Below are positions 1-56,552 of a stretch of 56,552 bases of DNA, piece by piece. Position numbers and translations under genes: made by a program. The stretch covers positions 1 through 56,552 of IMG/VR virus record IMGVR_UViG_3300005512_000042, one strand, 5' to 3'. The notes beneath the pieces are model-generated. The model did not search any database. It saw only the letters and a list, made by a program, of their open reading frames with translations, and was not told the origin of the DNA. The stretch comes from a virus. Taxonomy: Duplodnaviria; Caudoviricetes. Numbering within the stretch: the first letter of the stretch is position 1; each line of letters begins with the position of its first letter.

Positions 1-1403
1 AAATGGTTTAATGTATAATTTCTTTTATTTTTTGTAGAACAGTCATCAGCAATATCATATAAAGTTGCCTTCACTTTATCCTTTCCTTTTCTAAGAACTC
101 TTCCAATACTTTGAAGATTACGGACTCTGGATTTACTTGGAGAGGCAAAGATAACATTATGGAGATTTTTAATATTGATACCTGTAGAGAAAGTTCCATA
201 AGAGGCAACAATAATAGCGTTACGTTCTCGCTCTGTTATCTCTCTAACTAATTCTCTTTCTTCAGCATCCACTCCACCGTGAATGAAAAATACTTTCCTA
301 TCACCTTCCTTATCATTATTTATTCGGTCAAAAAGTATCTGTCCGTGAGATTCTACTCTTTGAAATAAGACAAGAGTATTTCCTTTCATATCTAATGCTA
401 AATTTTTTATAAAATTATTGCGTTGTTCGTGAGTGATTAAATACTGTATCTCATCCTCATAAACATCAAATTTTCTTGGAGGATGTTTAAGAACTAAACA
501 TTGAATATCTAATTGAGACAAATGTCCTTGCCTCATAAGTTCTTCAGTTTTGGTTACTTTATATGATGGACCAAACAACCCCTCTAACACCCACTTATGC
601 GTCTGTGTGCCGTCTAATGTTCCTGTGAACCCGAACCTATACTTTGCATGATGAAGCTTGGTCATAATATTGATTAGTGACTTTGACTTGAACAAGTGTG
701 CTTCATCACCAATGATGACTCCATAGTCTTCAAAGAAGGAACGATCTAACTTATACACAGATTGCCACGTAGTAATAGTTACAGGTGCATCATTACTTTT
801 TTCACGCCCTGAATATATACGGTGACAATATGAATCAGCATCCCACCCATAATCTAAAAAATCCTTATACATCTGTTCTACAAGAGATGTCGTTGGTACA
901 ACTAAAAGAATTTTTTCGCCTCGGTTCTCATAATATCTTACAAGAGAATAAATCATCAAAGATTTGCCAGAAGCAGTGGGCGATATCAATAACTTTCTAT
1001 TATGTTTTAGCGCACCGTATACTCCCTCGATTTGATATTTTCGGGGAGTATGGGAACAAATAGAATTCATATAATCTTTGACACCCTCCATTGAGATATT
1101 CTCATTCTCTTCATATGGAGTGCCATAAAATTTATTATCTTCAAACTTATAACTATATCCGTATTGCTCACAGAAGTTGACAATCTTATCTAACAGACCC
1201 ACATAGATCTGTTTAGACCTCATATCATATAAATGAATTTCTCCGTTCCAATTTCTACCACGATACTGTGGCATAAACTTTGCATTTGGAACTTCAAACT
1301 TGAAATGGTCTCTCAACTCATATTCAATATGAGGTTCTGTTTTTACTTTTAGAAATACTTCATTTGATTTAGTAATAACAAGATTTGCTGTTGTGTCAAT
1401 CAC
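1..1403 (-). CDS. uvsW: UvsW RNA-DNA/DNA-DNA SF2 helicase (3' end runs off the window; absent from ORF track)
   Basis: Manual translation from GTG at 1403: MIDTTANLVITKSNEVFLKVKTEPHIEYEL..., Walker A SPTASGKS (~960-985), DEAH motif (~700-715), QSIGRVLR near 100, NYTLNH at window edge; uvsY-uvsW synteny. Confidence 0.95.
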   Translation of the reverse strand, partial: MIDTTANLVITKSNEVFLKVKTEPHIEYELRDHFKFEVPNAKFMPQYRGRNWNGEIHLYDMRSKQIYVGLLDKIVNFCEQYGYSYKFEDNKFYGTPYEENENISMEGVKDYMNSICSHTPRKYQIEGVYGALKHNRKLLISPTASGKSLMIYSLVRYYENRGEKILLVVPTTSLVEQMYKDFLDYGWDADSYCHRIYSGREKSNDAPVTITTWQSVYKLDRSFFEDYGVIIGDEAHLFKSKSLINIMTKLHHAKYRFGFTGTLDGTQTHKWVLEGLFGPSYKVTKTEELMRQGHLSQLDIQCLVLKHPPRKFDVYEDEIQYLITHEQRNNFIKNLALDMKGNTLVLFQRVESHGQILFDRINNDKEGDRKVFFIHGGVDAEERELVREITERERNAIIVASYGTFSTGINIKNLHNVIFASPSKSRVRNLQSIGRVLRKGKDKVKATLYDIADDCSTKNKRNYTLNH

Positions 1404-1424
1404 GATGATACATTCATCTGCAAA

Positions 1425-1432
1425 TATTTATT
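1425..1432 (-). promoter_or_regulatory. T4-type late promoter (AATAAATA) upstream of uvsW
   Basis: TAAATA core about 20 nt upstream of the start codon. Confidence 0.55.
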
Positions 1433-1613
1433 ACATACTGTCAAACTGATGTTGTAAGATAATTCTATAAAAGTTATCTCTCATCATTTTAATATCTTCT
1501 TGCTCAATTGGATCACCACCTGTCCACTTTTCATAATGAAATGATAATGATTTGTGAATTATTTTGATTGCCTCTATTGGCAAATCTAAATTGTAATACT
1601 CTGGTTCTTCCAT
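1431..1613 (-). CDS. Hypothetical protein (60 aa)
   Basis: ATG start overlapping the uvsY stop; fills the uvsY-uvsW gap. Confidence 0.75.
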   Translation of the reverse strand: MEEPEYYNLDLPIEAIKIIHKSLSFHYEKWTGGDPIEQEDIKMMRDNFYRIILQHQFDSM

Positions 1614-2050
1614 TATCCCAATCCTGCGTTAAATCTCATAAACTCAATCGCATTTTTAATTTGATAAGTGCGATTGCTTATCTGCTTTAATATACTTTCT
1701 ATGTAAACCATCATTGTTTCATAGTAATCAATCTTCAAAGAGATTGCTGAGAGTTTCTCATCTGCATCCAAATATTTTTGCATAGTTTCTTTATCCCTAA
1801 TCTTTTTAGGAAATGGATTCTCTATATAAACATCAGGATCTGCTTTTCCACTAAAATATTCATATCTTTCGTGACGAATATTTTTTCTTTGTTGTTCTGC
1901 TCTTCTTCTGAGTAAGTTTATGTTATTATATAAGTCAAAATATTTTGCATGTAATGCAGGAATATTCAATGATTCAGTATGTAGGTTGTCAGGATCAATC
2001 TTTGAATCTTTCTCCCACATCTCCTGAATATTATCAAGATCAAAACTCAT
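1613..2050 (-). CDS. uvsY: UvsY recombination mediator protein
   Basis: WEKDSKID...SLNIPALHAKY...RTYQIKNAIEF motifs; position between gp3 and uvsW. Confidence 0.92.
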   Translation of the reverse strand: MSFDLDNIQEMWEKDSKIDPDNLHTESLNIPALHAKYFDLYNNINLLRRRAEQQRKNIRHERYEYFSGKADPDVYIENPFPKKIRDKETMQKYLDADEKLSAISLKIDYYETMMVYIESILKQISNRTYQIKNAIEFMRFNAGLG

Positions 2051-2610
2051 AAAGGATTACCTCTCGCATCTGTAATATTATAACTGACATATTTGAATGA
2101 TACATCAGCAGTAAAGTATTCAATGTCAGTATCAGTAGCATCAAAAGAAACTGTTGAAAGACTATATGGAAATAAGTCTTTAAAATTTACCTGAAAACTG
2201 GGAAGGTTGTTACTATTTAATATTTGAATAGAACCATCAGAATAAATTTGATCACCGTCCTGAGAAAAACGTTTTTGACCAGTTATATTATTAGGTAAAG
2301 TTCTCTGTTTATCTAAGTCATCAAATTCTTTGAGACTATCTGGAAAACCAAGACCACGAATCCAATTTTGAATTTGCATATAGTTGGTCATGTCCTCATC
2401 AATCAAGAATCTAATGTTCAAATCACCAAATTCAATTTGATCTCCAGGTACTGGAATAGTTTTTAGATAACTTCTTTGCTCAGCAACACCTAAAGTCAAT
2501 TCAGGAATATTTGCTTGATTGCAAAAATATGATACCTTCTTAATTCTGTCGATTGTAAATACAAACCCAACAGGTGCAAGAAAGTTCCTGTTCTCAATTG
2601 GTGTAGACAT
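2047..2610 (-). CDS. gp3: Tail tube terminator / tail completion protein gp3
   Basis: NFLAPVGF, FCNQANIP, FLIDEDMTNY, F.DLFP.SLS motifs; follows gp23 as in cyanophages. Confidence 0.9.
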   Translation of the reverse strand: MSTPIENRNFLAPVGFVFTIDRIKKVSYFCNQANIPELTLGVAEQRSYLKTIPVPGDQIEFGDLNIRFLIDEDMTNYMQIQNWIRGLGFPDSLKEFDDLDKQRTLPNNITGQKRFSQDGDQIYSDGSIQILNSNNLPSFQVNFKDLFPYSLSTVSFDATDTDIEYFTADVSFKYVSYNITDARGNPL

Positions 2611-2621
2611 CGTTTTTTAGA

Positions 2622-2629
2622 TATTTATA
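2622..2629 (-). promoter_or_regulatory. Late promoter TATAAATA upstream of gp3
   Basis: Exact T4 gp55 consensus. Confidence 0.75.
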
Positions 2630-2634
2630 GACAT

Positions 2635-2660
2635 AAAAAAAGGAGACCCGAAGGTCTCCT
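2635..2660 (-). terminator. Rho-independent terminator after gp23
   Basis: AGGAGACC-TTCG-GGTCTCCT followed by a T run on the minus strand; UUCG tetraloop. Confidence 0.9.
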
Positions 2661-2680
2661 GTAAAATATGTGGACAAGAC

Positions 2681-4099
2681 TCACATGAGGTTCTTGACTG
2701 CAACACGTCTGTAGTAGCGGTTGCTGTTGACGCGAAGGCGACCAGCACCCACGTCAAGACCTTCAGCGAAGGGGTTAGCGACCAGACCATATCTGGTCTT
2801 GAAGCCAATCTTGGGCTGGAAGGAGTTCTCACCAACGGCACGAACCATCTGGAGGGGAACGTAAGGGCAATAGAACAGACCAGCGTCATAAGGAGAAGAA
2901 CCCTTATAACCAACAACGTAGTACTGGTTACCACCAGCAGAGTTGTTTGAGGTCAGGTTTGCTGAATAAGGATCGATGTAGACGCGATACTTACCTTGCA
3001 GAACACCAGCGAAGGTGTTACCAGTGTCATCAACGTTCAGGTTAGCGTTCAGAGCAGGGGTGTAATCGAGTACACCAGCCATGGTCAGTGCGGATGCTAC
3101 GTCAGCAGAGCACATGATCATGTTGCCCTTTCCTCTACGAGTGCGCTGTGCAATTGCGTTAGCGTCACGCTCGATTTGGAACAGGAGACCCTTGAACTTC
3201 TCAACGGACCAACGACCATTGGAGTCGATGTCCAGGTCGAACTGACCAGCAGTTGCGGTGTTAGAAACAGCACCTTGCTCAGCAACCTTATAGATGGTTC
3301 TGATGACTTCTCTGTTGATCTCAGCAAGGATCTCAGTAGAGAGGATGTTAGCAAGTTCTGCTTCAGCATTCAGACCGTGGATTGCCTTGAGGTCTTGTGC
3401 CAGTTCCAAGGAGTACTCAGCTTTGAGTGCTCTGGACTTCGCAGTAACGGTAACCTTCTCAATGCTGAATGCCATCTGGTTGAAGGCATTGTTGCCGCCA
3501 TCCAGATCTTCAGCGGTTTGAGTGGTCATGCCGCCACCAACGTTATACGCTGTGGAGGTAGCAGAACCAACAGGGTTCAGAACTGCGGGATTAGAACCAG
3601 CCTGTGCAGTTGTACCCAGACCAGCATTAGCGTCAGCGAAACCACCGGTCTCATCGAAACCAGCGTCCTGACCAGAGAATGCGGTATCAACTTCGTCGAA
3701 GAAGGTCTCAGAACCGTTCTGGTTGGTATACTTAGAACGCATCGCGAAGATGAGTCCAGTAGGACCAGACATAGGCTGAACACCTGCCAGGTCATATGCG
3801 ACCAGGTTAGGCATAGAGCGTCTGATCAGGGAGATCAGAACGGGGTCGAAACCTGCAACAGGAGAAGCAGCACTACCGCTGAAACCAGCATTACCGGTTG
3901 CGGAAGGATCAGTGTTGACGTTAGGTGCCTCAGTCAGCATTCCGCCATGCTCGAATGCGGATTGCTCTCTCAGGAATTTTTCTTGGTTTTCAAGCAGGAC
4001 AGCAGTAACAGCTCTTCTATGAGGATCAGAGATCTTATCACAACCTTCATGGTTGAGAAGAGGTGCCCACTTTTCCTGCAGATGCTCGGATTGGAACAT
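2681..4099 (-). CDS. gp23: Major capsid protein gp23
   Basis: DPVLISLIRRSMPNL, GVQPMSGPTGLIFAMRS, FQPKIGFKTRYG signature motifs. Confidence 0.99.
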   Translation of the reverse strand: MFQSEHLQEKWAPLLNHEGCDKISDPHRRAVTAVLLENQEKFLREQSAFEHGGMLTEAPNVNTDPSATGNAGFSGSAASPVAGFDPVLISLIRRSMPNLVAYDLAGVQPMSGPTGLIFAMRSKYTNQNGSETFFDEVDTAFSGQDAGFDETGGFADANAGLGTTAQAGSNPAVLNPVGSATSTAYNVGGGMTTQTAEDLDGGNNAFNQMAFSIEKVTVTAKSRALKAEYSLELAQDLKAIHGLNAEAELANILSTEILAEINREVIRTIYKVAEQGAVSNTATAGQFDLDIDSNGRWSVEKFKGLLFQIERDANAIAQRTRRGKGNMIMCSADVASALTMAGVLDYTPALNANLNVDDTGNTFAGVLQGKYRVYIDPYSANLTSNNSAGGNQYYVVGYKGSSPYDAGLFYCPYVPLQMVRAVGENSFQPKIGFKTRYGLVANPFAEGLDVGAGRLRVNSNRYYRRVAVKNLM

Positions 4100-4150
4100 T
4101 TGCTTTTACCTTTTGGTTAGTGGAAGTTTACGTTTGAATTGATAATAAAT

Positions 4151-5254
4151 TCAGGATTTGCTCAGACCAAAGTTACCCATGGTTCTAAGGTATGCAGCCA
4201 TTGAATCTGTGTACTGAACACCAGATACATCAGTGCCCTCAGATAGGGTTTCAGTTTTAGTCTGTGTTGGAGTCTGCTTGGAAGCGAAATACGATTCCTT
4301 CAGGGTTTCCAGTTTTTCACGATAAGTTTCTTCACTTTCAAACTCAACACTTTCCGCTAGGGAAGCAAGTTTTTCCTTTTGTGTGGACGCGAGTCCATCG
4401 GAAACTTGATCGAGAATACCATCTGCAACTGCCTCGGAGAGACGGTTATTCAGACCGATGTTCTTCTCAATTTGCTCGTTAAGCTTGGTCTCCATTTCAT
4501 CAAGTTTTTCTACCATGCTCTCAACTACATCATATTTTTCTTCAGGGATTGATACATAATGTTCTTCAAAAAGATTTTTCATTCCAGAAAGGAATGATTC
4601 AGTCATTTCGGTTTTGATACCGTTTTCAATTGTGAGTGCGTTTTCTTCAAACCACTCATCAGCGACATACTCAAGGTAAGAATCAACACGCTCAGCAAGT
4701 GCTTCCTTCTCTTCATTAAGAGCAGCAGCAAACTTCTCTTCGTATTGCTCTTCCAGAGTTGCTTTAATTTCGCTAAGTTTAGCGTTGATAGCAGCTTCAA
4801 AGATAGTCTTTGCTTTTTCTTTGAACTCCTCAGAAAGTTCTTCGCCACCAAGAAGTGCGTTTACATCTTCTTCGAGGTCATACTCAGCAACTTCTTCTTC
4901 GGATTCAGAAACTACCTCTTCGGTGGTCTCTTCCTCTTCTTCAAGAAATTCTTCTGTGTCGAACTCTTCTTCTTCTTTTTTCATGGATTTCATGGAATCT
5001 GCGGACTTTGCACCTTTGGTGACTACGTCTTTGACCTGCTTGAGAGTTCCGCCTGGAGTATTCAGCTTTGCTGAATCATCATCAGGTTTGTAGTTCTCGG
5101 GGGTAGGACCACCAAGATCTTCGACCGAACCCAGTTGGGTTCCTGGATCAGACATTTTAGGCATTGCTTCAGCAGCCTTCGCACCACTGTTAACAGCAGT
5201 ACGGGATTGTTGTGTCTTTACTTCCATTTCTTGTAATGATTTTCCACGGGACAT
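4151..5254 (-). CDS. gp22: Prohead core scaffolding protein gp22
   Basis: Very acidic coiled-coil, LSEEFKEKAKTIFEAA motif; between gp21 and gp23. Confidence 0.95.
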   Translation of the reverse strand: MSRGKSLQEMEVKTQQSRTAVNSGAKAAEAMPKMSDPGTQLGSVEDLGGPTPENYKPDDDSAKLNTPGGTLKQVKDVVTKGAKSADSMKSMKKEEEEFDTEEFLEEEEETTEEVVSESEEEVAEYDLEEDVNALLGGEELSEEFKEKAKTIFEAAINAKLSEIKATLEEQYEEKFAAALNEEKEALAERVDSYLEYVADEWFEENALTIENGIKTEMTESFLSGMKNLFEEHYVSIPEEKYDVVESMVEKLDEMETKLNEQIEKNIGLNNRLSEAVADGILDQVSDGLASTQKEKLASLAESVEFESEETYREKLETLKESYFASKQTPTQTKTETLSEGTDVSGVQYTDSMAAYLRTMGNFGLSKS

Positions 5255-5292
5255 TTGAACTCTCCGATTACCTTTCGATTTTAATCTATATT

Positions 5293-5300
5293 TATTTATA
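5293..5300 (-). promoter_or_regulatory. Late promoter TATAAATA upstream of gp22
   Basis: Exact consensus in intergenic gap. Confidence 0.75.
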
Positions 5301-5303
5301 AAG

Positions 5304-5954
5304 TTACAAATTAGAAAGGAACTGATCGAATAAGAATAACTTATTCTCCTCTAATTGTTTTGTGTTTGCCAGAGTATTGATTTGAGCATACGTCTTCTCC
5401 GCAAGTTTTTCGCGAAGAATACCACCATCCCATACCCAATCCTTTCCTTCCATAATACCTTCAACGAAAGCATCAGGGGCAGATGGATCAGCAACAATAT
5501 CTGCAGCAGTGGCGAGCATAAAGTCTTCGCCAACAACGTTTACACCTTCGCGGGTTTGCTTCAGTGAACCAATACCGCGAGAAGAAACGCCAAGTTTTAC
5601 ACCTTCATCAATCAGTGAAGCAGCAATCTTACCCATAGGGGTGCTGAGAATTTTTGCTTTACCGATGAAGTTTGAACCACTCTCTTTTAGAGAAACGATC
5701 TTGTGAGAAACACGGTCAAGATTTACAGTAGGACCATCAGGATGACCCAATTCACCAAGTGCTCTACCAGAAACAATGTTGCTTTCGTTATAACGAGCAA
5801 CCTCTCTTCTCAGAGTTTCCATAGGATACATACGACCGTTACGGTTCTGAATGTTACCCTGAAGGAAAACACCTTCGATATACAGACTCTTTTTACCGTT
5901 GCGTTGTTCAACGATAAATTCTACCTGTTCGATTTCTTCTGTGATAAGTTTCAT
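5304..5954 (-). CDS. gp21: Prohead protease gp21
   Basis: MKLITE, NRNGRMYP, ALGELGHP, GVSSRG, DIVADPSAPDAFV motifs. Confidence 0.97.
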   Translation of the reverse strand: MKLITEEIEQVEFIVEQRNGKKSLYIEGVFLQGNIQNRNGRMYPMETLRREVARYNESNIVSGRALGELGHPDGPTVNLDRVSHKIVSLKESGSNFIGKAKILSTPMGKIAASLIDEGVKLGVSSRGIGSLKQTREGVNVVGEDFMLATAADIVADPSAPDAFVEGIMEGKDWVWDGGILREKLAEKTYAQINTLANTKQLEENKLFLFDQFLSNL

Positions 5955-5958
5955 TTTT

Positions 5959-6225
5959 TTAATTGGTGAATCCTACTTTTGCTCCTCTCAATGTACCAGT
6001 CGCATATAAAAATTCACCTGGTTTCTTTTGAACATATTCAACAGTTCCATCAGGAATTGTGATGAATGATGTTGTTGCAGCACCAACAATTGTTGTGAGT
6101 CCCACAGTTCCAGAAGAACCAGAAACATTAACGACTCTAACTACTGTTGCAGAACCAAAAGAATTTGCAGAACCAGCAAGAGTTGGAATTGCAATTTCAT
6201 TTTCTATAATTAATGCTCTGGACAT
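5959..6225 (-). CDS. Small beta-rich hypothetical (likely virion) protein, at the T4 gp68 position
   Basis: 88-aa ORF with its own late promoter, between gp20 and gp21. Confidence 0.75.
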   Translation of the reverse strand: MSRALIIENEIAIPTLAGSANSFGSATVVRVVNVSGSSGTVGLTTIVGAATTSFITIPDGTVEYVQKKPGEFLYATGTLRGAKVGFTN

Positions 6226-6246
6226 TGTATTAATACTGATATATTT

Positions 6247-6254
6247 TATTTATA
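6247..6254 (-). promoter_or_regulatory. Late promoter TATAAATA
   Basis: Exact consensus upstream of 5959..6225. Confidence 0.7.
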
Positions 6255-6255
6255 A

Positions 6256-6444
6256 TTATTCTATATCTTCTTCTGCTTCGGAATCTTCCACTTCGATTTC
6301 ATCTTCACCAAAAATGCCGTTGGCAAGAACAGGACGGGCAGAATCAATTCTTGCTGCACTTTTTGCGAAGAGTAAATCCTTAATTGTATCACTGATCTGA
6401 GACGGAGATTCGTCAGCAATAATCATATCTAAAAGATCATCCAT
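6256..6444 (-). CDS. Small acidic prohead core protein, gp67-like
   Basis: 62 aa, acidic C-terminal tail, directly downstream of the portal as for T4 gp67. Confidence 0.65.
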   Translation of the reverse strand: MDDLLDMIIADESPSQISDTIKDLLFAKSAARIDSARPVLANGIFGEDEIEVEDSEAEEDIE

Positions 6445-6472
6445 TGAAAAAATATTAGTAATTAACTACAGG

Positions 6473-6480
6473 TATTTATA
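6473..6480 (-). promoter_or_regulatory. Late promoter TATAAATA overlapping the gp20 stop
   Basis: Exact consensus. Confidence 0.7.
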
Positions 6481-8179
6481 TCTCACCACCCTTAGGAATT
6501 TGAGGTGCTTCAGTTGCACCTTCATCTGGTGATGGTTCAACTTGAGGTTTACCTAAATTTGCTGGTGCCGTTGGATCAGGAGATCCTCCTCCTCCTGCTG
6601 CTGCATCAAATGGTAATCCTGTTGCTGGATCAATTGTTGAAGGATCTGGATAAAGACCAGCCTCAATTTCTTTCTTCATCAACTCATCTTGCTCAATAAT
6701 ATCCATATCAGTTTGACGAAGAACCTGACGACGAATGAAATCTTGTGAGTAGTACTTACCAATATATGGTTCTGCAGATTGAAGAAGAGTCATTCTCTCA
6801 TTCATCAGTTCAGCATCTTTTAGTTCAGAGAAGTGGTTATCATACAAGAAGTCATATTGAATATACTCACTCATATTCTGCCAATCTTCTGGAGTAATAA
6901 TATTCTTCAGAAGTAACTGAGTTTTCAGCATATCATTGAACATATTTGAGAATCTCTTTCTCAAACGCCCAACAAACTTAGTGAACTTCAGTTCATCTCT
7001 TAGGATTTCAGAAGATCTCCCCAGGTTAAACCCACCTTCTCCATCCATTCTTGAGGGTGGAACATTGAGTGCTCTGTATAGTTTCTTCTTAAAGTATTCA
7101 ATATCAGTGATTTCTCCAAGATTTTGGCCTCCTGGCAGAGTTGAGATTTCTGTTCCCCTTCCGCCTTCTCTGCGAGGCAACCAAAAATCTTCAAGCATTG
7201 ACATGTATTTTTTGTCATCTCTGATCTCTCCGGTCTGTGCATCATATACAAGTTTGTTTCTATAACGTTGCATAACGTCACGCAGATATTGCTCTGCCTT
7301 TACCTTAGGAAGATTACCAACGTCAATATAGAAAATTCTACGTTCTGGTGCTCTTGAAAGTCTGTAAATTACCAGAGCATCTTCAATCATTCGGAGTTGA
7401 TTGAGTGCTTTGATTGCCTTGTGAAGATAAGAAAGTGTGATGCCTTTGTTTCTGTCTACAAGACCAGAAGTACAATAGGCAACAGAATCCTTGGTCATTT
7501 TGATTCCTTTATCACCCTGTTGGTTTGTTAAAGGATTGCTAGATGGATATGAACCTTTTGGATTGTAAATAAAGAATTCATCAATATCAGGAAAATCGTA
7601 AGTAGAAGCATCTTGCTCTTCTCTAAAACTTCTAACTGAAGAACCATCTTCACCAGGTTTCTTCTTTTGCTTTCTTACATATCGCATCTTCATTGCGTCA
7701 ATCCAACGCAACTCTTGAATACCCTCTTCAGGTTTCTTTAAGTCGATGATTTTATGATAATAAAGGCGACCATCAATGTACCAATTTCTATAGATTTCGT
7801 GTGCCTTATTATTAAAATCTAAAAGATCGAGAATATACTTGAATTCTTTACGAATTTTTGTCTTTATACCATCACTGGCATTGAGTTTTGAAAGTTCAAT
7901 ATCAACTGGACTTTCATTTGTATCTGATACTATTGCTTCGTTTACAATATCTTCAATCGCAGTGTCAACTTCGGGGTGAAGTGACATCTCTCTATACCTA
8001 CGAATTAGATCGTATTCTGTTCTGTAAATGCCTTCAATATCAAGGTAGGAACCGAAAAAACCACAACTACTTGAATAATAATCAACCCCGTCCCCATTAT
8101 TAGGGGGGACAGGGGATACTGTAGTTGGTGTTTGTTTTTCGGCATCCTCAATTGAGAATCCAAATAATCTTGACGCCAT
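6476..8179 (-). CDS. gp20: Portal vertex protein gp20
   Basis: RAPERRIFYIDVGNLPK, EDFWLPRREGGRGTEI motifs. Confidence 0.99.
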   Translation of the reverse strand: MASRLFGFSIEDAEKQTPTTVSPVPPNNGDGVDYYSSSCGFFGSYLDIEGIYRTEYDLIRRYREMSLHPEVDTAIEDIVNEAIVSDTNESPVDIELSKLNASDGIKTKIRKEFKYILDLLDFNNKAHEIYRNWYIDGRLYYHKIIDLKKPEEGIQELRWIDAMKMRYVRKQKKKPGEDGSSVRSFREEQDASTYDFPDIDEFFIYNPKGSYPSSNPLTNQQGDKGIKMTKDSVAYCTSGLVDRNKGITLSYLHKAIKALNQLRMIEDALVIYRLSRAPERRIFYIDVGNLPKVKAEQYLRDVMQRYRNKLVYDAQTGEIRDDKKYMSMLEDFWLPRREGGRGTEISTLPGGQNLGEITDIEYFKKKLYRALNVPPSRMDGEGGFNLGRSSEILRDELKFTKFVGRLRKRFSNMFNDMLKTQLLLKNIITPEDWQNMSEYIQYDFLYDNHFSELKDAELMNERMTLLQSAEPYIGKYYSQDFIRRQVLRQTDMDIIEQDELMKKEIEAGLYPDPSTIDPATGLPFDAAAGGGGSPDPTAPANLGKPQVEPSPDEGATEAPQIPKGGEI

Positions 8180-8190
8180 GATTTATTTTC

Positions 8191-8220
8191 TAGGGTATAC
8201 TCCTGTATACCCTATTTAGT
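8191..8220 (-). promoter_or_regulatory. Late promoter (ACTAAATA, 8213-8220) overlapping a 10-bp-stem hairpin (8191-8214) in the gp20 leader
   Basis: TAGGGTATAC-N4-GTATACCCTA perfect inverted repeat. Confidence 0.65.
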
Positions 8221-8226
8221 TATTAA

Positions 8227-8862
8227 TTATTGACCGCCTGCGTCATTCAAACTACCGCCATCACCGTTCTCAAGTGCCTGAGTAGTAGGACCAGAAGAAC
8301 TTGCCAGGATGTTGTTGACCTGGAATTCTACTGTAAACTCCTCAATCTGATCGCCATTCTCATAAGAGAGATCGATCTGAGAAACGTTGGTGGGGAAGAT
8401 ATCAATGAATTGATATTGTGCGATGATGACGTTCTCTTCACCTTCGTTGTTGATGGAAGCCATCGTGCTGCCTCTACCCAAATGATAGACAGTAGCGTTA
8501 GACATATACGCTGCTGGTTGTGTAGCACCGATGTTGTTGTCAAGACGTGCCATCAGTTCAACCCACTGCTCAAATGCACGGCGGATTGCTTGGTTCTCAT
8601 CATTGATAACAGTGATGGTCCAAGGATCGATGGTTCTATCACCAGCAACCTTGAAGATACGTCCTCTGAAAGGAACATCAACTGACGCGATGTTTGAAGC
8701 AGGGATTGCTGCTGCCTTACACATAAACTGGAAGGTTTCAGCATCCCAACCAATACCGCCAGGGAAGGCGGTAAGTTCTACTTCAAACAAGTTGGGGCGA
8801 GCACCGCCACCAATCAGTCTAGACTTGAACTGTGAAAGATTTTTGTTTGCTCTTGTTGCCAT
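8227..8862 (-). CDS. gp19: Tail tube protein gp19
   Basis: GGARPNLFEV, VPFRGR..KVAGDR, IEEFTVEFQ motifs. Confidence 0.97.
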   Translation of the reverse strand: MATRANKNLSQFKSRLIGGGARPNLFEVELTAFPGGIGWDAETFQFMCKAAAIPASNIASVDVPFRGRIFKVAGDRTIDPWTITVINDENQAIRRAFEQWVELMARLDNNIGATQPAAYMSNATVYHLGRGSTMASINNEGEENVIIAQYQFIDIFPTNVSQIDLSYENGDQIEEFTVEFQVNNILASSSGPTTQALENGDGGSLNDAGGQ

Positions 8863-8902
8863 TGTTTTTTCCTCTTATGGTAGATAGTTAGTATTTTTTA
8901 GA

Positions 8903-11107
8903 TCAAACTCTACCTGCGACTTCTTCAAAGCTAACGCCTGTGCGTGTAGCAACGAAGGTCAGGGTGATGTAGTTGATAGACTTGGTTGGTTTCAAGAAGA
9001 TATCTGCTCTGAACTCATTGTTATCAATGACATCAGGAGTGTTGTTCGTCTCATCACAAACAACCAAGAAACCATAAACACCGCCCTTTGCTTGAACGTC
9101 ACGGAGATAAGGTTCAACAATATTTCTAAAGTTGGATCTTGTCAGTTCATCGTTCAATTCAAAGAGTTGAGCTTGTGCTGCTTTTTCAAGTGCTTGCTCA
9201 ACAGTGAGGAACAATCTTCTAACGTTGATTCTATCGAAAGCAGATGCATAAGACAATGCAGTCTTATCACCGAAGAGGAATGTACCTTGACCAGCCTTGG
9301 TGATGAAAGAGTTGATTCTGTTAGGATACAGTTTATCTCTTTGTGCCTTGGTTGGATTATATGCCAGTTTGACAGCGTTTCTCAAAACACCTCTTCTTTG
9401 TCCTGCGGGAGAATACCATGGATAGGAAACAATCGCAGTACGAGTCAGCATACCAGCAACGTCTGCGTTACATGGAATGTAACGGAATTCATTATTGAAT
9501 CTATCGTAGGTATACTTATAACCACTGTCGAATACAGCGTATGAAGAAGATGTCAGAGGTGTGTAGTACTCAATCAGATTGTCTGTTTGAGTTGAAGTGT
9601 TGGTTACGTTAACCAAGTCTGCTCTATGAGGTCCGATCAATGCCATGCAATCCTGTCTTTGCTCTGCGAGAGCAATCAGATAGTTTGCTTTTGCTTGAGA
9701 TTCAGACTTATTACCAAGACCAGGACCCATGATCAGATAATCAACTTCAACTTCATCCTTGTTCTCAAAGAGTTGGTAAGAAGTTTTTAGAGCACCTAAT
9801 GTTGCCCCAAAACCACCAGAGTTGGAGTAATCTCCGCCACCAGTCAGAGAATAAGTTATATTGCCTATTGCACTAAAGGTGACGCCTTGTGCATTTTGAC
9901 CCCAAAGACCATCTCCAGTAGTAATTGGAGTATATCCAGAGGAGAAACCAGTCGAACGTGGTACAGTGCTCCAGTTCAAATCTTGTGCTTGGGAAGGATT
10001 ATACCCAGCATAAACATTCTTAGAGAATTCTGCAATATACTCTTTATAGTAAATTCTCTGTGGGGAATTTACAGTTGAAACTGCATCAAGTGACTTAGAA
10101 AGATTGATGTGCTTCTCAAGAACGTTGCCCTGAATACCTGTTACATCACCATCATCATCCACAACAACAACGTGAAGTGCATCACCTTCACCTGCTCTCT
10201 GTGTAGAGTAGAGGTTAGAGGTTGGTCTAGGTGCAAGAGACTTCCAGTAGACGGTTGAATTATTCAGACCTAAAGTCTGCTGGTCATACCAGTCAACTAC
10301 GCTACTTGGGGTGATCGCTGCTGTTGCAGAACCGCCGGTATTGATACCTGCGTTGTTGACGAATACCAGACTATCAGCAGTATCGAAAGAAGCAAATGCT
10401 GTGCCTTCTTGATAGTTGATCTTAGTTTCTGTTGAACCGCTACCAACTGTTTCTACGCGAGAAACAACTTTAACGTCAATCGTAGATTGTCCAGCGGTAG
10501 AAGTGCTAACACCAGTAATGATACCCTTGAGATATCCAGTGAAAGATGCTGTTGTACCAGAACCAGGAATGACAACTCCACTCAGTGAAGCAGTTACGCC
10601 GTAACCAATTTGAGCACCTGAATCAGAAAGGTTAGTTGTGTTGATACCGATTGTTTGGTCTGCCAAATCATCGATAACGCAAACCTTCAGACCGTTAGCC
10701 CAAGAACCAGGGTTCTTGGCAGCCCATGTGAAATCTGTAGCACTCTCATGATTGTTCTGATAGTCATCATAGTTCAGAACTTGAAGTGCGTTTGTTGATG
10801 CAATACCTACGCCTGCGTTAGCATTGTTCAGAGTAGTGCCGCCTGTTCTTACAACCTTCAATACGCCACCGTATGAAAGGTAAGAAGAAGCAGACATCCA
10901 GTATTCATACTGTGCATCGGTGCTCTTAGGCTTACCGAATGTATCGATGAATTCTACTTCACTGTTTACTTGAACAACCTCATCCACAGGACCGATTGCG
11001 AAGGGACCCGCAATTGCTCCAATATTATCTAAAACATTATCAGCTCTTCCAACAGTTAGATCAACTTCTCTGATTAATACACCAGGAGATAATTGAGGAG
11101 TCGCCAT
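8903..11107 (-). CDS. gp18: Tail sheath protein gp18
   Basis: SPGVLIREVDLT N-terminus; FDRINVRRLF, CDETNNTPDVID, INYITLTFVATRTG. Confidence 0.98.
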   Translation of the reverse strand: MATPQLSPGVLIREVDLTVGRADNVLDNIGAIAGPFAIGPVDEVVQVNSEVEFIDTFGKPKSTDAQYEYWMSASSYLSYGGVLKVVRTGGTTLNNANAGVGIASTNALQVLNYDDYQNNHESATDFTWAAKNPGSWANGLKVCVIDDLADQTIGINTTNLSDSGAQIGYGVTASLSGVVIPGSGTTASFTGYLKGIITGVSTSTAGQSTIDVKVVSRVETVGSGSTETKINYQEGTAFASFDTADSLVFVNNAGINTGGSATAAITPSSVVDWYDQQTLGLNNSTVYWKSLAPRPTSNLYSTQRAGEGDALHVVVVDDDGDVTGIQGNVLEKHINLSKSLDAVSTVNSPQRIYYKEYIAEFSKNVYAGYNPSQAQDLNWSTVPRSTGFSSGYTPITTGDGLWGQNAQGVTFSAIGNITYSLTGGGDYSNSGGFGATLGALKTSYQLFENKDEVEVDYLIMGPGLGNKSESQAKANYLIALAEQRQDCMALIGPHRADLVNVTNTSTQTDNLIEYYTPLTSSSYAVFDSGYKYTYDRFNNEFRYIPCNADVAGMLTRTAIVSYPWYSPAGQRRGVLRNAVKLAYNPTKAQRDKLYPNRINSFITKAGQGTFLFGDKTALSYASAFDRINVRRLFLTVEQALEKAAQAQLFELNDELTRSNFRNIVEPYLRDVQAKGGVYGFLVVCDETNNTPDVIDNNEFRADIFLKPTKSINYITLTFVATRTGVSFEEVAGRV

Positions 11108-11140
11108 GTTTTTCTCCGTAAATCTCAGTTTAACTAAAAA

Positions 11141-11148
11141 TATTTATT
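11141..11148 (-). promoter_or_regulatory. Late promoter (AATAAATA) upstream of gp18
   Basis: TAAATA core; GGAG Shine-Dalgarno before the gp18 ATG. Confidence 0.6.
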
Positions 11149-11183
11149 CAAACCTATATTTTCAGTGGGGAAACATGACGTGA

Positions 11184-11414
11184 CTACCAGTCTGGGTAAC
11201 TCCAGTCTACAAACGGGTCAGTCTTTCTCTTATTTTCCTTGACTCTATTTATTGTACACTCCTTACACTCATATGAATATGATGATGCTACTGGTCCTCT
11301 ATTTTTTCTAGTTCTATAAAACCCTTCTACTAGATTTTTTATCTCCCCACAGGTTCTACACTTCCTATCAGCAAATAATAGGTGACCTAGTTTTAGTTGA
11401 CCATCGAAGTCCAT
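11184..11414 (-). CDS. Small zinc-finger protein (CxxC...CxxC)
   Basis: KCRTCGEIK...FY...YECKEC; probable start is the ATG overlapping the gp17 stop (TGATG). Confidence 0.75.
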   Translation of the reverse strand: MDFDGQLKLGHLLFADRKCRTCGEIKNLVEGFYRTRKNRGPVASSYSYECKECTINRVKENKRKTDPFVDWSYPDW

Positions 11415-13072
11415 CAGTACCGCCACATATAATCCATACCGCCTGCTGTCTCCCCATATTCAGATCCATTGAACCATCTATCTCCATCATCATCTACAAA
11501 ACTATTATCTCCTAAACCATCATCCATAAACCCAAAAGGTGCCATATCCTGTTCGATTTGATTCTTCTGCTCTTCATATAATCTCTTACGAACATCCTGG
11601 TCAGTCAGTTCTTTGAAGTAATCCTGTGCTACCAACCAAGCATAGATTACAAGACACATTGCAAGGTCATCATTACATCCTTCTTCCGCCTCAAATGAGT
11701 TATGCTTTGAAATAAAAGTGGTCAATTCAGATATGATTTCATAATCATTGAAAAGTAACTTGTTCTCCTCAATCATGGTCTTTAGGTTGAGTGAACCGAC
11801 CTTCTTCACAGTCTTGGACATCTTAACACCCAACTGCGTCTTTTTACCAGAGAAACCTTGCCCTACAATTTGTCCTGCTCTACCTCTCATAGAGCACATC
11901 AGTAAGTTCTGATATTCAAGGTCATATTGTAGAATAGATGCCACCTGGTCACCGATATCATTTACTTCGCATAATATAAATGCTTCATTATAACTTTTAC
12001 ATACTTCCCAAATTAGATTTGGGAATAGCATTGGTTTGATTGAATTATTTCTATACTTAGCAACCACCCTATGCGGAAACTGTGTAATATCTACAACTAC
12101 AAAGGCAGAATAATCTTCTCCAACACCTCTTGCTACGTCAACAGTACAGACATAATCATGGGCAGGTTGAGATTCCTCATATACATCTAAACCTGCATTT
12201 TGCTTAATGGGAGAATCGTACACTAACGTTCTAAGTTTTGATGGTGCAATCAGAGTATCGACAGAACCAAGAAATTCACACTCGAACTCAATCTTGAATT
12301 GCTGTTCTGATGTGTTAGCAATTGTTTGTTCTCTCCACTTGGAGTCTCTGCCTGGAACTTCAGACCAATGAACATCTGTAGGAACATATTCATTTTTACC
12401 CTTCTCAGCATCATGCCACATTCGATAGAAGTGGTTCATGCCGTGAGGCGTTGAAACTATAATTACTTTCGTGCTTTTACCGGAAGTAATAGTAGGATAA
12501 ACAGAGGCAAAGAAGGCATCTGCGATATGGTTCGGAACGAATGCAAATTCGTCGAGGAAGAGGATATTGAATGACATGCCTCGGACAGCACTTGCAGATG
12601 TAGAAGCAGCCAGAATCTTTGATCCATTCTCCAGTTCGATATTACCTTTGTTCCATACTATAACACCTTGTTGCATCCATTTAGGTAAGTTTTCATACGC
12701 AGTAGCTAAACGTGCTAACAGTTCTCTTGCTGTTGATGCTTTGTTCGCTAGGATACCGATGTTTACACTGTCATTAAAGACAGCATAGTGAAGTAAATAT
12801 GATACACACGTTGTAGACTTACCAGTCTGTCGCGGCATCTTGCAGATGTTAAATCTGTGGTTATGAAAATTATTGATTAACTTCTCTTGAAAGTCATAAG
12901 TTCTAAAGGGTTGAAGACCATGGTCAAGAGTCACAATCTTCACATAGTTATGAGCAAAATATACTGGGTCGTCTTTACACCTCAGATATTCCTCAACTTG
13001 CTCTTGGGTAAATTGGATTTGGGTATTCGCCTTCTTTAGAAGGGGATTGCCTAGATATACATCACTACTCAT
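11414..13072 (-). CDS. gp17: Terminase large subunit gp17
   Basis: YLGNPLLK, PRQTGKST Walker A, LDEFAF Walker B, STPHG, DDLAM nuclease motif. Confidence 0.99.
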   Translation of the reverse strand: MSSDVYLGNPLLKKANTQIQFTQEQVEEYLRCKDDPVYFAHNYVKIVTLDHGLQPFRTYDFQEKLINNFHNHRFNICKMPRQTGKSTTCVSYLLHYAVFNDSVNIGILANKASTARELLARLATAYENLPKWMQQGVIVWNKGNIELENGSKILAASTSASAVRGMSFNILFLDEFAFVPNHIADAFFASVYPTITSGKSTKVIIVSTPHGMNHFYRMWHDAEKGKNEYVPTDVHWSEVPGRDSKWREQTIANTSEQQFKIEFECEFLGSVDTLIAPSKLRTLVYDSPIKQNAGLDVYEESQPAHDYVCTVDVARGVGEDYSAFVVVDITQFPHRVVAKYRNNSIKPMLFPNLIWEVCKSYNEAFILCEVNDIGDQVASILQYDLEYQNLLMCSMRGRAGQIVGQGFSGKKTQLGVKMSKTVKKVGSLNLKTMIEENKLLFNDYEIISELTTFISKHNSFEAEEGCNDDLAMCLVIYAWLVAQDYFKELTDQDVRKRLYEEQKNQIEQDMAPFGFMDDGLGDNSFVDDDGDRWFNGSEYGETAGGMDYMWRY

Positions 13073-13077
13073 AAAAA

Positions 13078-14433
13078 TTACCTAGTTTCTCTCCACTGAA
13101 ATGCATTGTAAATATCTGTTTCACTATTATCAGATAAATTTTCTACAATAATAGCAAAAATATTACTATCATTAGAATCAATGTTTTGTGCAATATAAGA
13201 TCTTCTTGCAGTAGTTGGATTAAATGCAACCGTAGATGATGCTTGCTTTCCTGATGGATTGTTTGCAGCAAGTAATGTTGTGTTCTTCAAGTCACCACCA
13301 GTTGTTGTAAAACTTGTTCCAATACCAACATTATATTCAACTGCAGAATCATCATTAGCACTTACCCAAGTTCCACCTGTAATATTACTATTGCCTGGTA
13401 ATCTCCAAATCTCAAGTCTAGCATTTGTGGAAGCACTCAATACTTCAATATCAGTCAATCTAACTGTTGTTCTATTTGGAATTCCTTTGAATGTATTAGA
13501 TAGTCTAATAGCACCTACACATTGTCTAAATGTGCTTTGTGTATTTCTTGATAAAGTTATTGGTCCATTATGTGCAGCAAACTCAACACCAGTTTCAACA
13601 TATCCACCTTCACTCATTACAGTGGAGCAGATTTGTTCCATTGATGTAATACCAACAGCAGCTGCTGTATTAGCAATCTCACATCTAATTGGAAGTGATG
13701 GAAGCGACCAATATGCATGTTCTTCCACATTAGCGTGATTAAATTCATGGAAGTATATAGTTTGCCCACCCAGAACAAATCCACATCTTATCCTACCCAC
13801 ACCCAACCATTGAAAGTCTGAAACAAACAACTGTGTTTTGGTGAAGTCCAAAGATATACTGGTAATACCAGTGCCATCCATAGGATCTAAATTCCAATTA
13901 ACCTGATTAACGACTGTATCACTAGCAATTCCAGTATTAAAAGATCTCTTTACAACAGAAACAGTTCCATCTCCCTCTTGTTGAACAAATACACCATTTC
14001 TATCATCATAATATCCCACTTTCTTTGTTGTATTTTCTCTTACATCAAGAAAATTAAAACTTGCCATTATAAATTGAGACTTACCAGGCATGTAATGGTG
14101 ATACATTCTGGATTGGTGGATAACCTGATCCGTTGCACCATTTCCAACAATTAATGCAATAGATGCTGTATTTGGATTTACTTCGGTTGTAGCACCAACA
14201 CCAACAGTTTTCGTAAGAAGTTCTACTTCTTCACCATAAATGTGTGTATAGTCGGCAAGTGTAAATGGTTGCGATGTTCTTGATCTTCCAAAAGCATCAA
14301 CTGATCCACCACTTGTACCAGTAGTTACTCCACAATCTCCAATGTTGCCGTATCTGTCGGCACACATAAACACTTCATGAAGTGTTCTTTCTTGGTTTAG
14401 ATAATCTTGTGTATTCTTATTCCACTGTGCCAT
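13078..14433 (-). CDS. Putative virion structural protein (451 aa, beta-rich)
   Basis: VDAFGRSRTS, Y.PGKSQ, DFQWLGVGR motifs of a recurrent phage structural family; late cluster. Confidence 0.7.
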   Translation of the reverse strand: MAQWNKNTQDYLNQERTLHEVFMCADRYGNIGDCGVTTGTSGGSVDAFGRSRTSQPFTLADYTHIYGEEVELLTKTVGVGATTEVNPNTASIALIVGNGATDQVIHQSRMYHHYMPGKSQFIMASFNFLDVRENTTKKVGYYDDRNGVFVQQEGDGTVSVVKRSFNTGIASDTVVNQVNWNLDPMDGTGITSISLDFTKTQLFVSDFQWLGVGRIRCGFVLGGQTIYFHEFNHANVEEHAYWSLPSLPIRCEIANTAAAVGITSMEQICSTVMSEGGYVETGVEFAAHNGPITLSRNTQSTFRQCVGAIRLSNTFKGIPNRTTVRLTDIEVLSASTNARLEIWRLPGNSNITGGTWVSANDDSAVEYNVGIGTSFTTTGGDLKNTTLLAANNPSGKQASSTVAFNPTTARRSYIAQNIDSNDSNIFAIIVENLSDNSETDIYNAFQWRETR

Positions 14434-14436
14434 AAT

Positions 14437-14757
14437 TTATACCCAATCTAATTTTGCTGGATGATACCTCTTATCATTTTTGATTCTAATTGATGATTCT
14501 GGTTCTTCAGAAACATAAATGTTCTGAACGATAGCACCAGGATATTCACCTTGCAAATATTCTGCTAGTTGAGTTTTTGTTGGAATGCCATTTTCAGTTA
14601 CCATAGAAATTCTATGGATATTTCCTCTAAAAACAATATCTGCAGAAAACTCTTCTCCAACATCTCTCTGCTGAGATTCAGCACCAACATTCAGAGTACC
14701 ATTAAAGTCTCCTGCAATGTTGATACTTTCGTCAATAAACTGCTTAAAACTTTTCAT
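14437..14757 (-). CDS. Putative capsid-internal protein with capsid-targeting-sequence-like N-terminus
   Basis: Probable start MKSFKQFIDE (Met5 of the track ORF), resembling the T4 IP leader MKTYQEFIAE. Confidence 0.65.
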   Translation of the reverse strand: MKSFKQFIDESINIAGDFNGTLNVGAESQQRDVGEEFSADIVFRGNIHRISMVTENGIPTKTQLAEYLQGEYPGAIVQNIYVSEEPESSIRIKNDKRYHPAKLDWV

Positions 14758-14762
14758 TCTAC

Positions 14763-16268
14763 TCACCACTTAACTTTATTAGCCCAATAAGCTGCACTCA
14801 TCTTACCTTTTGCAATATTTTTTGCATGTCTGGTTTTAAATCTCTTTCGACGAGATGCATACTCATTAGATTCTCCTTCCTTTTTGGGAGAACCCTTTAC
14901 CCCTAATTGACCAAAACGAATTAATTTCTCTTTACCATCTTCACATGCTTTTACAACATGTGATTTTCCAGTTTCTCCAGAACCATGTGCTTGTGCCTTG
15001 GGTTTATTGCAAGGCATCTCAGACTTTTTTCCTTCCAAGAGACCTCCTTCACTGTTTTTGCCGGACTTTTTTGTCCAAGCAGCACCCTCCTGAACTTGCA
15101 AGAATTGTTCACCAGGTTTGATATCAGAGATATAGAATGAATTTACTCTACCACCAGGATATACTTTCTCAACTTCTGCTTGAACATCCTTTCTAGATGG
15201 TTTGCCGGTATGTGGGAAGAACATCTTCAGCATCATGTACTTGCCTCTGAAAGAAATCGTTGCAAGGATGATGTTGCCAGTCTTTGAAGGAAGTCTAGTT
15301 GCCTCAACCATGTTCTCAATATCATAAGTATCCCACTCAGCAGCAGACTCAACAGTCTTGATAGGTTCAGGTTTGATAATGTCCTGAATCACCGCAAAGG
15401 TATCACCATATGCATCTGAAATTTCAATTTCTTCTTTCTTTGTTTTATTGCCCCAGTTCTTAGCACCTTTCTTACGACACTTGACTAATGCTCCAGAGGC
15501 ATAAGCAGAAGGCCATACAGAATAGCGTGACTTGACCTTATGATAACAAGCGTCCTTCTTTCCCTCTTCTTCTACCTGAATAAGTTCGACTTCTTCTTTT
15601 CTCAGACCCAACTTGCCAAGTAAAGACTTCTTCTTTGGTTTAGCAGAAAGAGAACCACCCCTCTGACGCTTTGCATAATCCATGTATGATTCGCCGGGAC
15701 GCAGTTTCTTAGAATCGTCTTTCTTAGCAGAAGAGGATGAAGAGGATGGTTGTGAACCTCGGTCTTCGCGGTGTCTTGCCTTTGCTTCACCACCATATTG
15801 ACGATCTTTCTTAGGGTCGGGATGCCAGTAATCTGCTTCGTGGAGTGTTTCTTCTGTCTTCACGTTGATTGCCTTCCCTTTTCTATTTGGATTTGGATCT
15901 TCTTTTTGTTTGCGGCGGAATGCTGCTTGCTCTTCATCTTTATCAAGATTGCGCTTCATCTTACTAGAACCACACTTTGGTTTAGTAGTCTGACCAGGTT
16001 GTTTAGCACAAGGTTTACCTGCATACTCACCACCTAACTGAACCCAACCTTTTTTGCCGTCAGAAGACTTAGATTTGCTGAACCAGTCATGTAGTGAACT
16101 GTCTCCACTCTTATTGCCTTCAGTGATACCAGATTCAGCTGCTGCTTCAGCAGTTTCTTTTTCAGTAGCATCATCTACACTATACTTATCGAACAGTTTA
16201 GGACCATACCCACACTGTTCTCTAGTCTCTTTCTTTTTACAAAGGCGGCAATACTTCTTTCCTGACAT
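14763..16268 (-). CDS. Mosaic basic multi-module protein (501 aa), putative head-internal polyprotein
   Basis: Lys-rich modules separated by acidic linkers ending in hydrophobic-x-E|G/A; late promoter GATAAATA at 16292-16299. Confidence 0.8.
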   Translation of the reverse strand: MSGKKYCRLCKKKETREQCGYGPKLFDKYSVDDATEKETAEAAAESGITEGNKSGDSSLHDWFSKSKSSDGKKGWVQLGGEYAGKPCAKQPGQTTKPKCGSSKMKRNLDKDEEQAAFRRKQKEDPNPNRKGKAINVKTEETLHEADYWHPDPKKDRQYGGEAKARHREDRGSQPSSSSSSAKKDDSKKLRPGESYMDYAKRQRGGSLSAKPKKKSLLGKLGLRKEEVELIQVEEEGKKDACYHKVKSRYSVWPSAYASGALVKCRKKGAKNWGNKTKKEEIEISDAYGDTFAVIQDIIKPEPIKTVESAAEWDTYDIENMVEATRLPSKTGNIILATISFRGKYMMLKMFFPHTGKPSRKDVQAEVEKVYPGGRVNSFYISDIKPGEQFLQVQEGAAWTKKSGKNSEGGLLEGKKSEMPCNKPKAQAHGSGETGKSHVVKACEDGKEKLIRFGQLGVKGSPKKEGESNEYASRRKRFKTRHAKNIAKGKMSAAYWANKVKW

Positions 16269-16297
16269 CTCAGTAAGATAAATCTTTTAGTTATTTA

Positions 16298-17098
16298 TCA
16301 ACCATCAAGTGCTAGAGCAAGACCAATGGTAACTCCAGGTAGAGAGACCCAATTAGTTCCGTCATAATACTCTAATTTCTTTGTTGTTATATTGTATATA
16401 ATTGCTCCCTCATTGAAAGAACCACCATCTCTAGCATTGGTTGTATACTGAGGCATGTAGAATGCATTTGATACAGACATAGTGCCAAGCGTCGTGGTTC
16501 CAGTTACATCTAGTGTTCCTGCAACTGATAAATTTGTCCCATTTATGAGTTGTAAAGTATCACTATTCCACCTTCCACTGATGTTTTGTGAACCATCTTT
16601 AATGTGGGCAATTTCAATAATACCATCTTCGGTTCCATTACTAGCATCTTTAATCTTACCAGTAATCTTGGCGTAGTTTCTTTCTACACCAGTGTCACTC
16701 TCTCCAGCAAATTTAATCTGACCAAGATAATCTGCATCATCAGGAGAAGAACTGTTTCTATACAGTTTTAGTTCAGGCGCAGCAGAACTTTCAGTATCAG
16801 TGGAAGTAATTGTGACGTTTGATGTTATATTTCCGCTAAAGTTTACATCACTTGTAAATGTAGTTACCCCTGTTACATTAAGAGCACCCCCATAACTAAT
16901 ACCAGTCCCACCATAGTTCTCAACCCAAGGGTTGATTGTAATCACAGTCGTACCTATACCTATACCACCAGTATCCCTTCTCAGAAATAACTTACCGTCA
17001 TAAGTATTCAGAGCTAATTCGCCTAACTCTAAATTTGCCAGCGTAGGTCGTTTTGAAGCGACCGAAGATCGCTTAAACTTAATCTTTGGGGATGCCAT
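16298..17098 (-). CDS. Fibre/spike-like virion protein (266 aa)
   Basis: N-terminal IKFKRS...LELGELALNTYDGKLF domain; C-terminal GAIIYN.TTKKLEYYDGTNW motif typical of phage fibres. Confidence 0.75.
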   Translation of the reverse strand: MASPKIKFKRSSVASKRPTLANLELGELALNTYDGKLFLRRDTGGIGIGTTVITINPWVENYGGTGISYGGALNVTGVTTFTSDVNFSGNITSNVTITSTDTESSAAPELKLYRNSSSPDDADYLGQIKFAGESDTGVERNYAKITGKIKDASNGTEDGIIEIAHIKDGSQNISGRWNSDTLQLINGTNLSVAGTLDVTGTTTLGTMSVSNAFYMPQYTTNARDGGSFNEGAIIYNITTKKLEYYDGTNWVSLPGVTIGLALALDG

Positions 17099-17150
17099 TA
17101 TGTCTCGGTATATACCTGGAAAATCTGATATGTATCAGATATAGAACTAT

Positions 17151-17354
17151 TTAGAACGTGCTTTCATCAGTAGTTTTTGCTGTTCTCTTTGGTTTGGCAA
17201 CTTTCTTTTCTAACTCAGCAATCTGCTGATTGAGTTGTTCTATTGTTTGTTGATATTTCAATTCTCTTGCTTCTAAAGCAATGTTCTGATTAATCGACAT
17301 TGAATATTTGTTTTGATATACTGTAATCAAATTCTTATAATCTTGTTCATCCAT
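17151..17354 (-). CDS. Small coiled-coil protein (possible fibre chaperone)
   Basis: Heptad pattern NIALEARELKYQQTIEQLNQQIAELEKK; follows a fibre gene. Confidence 0.7.
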   Translation of the reverse strand: MDEQDYKNLITVYQNKYSMSINQNIALEARELKYQQTIEQLNQQIAELEKKVAKPKRTAKTTDESTF

Positions 17355-17381
17355 AAAAAAAGAGGGAGATAAACTCCCTCT
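17355..17381 (-). terminator. Rho-independent terminator after the 17403..18968 gene
   Basis: AGAGGGAG-TTTAT-CTCCCTCT plus a T run; abuts late promoter TCTAAATA (17381-17388). Confidence 0.75.
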
Positions 17382-17402
17382 ATTTAGAATATATTATGAA
17401 GG

Positions 17403-18968
17403 TCAGAACGATCCTCCGTCAATAGTTGTATTGGAAAGAATAATTTCACCACTAGAACAACTCAGAACTTCTTGAGTTCCGCTACAACCGCTGATGTATA
17501 ATCCAGCCATTTCCATAACACCACCAGCATTATTAGTCAGAACACCTGTGGACTCAGATACATCTTGAGAAGCAACAATTCTTGAACTACTGTCATCCCA
17601 GTATAGTGCTGCCTTTTTAGCAGAAGACGTATAGTAGTTGAAGATAACACCAATGTCCTTGTTCAGGTCAGAAGATGGTGCGGAACCATCAACCATACCC
17701 AGTTCCAGGAGTTGGTCTTCAATAGTTGTCTGTGAGGTATTGACCTGTGTGGTGGAACCATTAACAATCAGGTTTCCCTGAACTGTAAGGTTATGAGCAC
17801 ATGCGACAGCACCAGTACTATCTGTAACTGTAATAGCAGTAGTTCCGTCGTTTGCCTGTAAGTTTGTTGCCTTTACAGTTGGAGTGGTTACTGAGGTTGT
17901 AACGGTAACTGCTGAAGGAAGACCAATAGTAATAGTCTGACCAGAAGCAGAAGTTTCAACCTCATTTGATGTGCCAGCAATAGTTAGTGATTGTGAATCA
18001 AGGTCAACAGCACCCGTTCCAGAATCACCAGCAAAATCTAAATCTTCTCCAGTAACTGTACTGTCTACATAGTCCTTAACAGCAGCAGAAGTAGGAATAG
18101 TTGTATCATTATCGTTAGAACCAATTCCCTCTGATTCAATAACTAGTGCTGCAGCAGCAAAGTCGGCAACCTCAATATTTGAGATTGAATTGCCAGTTCC
18201 ATTAGCATCAAAAGTCTTATTAGTTAATGTATCACTTGATGATGCTGTAATAAATGCGGAAGACGAGTTGTCGTAGTTTGCAAGATCGTTATCAACAACC
18301 AGGTCAATAGTACCGTCACTGTCCTGATAAGTTGCAGTAATCAGTGTCTCAGTATTACTTCCAAACATTGCGCCAGCAATGTCTTGGATTCTCTCTGCCT
18401 GAAGTGCAACTAAACCACCAGCAGCAACTGTGAAGTCTGCTGTTGTAAATGATGCAACACCAGCATTAGTTGTGCTGGCAATTTCCGCAGCAATAGTGAT
18501 TTGGTCATTACTAACTGTGGTATCAATACCTTCACCACCAGAAAATGTTAAGGTTCCGCCAGTGCTGAATGTATCGGTAGTACCACTGTCTGCTGCCAGA
18601 TCGAACTCTGACGCTGCTGGTGCTGAGAATGACAGGTTACCAGAACCGTCACTAACAAGAACATCGTTAGCATTACCGTCATCCGCAGGCATAGTCAGCG
18701 TATAACTTGCTGCCAGGGAGTTGGGTGACTTGAGTGTTACAGAATTTGTGCCGTTGTTGGTTCCTTCTACAAGTTTTACACCACTACCAACAGTAGTAGT
18801 ATTAACTTGCCAATATCTACCAGAACCTACAAATTGGTTATTATTTGTTGTTGAGTCAATACCTACATATAGGTCGGTTGCGTCTGTGACGAAACCGGGT
18901 TCACCTGCCCTTAATCCAGGGAGATTAGCAAGAAGACCTCTCTTAAACTGAATTACAGGAGCTGCCAT
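17403..18968 (-). CDS. Fibre-like virion protein (521 aa)
   Basis: IQFKRG...LRAGEPGF N-terminus; T/S/G/D-rich; TLTNKT, IPTSAAVKDYVD, GNLIVNGSTTQVN fibre motifs; ends DGGSF. Confidence 0.8.
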   Translation of the reverse strand: MAAPVIQFKRGLLANLPGLRAGEPGFVTDATDLYVGIDSTTNNNQFVGSGRYWQVNTTTVGSGVKLVEGTNNGTNSVTLKSPNSLAASYTLTMPADDGNANDVLVSDGSGNLSFSAPAASEFDLAADSGTTDTFSTGGTLTFSGGEGIDTTVSNDQITIAAEIASTTNAGVASFTTADFTVAAGGLVALQAERIQDIAGAMFGSNTETLITATYQDSDGTIDLVVDNDLANYDNSSSAFITASSSDTLTNKTFDANGTGNSISNIEVADFAAAALVIESEGIGSNDNDTTIPTSAAVKDYVDSTVTGEDLDFAGDSGTGAVDLDSQSLTIAGTSNEVETSASGQTITIGLPSAVTVTTSVTTPTVKATNLQANDGTTAITVTDSTGAVACAHNLTVQGNLIVNGSTTQVNTSQTTIEDQLLELGMVDGSAPSSDLNKDIGVIFNYYTSSAKKAALYWDDSSSRIVASQDVSESTGVLTNNAGGVMEMAGLYISGCSGTQEVLSCSSGEIILSNTTIDGGSF

Positions 18969-19008
18969 TTCTTAAATTACTTGTCGCTTTGCTTTATTTA
19001 TTTATGTA

Positions 19009-19257
19009 CTAAAATGATCCACCATCTATACCACCAAATTCTAAATTAGCAGCATCTATCTGCTCTTCTACTGTTTCAACAAATATATCTGGTAAATCAT
19101 TGTCTAATACTTCTGGAGAGACTAAAACACTATCCATAGGAATCAAATTAAATTCTCCTGTAGAAGAATTATACTTTACTAAACTTTTATTTTTAGAAGC
19201 ATTTAGAGAACCCAAATTTACATTGGACATGTCTCTAAATCTAGTTGCTGCTGGCAT
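19009..19257 (-). CDS. Small virion protein, paralogue of 19257..19571
   Basis: DNDLPDIF and C-terminal DGGSF. Confidence 0.75.
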   Translation of the reverse strand: MPAATRFRDMSNVNLGSLNASKNKSLVKYNSSTGEFNLIPMDSVLVSPEVLDNDLPDIFVETVEEQIDAANLEFGGIDGGSF

Positions 19258-19571
19258 TAAAAGGATCCTCCATCTAATTCATCAACTTGAATCTGTCCAA
19301 GATCAAGTTCGGATTCAAGTTGAGTAATAAAATCATCAGGAAGATCATTGTCTTCTACAGATTGGGTCAACAATGAATCAGGATCTACAAGAACAAATTT
19401 ATCTAAAGATGAATCATAAACTAAAACTTGACCATCTTGAGGAGAAGGAATTTCAACGTCATTAAGAGCTTCAAATGTAGTGACAGGACGCAAAGATTTT
19501 ATTGATTTTTTAGTTGTGGACTTCTTTAGAATAACTCTATTTGCTGTTGATGCTTGTCTGATTACTGACAT
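19257..19571 (-). CDS. Small virion protein
   Basis: LNDV...DGQVLVYDS fibre-type motif, DNDLPDDF, C-terminal DGGSF. Confidence 0.75.
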   Translation of the reverse strand: MSVIRQASTANRVILKKSTTKKSIKSLRPVTTFEALNDVEIPSPQDGQVLVYDSSLDKFVLVDPDSLLTQSVEDNDLPDDFITQLESELDLGQIQVDELDGGSF

Positions 19572-19575
19572 AGAT

Positions 19576-19911
19576 TTACGTGCTAATACCTGCTATTACC
19601 ATTGCCATTCCTTCTACTAGTCTAGATTTTGCACCAGCAGAAGAAGTAAGTCTAACATCATATAAATGTCTACCTGGACTGAGACTTCCAGTAACTCCAC
19701 TTGTCATTGCAATAGAAACTGCTCCCGTTGCACCAGTAATATTGACTGTGAAACTAGTGGAAGATGTAGATTCTGGATGTTTTTTTATTTTTGCTTCACC
19801 TGTAAATCCAGCAAGATTAGATGCAGAACCATCAGATTCTGTTGAACTAAAAGTTTCTTCAAAATCAGAACCTTGTGGGATAACTATGTTTATGACAGGA
19901 TTTGCAGCCAT
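19576..19911 (-). CDS. Ig-like/BppU-N-like adaptor virion protein
   Basis: IPQGSDF...NLAGFTGEAKIKK...GRHLYDV...RLVEG pattern; late promoter at 19926-19933. Confidence 0.7.
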   Translation of the reverse strand: MAANPVINIVIPQGSDFEETFSSTESDGSASNLAGFTGEAKIKKHPESTSSTSFTVNITGATGAVSIAMTSGVTGSLSPGRHLYDVRLTSSAGAKSRLVEGMAMVIAGIST

Positions 19912-19924
19912 TTTTCTTTTTTAA

Positions 19925-20341
19925 TTATTTAGGTTCTTCCTTCACTTTCTTCAACATTTTTTGCAGGTCAGCAGTCGAACCAACAAACAAAGCATTAGTA
20001 ACATTTGTCGGTCCTTTTGGTGTTGATTCTTCAACATCTTTCAATTTCTTCTGAAGTTCCATCAATTTATCAGTAGCGTCAGAAACACTCTTGATTAATT
20101 GTCCAGCAACTTCATATGCCCTAGGTTGTTCTGTCTCTTGAGCGAGTTCAAGAATGCCGTTGATTGCTTCTTGACCCTTTTCTATAATAGAATATAAATT
20201 ACCTCTGGTATATTCATAATCTTTTTTTATATCTTCTGCAGATAATGCAGGTTTTTCTATTTTTGCTTCTTGTTTTTCAACAGGCATAACCTCACTAGTA
20301 ACATTGAATGCATCATTCAATTCATCAAATTGTTTAGACAT
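19925..20341 (-). CDS. gp16: Terminase small subunit gp16
   Basis: DYEYTRGNL, PRAYEVAGQLIK, NALFVGSTADLQK motifs. Confidence 0.95.
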   Translation of the reverse strand: MSKQFDELNDAFNVTSEVMPVEKQEAKIEKPALSAEDIKKDYEYTRGNLYSIIEKGQEAINGILELAQETEQPRAYEVAGQLIKSVSDATDKLMELQKKLKDVEESTPKGPTNVTNALFVGSTADLQKMLKKVKEEPK

Positions 20342-20347
20342 ATCAAT

Positions 20348-21349
20348 TTAGAAAAAGTTAGTAGTTGTGCCGTCAAATCCGAAGTCATCACCCATTTCAA
20401 TGAGTGCCGTATCAGCAGCGGTAATTGCCTTGATAGGTTGACCCTTAACGTGCTCCTTGATAGTTGTATTATCTCTTCCTCTTTCTACTGTAATCTTATT
20501 ACCATCAATTGCCTTGACATATATTTCTTCACCATTAATTTCATAATATGCATCTGCTGACAATGCTGTTCCATCATCAACCAACCATACATACTCTTCT
20601 AAATCTACATCTTCTGCGAGTAGAGTAGAAACTGAATCGTCGTAGTCCTTGATTGCTCTTGGAACAACAGTATATTGCGTTTCTCTCTTGGACTTTGCCT
20701 TGTCTCCAGAAAGATATGTAAGAGTAGCAGTCTTGATGGGTTCTGCCTTGGACACAGGACCAAACAAGTAAGTCTTTGCAGAGAATCTTAGTGTATAGAG
20801 AAGAACTCTTCTGCTGGTAAAGTCGCCATCGTAATCATCTTGCATTGTGATGTTCTCTAGCACAACAGGAACATCTCTCTTTTCATTAATCTCATCAACC
20901 AGTTCTACAGTTAATGTAAATGCTGGTTGAAAATATGGTAAAATTTGCTCTACAATTTGTAGTGCATCATCATTCAACTTAGACATAATGCTAAGTTCAA
21001 AAGTCATATTATAAGGAACTGGTGTATATACTTTCTTTACTGTTCTGTTTGTGTTTGGATCTTTTACCTGAATGGTTCTAGTAGAAGTCAACTTACGACT
21101 TGAGTCATAAGTCAAACTAGTAAATTCAAACGACATCCTTGGCAAAGATAAGGATGTGCTCTTATTTAGATCTGGTTCTTGCTCAAGTCTTGCTAAAAAC
21201 TTCTGAGTAGGACCATATGCTAAAGGAACCTTCAAATTGCTGACAGTATTATCAGAACCATCTTTCTTTTGGATGGAGATATTATTGAAGAGAGTACCAA
21301 AAGATATGATAGTCCTTCTCAATATTTCGTGGTAAAAGTATTCAAACAT
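20348..21349 (-). CDS. gp15: Tail sheath stabiliser / tail terminator gp15
   Basis: YFYHEILR, VPLAYGP.QKFL, LPRMSFE, QIVEQILPYFQP. Confidence 0.96.
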   Translation of the reverse strand: MFEYFYHEILRRTIISFGTLFNNISIQKKDGSDNTVSNLKVPLAYGPTQKFLARLEQEPDLNKSTSLSLPRMSFEFTSLTYDSSRKLTSTRTIQVKDPNTNRTVKKVYTPVPYNMTFELSIMSKLNDDALQIVEQILPYFQPAFTLTVELVDEINEKRDVPVVLENITMQDDYDGDFTSRRVLLYTLRFSAKTYLFGPVSKAEPIKTATLTYLSGDKAKSKRETQYTVVPRAIKDYDDSVSTLLAEDVDLEEYVWLVDDGTALSADAYYEINGEEIYVKAIDGNKITVERGRDNTTIKEHVKGQPIKAITAADTALIEMGDDFGFDGTTTNFF

Positions 21350-21370
21350 AGTTTATCCTCATCGATTTAT

Positions 21371-22756
21371 TTATGGAATTCCGAAAGGATTACTTTCACT
21401 GAAGTCAAGAATACCATCGGCTTCTAATTCAATATCAGCATTATCTGCATATCCATCATCGGCAGGATCATCGTCAACGGTCAAAATTGTATGTATAGCA
21501 CCTGATGTTCCACCAGTAATTTGTTCACCAACTCTAAACGTACCAGAAACATTACCAAGTTCAAGAATATTAGTGGTTGTGTTCCAAACTCTAACTCTTG
21601 CCGTTGATCCGCTTATTTCGCCAGTAACAACTTCATTGTACTCAAATGTACCTGAGGAAGTTGAAGGTGGTTCGGAGAATGTAATAGTAGGTGCAATAGT
21701 ATATCCCAAACCAGCATTAGTGAATTGAACTGCCGTGACACTACCACCAGCGCCAATGATTGCTGTAGCGGCAGCAGAGACGCTAGCAGCACCAGTAAAG
21801 GTAACCGTTGGTGCAGATGTATATCCGACACCACCAGACGTAATAGTAACAATTCCAATTCCACCATTGCCAATTGTGGTATGTGCAGTAGCACCAGTTC
21901 CAACAGCAGAGATAAATTCAACTTCTGGTGCGACGGTATAACCTGCACCAGCATTTATGATACGAATATCTGTAACAGCAAATCTATCCATTACAACAGT
22001 AGCGATACCTGTAATACCCCCTGATGGAGCAGAAGAAATTGCTACAATTGGTGCAGTAGAATAATATGCCCCTTGACTGCCAATAATAATACTAGTAATG
22101 CCAGAATTTACCAAACCAGTAACAGCAGAAGCGGTAGTAGCAGTTCCTACTAAAGTCATAGTCAAAGAACCACCTAGTATTGTAGATGTTCCTACTTCAG
22201 AAATTCCATCAGAATCACTGCCAACTAAAGTGTCATCAATAACATCAACACCAGTATCAATAACTTCATCCTCATATCTGAAGAGTTCACACCTCAATTC
22301 ATAAACATAGTTTTTCTGCAACTGATAAAATGGTTTTTCGTGTTCAACAAACTTTATTTCAAACATCCTATCGCCAAGAGGCATATAAATGATATCACCT
22401 TCTTTTGGTCTAGATGTTAGATTTAGATTTGCTTTTCCTTCAGTTAATGGTGCAATATAATTTTCATATCTTTCTTTAGAGATGATGAAGGTCATCTCTT
22501 GCTTTGACTCTATACCAAACTTCGATAATAGAGTTGTATTATCGTCATAACCCTCATAGTTCTGAACGTATGCCTCAATAGGATATGCATCCTCAAATGA
22601 AGATTGAATGACTTCTTCAATAACTGTATTTGTAGTCAGGAAAGAACGGGGGAGATAATATACCTCTACTCCATACATTCTCAACTGTTCATTTATCAAG
22701 TCTTGAACAAGACTCTGCTCACCTCTTGTACCCTGAATAAAAAATGGATTTAGCAT
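21371..22756 (-). CDS. gp14: Neck protein gp14 with repeat insertion
   Basis: LNPFF, EQLRMYG, RPKEGD, FVEHEKPFYQL, DFSESNPFG. Confidence 0.95.
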   Translation of the reverse strand: MLNPFFIQGTRGEQSLVQDLINEQLRMYGVEVYYLPRSFLTTNTVIEEVIQSSFEDAYPIEAYVQNYEGYDDNTTLLSKFGIESKQEMTFIISKERYENYIAPLTEGKANLNLTSRPKEGDIIYMPLGDRMFEIKFVEHEKPFYQLQKNYVYELRCELFRYEDEVIDTGVDVIDDTLVGSDSDGISEVGTSTILGGSLTMTLVGTATTASAVTGLVNSGITSIIIGSQGAYYSTAPIVAISSAPSGGITGIATVVMDRFAVTDIRIINAGAGYTVAPEVEFISAVGTGATAHTTIGNGGIGIVTITSGGVGYTSAPTVTFTGAASVSAAATAIIGAGGSVTAVQFTNAGLGYTIAPTITFSEPPSTSSGTFEYNEVVTGEISGSTARVRVWNTTTNILELGNVSGTFRVGEQITGGTSGAIHTILTVDDDPADDGYADNADIELEADGILDFSESNPFGIP

Positions 22757-22757
22757 A

Positions 22758-23609
22758 TCAACCCACCATATCTAAAGGAGGAAGTTCATATGTGGTCATC
22801 ATTATTTCTTTGATATCATCAAGTTCTTTTTGGGCATCATCATAGATTTGTCTACCGTTCAATTCTACGCCACCAGGTAATTTGACTCCCTGGAACTTGA
22901 TTAGATTCATACCCCATTGTCTCTTGATAAGAGCAGTTACATACTTCTTGAGGAATGAATCATTCCATACTCTTGGATAATCACTTGGATCAATCAGACG
23001 ATAGCAATCAATAATGAGGAAATCATTTGGTTTTAGATTTCTCCAATCAATATCAATATACAATCTATCTTGTCTCTTATTGAATCTAATCTGCTTCTCT
23101 GTTGTTAGTAGAAAATCTAACTCAGATTGATACGTCCTACCCAGATAATAACTTAATTGGTCAGCACCACAAAAGTTCCCCATACCATCTAAAAACTGGT
23201 TTGGGAACATAGTTCCTGGATAATTAATAGAACCATTACTATACCCACCGAAGTGGAATATCTTAAATACTCCAAGCACTGATGGGGGAATTTGAATGAA
23301 ATTACTGTTTTCGTAAATGTCGAAGTTTATTGCATTACCTAAAACAGTAGCAGATGTTGTTTCAGTTGTAATACCAGCAATAGATGAATTGCCACCAGGT
23401 GCTCTACCTCTATCAATATCTCCCTGTGTTACTTGATACTTTAGAAATGTCTGAATAACACCATCAAAATGTCTTTCGTGAAAATACTGCAACGCATCAT
23501 CAATCAAGTCATCAATTTGCTCCTCAGCAACGTTGATTTCAAGTACAGGAGCTCCAAGCTGCCTTTTACAATAATCTGATAATGTCTGTCTGCTTGTAGG
23601 TTGTGCCAT
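22758..23609 (-). CDS. gp13: Neck protein gp13
   Basis: LGAPVLEINV, KRQWGMNLIKF.GVKLPGG motifs; late promoter at 23635-23642. Confidence 0.96.
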   Translation of the reverse strand: MAQPTSRQTLSDYCKRQLGAPVLEINVAEEQIDDLIDDALQYFHERHFDGVIQTFLKYQVTQGDIDRGRAPGGNSSIAGITTETTSATVLGNAINFDIYENSNFIQIPPSVLGVFKIFHFGGYSNGSINYPGTMFPNQFLDGMGNFCGADQLSYYLGRTYQSELDFLLTTEKQIRFNKRQDRLYIDIDWRNLKPNDFLIIDCYRLIDPSDYPRVWNDSFLKKYVTALIKRQWGMNLIKFQGVKLPGGVELNGRQIYDDAQKELDDIKEIMMTTYELPPLDMVG

Positions 23610-23633
23610 TTAGTTGCATATTTACCTATATTC

Positions 23634-23813
23634 TTATTTAGTCGGCAATCCTATGAAGGACATAGTCTCCTGCTGCTTATAGTATAGTTTACAAAATGAC
23701 TTTGCAATATTCTGCAATTCTTTTATATTTTCGCAAGACTCAATTTCATTTGCTATTTTTGTATATTCAAAACTTTTTGTGAGATTTGAGAGTACAATTG
23801 TATCAGGATCCAT
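23634..23813 (-). CDS. nblA: NblA-like phycobilisome degradation protein (59 aa; below ORF-track cutoff)
   Basis: MDPDTIVLSNLTKSFEYTKIANEIESCENIKELQNIAKSFCKLYYKQQETMSFIGLPTK; size and two-helix pattern resemble NblA (by eye only). Confidence 0.55.
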   Translation of the reverse strand: MDPDTIVLSNLTKSFEYTKIANEIESCENIKELQNIAKSFCKLYYKQQETMSFIGLPTK

Positions 23814-24027
23814 TGATTAACTCCTTGAGTAAATTTTTGATTTCAGAGATATCAGACTTCATAGTAGCAACTTCTTGCTCTAAAGACTGTGCCTTTTGAT
23901 TCTTTTTTGCTTTCGCATTACGCTGGGCAATATAAGAATTGTAACCGTTTTCATCGATATTTACAATAGAATTATTAGAAGGATCTCTCAGTAAATCTGA
24001 ATGATCCTTCACTCCGTGATAATCCAT
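23803..24027 (-). CDS. Conserved hypothetical protein (74 aa)
   Basis: VKDHSDLLRD...IVN, C-terminal MKSDISEIKNLL coiled coil; typically follows the DUF4815 gene. Confidence 0.8.
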   Translation of the reverse strand: MDYHGVKDHSDLLRDPSNNSIVNIDENGYNSYIAQRNAKAKKNQKAQSLEQEVATMKSDISEIKNLLKELINGS

Positions 24028-24028
24028 A

Positions 24029-27000
24029 TTATGCTAATGCAATAACTCTAAGGTCTTTGATTCTTGGAACATAGACCTGACTAGTAGAAGTTGCTACCAA
24101 CTTGATTCTGTAGAACTTGAATGATGGGAGGTTGTCCATAGTAAATGTGTACTCTCTATATTCAAGATCTCTGCTTTCAAACCCAAGAGTATTTGACTTT
24201 TGAATCAATGCATCTGGGAGACCATTGCTATCTTTAGTATCAATTACCTCACCCCTATCATTTAGATTTTCATAACCAGGGAATGGGATGAATATTGGGG
24301 AACCATTCGGTTCTTCACCTACTGCATAGAATGCTCTGATATCATTATAACTGTTAATGTGTGCGTTCAAAACAATCTTCAGAGAAGTTGCTGGATTTTC
24401 AAGTGAAATCTCTCTTGAGACATACTGGAATGCACTTGGGTCAGTATCAATACCATTGACTCTAGCATCAGTTGCATAGTCTGTAATTGGTTGGTCAACT
24501 CTGTTTGTAGTCAGAATTGTATTGATTCTTTGGGCATCAATGATAGGACTCAGCCTAGAATCAATGGTGTTGAGAGACATTCTCATAGACAGTGATTTAT
24601 TGCCTGGAGAAGTACTCAACTTATCATCTTCATTTACCTTAGAGAACACTGCTCTTGGGGTAGTCATAAAGTTGGGTTTGTTCAGTTGAATGCTCTCATA
24701 TCCGTTATTGACGTATGGAACTTCATTACCATCAAGACTTTGTGTGGTTGTTGTTCTTAATTCGGCATTGATAGTTGTACCTTGTGGATTGAACAACTGA
24801 ACCATCGGTGTTATAACCTCAAAAGGTATATTCTGAGTTGCTCTAATGTTATAACCACCAGTCTCCTTCACGTCCTTCACATACAATGCAGGATATGTAA
24901 CGTTGTTGCTTCTATCAACATTATTAACACCTACACCCTGACTGAAGGTTTCCGCCATATTCAACTTGATATGATATGAATCAAATCCGATTGGGTCTGG
25001 TTTAGTAACATCTTCAAGATCATGAACCTTATTGATCCTTGCAAGGTTGACACCATTCAATTCATACTTATAAACAAGAGTTCCGATTGGATATGTTGCC
25101 TTGTCTACACCTCTAGTAATTGTGCCGCCAATGATATTAGAACCACTGACTTCAGTATACTCAATGATTTCATTACCAATCTTCAGATAACCTGCATTGG
25201 TTGTGCTAACTGGAGCATTTTCAAATGTACCGAATGCTGAATTATCATCAACAGAGATAGCAGCAGTCGAACCAATCTCATATGCAACAGACAGTTTTGT
25301 TGGCGGTACATCTGATTCTGCGTTGAAAATTTGAACCAGATTGTCTGCATAGTTCATACCATGGTTTTGATGAGTAACCTTGATATGCTCACCATCAGAA
25401 AGAACCTTGATTGAATTAATCTTACCAGTTCCCTTTCTCTGAGGGTCATCAACATGATAATTGAATTCTGTGCTGATACCAGAACTGTTGATATATGTAA
25501 TAGTATTAGCAGTACTAACAACGAAATCACCTTGTACGTGATTGAAGAAGAGAACAGAAGTAGCACCTACACCAGCAACAGTAAACTCAACACCACTACC
25601 AGCAGTTCCACTACCAATAGTTGTAATACCAAGAACGTCACCAATCTGATATCCAATACCACCACCAATATCTGTGGTAATAGTTGCAGCGATTGCTACA
25701 CCAGCATCAATAGTAACATCTGCTCTAGCACCGGAACCCTTACCAGTGATCGTAGTAAGTTCTACACTATTGAATGAGTGCCTACCCGAAACTGGGGTGT
25801 AACCTACACCAGCACTAGTGATAGTTAAATCTCCTGTAGCAGACGCACCAACACCAGTCAGAACACCTGTTGCAAGTGTATTCATTTGTTGGAAAGTGTT
25901 GCCAACTTCAAAACCACCATCTGTAAATGCAGAAGTACCAATACCAACACCGATTCTCAGTGATCTATCTTCCATCATAATTGAGTCGGGCATCAGAGTT
26001 GCAATCTGATGATTACCAACAGCAAGTTGAGGACTGTATACTTCAACAGTACCACCTTCTTCAAACTCTGCTCTATACAGATTGAATTTCAAGTCTTCCC
26101 ACTGACTTGCTTCCCAAGTACCAACGTTCTGAGACTTAAACAGATTGCCCAGATATGGTTGATTGGAAATCAGTGTACCATCTTGAATATCGTTCTGACC
26201 AACTCTAGCAACAAAGAGAGAATACTCTTTGGAGTTAGTGGACACACAGATTGCATACTCTCTTCTACCTTCCAGGTATACTGGTGCCTTCATCTGGAAG
26301 ACAGTTGCGATAGAACCATCAAGTGATGTATCAACATCTTCAGGATCAACAATGATTTCAGAGAAAGGAAGAACTTTAGAAGATGGAAGACCATTTTCCA
26401 TAGTTCTGATAGAAACCATTACGGGAACATCATTAGTATCTTTTGCTCTGAAGTAGAGTTCTATTCTTGAAAGGAAAATACCCGTTTCATCATCAACCAA
26501 GAATGATTGAGCAAGAGGATTATACCATCCAATAATATTATCTTGAGATGATCTGCCAACTACATGTGTACCAACAATTTGCGTTCCTGGAGATGTGTTT
26601 ACAGTCTCTTCACCAAATTCTTTCTTGTCATTGATGCGTGTGAGTCTGATGGATTCAGAACTATTGACCAAACCGGAAGCGGAGAAGTTCTCTTCAGCAA
26701 TAGAAGTTACTGATTCAGCATCATTGCTTTCACTACTTGTAAGAATAAAAGATCTTTGACCACATTCAAACCTTGGGTGATATGATGTTGTTGTTTGAGG
26801 AATATAGAATACACCGAGACAATCTGATTGGTCATCCGAAATATGTCTCAGGTTAGTTACTGTAGCAGTGGCACCTGAGGTCTCACCAACCAGAACGGTT
26901 CCAATTTCAACAAAACCATAGTATTCACCTTGATACTCATTACAGAGTGAATATGTATCAATATTAATAAATGATGAGGTTGAACTATAATCACCAGGCA

Positions 27001-30000
27001 TCAACTGACCATCATATGGGTTTGTTACATATGTCTTGGTAGGTGTGTTATATGGACCTTCTTTATGGTCGATTGTTGCAAGTCTTGCAGCAAACTTACA
27101 AGCAGTTGCACCCTTCTTGAATGAAACACTGCGAACTGCTTCTCCTGCCTGGAAAGCACCAGTGTTCATTTCAATTTCAAGAAGTTTTGGTATGCAATAG
27201 CGTGAGACCGCAGTGCCGTCAAAGTATGGGAAGAACTCTGTAGATGGTTTTAAATTCTTACCATAGAACTGAATGTTTCTAGATCTCATAAACGAGATCA
27301 GATCTCTACTTACATTTCTATCACCAACGGAAGTTTTTTCATATTCTTCGTGGACGATAGTTCTTGTTCCACCTCTAGACTCTGTACCAAGATCAAATGT
27401 CTCCTGGAATTCTTCTTGAGTTACTGTAACAGCACTCTTACGGACCCATTCGCCAGTACCAACTTGACCAGTGCCTCTTGTATTCTTCTCAGAAACCTTA
27501 TCAACAGACTGTCTGCTATCACCCTCAATACTATCAAGAACACCAGTCCAGTTAGATTCCCAAGAATCCCAAAGAAGTGGAACGAAACCACTCTGTGGAT
27601 CTAATTCATTTGTTCTATCATAGTAATCGATAGTAGCAGTATAGTTACCTTCCGTCTCAATAATTCTGCTTTGTACTCTAACTGTATCTGCCCAGGTATC
27701 ACTAGCAGGAGTCAACTCCATACTACCTTGCCAGAAACTAGAAGCAAATGGTGCTACAGTTTCAGATCTAGTTGCAAAGTTCTGTGCTAACCACTCTTGG
27801 TCGGAATATTCTAGAGACAGAATATCATTTTCTTTTCTAACATTATCGCTTTCGATTACATTATAGTTGAAGTCAGTCGTTGGATCTACACCAACAACAG
27901 GACCAAAGACCATATCAATAGAATTGGTATAATGCTTAGGTCTTAATTCTTTATTTCTTCTATCAATAGAGTTTCTAATATTAGTTTGTGTCTCTTGAGT
28001 CTGGAATGAGTTGAAGTTATCAACAAAGAAACCTGACTTGAATCTATTCAGACCCTCAGAGTCTGTGATAAACATATTCTCAGTCTTGGTCTCAAGCAAG
28101 GAAAGTGACGTATAATACTCTAAATTTCTAATTCTATTCTCAAGTTGCTTGATATCACTCATTCTATATCTCTTGTTCTCAAGGAACTTCAGAGATGCCT
28201 GCTCAGGATTATAAAGGAATGGAGGAAGAGTTACAGTAGCAATCTCCAGAGCGTCTGCTACGGCGGTAGGAGGTTCTGGTTTGTCTGCAGGTGTACCATA
28301 TACAACTTGGAACTTACCTTCCTTAGTCAAGAATACTCTATCAATTCTTCCCTGATAGTAAGAGAAATCAATGATAGAAGTTTCTTCTGAAGCAAAGATA
28401 TTAGTAGGAGAATTTCCTGCCTGATTGAAAGTGCGACCTAAGAACTCTAGTGGCGATCTTGTGTTTTCTACAACAGAGAAGTCACTTACTCTAGGTCTAA
28501 TATCAAGAATATCTGCATTAGAAATACCGTCTATAGATTGAATTTCTTTTGCATAATCAAACTGCTCATAAGACTGAATGGTTGTGAGATCGCCAGTATC
28601 ATTGGCGTCAAAAGAACCCTTTGCAAAGTAAATCTTGAGTCTCTTGGTGGGTGCAACAGAAGATGGCCTTCTTCTAATCGAAGAGTAACCATAGATAGAT
28701 TTCTGTTGACCAGTGCTAAACGTATAGTTAGAAGAGATATTAAAGTGATCATCATCGATAGATGATATAACTGCTTCCACTAAACTTTCTTGGAAGATTA
28801 CCGTTTCACCTGCAGTAAAATCTACTTGGTTTTGTAAGACAAATGCTACTTGCAGACTGCTTGGTTTTTCTACACAGATTGCAATTGCACCACTGTTTTG
28901 ACCAATTATCAGTTCACCATTGATAACATCTGAAGTTGTAGAAGTTGCACTAGTAATATCACTAAAAGTCAATCTAGGAGCACTAGGATCGGTAAGACCA
29001 CTTGACTCATAGATAGCGTGGATTTTGAATACATCAGGAGTATTCAGTGAAATAACATCGTCTTCTACTCTAGTACCAAAGGCATAGTTACCATAAGTAA
29101 GACCATTGTTGAGAGTAGTAGTACCAATACCAACACCATTGATACCAGAACCTTCAAGTTTAGACTTATCGACTACAATGTATGATGCTCTATTCTTGAT
29201 TTTCTTCTTAGGAAGTGGAGCAGACTTTCTAACAGTAACAATTAATTGCGCTCCAGTATCTGAACCAGAGTTCATACCTGTAATATTATTGATTGTCTTC
29301 TGATCATTACTGAAATCGAACATTTCAGCAGTAAGAGGTTCAATTACACCAGTGCTTCTAATCAGAGAATATCTCTGTGGCGTAAAAGTCATAAAGATTT
29401 CATTACCAGCAGCTTCAATTGGTGTACCAGTATCAATAGAACCAGAGTTAGTGATATTGACTGTATACGACTTTCTAAGCACCAACTGTGTTTCTTTCAT
29501 ATTCACAGTTGCGATATTGTTCTTCGACAACTTAGTGAAGAGAGTGTTATCAGAAGAACTATCAAGTTTAGTGGTCATAATGTTCATATCGGACACTTCT
29601 GTTGGTGTAGCAGGAAGAAGACCGTTTGCAATACCTGCAACAGTATGAACACCAACGATAGTAACAGATGTTGTACCAACACTAACAACTCTTGCTAGTG
29701 TGGGATCACCAGAAATAACGGGATTGGAGAACTGAACAAGATCATTTTCTAATACCGTACCAAGGAATCTTGGGTTAGTGCTGTAAACAACTGATTGTGC
29801 ATTGTTATCATATCCGATAATATTTGCAACACCAACGTTGAATTTCTTCTGAGGAACGATATCAGCAGCAAATGTATTGATACCAGTGTTATTTGTAGTA
29901 TTATCTGTAGCAAACAGAGATTTTACTTCAGAGATAGAGTGGTCAACAGCAGAAACTACAACTCTGTTGCTAGCAACACCATTGAAAATGAGTTGCTCAC

Positions 30001-31594
30001 CTTTCAAGAAACTACCAGTATAGTCATACACAGTAACGGCAGTACCTGCTTGAACCGCATATCTAATGAAACCTTGAGCACCACTGTTAGCACCCCTGAC
30101 ATGTGTAGGTACAGAAAGTGTTTCTGCTTGGTTGATAGTGACGTTTGTATATGTCTTTACATCGTAGAGAGAAGTTCCCCACTCATTCAAATCTACACTC
30201 GTTGCATTATTATATCTACCACTCTTAAGTCTGAAATCATAAAGTCTTGCAAGACCAATTTCATTACCAGGACGATCATTTTGATCTGCTCCACCACGTC
30301 TATCTCTCAGACTGACGACATAAGTATTACCAACACCAACATCTGGTCCTCTCATAACTCTGTTGAGAGTGAATGTAGAACCCGTATTGTAAGAAATGGA
30401 CTCTCCGTCTACATCCCTCTCAGTTCTTGGTTTTTCTACGTCAATAAAAGTTGGAGTTGTGGTCTCAATTTCATAACCTTTTACGTATGCCTTACCAGAA
30501 GAAATCTTATACAGTGCAAGATTTTCATTTGCAGGTGTTCCCCCATATGTAAATTCGTCTTCTTGGAAAACACCGTTGTTTCCAAGGTTATCATTCAAAG
30601 AGTTGAGAACACTAATATCAAAAGGACGGACAACATAGTGTCCACTTTCATCAAAAGTTCTCTTAGCAAGTGTATCTGCTAAATTATCTTGATATACAAT
30701 ACCTGCAGAAGAAGCAGCAGGAAGTTGTTGAGTTCTGAGAACACCAGTATCGATTGAAGCGAGTTCGATAAAGTTGTTATCGTCAAAATCATCAAGTGGT
30801 TTTTTGAATAGGTTTACAGAAATCTTGAGTCTATCTGCACCTGGCGCAGCATAATTATTGAAACCTTGAGAATTGTCGTTCAAAGATTCATCAATTTCAG
30901 GAGTGATGATATCTTCTCTAATTAAGAGACCAACTCTATAACTTGGACTATTATCATATTGATCAAGAACAAGAGTCTCTCTATCTACGTTTACAAAAAA
31001 ACCTCTTATAAAATATACACCTTGCTGAATTTGGAAAGAAGAACCAGTTGCAGTTGCATTATCTGGTCTAGTAGACGCAAAAGGACTACCAGCAGAAATT
31101 GAAGTATTTCCAAGAAGACCAGATGCAATAGTTGCGTTACTAACTAATGTCTCATCATTCTGAAATACCTGCGTCGTATTATTTGCAGTGCTAGAATTCA
31201 GATATGTAATATATAGAGTAAGTGATCCTCTTTCTGAATTTTCTGGTAGCAAGACACTATCTACAATAGCAGAAACCCCAGATGTCTCGCCAGTAATTTT
31301 TGACCCAACAAGTTGATCTGCATAAGCAGAAACCGGAATACCTTGAAAGGTATTATTTAATAGAACACAATTATATAATTGGTTGTAACCAGTATTTCCG
31401 GGTATAACCTTAGAACCTTCTTTGAAAAAGTGAGTTCCAAACTTTTCAATCTGATTCTGAAGAATAGATTGAAGAGTAGTTAATTCTCTTGCCTGAACAG
31501 GGTATCCAGGTTTGAACAGCACCCTATGATAATCATTCGATTGATTAAAATCGTCAAAGTATGGGGATACGTTGAGGTTAGTTTGCTGGGGCAT
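24029..31594 (-). CDS. Large virion structural protein, DUF4815/VrlC-like (2521 aa)
   Basis: NLNVSPYFDDF, RVLFKPGYPVQARELT, APGADR, RFKSGFFVDNF, PLAQSF, C-terminal PRIKDLRVIALA. Confidence 0.88.
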   Translation of the reverse strand: MPQQTNLNVSPYFDDFNQSNDYHRVLFKPGYPVQARELTTLQSILQNQIEKFGTHFFKEGSKVIPGNTGYNQLYNCVLLNNTFQGIPVSAYADQLVGSKITGETSGVSAIVDSVLLPENSERGSLTLYITYLNSSTANNTTQVFQNDETLVSNATIASGLLGNTSISAGSPFASTRPDNATATGSSFQIQQGVYFIRGFFVNVDRETLVLDQYDNSPSYRVGLLIREDIITPEIDESLNDNSQGFNNYAAPGADRLKISVNLFKKPLDDFDDNNFIELASIDTGVLRTQQLPAASSAGIVYQDNLADTLAKRTFDESGHYVVRPFDISVLNSLNDNLGNNGVFQEDEFTYGGTPANENLALYKISSGKAYVKGYEIETTTPTFIDVEKPRTERDVDGESISYNTGSTFTLNRVMRGPDVGVGNTYVVSLRDRRGGADQNDRPGNEIGLARLYDFRLKSGRYNNATSVDLNEWGTSLYDVKTYTNVTINQAETLSVPTHVRGANSGAQGFIRYAVQAGTAVTVYDYTGSFLKGEQLIFNGVASNRVVVSAVDHSISEVKSLFATDNTTNNTGINTFAADIVPQKKFNVGVANIIGYDNNAQSVVYSTNPRFLGTVLENDLVQFSNPVISGDPTLARVVSVGTTSVTIVGVHTVAGIANGLLPATPTEVSDMNIMTTKLDSSSDNTLFTKLSKNNIATVNMKETQLVLRKSYTVNITNSGSIDTGTPIEAAGNEIFMTFTPQRYSLIRSTGVIEPLTAEMFDFSNDQKTINNITGMNSGSDTGAQLIVTVRKSAPLPKKKIKNRASYIVVDKSKLEGSGINGVGIGTTTLNNGLTYGNYAFGTRVEDDVISLNTPDVFKIHAIYESSGLTDPSAPRLTFSDITSATSTTSDVINGELIIGQNSGAIAICVEKPSSLQVAFVLQNQVDFTAGETVIFQESLVEAVISSIDDDHFNISSNYTFSTGQQKSIYGYSSIRRRPSSVAPTKRLKIYFAKGSFDANDTGDLTTIQSYEQFDYAKEIQSIDGISNADILDIRPRVSDFSVVENTRSPLEFLGRTFNQAGNSPTNIFASEETSIIDFSYYQGRIDRVFLTKEGKFQVVYGTPADKPEPPTAVADALEIATVTLPPFLYNPEQASLKFLENKRYRMSDIKQLENRIRNLEYYTSLSLLETKTENMFITDSEGLNRFKSGFFVDNFNSFQTQETQTNIRNSIDRRNKELRPKHYTNSIDMVFGPVVGVDPTTDFNYNVIESDNVRKENDILSLEYSDQEWLAQNFATRSETVAPFASSFWQGSMELTPASDTWADTVRVQSRIIETEGNYTATIDYYDRTNELDPQSGFVPLLWDSWESNWTGVLDSIEGDSRQSVDKVSEKNTRGTGQVGTGEWVRKSAVTVTQEEFQETFDLGTESRGGTRTIVHEEYEKTSVGDRNVSRDLISFMRSRNIQFYGKNLKPSTEFFPYFDGTAVSRYCIPKLLEIEMNTGAFQAGEAVRSVSFKKGATACKFAARLATIDHKEGPYNTPTKTYVTNPYDGQLMPGDYSSTSSFINIDTYSLCNEYQGEYYGFVEIGTVLVGETSGATATVTNLRHISDDQSDCLGVFYIPQTTTSYHPRFECGQRSFILTSSESNDAESVTSIAEENFSASGLVNSSESIRLTRINDKKEFGEETVNTSPGTQIVGTHVVGRSSQDNIIGWYNPLAQSFLVDDETGIFLSRIELYFRAKDTNDVPVMVSIRTMENGLPSSKVLPFSEIIVDPEDVDTSLDGSIATVFQMKAPVYLEGRREYAICVSTNSKEYSLFVARVGQNDIQDGTLISNQPYLGNLFKSQNVGTWEASQWEDLKFNLYRAEFEEGGTVEVYSPQLAVGNHQIATLMPDSIMMEDRSLRIGVGIGTSAFTDGGFEVGNTFQQMNTLATGVLTGVGASATGDLTITSAGVGYTPVSGRHSFNSVELTTITGKGSGARADVTIDAGVAIAATITTDIGGGIGYQIGDVLGITTIGSGTAGSGVEFTVAGVGATSVLFFNHVQGDFVVSTANTITYINSSGISTEFNYHVDDPQRKGTGKINSIKVLSDGEHIKVTHQNHGMNYADNLVQIFNAESDVPPTKLSVAYEIGSTAAISVDDNSAFGTFENAPVSTTNAGYLKIGNEIIEYTEVSGSNIIGGTITRGVDKATYPIGTLVYKYELNGVNLARINKVHDLEDVTKPDPIGFDSYHIKLNMAETFSQGVGVNNVDRSNNVTYPALYVKDVKETGGYNIRATQNIPFEVITPMVQLFNPQGTTINAELRTTTTQSLDGNEVPYVNNGYESIQLNKPNFMTTPRAVFSKVNEDDKLSTSPGNKSLSMRMSLNTIDSRLSPIIDAQRINTILTTNRVDQPITDYATDARVNGIDTDPSAFQYVSREISLENPATSLKIVLNAHINSYNDIRAFYAVGEEPNGSPIFIPFPGYENLNDRGEVIDTKDSNGLPDALIQKSNTLGFESRDLEYREYTFTMDNLPSFKFYRIKLVATSTSQVYVPRIKDLRVIALA

Positions 31595-31600
31595 AATTCT

Positions 31601-33154
31601 TTAGAACTGCAAGATAATTTTTATGTCTTCTTTTTGATTCACTGACCTCATCGTTGAAGGTCTGTTATCAACGTAAATGATATTTCCAGAATGCTTTTTG
31701 ACTTCTGGACTTGCTAAACCGTCAATAAAAGACAATCCAAAGTAGTAGGTTCTATTATTTATTATGGTACTTATACCTGTGTAATTTGCGTCAATTTGTA
31801 AAGTTTGTCCAGTTGAAGGTACAATGTTCAAACTACCACCCTGATCTGGTTCGCTTGTAAAGTCTGCAAGATCAAAACCATAAACTGGAGTAGAATTAAG
31901 AGTGCCATTAGTATTAAAACCAGTAACACTTCTATCTTGCCAGTATTTCAAAACACCAGTTGTTTGATCATAACTCACAACTCTACCAACTGCAGTTGTA
32001 CCAGCAGCAATAGTTTGAGTTACAAATGAGTTTTCTGTAAATAATGCTTCACTATAACCAGCACCGACAAGTTTTAAGGCACCAACAGCACTTGCCTTAT
32101 CTCTAGTTAAAGTAATTGAAGAACCGAATTCAGATGGATTCTGAACAATACCGATTCTTGCAAAATTATTATTTGTTACAAAGTCAGGATTTTCTGTATC
32201 GTTTTCAAGTCTTGTATAGATAAGAACATTATATGCGCCCAATTCTCTGTAAATATCTTTACCATGACCTCCCTGTGGAGGAATAATGACATTAAATATT
32301 GCAGGGCTAGTACCTGCTGGAAGACCTGCTGACAGAGCATCGACATATCCGTAAGTATAACCAGAACCTTGATTGGATACCTCTACTTTTGATACTTGAG
32401 AATCTTCATCAACAATGATGGTACAAGTAGCACCGAATCCATCTCCTTTGATAGGAACATTTTTATATTGAACGTTAGCAGCACCAAGTGCTACACCTTT
32501 ACTTACAACAGTAACAATCTTGATAGCACCATCTACTGCATTATCTCTTACAAGTGAATCATCTGTTGAAGTTTCCCAGTTTCTTGGAACAGGCAAGAAG
32601 CGAGTAGAATCAAACTTAATAATATCCGATGGTTTCAGCGTATAAAGATATTTCCAAATATAACCATCACCACTAGAACCTGCTGCTCTTGGTTCTAAAT
32701 CAGTAAATTTTGGTTCATCCAAAGATGGTTTACCTGAAGGATTATCAGGACTAGTTCCGTTCTGAAGACAAATATAAACTCTATACTCAGAGTTCATTAC
32801 ATAATAGAATGCACCATATAAGGTTGGAGAACCAGAAACTGGTGCCAGATTGTCGATAGTGTAATCATGACGGTACATGTCATACTTAGTACCGGATGAC
32901 CAAACTCTCTTTGGTATCACCTGCATTACATCTTCAGAAGTTATCTTCTTCATAGATGTCATCGTGTCCCAATAGTCATTCTCCTGATCAAAACTATCTC
33001 TGGGAGAAGGTGGAGTAGAGTTCCAATTACTTCTATAATCTGATGGATTAGTCAAACCAATCCAAGTATAAAAAGAGTTTGAGCTGGTATTGATGCCAGT
33101 AACAAAACTCTTTGCATTCAGGATTCTAATTTGATCAGTTATAATTGCTGCCAT
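31601..33154 (-). CDS. gp8: Baseplate wedge subunit gp8
   Basis: YDMYRHDY, VYICLQNG, DGYIWKYLY, QKEDIKIILQF; late promoter at 33174-33181. Confidence 0.93.
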   Translation of the reverse strand: MAAIITDQIRILNAKSFVTGINTSSNSFYTWIGLTNPSDYRSNWNSTPPSPRDSFDQENDYWDTMTSMKKITSEDVMQVIPKRVWSSGTKYDMYRHDYTIDNLAPVSGSPTLYGAFYYVMNSEYRVYICLQNGTSPDNPSGKPSLDEPKFTDLEPRAAGSSGDGYIWKYLYTLKPSDIIKFDSTRFLPVPRNWETSTDDSLVRDNAVDGAIKIVTVVSKGVALGAANVQYKNVPIKGDGFGATCTIIVDEDSQVSKVEVSNQGSGYTYGYVDALSAGLPAGTSPAIFNVIIPPQGGHGKDIYRELGAYNVLIYTRLENDTENPDFVTNNNFARIGIVQNPSEFGSSITLTRDKASAVGALKLVGAGYSEALFTENSFVTQTIAAGTTAVGRVVSYDQTTGVLKYWQDRSVTGFNTNGTLNSTPVYGFDLADFTSEPDQGGSLNIVPSTGQTLQIDANYTGISTIINNRTYYFGLSFIDGLASPEVKKHSGNIIYVDNRPSTMRSVNQKEDIKIILQF

Positions 33155-33185
33155 TGTGACACAGTTTTTTCTTTATTTAGACGGA

Positions 33186-36100
33186 CTATTGTACTGTGTA
33201 GTTTGCAAACCGAAGTTCTTCAAATCTATTCACAGTTGATGACGTGGATAAACCACCGACCCCACTCATAGTTTGTGCAGTATACTCCGAACTACCTGTT
33301 CTCAAAGAAATAATAACCTTACCCCAAGTATAGTTACCAAAATATAAAGATGATGTGGTCATACCAGAGTTTGCTGTGAAGTCATAACCTTCTGGGAAGT
33401 TATCTTCAACTCTGACATGAACTCTCTTCACAGATGTGGTAATACCACCGACCTCAACTTGTTCTTGATGAATCGCTCTTACTTCATATACATTATCAAA
33501 GTATTCTGTTCCGATACCGATTACAGTTCCACTAGAATCAAGAGATTGAATAGAAGTAGATGCGACACCAACATTAGAGTTATTGACCACAAAGTAATCG
33601 CCAACCTCCATATTAGTAACACTAACAATACCACCGCCGGTAATAATATCTGTAGTATCGAAGATAAGACTTGGTGATGGAATCATTAAGTCAAATACCA
33701 TTCTAAATTCAGAACTTACAGAAGTTGTTGCAAATCCAACAATTCTTCCTTCATCACCTGTATATGAGAATACATCGCAATTTTCAAATGTCGTGGTAGG
33801 TGGAGTAATCAAAACAGCAGGTGGATTGCTGCGTGTATATCCAGCACCAGGATTTATAATATGGGATCCAACAACCTGACCGCCAGAGAGGTTTAGGTTA
33901 GCAGTTGCTGTTCCTGATCCAGTACCAAAACCAACAGTAGCAGCAATACTAACTGCAGCAGTACCAATACCAGAACCAGGATTAGTTATTGTAAGAGCAG
34001 TAATAGAACCAAAACCAGAAACAGTAGCAGTTGCTGAAGCAGCAACTGTGGAATTTTTAGACAGAATTGTAACTTTATTTTGGAAAGAACGGTTGACGGG
34101 ACTCTCTAAGTTAGAATCAAATGCTGGTCTTACAGAATCAAGATAGAAAATAGTATCAGCAGCACCAACATTCTTGATCAAGTTGCCCATTGGATTAATA
34201 ATAGGTTCGTAGAATGTTCTATCCTTAGTGATCAGATTATCCTGAACAAACTTATCTTCAGTCTGCTTACACCAAACAAGTGGACGCAAAAGATTAGGAT
34301 CATTTACATTACCTGGACCATAATATGGAACAGTCTCAGCAACTTCAGAAGAAAGAACTTCACTTACTGTTCTTGGATTCTCGTTGAGATCTCTCTCGTC
34401 AGATTGTACTCTAACGACATCACCCTCCTTGATTGTCTGAATAACATCCCTATCAATAACGTCACTAACACCATTGCCTCTGTAGAAATATATTCTGAGA
34501 CTATCGCCAACAGTCAAAGGTTCTGTGAAGAATATTCTAGAACCACCACGGAATATGTAAGACACATTTGGAATCTGAAGAACATCGTTTACAAATACCA
34601 ACAAGGTTTGTTCAATATCAATATTAGAACCTCTTGCTGCGAGGATAGTGTAAGATTCACCCTGATAGAAAAGTGGGAATATTCTTCTTCTTCCATCAAT
34701 ATATGATTCAACACTATCCAAAGGTTGAATTTGTCCTATCGACCAACCATTGAATCTATCGCCATGAACTCTTTCAATAGTAACTTGGAACTCTTTAAAT
34801 GAACCAGTAGTTGGAATACCAGTCAAACCACCTGTTTCTACTGTAAGTATTTCATTGTTTCCATAACTATAACCATTATTACGCATATCAGCATCAATAA
34901 TGCTTGATCCCTGACCAACAACAATTGATATTGTTGCTTCTGTTCCTGGTCCAACTATTCCATTATCATTACTATAAATCAAAGGAAGATTATCATAAGC
35001 GCGTGGTCCCTCAAAGACAACCCCCGTACTAAATCCATAACCGGGATTTGTAATACTAGAAGCAGTAGAAATGTGACCAGTTCCAGTTATGATTGTAGAG
35101 AAACCAACATGTACTCTGTTATTTGTACCTTCACGCAGAATTGCTTTTCTAGAAATTCCACCAGTCCACTGGTGAATATATTGACCACCAGCAATCAAGG
35201 CATTTGATGCAGCACTTACAAATGTATGAGCATATTGATCGTCTGCACTAGATGCGCCAACATTCAACGTAATTGTAGTAGAAGTTACTGAAATAATATC
35301 AATAGTTCTACCTGCAGCGGGATCAGTTGCGCGAGGATATGTGTGATTGGTAGTATTACCATCTTTGCTGCAAGTAAACGTCAGAGAATCAGTTGCAAGA
35401 GATACGCCTTGTGTAGGCAGTAAATTGTGTGAACCAATGGTCAGAACCAGAATACCTGTAGCAGAATCATAAGTAGCATCAGTTGGGGTGTAATATACTC
35501 TTGGAGATGTACCAAGATTTACTTCAATGGTGTCTCTAGTCGCTACATTGATGGTAACAGGTCTTCTATAAGTTGGATCAGTTGGTCTAGGATAAGACTT
35601 GACGGTTTGGAAGTTATCACTAGAACACTTGAATTTAAATGAACCGTCAGCAAATCTAATAGTTTCCCCAACTTCAAAACCGTATTCTCCATCAAGAGTA
35701 ATTGTAGAAATACCAGTGACTGGATTATAAGTAGCACTCAGAACATCAGCATATTCAATAAGTGCATCAATGTTTACAAAACCAAGTTGTGGGGTTGTAA
35801 TTCCAATGCTAACCTGACTGCCTGAGGTAATTGGAATACCGGTTGTAGCACCTACACCAATCTCAACGTAAGTATCACCAACAGCAGTAATTGGTGTTGG
35901 GAACATATACGTAGAAATTGCAATTCTTGCACCATGATCTGAGAATGTTCCAGTCTCGCTATATGCACTCAGGATACCAAGAACACTATTTTGATTCTCA
36001 AGATAGATAGTTTGGAATCCAACAGGTATTGGATGGTTGATATCTGTGAGAATATCGTAGTTGTTAGCAACTCTATAACCACTACCAGTATTAGCAACAC

Positions 36101-39100
36101 TGACGCTTTCAATAGTTCCACCAAGAGAAACAATTGCTGTACCACCAGCACCAATCAGAGGTTGATAACCAAGACCTTCGGTAGTGCCAATAGCTTGAAT
36201 AACGCCACCTCTTGGGAAACTAGAAACACCGACATCATAACCAATTGCCTGTCTATCTCCATAGAAAGAAGCAGAACTAATACCAGAAGATGGTTCAGTA
36301 ATTCGATATACTGCAGTATTTGCAACTTGAAGACCTGGTGGTTGGAAGATACCGTTGATTAGCAGAACAGCATTATCGTTAGTGTAACCTGAGACATTTT
36401 GACTGCCGGAGGTAAGTGCAAATTGAGACTCAAACCCATCAAACTTAGGCGCTACGTCATCAAAAATCTTATTCTTCTCATATGAATGAGTTTGTGCGCC
36501 ACCAACAGGTCCACGCATAAAGACTCTTCCGTGGAAAGAAGAACCAGTAGCAATACCAGTCCAATCCTGTTCATCAGGATCATTTCCAGGAAGAGGAGTG
36601 ATACCAAAGGGTGGTTCAACAAAATTCAGGACACTATCAGTGATAGTATAGTTACCAGCAACCTTGAATACAGTTGATCCTATACCATGAACTTCCAAAT
36701 CTGTTCCAACTCTACCTCTTTGAACTCTAAAGACGTTGGGATCAGTTGCAATGCCGATAGAAGCAATCTTCATGATTTCATTGTTTATTTTGATGAAATC
36801 GGCACTGAAGAATGATGTAATACCAGAAACTCTTACAAAGTCTTTCGTAGTCAACATTTGTTCGGCCAATGCAGTAGTAACCGCAGTTGAAACAATGGGT
36901 GACTGAATAATATTATCAACTGTAATCATGACTCTAGCGTCTTGATTAGTAGTCACAAATTTATGAGAAACACCAGTACCTACAGTAGTAAGGTCTAATG
37001 TGCGGGGAACAGGTGCCTGAGCGTCTGCTGCAGATGCCGCAAGTCTGATCTCCTCATCAGTTACTCTAACAATATAAACTTCAGATTCTGTTGCATCAGG
37101 AAGATACTCAGTTGCACCAATTCCACTAAATGTAGATTGAGCAATACCAATAGAAGACGTTACATCATTCACATTGAATCTGCTATACAATACCTTCTCG
37201 CCAGTAGCAAAATAATGATTTGGTATCTTAATAATGTTTAGATCAACGTCAACAATATTTGGATCACTACCATCAAATACTCTTTCAAATACTCTCAAAC
37301 CTTCGTGCTTAATTGGGAATGAAACTCTAACATCATTCAATGTACCAAGATAAGTTGTAGAATCCCTCTTGATATTCTTATTACCACCAAGAGGAACAAT
37401 AGATGGTTCTACTAAATCAGCACCAATTTTTAACTTAGACTGTAATGCATTTGTTACAATATTGATGCCTGGATTAGGTGTAAACAGAATATCTACATGC
37501 AGGAAGTCTCTAACTCTTGCATCAAAAGTTCCAAGACCTGCAGAACCCGTATAAGTTTCTGCATATTCGGTGATGTAAACATCAGAGGCAATACCAACTG
37601 CGTTGATTGTATCAATAGCACTCATTTCAACCGACATATATTCATTATTGGTTGTATCGGCAACCTGAATGTTGTACTTGCAACCATGAATTTCATCATT
37701 ATCAGGAACAAATGTATATGATGCGATTTGAGTTGCTGTTGGAGTTCCAGATGCAGCGATTGTTGTGGTATTTGCAGTTGTATCACCGTGCGGATTTGTG
37801 CTAGTCTGGACTCCTGTATATGAAGAATCAGCAAGAGCAACTACAATTGCATTGATTACACCCGTAGTCCCAACACCAACAGATGAGGGATGGAACTGAA
37901 GATCAATATTGCTACCATTGATTATTGGACTAAATGTACCAAAACCAGAACTAACTCGATCATCTAAACTTGTATCTAACATACCATAGCTACTTGCTTC
38001 AATCTTATCAACACCATTACTTACAATGGTAAGAGTATTCATTGCAAATTCAGTATTAGTTTCACCAGTATCTGGATTGACACATAAGAAAATCTTCTGA
38101 GTAGTAGAAGATGTGCCCATTGAAACAATAGTTGTTGTAACACCTGCCTGGAAGGGAGTGCTAAATGTATTGACGTGAACTAAACTACCTATACTAGTAG
38201 AACCAACACCAGATATTGCGTCATCTAACTGATAACTCAGATATACAATATCAAAATCATTATTCAGAACATATGCTGGATTTGGATAGAATCTAATGAT
38301 ACCTTCACCAGAATCAACTGTGAAGTCAAAGAATCCAAGTTCTCCCACAGTATCAAGAATTGCATACTGGTTAATATATCCAAGATTATTGTCGTGGATG
38401 ATATCGACAGTACTCATCTGTCTTTGAGAGGTAAATCTCTTATCTCTTATCAAGAAGAAATATCTTTGTGCCCTTATATCATCAAGGTCAAACTTGTTAA
38501 CATTAACAAATTCCTCATTTCTTGGACGATGACTGAACTGACTACTAATATCATCAATAAGAAGAACTCTATTATTAATAGATTCTTGATATCTTTTGAT
38601 AATTTTACTGTTGAAAATTATCTCTTTGGAAACTAAACCACCCTTTTGTGCAGCAAATGCGTCCTCTGTAACCATGTCAAAATAATTAACACAATTAATA
38701 TCAACCTCTGTTGTAAATTCTTTTATAGCAATAAGAACAGATTCATTACCTGATATTGTATCATTTCTACCTGCTGTTGATTCTATCTGATGATCAGAGT
38801 ATTTCTGATAACCAACAGGGTGATTGAGGCTAGAAATTGGATCATTCCAAACTTCATATGGAACTCTAGATTTAAGAGAATATGAGAAGTTTTGATAATA
38901 CTTGCTATTCTGTATCTTTTGCAGATTACGATTCAAGAAACCTGCTTCAGTTTTGAAACCCTTTGTATTTTGAATATTTGCACCAAACTTACAATCAGCA
39001 ATAAAATTGGATTTCAATTCACCAAGTTGACCTCTAGATTTAGAAGTTTGACCTACTAGAATTTCTCCAGACTTAAATTCATCTGTAGAAGAAATTCTTA

Positions 39101-42100
39101 CAATAGATCTCTTTGAATCCCAACCATCTACGATTCCAGTAGAACCATTAGATTTTACGATTTCTTCTGGAATAAATTTGTTATTTTGAAGATCAACCTT
39201 AAAGGTCATCAAATCTTTTTCATTAGTAAGGGTTGCAATAGAGTTGACCTGATCATATGTTCCAAGAACTTGTCCAGTAATAAGTGCAGGAGACATATCA
39301 TATGTTACGGTTGGATCAATACCACCAAAGTTCGGATCAATTTCAACAACTTCAAATAACTTGTAATCAAAGTCATTTGAGTTATAACCCTTAAGATCTG
39401 TTCCAATACCTGCTGCAATACCTGCTGTAACAAAACCTTCAGCAAGAACTTTATCACCAACAGCAAATGGGAACTCTTCTCCAGCAGAATAAAAAGGTTT
39501 GAGTGTTGCTGTAACTCTTTGAGTGGTTTGATTAAACTGAAGATTAGAAACTCTTACGCCATTACCGCCTTCTACTGGAATAATAGTGGGAGGAGCATCA
39601 TTGATACCATAAGTATTTTGAAGAATTTCCACCTGATTAGATTCGAAATTGAATCTTAACTTGATATCATCTACAGGTTTTTCGGTAATCCCGTCCAAAA
39701 CAATCAGATTAGGTTCTGTAGTATAACCTCTACCGAATGAAGAAATACCAACTCTTGCTAATGAAGCAAATGGATCAATCTTGAAGATTTGAGGATAATA
39801 AATCGTAGGTGTTAGTGTATTATCATATGGGAAGTTATAACCAAAATCATCAATAGAGAGTTTCTTGATTGCTCCAATATTATCCCCAATTACTTCTAGA
39901 ATTGCTCTTTCGCCGTTCTGAGTAATTACAGTAGCTATGCCTGGAGAAGTTACATATCCAGAACCAGTGTTTGTAACATCAATTTGAGCAATAGGACCAT
40001 TTGTATGAGTACAATCAGTAACGTAACTGAGAGACGCTTCTCTTGGTCTGTATGAGTCTCTTTCGGGTTTGTCTGGTAAGTTATATGTAAATGTGGTAAT
40101 TCCAATAACTGTAGATACATGCCTACCAGAGAATTGTGATTTTGTAGATAAAATCTCTCCACCGTTAGGAACTTCCATGTCAAACTTATATCCAGATTTT
40201 TGTTCTGGTATAGTTTCATTTGGAGGATTGAGAGGAACAAGATTATAATATAAGAACTCAGGTGTCTCTCTATCAAATCTTAGAGTTGCAGAACCATCAA
40301 CACCGACTACACCACCAATAGTATAATTCAATCTATCATCACGCACTGTTGATTTTTCCCATCTCCTATCAAACTTTTTATCTCCAAAAATATCAAACCT
40401 AAATGCAGGTTTTTTTGAATTTAAAGATGCTTGGTACGCGAGAGATGGGTCAGAAAGATCGAACCTGATGAATCTATTACCATTTGTATCAATCTTTGGA
40501 TTAACTGCTGCGATAGTTCCTGAAGTTGAAGCAAGACCAACTGGAGTTGGAACAGAAGATAATGCATCATACTGAGTTTCGGAAAGATGAAACTTATCTG
40601 CGTTTATCCTAACTACATAGAAAATTCCATTATTAGTTGTAGCAGTGACTGGATACTCGCTAGTATGAATAACTTTATCTCCAGTCTTCAAACCATGATT
40701 AATGATAGTAATGCTATCATTAAGTTCGTTCACGGCATCTTGACTGAACTCTTTTGGATCAATTACAAGTTTTCTATGATAATCATTATAGGCAACTTTT
40801 ACATCTTTAGTTGTACTGGGATTGACATTTATATTGATTGAATGTCCAGAAGATAATCCGTGTGTGGAAGCAGTAGATACAGTAACAAGGTTTTTATTTG
40901 CTTTACCTGTAAGAGTTGGATATTTTGTCTTGAAACTATGAAGTATACCGGAACCTGTTTCTTTCCAATATACCAATCTAGACCCTCTTGAAGTGCTGCC
41001 AACACCAACATAAACACCCTCAGTAGAAAGAGCAACTCTTACAGTTGCGAAACCAACCATATCTTTGTCAAACTTGACAGTGTAGAGTTTCTGACCATCT
41101 AAGACAGTAGTTCCAACACCTACAGCAGTATTAGTATCTTCATATACAATAGAGTTACCATCTCCTCTATTATATTCAACTATATCACCAGTCTCTAAAC
41201 CATGATCCTTAAGATAAATTCTTTGAGATGGTACAAATATTGATGTAATACCAAAACCTGGATTTGAGAAAACAACTGTCTTACCAATACCGAGATCATT
41301 AGTTGCACCAATACCTAAAGATTCATTTGGTACAAAATACAAAACTTTATTACGTTTACTTACAAAGGTTGTTTTTATACCAGCAGTAAAACTAAACTCC
41401 CTTGCATTGACTGTAACAGCAGTTCCTACTCGATGTTCTGCACTTGTAGTTCCAAATCTTTCTCTATGAACTTTTACTCTAGAAGACTCTCTATCAACGT
41501 TGAGAACTCTCATCTTCTCATTATTGATTTGAATAACATCATTAGATCTGATATTATCATCAATTAGAGGACGATTGATAAGATTTATATATGTTACGAT
41601 GCCTGTAGTAGAAGCATCTTCTATTGCAGTTGTTGTAGTTCCTAAACCGACCAAAGTAAAGACATTTGGTCGAATTGCAATATTATATGCACCCTCAAGA
41701 TAATTTGAAGTTGTAGAAAGACCAGTAATCTGAATCAGTTCTTTATTTGCAAACCCTTGAGGATCTGTAGAGATAGCAACAAAGTCACCATCTTTTTTGG
41801 ATGGCAAAATTTCAATATCGTAAACACTAGTAGTATTTGTTATTAGACCGACCGTTTTACCCTTAACAAAAGAGATTCTAGCAGCAGCACCTCTACCCCC
41901 AGTTTGAGCATTATCAAAGAAGATAGCATCGCCTACTCTATAAAAATCTCCTTCTCCATCAATACCATTTTCTGGTGCTACCTTAGTAACTTCATCAATT
42001 TCAGTAAAATTGACGCTTATAGTCTGCTTCAGATCATTTGGAAGGAATACATATGGATAAACAAGATTTTTATCAAAGAAATTATAAGAAGAAGTAATTC

Positions 42101-45100
42101 TACGATAAGGACTTGTGTTTAAGTCATATTCCGTCTGTGTAGAATCCTCAGATAAATTAAATTCATTTGGTTTAGAGTGATAATTCTCTCCAATCAAATA
42201 TGGGAATGAAGGTCTCTTATAGTTTTGGAAAGGACCATCCGAATCTGTCAGTTCTTGATAAGTTGCAAAATATGCATAAGTTCCATTGGGGAATTCTGGT
42301 GTTATGCAATATCTTCCATTATTTTCATCCAGAACAGAAATATCATTAGTCTTATAATATACAAAGTCTTCAACAAAGAAACCGGGTGGGAATCCAGAGG
42401 GTCTATTGGGAAGAATTGAGGAAGACTCTCTATAACCAGACTTCAACTGAATTGCAACACCACCCTCTTGAGTAGAATAACCATATGGACCATAGATTGG
42501 ATTACCATCATATGCCCAACCAATAATAGGTGAGTGATTATCAGAAACTAATTCTGTGCCATTAAATCTAAGATCTGTAAGACCATAGAGTTTCTCCCCA
42601 TTTTGGTCCAGTGAATATAAACTCTTTCTGAGTTCTCTTGGTCCATACATATGAGCATATTCAATGCCATTGCTTGCCTTATTAGCAACATCAAGAATAC
42701 CATCATCAAGAGTAAAGAAATCAAAGTTTTTTGTGAATAAATTTATTTTCCATTTTTGAATATTGCAATCAAACTTTGACCTTGAAACTATCTGTGGAGG
42801 AGTTGCCGTAACAGATACGTTATCTTGATCATAACCTACTCCAGGTTCTACAACAAATATCGATACAATTCTACCATTATCCATAACAGGAGTCAGAATT
42901 GCACCATTACCTGGACCAATGATATTCAAGTCTGGAGTAGAAACATATCCAGAACCAGAATTCATTACGATAACTTCACTAATGCCTCCGTTATATACGA
43001 TAGGTTTCAATTGAGCATCTTTGCCCTGAGAGAAAGTAATGAATGGTTTTCTATGATAATTGATGATATCAGTTACACCATAACCAACACCATGATTTGC
43101 AATATTTACTGCGGTAATTTCACCACGGAAAATTGGTTGAACTCTAGCAACAAATGTTTCATTACCGGTTGAAGCAAGTCCAACTTTACCCGTAAGTGTT
43201 ACGGAAATAGGTGGATAATTGAACGTATGCGTGCCTACACCAGAATATGAGAGTTGCTTGAATTGACCTGTCTTTGCGTAGAAATCTTTCTGAATTGTTC
43301 CTGTTCCAGTTTCAGAAAGTTTGAATTTATCATTATCAACAACGGTTACATAATACTCTGTTGTAGAGTTGATACCACTAATTTGATTTGCTGTTCCTTC
43401 AGTGCTACCAAAATATTTCAGAACATCACCAGTGGTATACCCATGATTCTTAATATGAATAGTATTGTTTGAAGTTTGAATGCCTGCCGGTTGTGCAAAT
43501 GTCTTTCTATTCTGATAACCATCACCACCATCAATAATATTGAATGCTTCTACAACATTTTTCTTTGTAATGGACCTAAGAACATGTTTACCTACACCAA
43601 GACCACTATATCTAATTGTATTGATACCTGAGATAGCATCAGATAGTTTATTGTAAAGTTTGATAGTTGTAGCATCAATAGACTTCACATAATACTGAGC
43701 ATTTGTCGTAAGACCGACAATATTTCTCTGTCCGTTTGTTTTATATTGTACTACTTCAAAATCTCTAAATTTATGATAAGTAGAAAACCCAATTGTTCTA
43801 CCAGATTCAGAAAGGTTGACAAAAATGCTAGAAGACCCATCAAATTCTGTTTGATGGTCAAGCGCCTTCATCATAACTGATACAATTGCGCCAGAACCAT
43901 TACCCCCAGTAATACTTACGATTGGAGGTTCTTCATAATCAAATCCTCTATCAAGAATGCGAATTTCTTTTAAATCACCAGAAACTGCTAATGCACCTGA
44001 TGCCTGAGAACCAAAATCATCAGTAATGATCAAATTAGGTGGATTTATGACATCAAAGTTTTTATCTGTAGAAGTTACTTCAATATCTTCAATTTTTCCA
44101 TAATATACGTTATCGTGAGACTTGTAATTTAAGATTTCGACACCATTTAGCAACATTCCGGTATAACCGGAATGTGTTGGATAAATTCCACTAACTTCCT
44201 CAGGAGTATTGAACTGTCTAATCAGTTTTTGAGTAGAAAGATTTTTTTCATAGAATTGTTCTTTCTGTATTGTATTACCAGCAACCGTTACTGGTTCTTC
44301 AAGCGAAATAAACTTGGATTGGTCTGGATTTATCAAAGAGAAGTATAAATCTTGCAAACTCTGTGCAAGCTTGATGTTATTTCCGTCAACACGATATGCA
44401 TAATACAAACCATCTTCAAATAACTTAGATGCAGTCTGTAAAGAGACAGTATTTCTGTACAATTCACTATAACTTGAAATACCGACCTTCTGAGAGGAGT
44501 ACCATACCTCATCACCAGTGAAAAACCCGTGCCCGTTGACTTTGAAGGTGTCTCCTACAAAAGTTCCTGTTACTTCTTTGATGTGACTGGGAAGAAGAAT
44601 CTTATAATTTGGTAAAGATGATGATGCAATCAAAAATGAATCATCAGAGTTATCTTTATAGACTCCCTGAACATTTGAAGTCAGATTATCAAGACCTTGA
44701 TAGTAATCTGCCGCAGGTCTTTCAATATTACGTCTAAGAATATAAGTTCTTGAAATATCAAGAGTAGAATCTGCAAAAATCTTCAGAGAACGGTCATTAA
44801 TTAAAGAACCAATTCTAGAATTTACAATTAAACCATCATTTCTTTCAATTTCAACAACATCTCCAACATAAACGTAATGTGGATTATTTAAATTTACAAT
44901 ATATGAGTTATCGGACAGGTCTGCTACTGAAATAGAATTAACAGTATATACAGAGCGATTATTTGTCAACCAAGAAACTGCTTTGAACCCAGTATCACCA
45001 ATTCCAAGAGTTTTGATTCTTCCGATGTCACCTTTTCTGTAATAATGATTGTTTTCAGGAACAGATGGTAAACTTAGAATATTAGTTATTCTAACTTTAG

Positions 45101-46283
45101 TATCTCCGCTGTAAGCAAATATATCATTATCAGCGATTTCCGTTTCGCGAGGTATAGGTCTTAAAATAAGATCAGTATCAGTGAATTGAGTTAGATTTTT
45201 GGAACCATAATAGATAACACCAGACCCACCATCTCCATACTGAACAAATAAGTTGCCCGTTTGAGCAAATCCAACAGTTGAGTCAACATCAATATGTGAG
45301 GAACCTACAGCAACAGAAGTTGTGATTTTAGTTTTAGGTGTTGGTTTGAATTCACCATAAACACTACCATCAACTCTCAGGTTTCTATTGTAACCTGCAT
45401 CAATATCAAGTCGATAATAGGTTTTTCCTAATCCAGGTCTCCCAACAGTCTCTACATATGCGATTGGAGCATATGATTTTGTCGGTTTATCTTGAAAAAG
45501 TGTTAAATTGACTAGTCCTGAGGGATCTCCAGTTACTTCTTCAACAATAATACTTTCAACTTGGTCATAATTAGCATCTGAAGGTCTAAAAAGTTGCTCT
45601 GATGGAGATAAAAGTGTTACATTTTCACCATAAAGCACTTTGAACAGAATTTTAAACGATTCTTCAGTGCCTTTTGACGCATAAAAGTCTTTTGACTGCT
45701 TAACAAAGATATTTTGGTTAATACCTGAGTAAAATTCTCTGTCTTGGAACCCAGGAGCATAGGTAGCTTTGATTTTTTTAAGAAATTCTTGCAAAAACAG
45801 AACACTTAGGTTCTGAATTTCGTCTCCTTTAGAGTGTCTTTGTGAGTTTGTGTCCTCAAAAAGAACTTCTTCGGGACTTCCTTCCTTTTTGAGATCACAA
45901 ATGCCACTAAAACCTCTTACACACCCGGTAAAAGTAAAATCAGTCTTTCCAGTGTAGGTAATAACTTCATCACCAATCTTGATGAGACCATATGTGTCAG
46001 GAAAACCATATGTCCCAAGAGGAGATATCTGTTCATCGACTTCAATTGTTTTTGTAGTAGAATTTGTATTGTTTTTTAGGACAACACTGGTGTTCAGATT
46101 GGTAACATTGTCGATCTTTATATAATCATCAATATTATCAATCAAGTCTACAGGAGCACCTTGATACTCAACGCCTCTATAATACTGTTGCAGAAATTCT
46201 GCTGCTACTGGATAATCGCTCTTTACGTAGTCAGGTAACTGACTCTGAACGATAGTGCTGATTTTTACTCTTGTTTCTGTCAT
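33186..46283 (-). CDS. gp7: Giant baseplate wedge initiator, gp7-like (4365 aa)
   Basis: Between gp6 and gp8; SQLP.YV, FY.SKGTE.SFKILFK.LYG, YYQNFSYSLKS, HPVG motifs. Confidence 0.85.
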   Translation of the reverse strand: MTETRVKISTIVQSQLPDYVKSDYPVAAEFLQQYYRGVEYQGAPVDLIDNIDDYIKIDNVTNLNTSVVLKNNTNSTTKTIEVDEQISPLGTYGFPDTYGLIKIGDEVITYTGKTDFTFTGCVRGFSGICDLKKEGSPEEVLFEDTNSQRHSKGDEIQNLSVLFLQEFLKKIKATYAPGFQDREFYSGINQNIFVKQSKDFYASKGTEESFKILFKVLYGENVTLLSPSEQLFRPSDANYDQVESIIVEEVTGDPSGLVNLTLFQDKPTKSYAPIAYVETVGRPGLGKTYYRLDIDAGYNRNLRVDGSVYGEFKPTPKTKITTSVAVGSSHIDVDSTVGFAQTGNLFVQYGDGGSGVIYYGSKNLTQFTDTDLILRPIPRETEIADNDIFAYSGDTKVRITNILSLPSVPENNHYYRKGDIGRIKTLGIGDTGFKAVSWLTNNRSVYTVNSISVADLSDNSYIVNLNNPHYVYVGDVVEIERNDGLIVNSRIGSLINDRSLKIFADSTLDISRTYILRRNIERPAADYYQGLDNLTSNVQGVYKDNSDDSFLIASSSLPNYKILLPSHIKEVTGTFVGDTFKVNGHGFFTGDEVWYSSQKVGISSYSELYRNTVSLQTASKLFEDGLYYAYRVDGNNIKLAQSLQDLYFSLINPDQSKFISLEEPVTVAGNTIQKEQFYEKNLSTQKLIRQFNTPEEVSGIYPTHSGYTGMLLNGVEILNYKSHDNVYYGKIEDIEVTSTDKNFDVINPPNLIITDDFGSQASGALAVSGDLKEIRILDRGFDYEEPPIVSITGGNGSGAIVSVMMKALDHQTEFDGSSSIFVNLSESGRTIGFSTYHKFRDFEVVQYKTNGQRNIVGLTTNAQYYVKSIDATTIKLYNKLSDAISGINTIRYSGLGVGKHVLRSITKKNVVEAFNIIDGGDGYQNRKTFAQPAGIQTSNNTIHIKNHGYTTGDVLKYFGSTEGTANQISGINSTTEYYVTVVDNDKFKLSETGTGTIQKDFYAKTGQFKQLSYSGVGTHTFNYPPISVTLTGKVGLASTGNETFVARVQPIFRGEITAVNIANHGVGYGVTDIINYHRKPFITFSQGKDAQLKPIVYNGGISEVIVMNSGSGYVSTPDLNIIGPGNGAILTPVMDNGRIVSIFVVEPGVGYDQDNVSVTATPPQIVSRSKFDCNIQKWKINLFTKNFDFFTLDDGILDVANKASNGIEYAHMYGPRELRKSLYSLDQNGEKLYGLTDLRFNGTELVSDNHSPIIGWAYDGNPIYGPYGYSTQEGGVAIQLKSGYRESSSILPNRPSGFPPGFFVEDFVYYKTNDISVLDENNGRYCITPEFPNGTYAYFATYQELTDSDGPFQNYKRPSFPYLIGENYHSKPNEFNLSEDSTQTEYDLNTSPYRRITSSYNFFDKNLVYPYVFLPNDLKQTISVNFTEIDEVTKVAPENGIDGEGDFYRVGDAIFFDNAQTGGRGAAARISFVKGKTVGLITNTTSVYDIEILPSKKDGDFVAISTDPQGFANKELIQITGLSTTSNYLEGAYNIAIRPNVFTLVGLGTTTTAIEDASTTGIVTYINLINRPLIDDNIRSNDVIQINNEKMRVLNVDRESSRVKVHRERFGTTSAEHRVGTAVTVNAREFSFTAGIKTTFVSKRNKVLYFVPNESLGIGATNDLGIGKTVVFSNPGFGITSIFVPSQRIYLKDHGLETGDIVEYNRGDGNSIVYEDTNTAVGVGTTVLDGQKLYTVKFDKDMVGFATVRVALSTEGVYVGVGSTSRGSRLVYWKETGSGILHSFKTKYPTLTGKANKNLVTVSTASTHGLSSGHSININVNPSTTKDVKVAYNDYHRKLVIDPKEFSQDAVNELNDSITIINHGLKTGDKVIHTSEYPVTATTNNGIFYVVRINADKFHLSETQYDALSSVPTPVGLASTSGTIAAVNPKIDTNGNRFIRFDLSDPSLAYQASLNSKKPAFRFDIFGDKKFDRRWEKSTVRDDRLNYTIGGVVGVDGSATLRFDRETPEFLYYNLVPLNPPNETIPEQKSGYKFDMEVPNGGEILSTKSQFSGRHVSTVIGITTFTYNLPDKPERDSYRPREASLSYVTDCTHTNGPIAQIDVTNTGSGYVTSPGIATVITQNGERAILEVIGDNIGAIKKLSIDDFGYNFPYDNTLTPTIYYPQIFKIDPFASLARVGISSFGRGYTTEPNLIVLDGITEKPVDDIKLRFNFESNQVEILQNTYGINDAPPTIIPVEGGNGVRVSNLQFNQTTQRVTATLKPFYSAGEEFPFAVGDKVLAEGFVTAGIAAGIGTDLKGYNSNDFDYKLFEVVEIDPNFGGIDPTVTYDMSPALITGQVLGTYDQVNSIATLTNEKDLMTFKVDLQNNKFIPEEIVKSNGSTGIVDGWDSKRSIVRISSTDEFKSGEILVGQTSKSRGQLGELKSNFIADCKFGANIQNTKGFKTEAGFLNRNLQKIQNSKYYQNFSYSLKSRVPYEVWNDPISSLNHPVGYQKYSDHQIESTAGRNDTISGNESVLIAIKEFTTEVDINCVNYFDMVTEDAFAAQKGGLVSKEIIFNSKIIKRYQESINNRVLLIDDISSQFSHRPRNEEFVNVNKFDLDDIRAQRYFFLIRDKRFTSQRQMSTVDIIHDNNLGYINQYAILDTVGELGFFDFTVDSGEGIIRFYPNPAYVLNNDFDIVYLSYQLDDAISGVGSTSIGSLVHVNTFSTPFQAGVTTTIVSMGTSSTTQKIFLCVNPDTGETNTEFAMNTLTIVSNGVDKIEASSYGMLDTSLDDRVSSGFGTFSPIINGSNIDLQFHPSSVGVGTTGVINAIVVALADSSYTGVQTSTNPHGDTTANTTTIAASGTPTATQIASYTFVPDNDEIHGCKYNIQVADTTNNEYMSVEMSAIDTINAVGIASDVYITEYAETYTGSAGLGTFDARVRDFLHVDILFTPNPGINIVTNALQSKLKIGADLVEPSIVPLGGNKNIKRDSTTYLGTLNDVRVSFPIKHEGLRVFERVFDGSDPNIVDVDLNIIKIPNHYFATGEKVLYSRFNVNDVTSSIGIAQSTFSGIGATEYLPDATESEVYIVRVTDEEIRLAASAADAQAPVPRTLDLTTVGTGVSHKFVTTNQDARVMITVDNIIQSPIVSTAVTTALAEQMLTTKDFVRVSGITSFFSADFIKINNEIMKIASIGIATDPNVFRVQRGRVGTDLEVHGIGSTVFKVAGNYTITDSVLNFVEPPFGITPLPGNDPDEQDWTGIATGSSFHGRVFMRGPVGGAQTHSYEKNKIFDDVAPKFDGFESQFALTSGSQNVSGYTNDNAVLLINGIFQPPGLQVANTAVYRITEPSSGISSASFYGDRQAIGYDVGVSSFPRGGVIQAIGTTEGLGYQPLIGAGGTAIVSLGGTIESVSVANTGSGYRVANNYDILTDINHPIPVGFQTIYLENQNSVLGILSAYSETGTFSDHGARIAISTYMFPTPITAVGDTYVEIGVGATTGIPITSGSQVSIGITTPQLGFVNIDALIEYADVLSATYNPVTGISTITLDGEYGFEVGETIRFADGSFKFKCSSDNFQTVKSYPRPTDPTYRRPVTINVATRDTIEVNLGTSPRVYYTPTDATYDSATGILVLTIGSHNLLPTQGVSLATDSLTFTCSKDGNTTNHTYPRATDPAAGRTIDIISVTSTTITLNVGASSADDQYAHTFVSAASNALIAGGQYIHQWTGGISRKAILREGTNNRVHVGFSTIITGTGHISTASSITNPGYGFSTGVVFEGPRAYDNLPLIYSNDNGIVGPGTEATISIVVGQGSSIIDADMRNNGYSYGNNEILTVETGGLTGIPTTGSFKEFQVTIERVHGDRFNGWSIGQIQPLDSVESYIDGRRRIFPLFYQGESYTILAARGSNIDIEQTLLVFVNDVLQIPNVSYIFRGGSRIFFTEPLTVGDSLRIYFYRGNGVSDVIDRDVIQTIKEGDVVRVQSDERDLNENPRTVSEVLSSEVAETVPYYGPGNVNDPNLLRPLVWCKQTEDKFVQDNLITKDRTFYEPIINPMGNLIKNVGAADTIFYLDSVRPAFDSNLESPVNRSFQNKVTILSKNSTVAASATATVSGFGSITALTITNPGSGIGTAAVSIAATVGFGTGSGTATANLNLSGGQVVGSHIINPGAGYTRSNPPAVLITPPTTTFENCDVFSYTGDEGRIVGFATTSVSSEFRMVFDLMIPSPSLIFDTTDIITGGGIVSVTNMEVGDYFVVNNSNVGVASTSIQSLDSSGTVIGIGTEYFDNVYEVRAIHQEQVEVGGITTSVKRVHVRVEDNFPEGYDFTANSGMTTSSLYFGNYTWGKVIISLRTGSSEYTAQTMSGVGGLSTSSTVNRFEELRFANYTVQ

Positions 46284-46298
46284 TTTATGCGTTGTTTA

Positions 46299-48443
46299 TT
46301 AGTATCCTGAACCACCGGAAGAATAAGAACTACCGCCACCTGATGAACCACCACTTGTTTGTGTGGTTTGTGTACCACCAACACTTTGTGTGCTGGTAAC
46401 TACACTACCCTGTGATTGTGTTGTGCCACCAGTACTGTATACTGGAGATTGTGTTGCGTTTACACCGCCTCTAGTCAATGCATTTGTTACATTATTGCCA
46501 CCAGTTACATTAGAACCACCAGAGCGAACAAGTGAACCATTTGGATAACTTGAAGAAGTAATAAAAGTTGATGCTGAAGAGTCAACACCAGATGATATAT
46601 CATCAACAATCATATCAAATATACTATTACCTATATCTAGTTGCAAATAAAGATCCTGTAATCCGACAACATCGTTAGAATGTGGGTTTGCTGAGATCTC
46701 AACAACTGTTTGACCATCAACTTGTTTGCCTGAAACAATATTTACAGGATTCAGAGTCACAATACCTCTTACATAATCGATTCTTCCAACGTTTCGTCTA
46801 ACAATCTGTGGAGTTTGTGAGTTGGGAGTTGGAACAGTAAAGAAGAATAATGAACCTGTGAGTCTATCTGCATTAGGAAGATCACTCAAATACAAATCTT
46901 GCTCAACACCACTGATTCTAAAAGCAGAAGATTTGATATTATAACCAGTAATGTTCTTGATATGGAAGCGATTACCAAAACCAATGGAGTATTCTGCGAA
47001 AGTATTTACAACAATTCTCAAATCTCTTCTGATTGAAATATTAGTAATGTTTGAAGTTACTGCTTGATCAGTCTCATCAAGGATTTTGAGGAATTTACTA
47101 TATTTGAATCTTGCTCCATATCTATTTAATTCTGTCGAATTTGCGTATTTTTCAGCATTTTCTTGAATTTTGCCTCCAAGTAACTGAGAAGATGACGTAT
47201 AATTTGAATTATAGTAAACTTTTGAGTCAACTTCAATGAACAAATACTTCAAATCAAGGATTTCAGTCACAATTCCAGCAACTGAATAGTTCTTCAACCT
47301 TGTTTTGATGTTCTCTTTGATCAAATTTGGAATAAAATCACCAAATCTGGGTTTAATACTGATAAAAACTTTACCATATTGAGGTGGATTGAGTTCTTCA
47401 CCACCAAAAACGGAGATTGACTCTGCTTCTGGGTAGATTTTAGTCGGAATTAGTGCTTCATAGTCACTAGAAGTGACTGCTCTGTTCTGTGTTGAATAAA
47501 CATTAGGTGCAAATTTCTTGATTGACTCTACAGACTCAATCGTATCGCCGCCAGATGACGTAACGCCAGTGGTCAACAACGAAATACCACCAGCAACAGT
47601 GTATTCATTAGAGTTTCTAACGTATGTAAGACGACCTGAGAAGTTGAAATTTGCTACTCCATTGCCTGCTTCGCCATTTGTGACGATATAATTGGTTGTA
47701 ATGTAGTTTCCATCCTCTAATTTGCGACCAAAAATACCATCACCAAAGAAAATCTCATATCTTTCGTCTTCAATCTCTTGCATATAGTAGATATTGGAGA
47801 TTGAATTTACTTGGAAGAGGTTATTTTGTAATGCATAACGAGTTGTGATGTTTGTATCTTCATTTTGCTTCACGAAAACAGACATCAAATCAGTATCAAT
47901 GCCTGCATTTGGTAAAATAAACTTCTGATATGGTGTTCTACTATTGTAAGTAAAGTTCTGACTGACTAAAACACCCTCATAAATGGGGACATTCGTGAAA
48001 GTTGCTAACCCATTCTGAATCGGAACCGTAATATCGTCTAATATTGAGAAAATAAACGAACCAGAATTGAATGTTCCTGATGATGTCGCAACAGGACCCT
48101 TCTTCAATGTCAATGATGTGGGTGCTGGAACTACATCAGCAACATTTACATAAAAACTTATCGTAGCACGCGCTGCTTTCTTTGATCTAGGTATATAACC
48201 AATCGTTCTTGCGATTGATACTACGTTCTCTCTGAGTGTAGCACTATCTAAAAATACTTCATTTGCCACCATATTGGCATTATATGAAGTAATATAGGTA
48301 TTATATGCTAATACATCAAGAATTGTCGAAAGGTTAGAACCTTCGAAGTCATAATCCGTAAAAGTCGAATTAGCCTGTAAGTAATCCTTGAGTGATTGTT
48401 TGACCTGACCAAAGTCTAGGTTCGTATAATTGGTTAATGGCAT
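46299..48443 (-). CDS. gp6: Baseplate wedge subunit gp6
   Basis: LDF, TDYDFEGS, LAYNT, FGDG, QNRAVT..DY; G/S/T-rich tail. Confidence 0.96.
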   Translation of the reverse strand: MPLTNYTNLDFGQVKQSLKDYLQANSTFTDYDFEGSNLSTILDVLAYNTYITSYNANMVANEVFLDSATLRENVVSIARTIGYIPRSKKAARATISFYVNVADVVPAPTSLTLKKGPVATSSGTFNSGSFIFSILDDITVPIQNGLATFTNVPIYEGVLVSQNFTYNSRTPYQKFILPNAGIDTDLMSVFVKQNEDTNITTRYALQNNLFQVNSISNIYYMQEIEDERYEIFFGDGIFGRKLEDGNYITTNYIVTNGEAGNGVANFNFSGRLTYVRNSNEYTVAGGISLLTTGVTSSGGDTIESVESIKKFAPNVYSTQNRAVTSSDYEALIPTKIYPEAESISVFGGEELNPPQYGKVFISIKPRFGDFIPNLIKENIKTRLKNYSVAGIVTEILDLKYLFIEVDSKVYYNSNYTSSSQLLGGKIQENAEKYANSTELNRYGARFKYSKFLKILDETDQAVTSNITNISIRRDLRIVVNTFAEYSIGFGNRFHIKNITGYNIKSSAFRISGVEQDLYLSDLPNADRLTGSLFFFTVPTPNSQTPQIVRRNVGRIDYVRGIVTLNPVNIVSGKQVDGQTVVEISANPHSNDVVGLQDLYLQLDIGNSIFDMIVDDISSGVDSSASTFITSSSYPNGSLVRSGGSNVTGGNNVTNALTRGGVNATQSPVYSTGGTTQSQGSVVTSTQSVGGTQTTQTSGGSSGGGSSYSSGGSGY

Positions 48444-48445
48444 CT

Positions 48446-48847
48446 TTACCTAGTTGGTTGCAAAATAAATTGAAGATCCTGTGGTTCAATATCAAGTCCT
48501 ATAATTTCATATGTAAGAGTTACATCAAGTGCTCCATTATCTTCATCTGCACTTACACCACAATCAACATATCTAACTCTTGGTTCAAACCTTTCAATTG
48601 AATACTGAATTTGAGATTTGATTACATCTGCAGTCAGTACATTCAAATTTTCAAATAATGATTCACTGATGTTAGTTCCATAATTTGGATCAAAAAATTT
48701 CTCACCAGGTGTTGTAAGTACAATATTACGAACTGAACGTGCAATCGCATTCGCATCCTTTAGTACAATCAGATCATCCGTCAATGGATTTGTCTGAAAT
48801 GACATACTAATATCTTTGAATCCTTGACTAATACGCTCTAGCGGCAC
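48446..48847 (-). CDS. gp25: Baseplate wedge subunit gp25
   Basis: FKDISMSF..NP, AI.RSVRNIV.T.PGEK.F, FEPRV; late promoter at 48870-48877. Confidence 0.95.
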   Translation of the reverse strand: MPLERISQGFKDISMSFQTNPLTDDLIVLKDANAIARSVRNIVLTTPGEKFFDPNYGTNISESLFENLNVLTADVIKSQIQYSIERFEPRVRYVDCGVSADEDNGALDVTLTYEIIGLDIEPQDLQFILQPTR

Positions 48848-48868
48848 TTAACATACAGCAATTATGAG

Positions 48869-49534
48869 TTATTTATCGACCATATTCTCTCTTTCTTTTG
48901 ATGTTTTCCAAAAGTAATCTTCCTCATTTCCTAAACCATCTTTATCATATCCATTCTCAACTTGATACTCAATTGTAGATACCTTGAAATCAGGCATCAT
49001 TGGTTCCTTCGGTGTCAAACTATTATCATAGATACGAACTCGATTGTTTGGATATAATGCATATTGTCCATTATTCAACTCAATCAAATTATGTGACTTA
49101 TGTTCTGATGGAATCTCTGATGTACTATAATCAATGGCATCGGGGTCCTGATGATAATTGTCGATAGTACACACGTATATGCCTCTCTGTGCCCCGTAAT
49201 CCCTTGTGTAGCACTCATAGTCCATTGAACCTATAAATTGCTTCTGAACTGCTACAACACCATAATCCATACAATTCCAGAACTGTAAATTATTCAATGG
49301 CATATCAGGGTCTGGTGTCTTCGGTCTTGATAGAAATGCCGCAATCGGTAACTTATCATACATTGCAGCATATTCAGGTAGATAAGTCTCAAAATAAAAT
49401 GCACGTCCAGGTATACTCTTTATTGATACCCATACACCTTTTACAAACTCACCATGACCACTCTGATGATCAGTCAAATATTCTTTTCTTACCCATACTT
49501 CAAGAGCAGGTAAATTCGCAATTAAACACGCCAT
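48869..49534 (-). CDS. Conserved hypothetical protein (~221 aa)
   Basis: Start moved to MACLIANLP because the track start lies inside the upstream terminator. Confidence 0.85.
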   Translation of the reverse strand: MACLIANLPALEVWVRKEYLTDHQSGHGEFVKGVWVSIKSIPGRAFYFETYLPEYAAMYDKLPIAAFLSRPKTPDPDMPLNNLQFWNCMDYGVVAVQKQFIGSMDYECYTRDYGAQRGIYVCTIDNYHQDPDAIDYSTSEIPSEHKSHNLIELNNGQYALYPNNRVRIYDNSLTPKEPMMPDFKVSTIEYQVENGYDKDGLGNEEDYFWKTSKERENMVDK

Positions 49535-49563
49535 ATCAACTTTTATATCTTTTCTATCTATAC

Positions 49564-49587
49564 AAAAAAAGGGACCCAAAGGGTCCC
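49564..49587 (-). terminator. Rho-independent terminator
   Basis: GGGACCC-TTT-GGGTCCC plus T7 on the minus strand. Confidence 0.88.
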
Positions 49588-49593
49588 GTTCTC

Positions 49594-49728
49594 TTATTTC
49601 CTTCCTTGACCGCGATAACGCTTCTTCTTACCATTACGACTCGTTGCACTACATAACGTATTTTGCGAGTTACCTTGGCGAGTTTTCTTTGGTTTACTCG
49701 GAACATAATTCCCACCTTTCATCATCAT
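49594..49728 (-). CDS. Small basic protein (44 aa)
   Basis: MMMKGGNYVPSKPKKTRQGNSQNT...KKKRYRGQGRK; GGAGG SD upstream. Confidence 0.75.
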   Translation of the reverse strand: MMMKGGNYVPSKPKKTRQGNSQNTLCSATSRNGKKKRYRGQGRK

Positions 49729-49731
49729 AAT

Positions 49732-49833
49732 TCAATACCTCCGTTTAGTTGTAATCGACATTTTATTACCAATGACCAGCATACCACTTACGAGTAAAAC
49801 GGTCAACATCGCCACATAAAGTGTACTCAACAT
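49732..49833 (-). CDS. Small membrane peptide (33 aa)
   Basis: MLSTLYVAMLTVLLVSGMLVIGNKMSITTKRRY; fills the gap exactly. Confidence 0.5.
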   Translation of the reverse strand: MLSTLYVAMLTVLLVSGMLVIGNKMSITTKRRY

Positions 49834-49848
49834 AAAACCCTCACGGGA

Positions 49849-50622
49849 TTAGATAATACGAGTTTTCTCATGACCAACGCGAATGCGAGGGTCGCACCAA
49901 ATCTCAAACCCTGCTTCCTTTGCATCGAGGCAAAACGACACATCCTCTCCACACATATCTTGCACATTACCAGATTCAAAAACCTGCATCTTTGGTGCAA
50001 ACCATGGATACTCAAGATTCTCAAAGACTCCCTTCTTAATCAATACCCATCCAAAACCTGTGTAATCTACGGTGAATGGTTTCTTCCGTTTTGTAATGGT
50101 TTCGACAGTTTCGTGATTCATCACTCCGCCATTACTACGGAAATCATCCTCCTCTAACCAATGTGCAACTGATGTCGTCTGTCCATCCTCTGTAGCATAC
50201 CATCCAGCAACTACCTCTCTCTCCGTACCATCTGCGGCAATTGCCATATCACATAACTGCCAGAACTTTTCAGTACTGAATACAATATCCGAGTCAATCC
50301 ACAGCTGATAATCATACTGTAACTTACCATCCCATGGCACCTGATTCGGTCCACGCAATACATTCGCACCTAAACACTTACAACGTGCGAAGTTTACCAT
50401 TGAACTATAATCTTGACTAATCTGAATGCTCATTCCATTCTGTACTAAGTCAAAACATAGTTGAACGAAATTCTTCATGAAAATATAAGAACATCCACGA
50501 CCAGGTAGACAAAATACAATCGTCTTACCTCTCATTCGTGATTTGATATCCTCAATATCCCACTCTGGTCCTTTATCCTTCTTGATTGGTGCGTTTGCTT
50601 TTACCGTAAATCCTTTTGCCAT
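49849..50622 (-). CDS. GT-A-fold glycosyltransferase-like protein
   Basis: LWIDSDIVF (DxD), TGFGWVLIK, GEDVSFC, VGHEK motifs. Confidence 0.75.
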   Translation of the reverse strand: MAKGFTVKANAPIKKDKGPEWDIEDIKSRMRGKTIVFCLPGRGCSYIFMKNFVQLCFDLVQNGMSIQISQDYSSMVNFARCKCLGANVLRGPNQVPWDGKLQYDYQLWIDSDIVFSTEKFWQLCDMAIAADGTEREVVAGWYATEDGQTTSVAHWLEEDDFRSNGGVMNHETVETITKRKKPFTVDYTGFGWVLIKKGVFENLEYPWFAPKMQVFESGNVQDMCGEDVSFCLDAKEAGFEIWCDPRIRVGHEKTRII

Positions 50623-50643
50623 AAGTCTGTGTAACTCAAATCA

Positions 50644-50672
50644 ATTCTAACATGTTATCTATACATTGTCAA
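50644..50672 (-). promoter_or_regulatory. Sigma70-type promoter
   Basis: TTGACA-17 bp-TAGAAT with extended TG. Confidence 0.85.
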
Positions 50673-50820
50673 TTAGATACGATAAATCTTTCTCATTATA
50701 ATCAGTCTTCATTAATCCTACCATCCCACGTAAACTACTCCATGTTGCCTTAAATTCTTCCTCCTTCAAATCATTATACACACACTTATCCTTAATATAA
50801 ATCTTGTACACTTTACTCAT
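50659..50820 (-). CDS. Hypothetical protein (53 aa)
   Basis: MSKVYKIYIKDKCVYNDLKEEEFKATW...GMVGLMKTDY; GGAGG SD. Confidence 0.75.
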   Translation of the reverse strand: MSKVYKIYIKDKCVYNDLKEEEFKATWSSLRGMVGLMKTDYNEKDLSYLIDNV

Positions 50821-50842
50821 AAGTTCCCTCCAGTTTTACTAT

Positions 50843-51001
50843 CTATATCAATGAGATAATCAATGCACCCACTACAATACACAATAAAAACCTTCCAGGT
50901 CCTCTCCATATTGCCATCAATATATCATAAAAAACCCGCGCAGTCACATACGTGAAAACTACACGGGGCAAATTCCAATACCGCAAATTTTTTTTACTCA
51001 C
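50843..51001 (-). CDS. Small membrane protein (52 aa, GTG start)
   Basis: MSKKNLRYWNLPRVVF...GPGRFLLCIVVGALIISLI; GAGG SD. Confidence 0.55.
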   Translation of the reverse strand: MSKKNLRYWNLPRVVFTYVTARVFYDILMAIWRGPGRFLLCIVVGALIISLI

Positions 51002-51167
51002 GCGAACCTCACAGGCATTTTTTATACATGAAAAATTTTTTGAATGAACATGTTATCACTCTCGCGATTTGTCACCTCTGTAGGTTAGGGTAGTTAGGCG
51101 TTTTTAGCCACGCCGCCCGCCGCCATCAACAACCGCACCCTAAAACACTGCGATTTGCGACACTGTG

Positions 51168-51196
51168 ATTCTAACACATCTGCGGGAGACTGTCAA
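51168..51196 (-). promoter_or_regulatory. Sigma70-type promoter driving an apparently non-coding leader
   Basis: TTGACA-17 bp-TAGAAT with extended TG. Confidence 0.85.
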
Positions 51197-51215
51197 CAAC
51201 CCCCCGCGCAATGTA

Positions 51216-51488
51216 TCAGAGTTCGTCGATCATTTGGTCCATCTCAATGATGTTGACTTTAGGGTCACGGTAGGCAACACCGTCTTTCGTAGATAGATCG
51301 TTGAAAGTACATGCTTCCAGAAAATCTACGAAGTCTCTGTAGTTACCTGCCTCGCGAGCAAGATCATAAAGACCCTCATCATTACCAATCCAAAGTGCAA
51401 TATTCCAGGTCTCATAATTGGTCCAACCGTTGTAAGTTTGGTCGGTGAGATTTGTCTGAAATGTGGTTGTCATAGAGGTTTGAGTCAT
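51216..51488 (-). CDS. Hypothetical early protein (YNGWTNYETW family)
   Basis: YNGWTNYETWNIALWIGNDEGLY motif; real start may be the second Met (51473). Confidence 0.85.
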   Translation of the reverse strand: MTQTSMTTTFQTNLTDQTYNGWTNYETWNIALWIGNDEGLYDLAREAGNYRDFVDFLEACTFNDLSTKDGVAYRDPKVNIIEMDQMIDEL

Positions 51489-51497
51489 GCTTACACT

Positions 51498-51523
51498 ACT
51501 GAGACACTTTAGAGGCTTCAGTT
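51498..51523. repeat. Intergenic 26-bp element, copy 1
   Basis: ACTGAGACACTTTAGAGGCTTCAGTT. Confidence 0.95.
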
Positions 51524-51531
51524 AGTGTTGC

Positions 51532-51705
51532 TCACCAGGTGTCAGGTGTATGCAAGTCCTCTACATATGCCTCGCAGTATTCACTACCCTCCAAACCGAA
51601 GAGTTTATCCCAGTTGATATTGTGCGGGTCGAAGTCACCTAGTGCAGTAATATCAAGAGTGATGCGATACCTTTGCTTTTGTGCTTGCTGATAGATAGTC
51701 GGCAT
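51532..51705 (-). CDS. Hypothetical protein (57 aa)
   Basis: MPTIYQQAQKQRYRITLD...; start moved downstream of the promoter. Confidence 0.8.
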   Translation of the reverse strand: MPTIYQQAQKQRYRITLDITALGDFDPHNINWDKLFGLEGSEYCEAYVEDLHTPDTW

Positions 51706-51733
51706 GATTAGAGGACCTTGGTGATACTGTGTT

Positions 51734-51762
51734 ATTATACTGTGGACCTTAGGATATTGCAA
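51734..51762 (-). promoter_or_regulatory. Sigma70-type promoter
   Basis: TTGCAA-17 bp-TATAAT. Confidence 0.8.
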
Positions 51763-51800
51763 CCGGCGACAGTCCTATTTAGAAAGTGTCACGGCGGTCC

Positions 51801-51829
51801 TTGACTTTTCGGCGGATTGGTGATAGACT
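51801..51829 (+). promoter_or_regulatory. Divergent plus-strand sigma70-type promoter
   Basis: TTGACT-17 bp-TAGACT with extended TG; preceded by GACAGT...AAGTGTC inverted boxes (51768-51790). Confidence 0.7.
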
Positions 51830-52157
51830 GCGGGCCAAGATCACTGCACTGAGAGACATTTATCAGACCTTATTAGACTACCCGATGAGGTCTTTCAGAG
51901 TGTATTCAGAGACCCTTGAGAGACACTGTGGAGCGTATCTACGACTATTTTCTTCAACTTTACAAAACACTTGTTTATATTTTTTTATACATTAAAAAAC
52001 GTTTTTTTACCTAATCTTGTATATATTCAGGTAAAAATGGGGTGATTTTGTGATAATGAAGGTCTTACACATATTGGGGAGACACACACAACCAAACCCC
52101 TCAGATGCCTATACTACACTGTTACATAAGCAATCAAATCATAGGACAATTACTGTA

Positions 52158-52331
52158 TCAAATGCTAGTAGGATTACCTTGATAATCTACCATCTCTCCC
52201 TTGTTGTCGCTGCCTTGTTGTAAACAAGCAAGACCGCAATCTTCTTCAGCAACGATGACATCCAGAATAGAAAGAATTTCATTTCCGGTGTTACCTTGAC
52301 GAAGCATACCGATGAGAACGTCTTTAGACAT
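52158..52331 (-). CDS. Hypothetical protein (57 aa)
   Basis: MSKDVLIGMLRQGNTGNEILSILDVIV...; manual translation. Confidence 0.7.
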   Translation of the reverse strand: MSKDVLIGMLRQGNTGNEILSILDVIVAEEDCGLACLQQGSDNKGEMVDYQGNPTSI

Positions 52332-52398
52332 TTTGATTAGAAAAGTGTTAGTAAGTGAGTAATGAGTTTATAGACATCATTAGGTCTAATTGATCAGT

Positions 52399-52599
52399 TT
52401 AGTTATCTTCTAATAGATGAGGATAATACTCTTGAACGTCTTCAATCAGTTCGTTAAGTGTAAGTTTATCCATATCATTTGAAAGATATTCATACAACAT
52501 TGCCATGCAATCTTTGAGGTCTAAACCATCAATAACCTCATGCACATAGTTATGTTGAAGTTCATCACGGTCGATGATTTTGTCTGTTTGAGTGTTCAT
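52399..52599 (-). CDS. Hypothetical acidic protein (66 aa)
   Basis: MNTQTDKIIDRDELQ...YYPHLLEDN; start adjusted from the track ORF. Confidence 0.8.
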   Translation of the reverse strand: MNTQTDKIIDRDELQHNYVHEVIDGLDLKDCMAMLYEYLSNDMDKLTLNELIEDVQEYYPHLLEDN

Positions 52600-52634
52600 T
52601 TGTTTATCAGGCAAAGAGGTAAGTAGCATGGACA

Positions 52635-52796
52635 TTAGTTCAGGAAACTATCAATCGTTTCACCGATTGTCAATCTTTTGTTTTCATTTGGTTCAATGAT
52701 TTCACTAACATATTGTAATGTATCAGCAGTGAATTGTCTTGCGTCAGTTGATTGCCAGAGAAGAACACCGATGATAGCAATGAGAAAAAGTTTCAT
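52635..52796 (-). CDS. Small protein with N-terminal hydrophobic segment (53 aa)
   Basis: MKLFLIAIIGVLLWQSTDARQFTADTL... Confidence 0.7.
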   Translation of the reverse strand: MKLFLIAIIGVLLWQSTDARQFTADTLQYVSEIIEPNENKRLTIGETIDSFLN

Positions 52797-52819
52797 GATG
52801 TGAGTATCAGATAAGGTAA

Positions 52820-53167
52820 TCAGGCAAAGAGATAAGAGGAGTGAAATTCTTCAGTTTTGAATACATTTTGTCCATTGATTGCACCAACGAACTTTCTTAC
52901 AAACCACTGATAATTCTTTTGGAAAACTCCTTCTCCAGCAATACAATACTCAGAGCAAAGTGCATTGAGTCGTGATTTAGTGGTTTGGGATTGATAACCA
53001 CCATCGAAGATTGTCATATCAGTGTCTGTAACCTCTGCAATTTTGTTACCGTGAAGATAAACAATAGAGGTGTTAGTTTCTTCGTCAAAGGTAACAGTAG
53101 TATTAGCAGATTGCCAGTTTTGATTGTTGTTAATGGCAGCAATCATTTGTTGTTCGATGAGGCGCAT
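52820..53167 (-). CDS. Hypothetical early protein (115 aa)
   Basis: VYLHGNKIA, DGGYQSQTTKSRLNAL, VFQKNYQWFV motifs of a recurrent phage family. Confidence 0.85.
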   Translation of the reverse strand: MRLIEQQMIAAINNNQNWQSANTTVTFDEETNTSIVYLHGNKIAEVTDTDMTIFDGGYQSQTTKSRLNALCSEYCIAGEGVFQKNYQWFVRKFVGAINGQNVFKTEEFHSSYLFA

Positions 53168-53209
53168 GATAAAAAAGTAGAGAAGAAAGTGTAAAGAAAA
53201 AACCGTTAA

Positions 53210-53398
53210 TCAACCAGAGATTTGTTGATAAAGAGTGTTGAAAGCATTGTAATCAGTGTAATAAAATGCTTGTTCTTTTTTATCCCAAAGTTGATAAGCA
53301 GAGCATCCAATTTTGAAATCATAAACAACATATTCATTGTTATGATTATCAACAACAACGGTGCCCAGTTGTTCTTTGACGAGAGTGTAATCTACCAT
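53210..53398 (-). CDS. Hypothetical protein (62 aa)
   Basis: ATG directly downstream of repeat copy 2. Confidence 0.75.
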   Translation of the reverse strand: MVDYTLVKEQLGTVVVDNHNNEYVVYDFKIGCSAYQLWDKKEQAFYYTDYNAFNTLYQQISG

Positions 53399-53427
53399 TT
53401 TGTGTGTTTGAATTGTGTGCTTACACT

Positions 53428-53453
53428 ACTGGGACACTTTAGAGGCTTCAGTT
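53428..53453. repeat. Intergenic 26-bp element, copy 2
   Basis: ACTGGGACACTTTAGAGGCTTCAGTT. Confidence 0.95.
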
Positions 53454-53482
53454 TGTATTACCGAAGGTAATATGAACGTGAG

Positions 53483-53701
53483 TTACACTCTACAATCGAT
53501 TTCACCTTTCAACAGTTTGAAACAACGATCTGCTTCGTTGAGAACATCATCATCTAACATATCCCATTCGACTTCAGCATAAGCACTAAATGCAGTCTCG
53601 TAACTACCATCAGACAACAACGGAGCATAATACAATACTGCATTATGATCAGGGTCTAATGTATAAGTGCAACCGTTAGTTTGTGAAATTAAAAAAATCA
53701 T
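53483..53701 (-). CDS. Hypothetical protein (72 aa)
   Basis: Track ORF in tightly packed array. Confidence 0.75.
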   Translation of the reverse strand: MIFLISQTNGCTYTLDPDHNAVLYYAPLLSDGSYETAFSAYAEVEWDMLDDDVLNEADRCFKLLKGEIDCRV

Positions 53702-53706
53702 AATGT

Positions 53707-53937
53707 TTAGTCGAATCGTGATCCAATGTTATCCCAACGTGTGGGTTGTTCGTAACAACGAATTTGCTCTAGAATTGAACTCTCAGAAAAACTTTGCTGG
53801 CACCAATTACCATTGTCATAAATGTCATATTGATGTGTGAGTTCTTGACTGAAACCTCTCTGATGTGTAGAGTATTTGATGTCGTAGATTTTACCTGTAT
53901 CAGGTGAAGTGAATTGAAACATAGTAGTAGTAATCAT
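53707..53937 (-). CDS. Hypothetical protein (76 aa)
   Basis: ATGA overlap with the upstream ORF. Confidence 0.75.
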   Translation of the reverse strand: MITTTMFQFTSPDTGKIYDIKYSTHQRGFSQELTHQYDIYDNGNWCQQSFSESSILEQIRCYEQPTRWDNIGSRFD

Positions 53938-54068
53938 TTTTTAGTAATGTTGCACCAACGCAGTGACTTAGGTGCTTTGCGAGCAGTCAATTTAGTGACC
54001 TTGACTTTCAAACCTTGATTGTTAAGATCTTGTGCGATTTGAGTGAGGTTGGTGAGACTTGCGTTCAT
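53934..54068 (-). CDS. Hypothetical basic protein (44 aa)
   Basis: MNASLTNLTQIAQDLNNQGLKVKVTKL...; directly after repeat copy 3. Confidence 0.65.
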   Translation of the reverse strand: MNASLTNLTQIAQDLNNQGLKVKVTKLTARKAPKSLRWCNITKK

Positions 54069-54087
54069 GGTGATGTGTTCTGTTACT

Positions 54088-54113
54088 ACTGAGACACTTT
54101 AGAGGCTTCAGTT
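54088..54113. repeat. Intergenic 26-bp element, copy 3
   Basis: ACTGAGACACTTTAGAGGCTTCAGTT. Confidence 0.95.
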
Positions 54114-54118
54114 ATGAA

Positions 54119-54343
54119 TCACCCCACAGATGCCATTTCCATATAACAATTCAAATTGCTATACTTAACAACACCATCAATATCTTTCAGTCCAATGGCA
54201 TAAACTGAACCATTGAAAACTTTGACATCTGCAACCTCATATACATTGTTACTATCATCTGCAACTTTACATCCTTTGATAGACTCAAGAATGGATTTTG
54301 CAGTGTTGCTATCAGTTTGGATCATGGTGCGATTGTTTCTCAT
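54119..54343 (-). CDS. Hypothetical protein; single-gene unit between repeat copies 3 and 4
   Basis: Track ORF; real start may be MIQTDS (54325). Confidence 0.75.
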   Translation of the reverse strand: MRNNRTMIQTDSNTAKSILESIKGCKVADDSNNVYEVADVKVFNGSVYAIGLKDIDGVVKYSNLNCYMEMASVG

Positions 54344-54346
54344 ACA

Positions 54347-54372
54347 ACTGGGACACTTTAGAGGCTTCAGTT
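54347..54372. repeat. Intergenic 26-bp element, copy 4
   Basis: ACTGGGACACTTTAGAGGCTTCAGTT. Confidence 0.95.
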
Positions 54373-54377
54373 ATGAA

Positions 54378-54725
54378 TCACCGACGATAAAGAAAACTAC
54401 CATAAGGGTCAACAATCTCAGGATTGTTTACAAGTGAATCAATGTAGAACCTGATACCTTTCGCAGGTGCTTTGTATGATGCAGGTTTATAACATGCACC
54501 ATCATTCTTATCAATAAACATAAAGCAACTACGACCGTCCTTGATAATACCATCACGGACATCTTGCTGCCAAACCTTGATATATTTCCGACCTACTTCA
54601 TATGTCAAATGTGAATGGAAATTACGACCGTTCTCAAGTGCAAGAACTTTCCACTGATTGTTGACAACTTCGAGCAGACATTCAGTGAGATATTCTGCTT
54701 TGAGTTGTGGAGCACAAAATGTCAT
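54378..54725 (-). CDS. Hypothetical early protein (GRKYIKV...YKPASYKAPAKGIRF family)
   Basis: Recurrent phage motif GRKY.K, F.DK..G..YKPAS.KAPAK..R; start probably MTFCAP. Confidence 0.85.
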   Translation of the reverse strand: MTFCAPQLKAEYLTECLLEVVNNQWKVLALENGRNFHSHLTYEVGRKYIKVWQQDVRDGIIKDGRSCFMFIDKNDGACYKPASYKAPAKGIRFYIDSLVNNPEIVDPYGSFLYRR

Positions 54726-54778
54726 GATGTTTGAAATGTGTGAAGAATTAGAATAGATTGCTGTATGTGATTGTGTCA

Positions 54779-54940
54779 TCAACCACCGAACATTTCAGTG
54801 TAGAGATCACCTAACTGTTCGTCCTTATATTGTTGACGAACTGCCGTGATTTCACGTTCAACCATACGAACCTCCTCACGTTTCATTAACAATTTGTGGC
54901 GAAGTTCAAAGAGTTTCTGATTACGTTCTGTGATTGTCAT
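54779..54940 (-). CDS. Hypothetical coiled-coil protein (53 aa)
   Basis: MTITERNQKLFELRHKL...DLYTEMFGG; directly after repeat copy 5. Confidence 0.7.
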   Translation of the reverse strand: MTITERNQKLFELRHKLLMKREEVRMVEREITAVRQQYKDEQLGDLYTEMFGG

Positions 54941-54959
54941 TTGATTGTGTGCTTACACT

Positions 54960-54985
54960 ACTGAGACACTTTAGAGGCTTCAGTT
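54960..54985. repeat. Intergenic 26-bp element, copy 5
   Basis: ACTGAGACACTTTAGAGGCTTCAGTT. Confidence 0.95.
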
Positions 54986-54986
54986 A

Positions 54987-55271
54987 CTAAACCTCTTCAA
55001 GTTCTTGTTGAAGTAACATAAACTTTTCTTCTGTAACTTCATCTACGCACTCCTGAATCACCTGATAGATGTAATCAATGTTGCTTACATCATTGAAGAT
55101 TCTTTCAGCAAGTTCAGGATGTTTGTCGCAAGGATAAGTCGGTTCGTCGTTTTCATCACGAATCATACAATCTTCGGCAGTGTAAATCCATGCCGCACAA
55201 GGTACATTTTCACCTTGCAATTCGACCATCAGATTGATACGATCTTGGAGTTGTTTGAGAGTGTAGTTCAT
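54987..55271 (-). CDS. Hypothetical protein, tandem paralogue B (94 aa)
   Basis: MNYTLKQLQDRI...; TGATG coupling with paralogue A. Confidence 0.85.
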   Translation of the reverse strand: MNYTLKQLQDRINLMVELQGENVPCAAWIYTAEDCMIRDENDEPTYPCDKHPELAERIFNDVSNIDYIYQVIQECVDEVTEEKFMLLQQELEEV

Positions 55272-55558
55272 CAAACCTCCGTTAGTTCTTGTTGACATTG
55301 CATAAATTGCTCTTCTACAACTTCATCAACACATTCCTGAATCACCTGATAGATGTAATCAATGTTGCCAACATCATCGAAGATACGTTCAAGAACTTCA
55401 GGATCTTCTACATTGTTGTTGTAATCAATCTCACCATCTTCATCCTTCAAATGACAATCGTGCTTAGTGTAAATCCATGCTGCACAATGTGCATCTTCAC
55501 CCTGTTGTTCGATCAGGTTTGTGATACGATCTTGGAGTTGTTTGAGAGTGTAGTTCAT
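55271..55558 (-). CDS. Hypothetical protein, tandem paralogue A (95 aa)
   Basis: MNYTLKQLQDRI...CAAWIYT...NIDYIYQVIQECVDEV. Confidence 0.85.
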   Translation of the reverse strand: MNYTLKQLQDRITNLIEQQGEDAHCAAWIYTKHDCHLKDEDGEIDYNNNVEDPEVLERIFDDVGNIDYIYQVIQECVDEVVEEQFMQCQQELTEV

Positions 55559-55722
55559 CAGTTTTCTTCCTGAACAGTGATAATGTGAAAGTGAGGATTG
55601 TTACGACGACAGTTAGCAATCGCATCCTCTCTTGTAGGAGCAATGTAACCTAAAATATCATAGTTTTGATAACCATTAGGTCGGATAAATTCTCCGTAAA
55701 TTAGAAACTTAGGTTCGTTCAT
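55558..55722 (-). CDS. Hypothetical protein (54 aa)
   Basis: MNEPKFLIYGEFIRPNGYQNYDILGYIAPTREDAIANCRRNNPHF...; directly after repeat copy 6. Confidence 0.7.
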   Translation of the reverse strand: MNEPKFLIYGEFIRPNGYQNYDILGYIAPTREDAIANCRRNNPHFHIITVQEEN

Positions 55723-55749
55723 AGTGTGTTTTGATTGTGTGCTTACACT

Positions 55750-55775
55750 ACTGGGACACTTTAGAGGCTTCAGTT
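55750..55775. repeat. Intergenic 26-bp element, copy 6
   Basis: ACTGGGACACTTTAGAGGCTTCAGTT. Confidence 0.95.
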
Positions 55776-55776
55776 A

Positions 55777-55932
55777 CTAAACCTCCTTAATTGCATCAAT
55801 AACAAACTCTTTTTCAGTAGAATGAATATGATTAACACAATCATCCATGTCGATACATTCTTCAACGATGATAAACTTGAGTTTATCGGGATTGTCTATT
55901 TGTGAAAGTCGAGCTTGAAAAGTTTTCATCAT
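55777..55932 (-). CDS. Hypothetical protein (51 aa)
   Basis: MMKTFQARLSQIDNPDKLKFIIVEEC...IKEV; stop abuts the repeat. Confidence 0.7.
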   Translation of the reverse strand: MMKTFQARLSQIDNPDKLKFIIVEECIDMDDCVNHIHSTEKEFVIDAIKEV

Positions 55933-56081
55933 TTTGGGCAATCAGGGTGAAAAGTAAATGATTCGCATGTTCTGTTTGAAAACATCTTAGCATCACGATC
56001 TGCTAGGAATTTAAGATAACTTCCAAGAGCAAGACAGATCAAAATTCCAGTGATACCGTATTTTGTGATTTTAGAATACAT
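55929..56081 (-). CDS. Small membrane protein (50 aa)
   Basis: MYSKITKYGITGILICLALGSYLKFLADRDAKMF... Confidence 0.65.
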   Translation of the reverse strand: MYSKITKYGITGILICLALGSYLKFLADRDAKMFSNRTCESFTFHPDCPK

Positions 56082-56238
56082 TGGTCCAACGTGTATGATT
56101 TGCTTTGGTAATTCTACCCTCTGCTAACATATTATCACATACTCGACAGAAAACTTGAAACTTTTCTTCCCTTGTGAGTGCATGTGGTTGAGCACAAGTT
56201 GCAATCACCTTGAGCATTTGTGTTTTAGAAGTGATCAT
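56071..56238 (-). CDS. Hypothetical protein (55 aa)
   Basis: MITSKTQML...LTREEKFQVFCRVCDNMLAEGRITKANHTRWTNVF. Confidence 0.75.
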   Translation of the reverse strand: MITSKTQMLKVIATCAQPHALTREEKFQVFCRVCDNMLAEGRITKANHTRWTNVF

Positions 56239-56369
56239 TTGTTTAGAAAGTGTGCTTCAATAATGTCTAAAATCTCACTACATTCATCAGCAGAGTCTTC
56301 ATCTATCAACACAGAATAATCCTCAACTGCTTCACTAATGAGTTCTAATTGTCGGTCAGTAAACATCAT
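56235..56369 (-). CDS. Hypothetical acidic protein (44 aa)
   Basis: MMFTDRQLELISEAVEDY...; ATGA overlaps on both sides. Confidence 0.65.
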   Translation of the reverse strand: MMFTDRQLELISEAVEDYSVLIDEDSADECSEILDIIEAHFLNK

Positions 56370-56552
56370 CTTAGAACGTGACGATAATCGATGGAATTGA
56401 TGCACCAACCTGTTGCATTTGTAATCTCTTCAATGAGATCATCTTCATCATCTGCTTCCCAGATTTGACCGATTGTTTCATCAATAATAGTTTGAAAATA
56501 TCCTGGTTCCTTATCATAGGAAGCAGAATCATCAAAATCAAACTCAATTTCA
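56366..56552 (-). CDS. Hypothetical acidic protein (5' end outside the window)
   Basis: ...EIEFDFDD...IWEADDEDDLIEEITNATGWCINSIDYRHVLR. Confidence 0.75.
   Translation of the reverse strand, partial: EIEFDFDDSASYDKEPGYFQTIIDETIGQIWEADDEDDLIEEITNATGWCINSIDYRHVLR

Follow-up and report, generated by a model that had tools for sequence, protein, structure and literature searches.

A 36-base element repeated six times in the variable region of a T4-like Synechococcus cyanomyovirus, and found in its relatives, is most likely a distinct type of promoter whose specificity box varies with lineage, and it would also act as a substrate for homologous recombination in the manner of the promoter-early stem-loop (PeSL) cassettes, a reading that we draw from sequence comparison and hold with roughly even confidence. 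As judged from aligned relatives, the element lies at sites of gain, loss and exchange of gene cassettes, and it would head transcription units of one to ~12 small genes whose functions are not assigned.

The window, which is the whole contig that was analysed, comprises 56,552 bases and is estimated to be 27% complete. The original prediction described a 26-nt imperfect palindrome in six same-orientation, intergenic copies, and a pattern search confirmed these at 51498, 53428, 54088, 54347, 54960 and 55750, all on the plus strand as written, with 0 mismatches to the degenerate pattern and with one A/G position as the sole difference among them. The spacings between copies (1930, 660, 259, 613 and 790 bp) are those predicted for the gene units, and the view that the element delimits such units is supported. 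The pattern was absent from 100 of 100 dinucleotide-preserving shuffles, so that none is expected by chance, and no further copies occur in the window even when the centre and right box alone are searched at 3 or fewer mismatches. Because the genes here all lie on the minus strand, the element is to be read as AACTGAAGCCTCTAAAGTGTCYCAGT then AGTGTAAGCA, and on that strand the copies start 1-29 nt past a stop codon and lie 3-29 nt ahead of the next ATG. The copies, the units that they head and the neighbouring features are as follows.

55740..55775, minus strand: element copy 6 (left box 55765-55775, centre 55755-55764, right box 55740-55750), with the stop of ORF 55777-55941 1 nt upstream and the ATG at 55722 27 nt downstream
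54987..55722, minus strand: unit headed by copy 6, three small ORFs (55558-55722, 55271-55558 and 54987-55298), the last two being tandem paralogues
54950..54985, minus strand: element copy 5, 1 nt past the stop of ORF 54987-55298 and 19 nt from the ATG at 54940
54378..54940, minus strand: unit headed by copy 5, ORFs 54779-54940 and 54378-54782 (DUF7717)
54337..54372, minus strand: element copy 4, right box TTGTAT, 5 nt past the stop of ORF 54378-54782
54119..54343, minus strand: unit headed by copy 4, one ORF of 74 aa
54078..54113, minus strand: element copy 3, right box TAGTAA, 5 nt past the stop of ORF 54119-54343 and 19 nt from the ATG at 54068
53483..54068, minus strand: unit headed by copy 3, three ORFs (53934-54068, 53707-53937 and 53483-53701)
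53457..53473, minus strand: AT-rich stem-loop of 7 bp between the stop codon and copy 2, with no T-run after it; copy 2 is the only one of the six with a hairpin upstream
53418..53453, minus strand: element copy 2, 29 nt past the stop of ORF 53483-53701 and 29 nt from the ATG at 53398
51532..53398, minus strand: unit headed by copy 2, six ORFs, among them Kyano_Gp96 (52820-53167) and DUF7326 (52399-52635), with a 395-nt ORF-free gap
52606..52836, minus strand: ORF 52635-52796 between the two copies (52606-52623 and 52819-52836) of an 18-nt direct repeat that is unrelated to the element
51488..51523, minus strand: element copy 1, 8 nt past the stop of ORF 51532-51762; ORF 51216-51488 has its first ATG within the right flank and another in-frame ATG 15 nt further on
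51168..51196, minus strand (read 51196->51168): near-consensus sigma-70-type promoter, TTGACA-17-TAGAAT with TG, a different promoter class on the same strand as the element
50644-50672, minus strand (read 50672->50644): second near-consensus sigma-70-type promoter, TTGACA-17-TAGAAT with TG

On the gene strand the element is tripartite, with a left box (AACTGAAGCCT), a centre (CTAAAGTGTC) and a -10-like right box (TAGTGTAAGCA). The left box spans ~11 nt and contains a lineage-specific 7-nt core, here CTGAAGC; the centre is an invariant 10 nt, CTAAAGYGTC, and is followed by 4 nt and then by the right box, TAGTRT(R)AGCA. Most positions of the left box and centre are 94-100% conserved, the T, A and T of the right-box TAnTnT pattern are kept at 99, 87 and 87%, and the AAGCAC that follows is also conserved; the decay of the "-10" that had been noted in copies 3 and 4 is real, these copies reading TAGTAA and TTGTAT. 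Among 144 instances in 31 sources, the element occupies a single strand within every source and lies outside called ORFs in 137, with a median distance of 1 nt to the upstream stop codon (which 43 times is a TGA or TAA within the element itself) and of 22 nt to the next called ATG downstream. Of 502 gene junctions it occupies just 124, which fits the heads of operons and not a per-gene signal.

More than 120 viral stretches contain the centre and right box, as do the isolates SynMITS9220M01 (12 copies) and S-SM2 (10 copies). These two isolates keep the spacing seen in the window but have other left boxes, and the most repeated 12-mer in both of these isolate genomes is the element; Syn9 and Bellamy have no counterpart to it. 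Clustering of 524 instances across 142 sources gave 19 left-box clusters. About 10 left-box classes were distinguished, unrelated in sequence and composition and each fixed within the class, and in 79 of the 87 sources with at least three instances, at least 80% of the instances belong to one cluster. The left-box classes track phylogeny, as would any inherited trait.

With TAGTRT taken as the -10 hexamer, the lineage-specific core would fall exactly at the place of the -35 hexamer, at about -35 to -29, and transcription would be predicted by this geometry to start ~7 nt past the right box. Host RNA polymerase would use the -10-like box, and the left box would be read by a factor that varies with lineage and is most likely phage-encoded, so that in function the element would resemble an activator box standing in for a -35 element. 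The suggestion that the element could be a phage-factor-dependent promoter, raised originally as an alternative, fits a lineage-specific left box joined to a shared remainder. A scan for the generic sigma-70 consensus accepts none of the six copies, while the two canonical promoters listed above adjoin the array; the presence of near-consensus promoters nearby is confirmed, and the claim that the element is more than an ordinary sigma-70 promoter is supported. Four TATAAATA late-type sites were also found, all within the structural module. Of 24 runs, all in the form of assembled contigs, the single RNA run covers only parts of the array and could include DNA carry-over. Two observations speak against a promoter: the hexamers match the sigma-70 consensus poorly, and the centre, the most conserved block, would fall in the promoter spacer; when the centre itself is read as the -10 (TAAAGT), its final T is often missing in S-SM2.

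A distinctly less probable account is that the element is an ordinary early promoter used by host polymerase without a phage factor, with the left box as a passenger, and that its ~40-nt identity stems from descent from a single cassette together with frequent recombination and gene conversion, both within genomes and between co-infecting relatives. A recognisable -35 is often missing from marine picocyanobacterial promoters, which would accommodate this account, and recombination between copies is evident, their extended flanks forming a mosaic in which copies 5 and 6 are 92% identical across 66 nt, copies 3 and 4 have the upstream flank GGTGATTCAT in common, and copies 2, 5 and 6 share a downstream flank. 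T4-type phages also recombine via patches of <50 bp (PMC2839356). Set against this, the left box does not vary across 115 distinct instances, which come from contigs with genes just ~70-88% identical to those of the window, and left boxes are unrelated between classes yet fixed within each. Positions 21-22, moreover, differ between copies inside single genomes, which indicates position-specific selection and not the blanket homogenisation of a whole tract, and the sigma-70 scan rejects all six copies in spite of the near-perfect canonical promoters close by.

The searches for a phage factor, whose outcome also favours the ordinary promoter, found none: there is no T7-type RNA polymerase in S-SM2, SynMITS9220M01 or the window (with Syn5 as the positive control), and no MotA or AsiA was found in searches in which T4 was positive. 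Only one candidate co-occurs widely, a very basic 201-aa protein, present on 63 of 140 sources and in 10 left-box classes, with no family match and no confident fold. This co-occurrence with the element region, and a centre that is placed as a promoter-overlapping operator would be, could point instead to a DNA binding site of another kind, such as a shut-off operator, an insulator or hairpinless terminator, or a tag for a protein that modifies or protects DNA. We consider this quite unlikely, since such roles need neither strict co-orientation with genes nor a fixed distance to the start codon, the basic protein lacks a confident fold, and a terminator scan returned 2 terminator-like sites against 3.0 expected, neither of them at an element copy.

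An element acting at the RNA level in polycistronic transcripts, whether as a processing site, a stability or translation signal or the site of a phage RNA-binding protein, is somewhat easier to entertain than that, though improbable in its own right. It would agree with the strictly sense-strand placement between a stop and the next start, 18-31 nt ahead of most start codons, and with the poor sigma-70 match, and the conserved AAGCAC past the right box could be leader RNA. The element matches no Rfam family, however, and has no conserved secondary structure or covariation; its presence at a minority of junctions is not that of a general intercistronic signal, and its conserved TAnTnT and TAAAGT boxes are typical of promoter signals at the DNA level.

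Between relatives, breakpoints of gene gain, loss and replacement are strongly enriched on the element, in line with the original prediction. Across element junctions, 208 of 545 comparisons preserve gene adjacency, versus 824 of 1364 elsewhere, these counts being pairwise and non-independent and based on crude ORF calls limited to ATG starts and a minimum of 35 aa. Among 21 recent indels or replacements, nine have both ends in the element, eight by an automatic criterion (both ends within 15 nt of the element, as are 3.2% of bases) and the ninth on inspection. In one relative's contig, 613 bp are skipped in exact register between copies 4 and 5, the missing cassette being the copy-5 unit plus one element copy; two copies flank a 434-nt cassette in L068, and a single hybrid copy occupies that site in L077; and contigs from two studies carry tandem "empty" pairs of the element. 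The element is not the exclusive boundary, given that nine of the 21 events lie away from it and that contigs from three studies have lost a cassette in like fashion at the unrelated 18-nt repeat, skipping exactly 213 bp between its copies. Further short direct repeats, 7-18 nt long, also delimit such events.

While the pattern of deletion, insertion and replacement is shown by these comparisons, we infer that the exchange proceeds through homology alone, without a dedicated enzyme. An element of ~40 nt repeated in direct orientation at unit boundaries suggests recombination between copies, and the general homologous recombination of the phage, for which UvsW and UvsY are encoded in the window, would act on them to delete, insert or replace whole units; the joint overlaps of 29-50 nt at exchange events are a signature of homologous exchange. 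The enrichment of breakpoints could also reflect selection rather than mechanism, because insertions at operon boundaries are tolerated.

A dedicated, integron-like system of site-specific recombination, in which a recombinase or nuclease cuts a palindromic site, would likewise produce cassette differences in exact register and tandem empty pairs, and this lineage's version of the element is indeed an imperfect palindrome. This explanation is very improbable and already largely refuted. No match to Phage_integrase, Resolvase or Y1_Tnp was found in the window, as originally noted, or in two complete element-bearing genomes, the same families giving matches in 14, 12 and 6 of 14 control genomes; a dedicated system built on tyrosine or serine recombinases or Y1 HUH nucleases is thus not supported in these sequences. 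It is further opposed by the similar events at other direct repeats and by the homologous signature of the joints. The inverted arms are present as letters but are weak and not conserved in relatives, and the palindrome is missing from other left-box classes. On the gene strand 75.0% of cells pair across relatives, with 0 compensatory pairs, and on the plus strand 79.5% pair, both equal to the shuffle mean. In relatives, the variant seen most often disrupts the stem, and on the plus strand 54 of 115 sequences have A.C at the fourth pair. DNA folding energies of -0.1 to -3.4 kcal/mol lie inside the shuffle range. With no covariation on either strand, pairing equal to that of shuffles and ordinary energies, the palindrome is not a conserved structure, and the functional hairpin originally proposed is not supported.

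Among known systems, integron arrays are similar in that a recurring, partly dyad-symmetric site separates small gene units. In attC sites, however, structure is conserved and sequence is not, whereas the cyanophage element conserves sequence and not structure, has no integrase, and lies upstream of genes and co-oriented with them, as a promoter would. Promoters of T7-group RNA polymerases combine a common core with a short upstream specificity region that varies among related phages and is uniform within a genome. The element has the same logic of a shared core and a lineage-varying upstream box, but its phages are T4-like myoviruses that use host polymerase, and no single-subunit polymerase was found in S-SM2, SynMITS9220M01 or the window. 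T4 middle promoters consist of a MotA box and a -10 box, with sigma appropriation by MotA and AsiA. They resemble the element in pairing a -10-like box with a non-sigma-70 box at the -35 place and in heading early and middle genes, including small genes in variable regions. They differ in that MotA and AsiA are absent here, the element's box varies by lineage and is unlike the TGCTT Mot box (as given in PMC4122927), and there is an extra invariant centre. Halovirus HF2 is a tailed virus with near-identical intergenic repeats of 29-58 bp between its early and middle genes, and reporter assays established these repeats as promoters (Russ et al. 2021, PMC8707807); that virus is archaeal, with TATA/BRE-type promoters, and the available text describes neither a lineage-specific box nor cassette shuffling.

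The PeSL cassettes mediate shuffling in T4-type phages, with examples from RB49/phi1, T4/PST and KVP40/nt-1 (Arbiol et al. 2010, PMC2839356; Comeau et al. 2014, PMC4122927). Cyanophages are outside the scope of those papers ("cyanophage" occurs 0 times in PMC2839356), and one cyanophage study judged PeSL density in S-PM2 too low (PMC4503421). Compared with PeSLs as described there, the cyanophage element has no stem-loop terminator, the upstream stop codon abutting or overlapping it instead; its hexamers are far from the sigma-70 consensus; it is much more strictly conserved, with a 10-nt centre that is invariant across lineages; and it has a lineage-specific box, with which PeSLs are not described in those texts. 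The likeness is nonetheless extensive: both are repeated, directly oriented, promoter-type elements between small genes without assigned function in variable regions, both belong to phages with T4-type recombination machinery and no known dedicated recombinase, and in both the copies bound insertions, deletions and replacements between close relatives, with one hybrid copy left at empty sites.

The array of six element copies at the right end of the window is real and far beyond chance, with the 26-nt pattern occurring six times on the plus strand and in none of 100 shuffles. Each copy consists of a left box, the centre CTAAAGYGTC and a -10-like right box, TAGTRT(R)AGCA, and the six span 4.3 kb with spacings of 1930, 660, 259, 613 and 790 bp, one A/G position being the sole difference within the 26-nt pattern; in the number, spacing and near-identity of the copies the original prediction was accurate. 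A relaxed search with the centre and right box found no further copies in the window.

Copies of the element in the window, with start of the 26-nt pattern on the plus strand, distance from the preceding stop codon to the element, and distance from the 26-nt core to the next ATG
Copy 6, 55750: 1 nt from the stop; 27 nt to ATG
Copy 5, 54960: 1 nt from the stop; 19 nt to ATG
Copy 4, 54347: 5 nt from the stop; 3 (or 21) nt to ATG
Copy 3, 54088: 5 nt from the stop; 19 nt to ATG
Copy 2, 53428: 29 nt from the stop; 29 nt to ATG
Copy 1, 51498: 8 nt from the stop; 9 (or 24) nt to ATG

All ORFs of the array region are on the minus strand, and on this gene strand the sequence of every copy is AACTGAAGCCTCTAAAGTGTCYCAGT, after which four of the six continue with AGTGTAAGCA. 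The flanks are shared among copies as a mosaic, in which copies 5 and 6 are 92% alike across 66 nt, copies 3 and 4 have GGTGATTCAT upstream in common, and copies 2, 5 and 6 have a common downstream leader. The source of the window is a T4-like Synechococcus cyanomyovirus, of which the closest isolates, S-SM2, S-B05, Bellamy and SynMITS9220M01, are only about 77% identical to the window in structural genes. The contig has 56,552 bases and an estimated completeness of 27%, and its end lies less than 800 bp from the array, which may continue past it. The window yielded no tRNA genes, and there was no Rfam match in 50000-56552 at E up to 1. In one RNA run, the only one with a share (a small one, 0.06), contigs (in which transcript starts are not visible) cover parts of 52634-52775, 53186-53399, 55053-55712 and 56382-56550, and the array parts that they leave uncovered are no evidence of silence. 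Away from the array, two giant ORFs on the minus strand, 33186-46283 (4365 amino acids) and 24029-31594 (2521 amino acids), lie beside the baseplate genes gp6 and gp25, and in Pfam they match only a YHYH domain and DUF4815.

Relatives in public viral contigs carry the exact 19-nt core in 30 stretches, with up to 12 occurrences per stretch, and allowing five substitutions gave 144 instances from 31 sources, confined to a single strand within every source. Nearly all (137/144) lie outside called ORFs, at a median of 1 nt from the preceding stop codon, too close for a separate terminator to fit between, and at a median of 22 nt from the next called ATG downstream; the element's own TGA is the stop of the preceding gene 22 times, and its T followed by AA serves likewise 21 times. 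Across 115 distinct instances of 46 nt, AACTGAAGC and TAAA show little or no variation and the TAnTnT box further downstream has T in 99%, A in 87% and T in 87%, figures in which conservation is partly built in by how the instances were retrieved, the distribution of permitted mismatches remaining informative. In the array and its relatives the units headed by one copy hold 1-12 genes, and the cassette genes are without known function; this setting, clusters in variable regions among small genes of no known function, is that of the promoter-early stem-loop (PeSL) cassettes of T4-type phages. One unit of the window contains tandem paralogues on the minus strand (54987-55298 and 55271-55558; 103 and 95 amino acids, about 81% nucleotide identity) that belong to PHROG 1255, of unknown function, and in relatives a PHROG 1255 gene is usually the last ahead of an element, in a unit that varies by contig.

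The core had been read as an imperfect palindrome able to form a functional hairpin, and this is not supported. The variable A/G does face a T on the plus strand, as stated, and pairing there is 79.5%, equal to the shuffle mean, with compensatory changes in 1 of 920 cells and the fourth pair an A.C in 54 of 115 instances. On the gene strand, 75.0% of cells in the eight proposed pairs are paired, exactly the shuffle mean, no pair has a compensatory change, and two inner pairs are unpaired in 89/115 and 107/115. The right arm of the supposed palindrome is itself variable (CCTAGT is commonest among the 115, then CYCAGT, CCCTAT, CCCTGT and others), and the left-box classes other than the window's have no dyad at all. 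Folding energies are ordinary, with RNA z-scores of -0.4 to -1.7, one of -2.6 that is owing to the flank, and +0.4 on the plus strand, and DNA energies of -0.1 to -3.4 kcal/mol. A recombination site acting through a folded structure is thus rejected by the pair counts and by RNA and DNA folding on both strands. The upstream terminator stem-loop of PeSLs is likewise missing: no copy has a terminator-like site, and only copy 2 has a stem, of 7 AT-rich base pairs, with the T-run absent.

Two cultured cyanophages carry the element, SynMITS9220M01 with 12 copies at 36.3-50.0 kb and S-SM2 with 10 copies at 47.2-58.5 kb, and in both the centre CTAAAGYGTC stands ahead of small genes with TAGTRT(R)AGCA 4 nt past it, as in the window, and the most repeated 12-mers genome-wide come from the element. 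The sequence to the left differs between the two, being ATRTTACTCACCT in one and AAGGGGGGTCGC in the other. By exact 12-mers, no comparable intergenic repeat was found in Syn9 or Bellamy, and the centre taken alone, at up to one mismatch of this one spelling, is not enriched in Syn9, S-PM2, S-B05, Bellamy or S-SCSM1. For Syn9, the transcriptome paper of Doron et al. (2016) reportedly describes separate promoter motifs for each temporal class.

Scanning a viral collection for the centre and right box yielded at least 120 stretches, and among the matches listed there were 524 instances from 142 sources, a few of these being two stretches of one contig, whose left 10-mers fall into 19 clusters.

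Left-box clusters and their numbers of instances among the matches listed
ACTGAAGCCT: 205 instances
TTACTCACCT: 121 instances
CTTGGATCCT: 44 instances
AGTGGGCCCT: 38 instances
GGGGGGACGC: 35 instances
TTAGGATCGT: 26 instances
ACTGTCCCCC: 15 instances
GGGGGAGCCC: 13 instances

Again among the matches listed, 79 of the 87 sources having at least three instances draw at least 80% of them from one cluster. Every class has a 7-nt variable core between an upstream A(A) and a downstream CC(T). The classes are clustered when placed on a co-located protein's tree, requiring 11 changes versus 29.8 with labels shuffled. There the class of the window is paraphyletic, and sister contigs do not always agree in class, which implies that whole sets of copies have switched class more than once. 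The left box does not vary among contigs with 70-88% gene identity to the window and positions 21-22 do vary within a genome, which argues for selection on the left box and not mere homogenisation, and a class-specific left box speaks for a reader that is not the same in all lineages.

Besides the six elements, the window has the following promoter-like sites.

50644-50672, minus strand: near-perfect sigma-70-type promoter, TTGACA-17-TAGAAT, extended -10 (TG), 11 of 12 matches
51168-51196, minus strand: near-perfect sigma-70-type promoter, TTGACA-17-TAGAAT, extended -10 (TG), 11 of 12 matches
51801-51829, plus strand, opposite to the genes: conserved sigma-70-type promoter, TTGACT-17-TAGACT, with TG, within the block 51771-51862
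2622-2629, minus (coding) strand: exact TATAAATA site, structural module
5293-5300, minus (coding) strand: exact TATAAATA site, structural module
6247-6254, minus (coding) strand: exact TATAAATA site, structural module
6473-6480, minus (coding) strand: exact TATAAATA site, structural module

In a scan for the sigma-70 consensus all six copies score below 9 of 12, their best reading being CTGAAG-17-TAGTGT, and the near-consensus promoter of PeSLs is therefore lacking. Identity with T4-type late promoters was rejected, as the array contains no TATAAATA site (all are at 2.6-6.5 kb) and the centre of the element reads CTAAAGTG; the four exact sites are not above chance in number (4.05 expected) and are placed as expected of T4-type late promoters. 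If TAGTRT is the -10 box with a 17-nt spacer, the variable core would lie at about -35 to -29 and the centre at about -26 to -17; taking TAAAGT as the -10 box instead would put the start at the purines A23/G24, which are conserved. In S-SM2 the sequence at this place is often TAAAGC, without the final T, and the TAGTRT geometry is favoured for that reason.

Two side observations concern the sigma-70-type sites. Downstream of the promoter at 51196, about 170 nt (about 51000-51165) are rich in G+C and contain no ORFs other than short ones; this segment could be a leader or a small RNA. Inside the array, 51763-52157 is a 395-nt gap free of ORFs in which the block 51771-51862 is more conserved in relatives than the adjoining genes (92% in L031, a stretch of one relative); its promoter at 51801-51829 could drive an antisense or small RNA, and no conserved structure and no Rfam match was found.

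A search for a protein that might read the left box returned no T7-type RNA polymerase (PF00940), the Syn5 polymerase scoring E 4e-77 in the same search, and neither MotA (PF09114) nor AsiA (PF09010) in the window, S-SM2 or SynMITS9220M01, with T4 positive at E 3e-63 and 2e-43. A phylogenetic profile showed that 7 of the 255 ORFs of SynMITS9220M01 are common to S-SM2 and missing in Syn9 and Bellamy, and no DNA-binding, sigma or otherwise informative family is among the seven. The best candidate is a very basic protein of 201 amino acids (SynMITS9220M01 40815-41420, which is L158:815-1420), present in 63 of 140 sources and 10 left-box classes among the matches listed, with homologues such as L032:2021-2578 in a relative. 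Its family is rich in K, R, G and Q, is 160-310 amino acids long and has a conserved MKTFxxF...EAYD start; it is absent from Syn9 and Bellamy and matched no Pfam or PHROG family. The predicted model lacks a compact fold (pTM 0.21, mean pLDDT 64.8), and the agreement between the tree of the protein and the left-box classes is no closer than common descent would give. Separately, SynMITS9220M01 has a 354-amino acid ORF (114362-115426, which is L161:14362-15426) that is 91% identical in S-SM2 and absent from Syn9 and Bellamy, and that weakly matches the DruA family of Druantia (E 8e-10).

A bolder interpretation would be that a large group among the marine T4-like cyanophages shares a private promoter code made up of the core and a 7-nt specificity box at -35. 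The box would be read by a co-evolving phage-encoded factor, possibly delivered with the virion, that would play the part of sigma appropriation in phages without MotA, AsiA, Alt and Mod, and the box would define gene-exchange groups among co-infecting cyanophages; because the element is also a recombination joint, expressed cassettes would be exchanged only between phages of the same box. Taken as a whole we consider this combination unlikely. The best-supported reading is that the element is a distinct and widespread promoter class with a lineage-specific box, and also the main joint of homologous cassette turnover. As to the first part, promoter activity, the start, the temporal class and a left-box reader are inferences.

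For the second part, gene order was mapped across 31 sources, with 533 called ORFs grouped into 86 families, and the maps reveal a common backbone in which whole element-bounded units are inserted, lost, replaced and reordered, with indels inside units too. Adjacency is kept in 208/545 cases (38%) at element junctions versus 824/1364 (60%) elsewhere, these being pairwise counts that are not independent. Recent events, taken from contig pairs at least 93% identical, comprise 21 distinct indels or replacements; an element lies within 15 nt of both breakpoints in 8 of these, of one breakpoint in 3 and of neither in 10, and bases that close to an element make up only 3.2%. On inspection, one of the ten proved to have a variant element, on the opposite strand, at its boundaries, and the ends of gain, loss or replacement therefore fall on the element in 9 of 21 recent events versus 3.2% of bases, which bears out the proposed association of the element with synteny breakpoints. 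For example, a 434-nt cassette is flanked by two direct copies in the relative L068, and at the same place the relative L077 has a single hybrid copy whose flanks match, and overlaps at such joints are 29-50 nt. A contig of the seawater metagenome run X1 omits exactly 613 bp, from just past copy 4 to the identical register past copy 5. Other metagenome contigs have the arrangements of relatives, with copies directly ahead of the genes 52820-53167 and 54378-54782, ahead of each of which the window has an extra small ORF, and tandem element pairs are present in seawater contigs. Metagenome joints that run back to an earlier copy are explained by tandem copies or by other arrangements in relatives as well as by excised mini-circles.

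The original prediction also drew a parallel with the sites of integrons, and a dedicated system of that kind is not supported: integrase, resolvase and Y1 nuclease families (PF00589, PF00239, PF01797) are absent from the window, which is only 27% of a genome, and from the two complete isolate genomes, with the PF00589 search positive in 14 of 14 control genomes. An 18-nt direct repeat (52606-52623 and 52819-52836, family D17) flanks a 53-amino acid ORF, and the 213 bp between its two copies are exactly missing in contigs of all three DNA studies. As such other short direct repeats bound events too, short-repeat recombination is general here, and the element stands out only as the longest and most frequent direct repeat, sited where exchange spares genes and expression. 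A 245-bp replacement in metagenome contigs is not related to the element. UvsW and UvsY are encoded within the window.

In T4-like cyanophages the element is a concrete, abundant and easily spotted candidate signal for early or middle timing, and its presence in at least 120 public metagenome viral stretches and two cultured phages makes it testable at the bench, the lineage-specific box predicting a specificity factor. The array appears to be the first dense promoter cassette array of the PeSL kind in cyanomyoviruses, with examples of gain, loss and replacement at base level, and it bears on how marine phages turn over small host-interaction genes. Were the element merely a repeated host-type promoter, it would still be a useful annotation mark of unit boundaries in this group. 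A full-text literature search for the centre and left-box strings gave nothing relevant among the matches listed, and an earlier description may exist, for instance in a supplement.

In the available text of the respective papers, cyanomyovirus reviews describe sigma-70-like early promoters, an unclear mechanism of early and middle expression, and T4-like cyanophages lacking the proteins by which T4 modifies or redirects the host polymerase (PMC2984593), the S-SM2 genome paper uses generic promoter models only (PMC3037559), and PeSL density in S-PM2 was judged too low (PMC4503421). In the halovirus HF2, according to the portion of the source available, long intergenic repeats are proven promoters (PMC8707807). 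PeSLs are described, in the available parts of two papers, as composite cassettes of an early promoter and a terminator stem-loop, with modular shuffling in RB49/phi1, T4/PST and KVP40/nt-1 (PMC2839356, PMC4122927). Among the comparators, the T4 middle promoter, a -10 box of TAnnnT type with another box standing in for the -35 element, would match the element in geometry if TAGTRT is the -10 box, though the proteins that serve it are absent. The promoter families of the T7 group follow a logic like the element's, and their polymerase is absent here. Compared with PeSLs, the element is without two features that define them, a sigma-70 promoter close to consensus and a stem-loop, whereas the likeness is that it too is a recombination joint and, presumably, a promoter.
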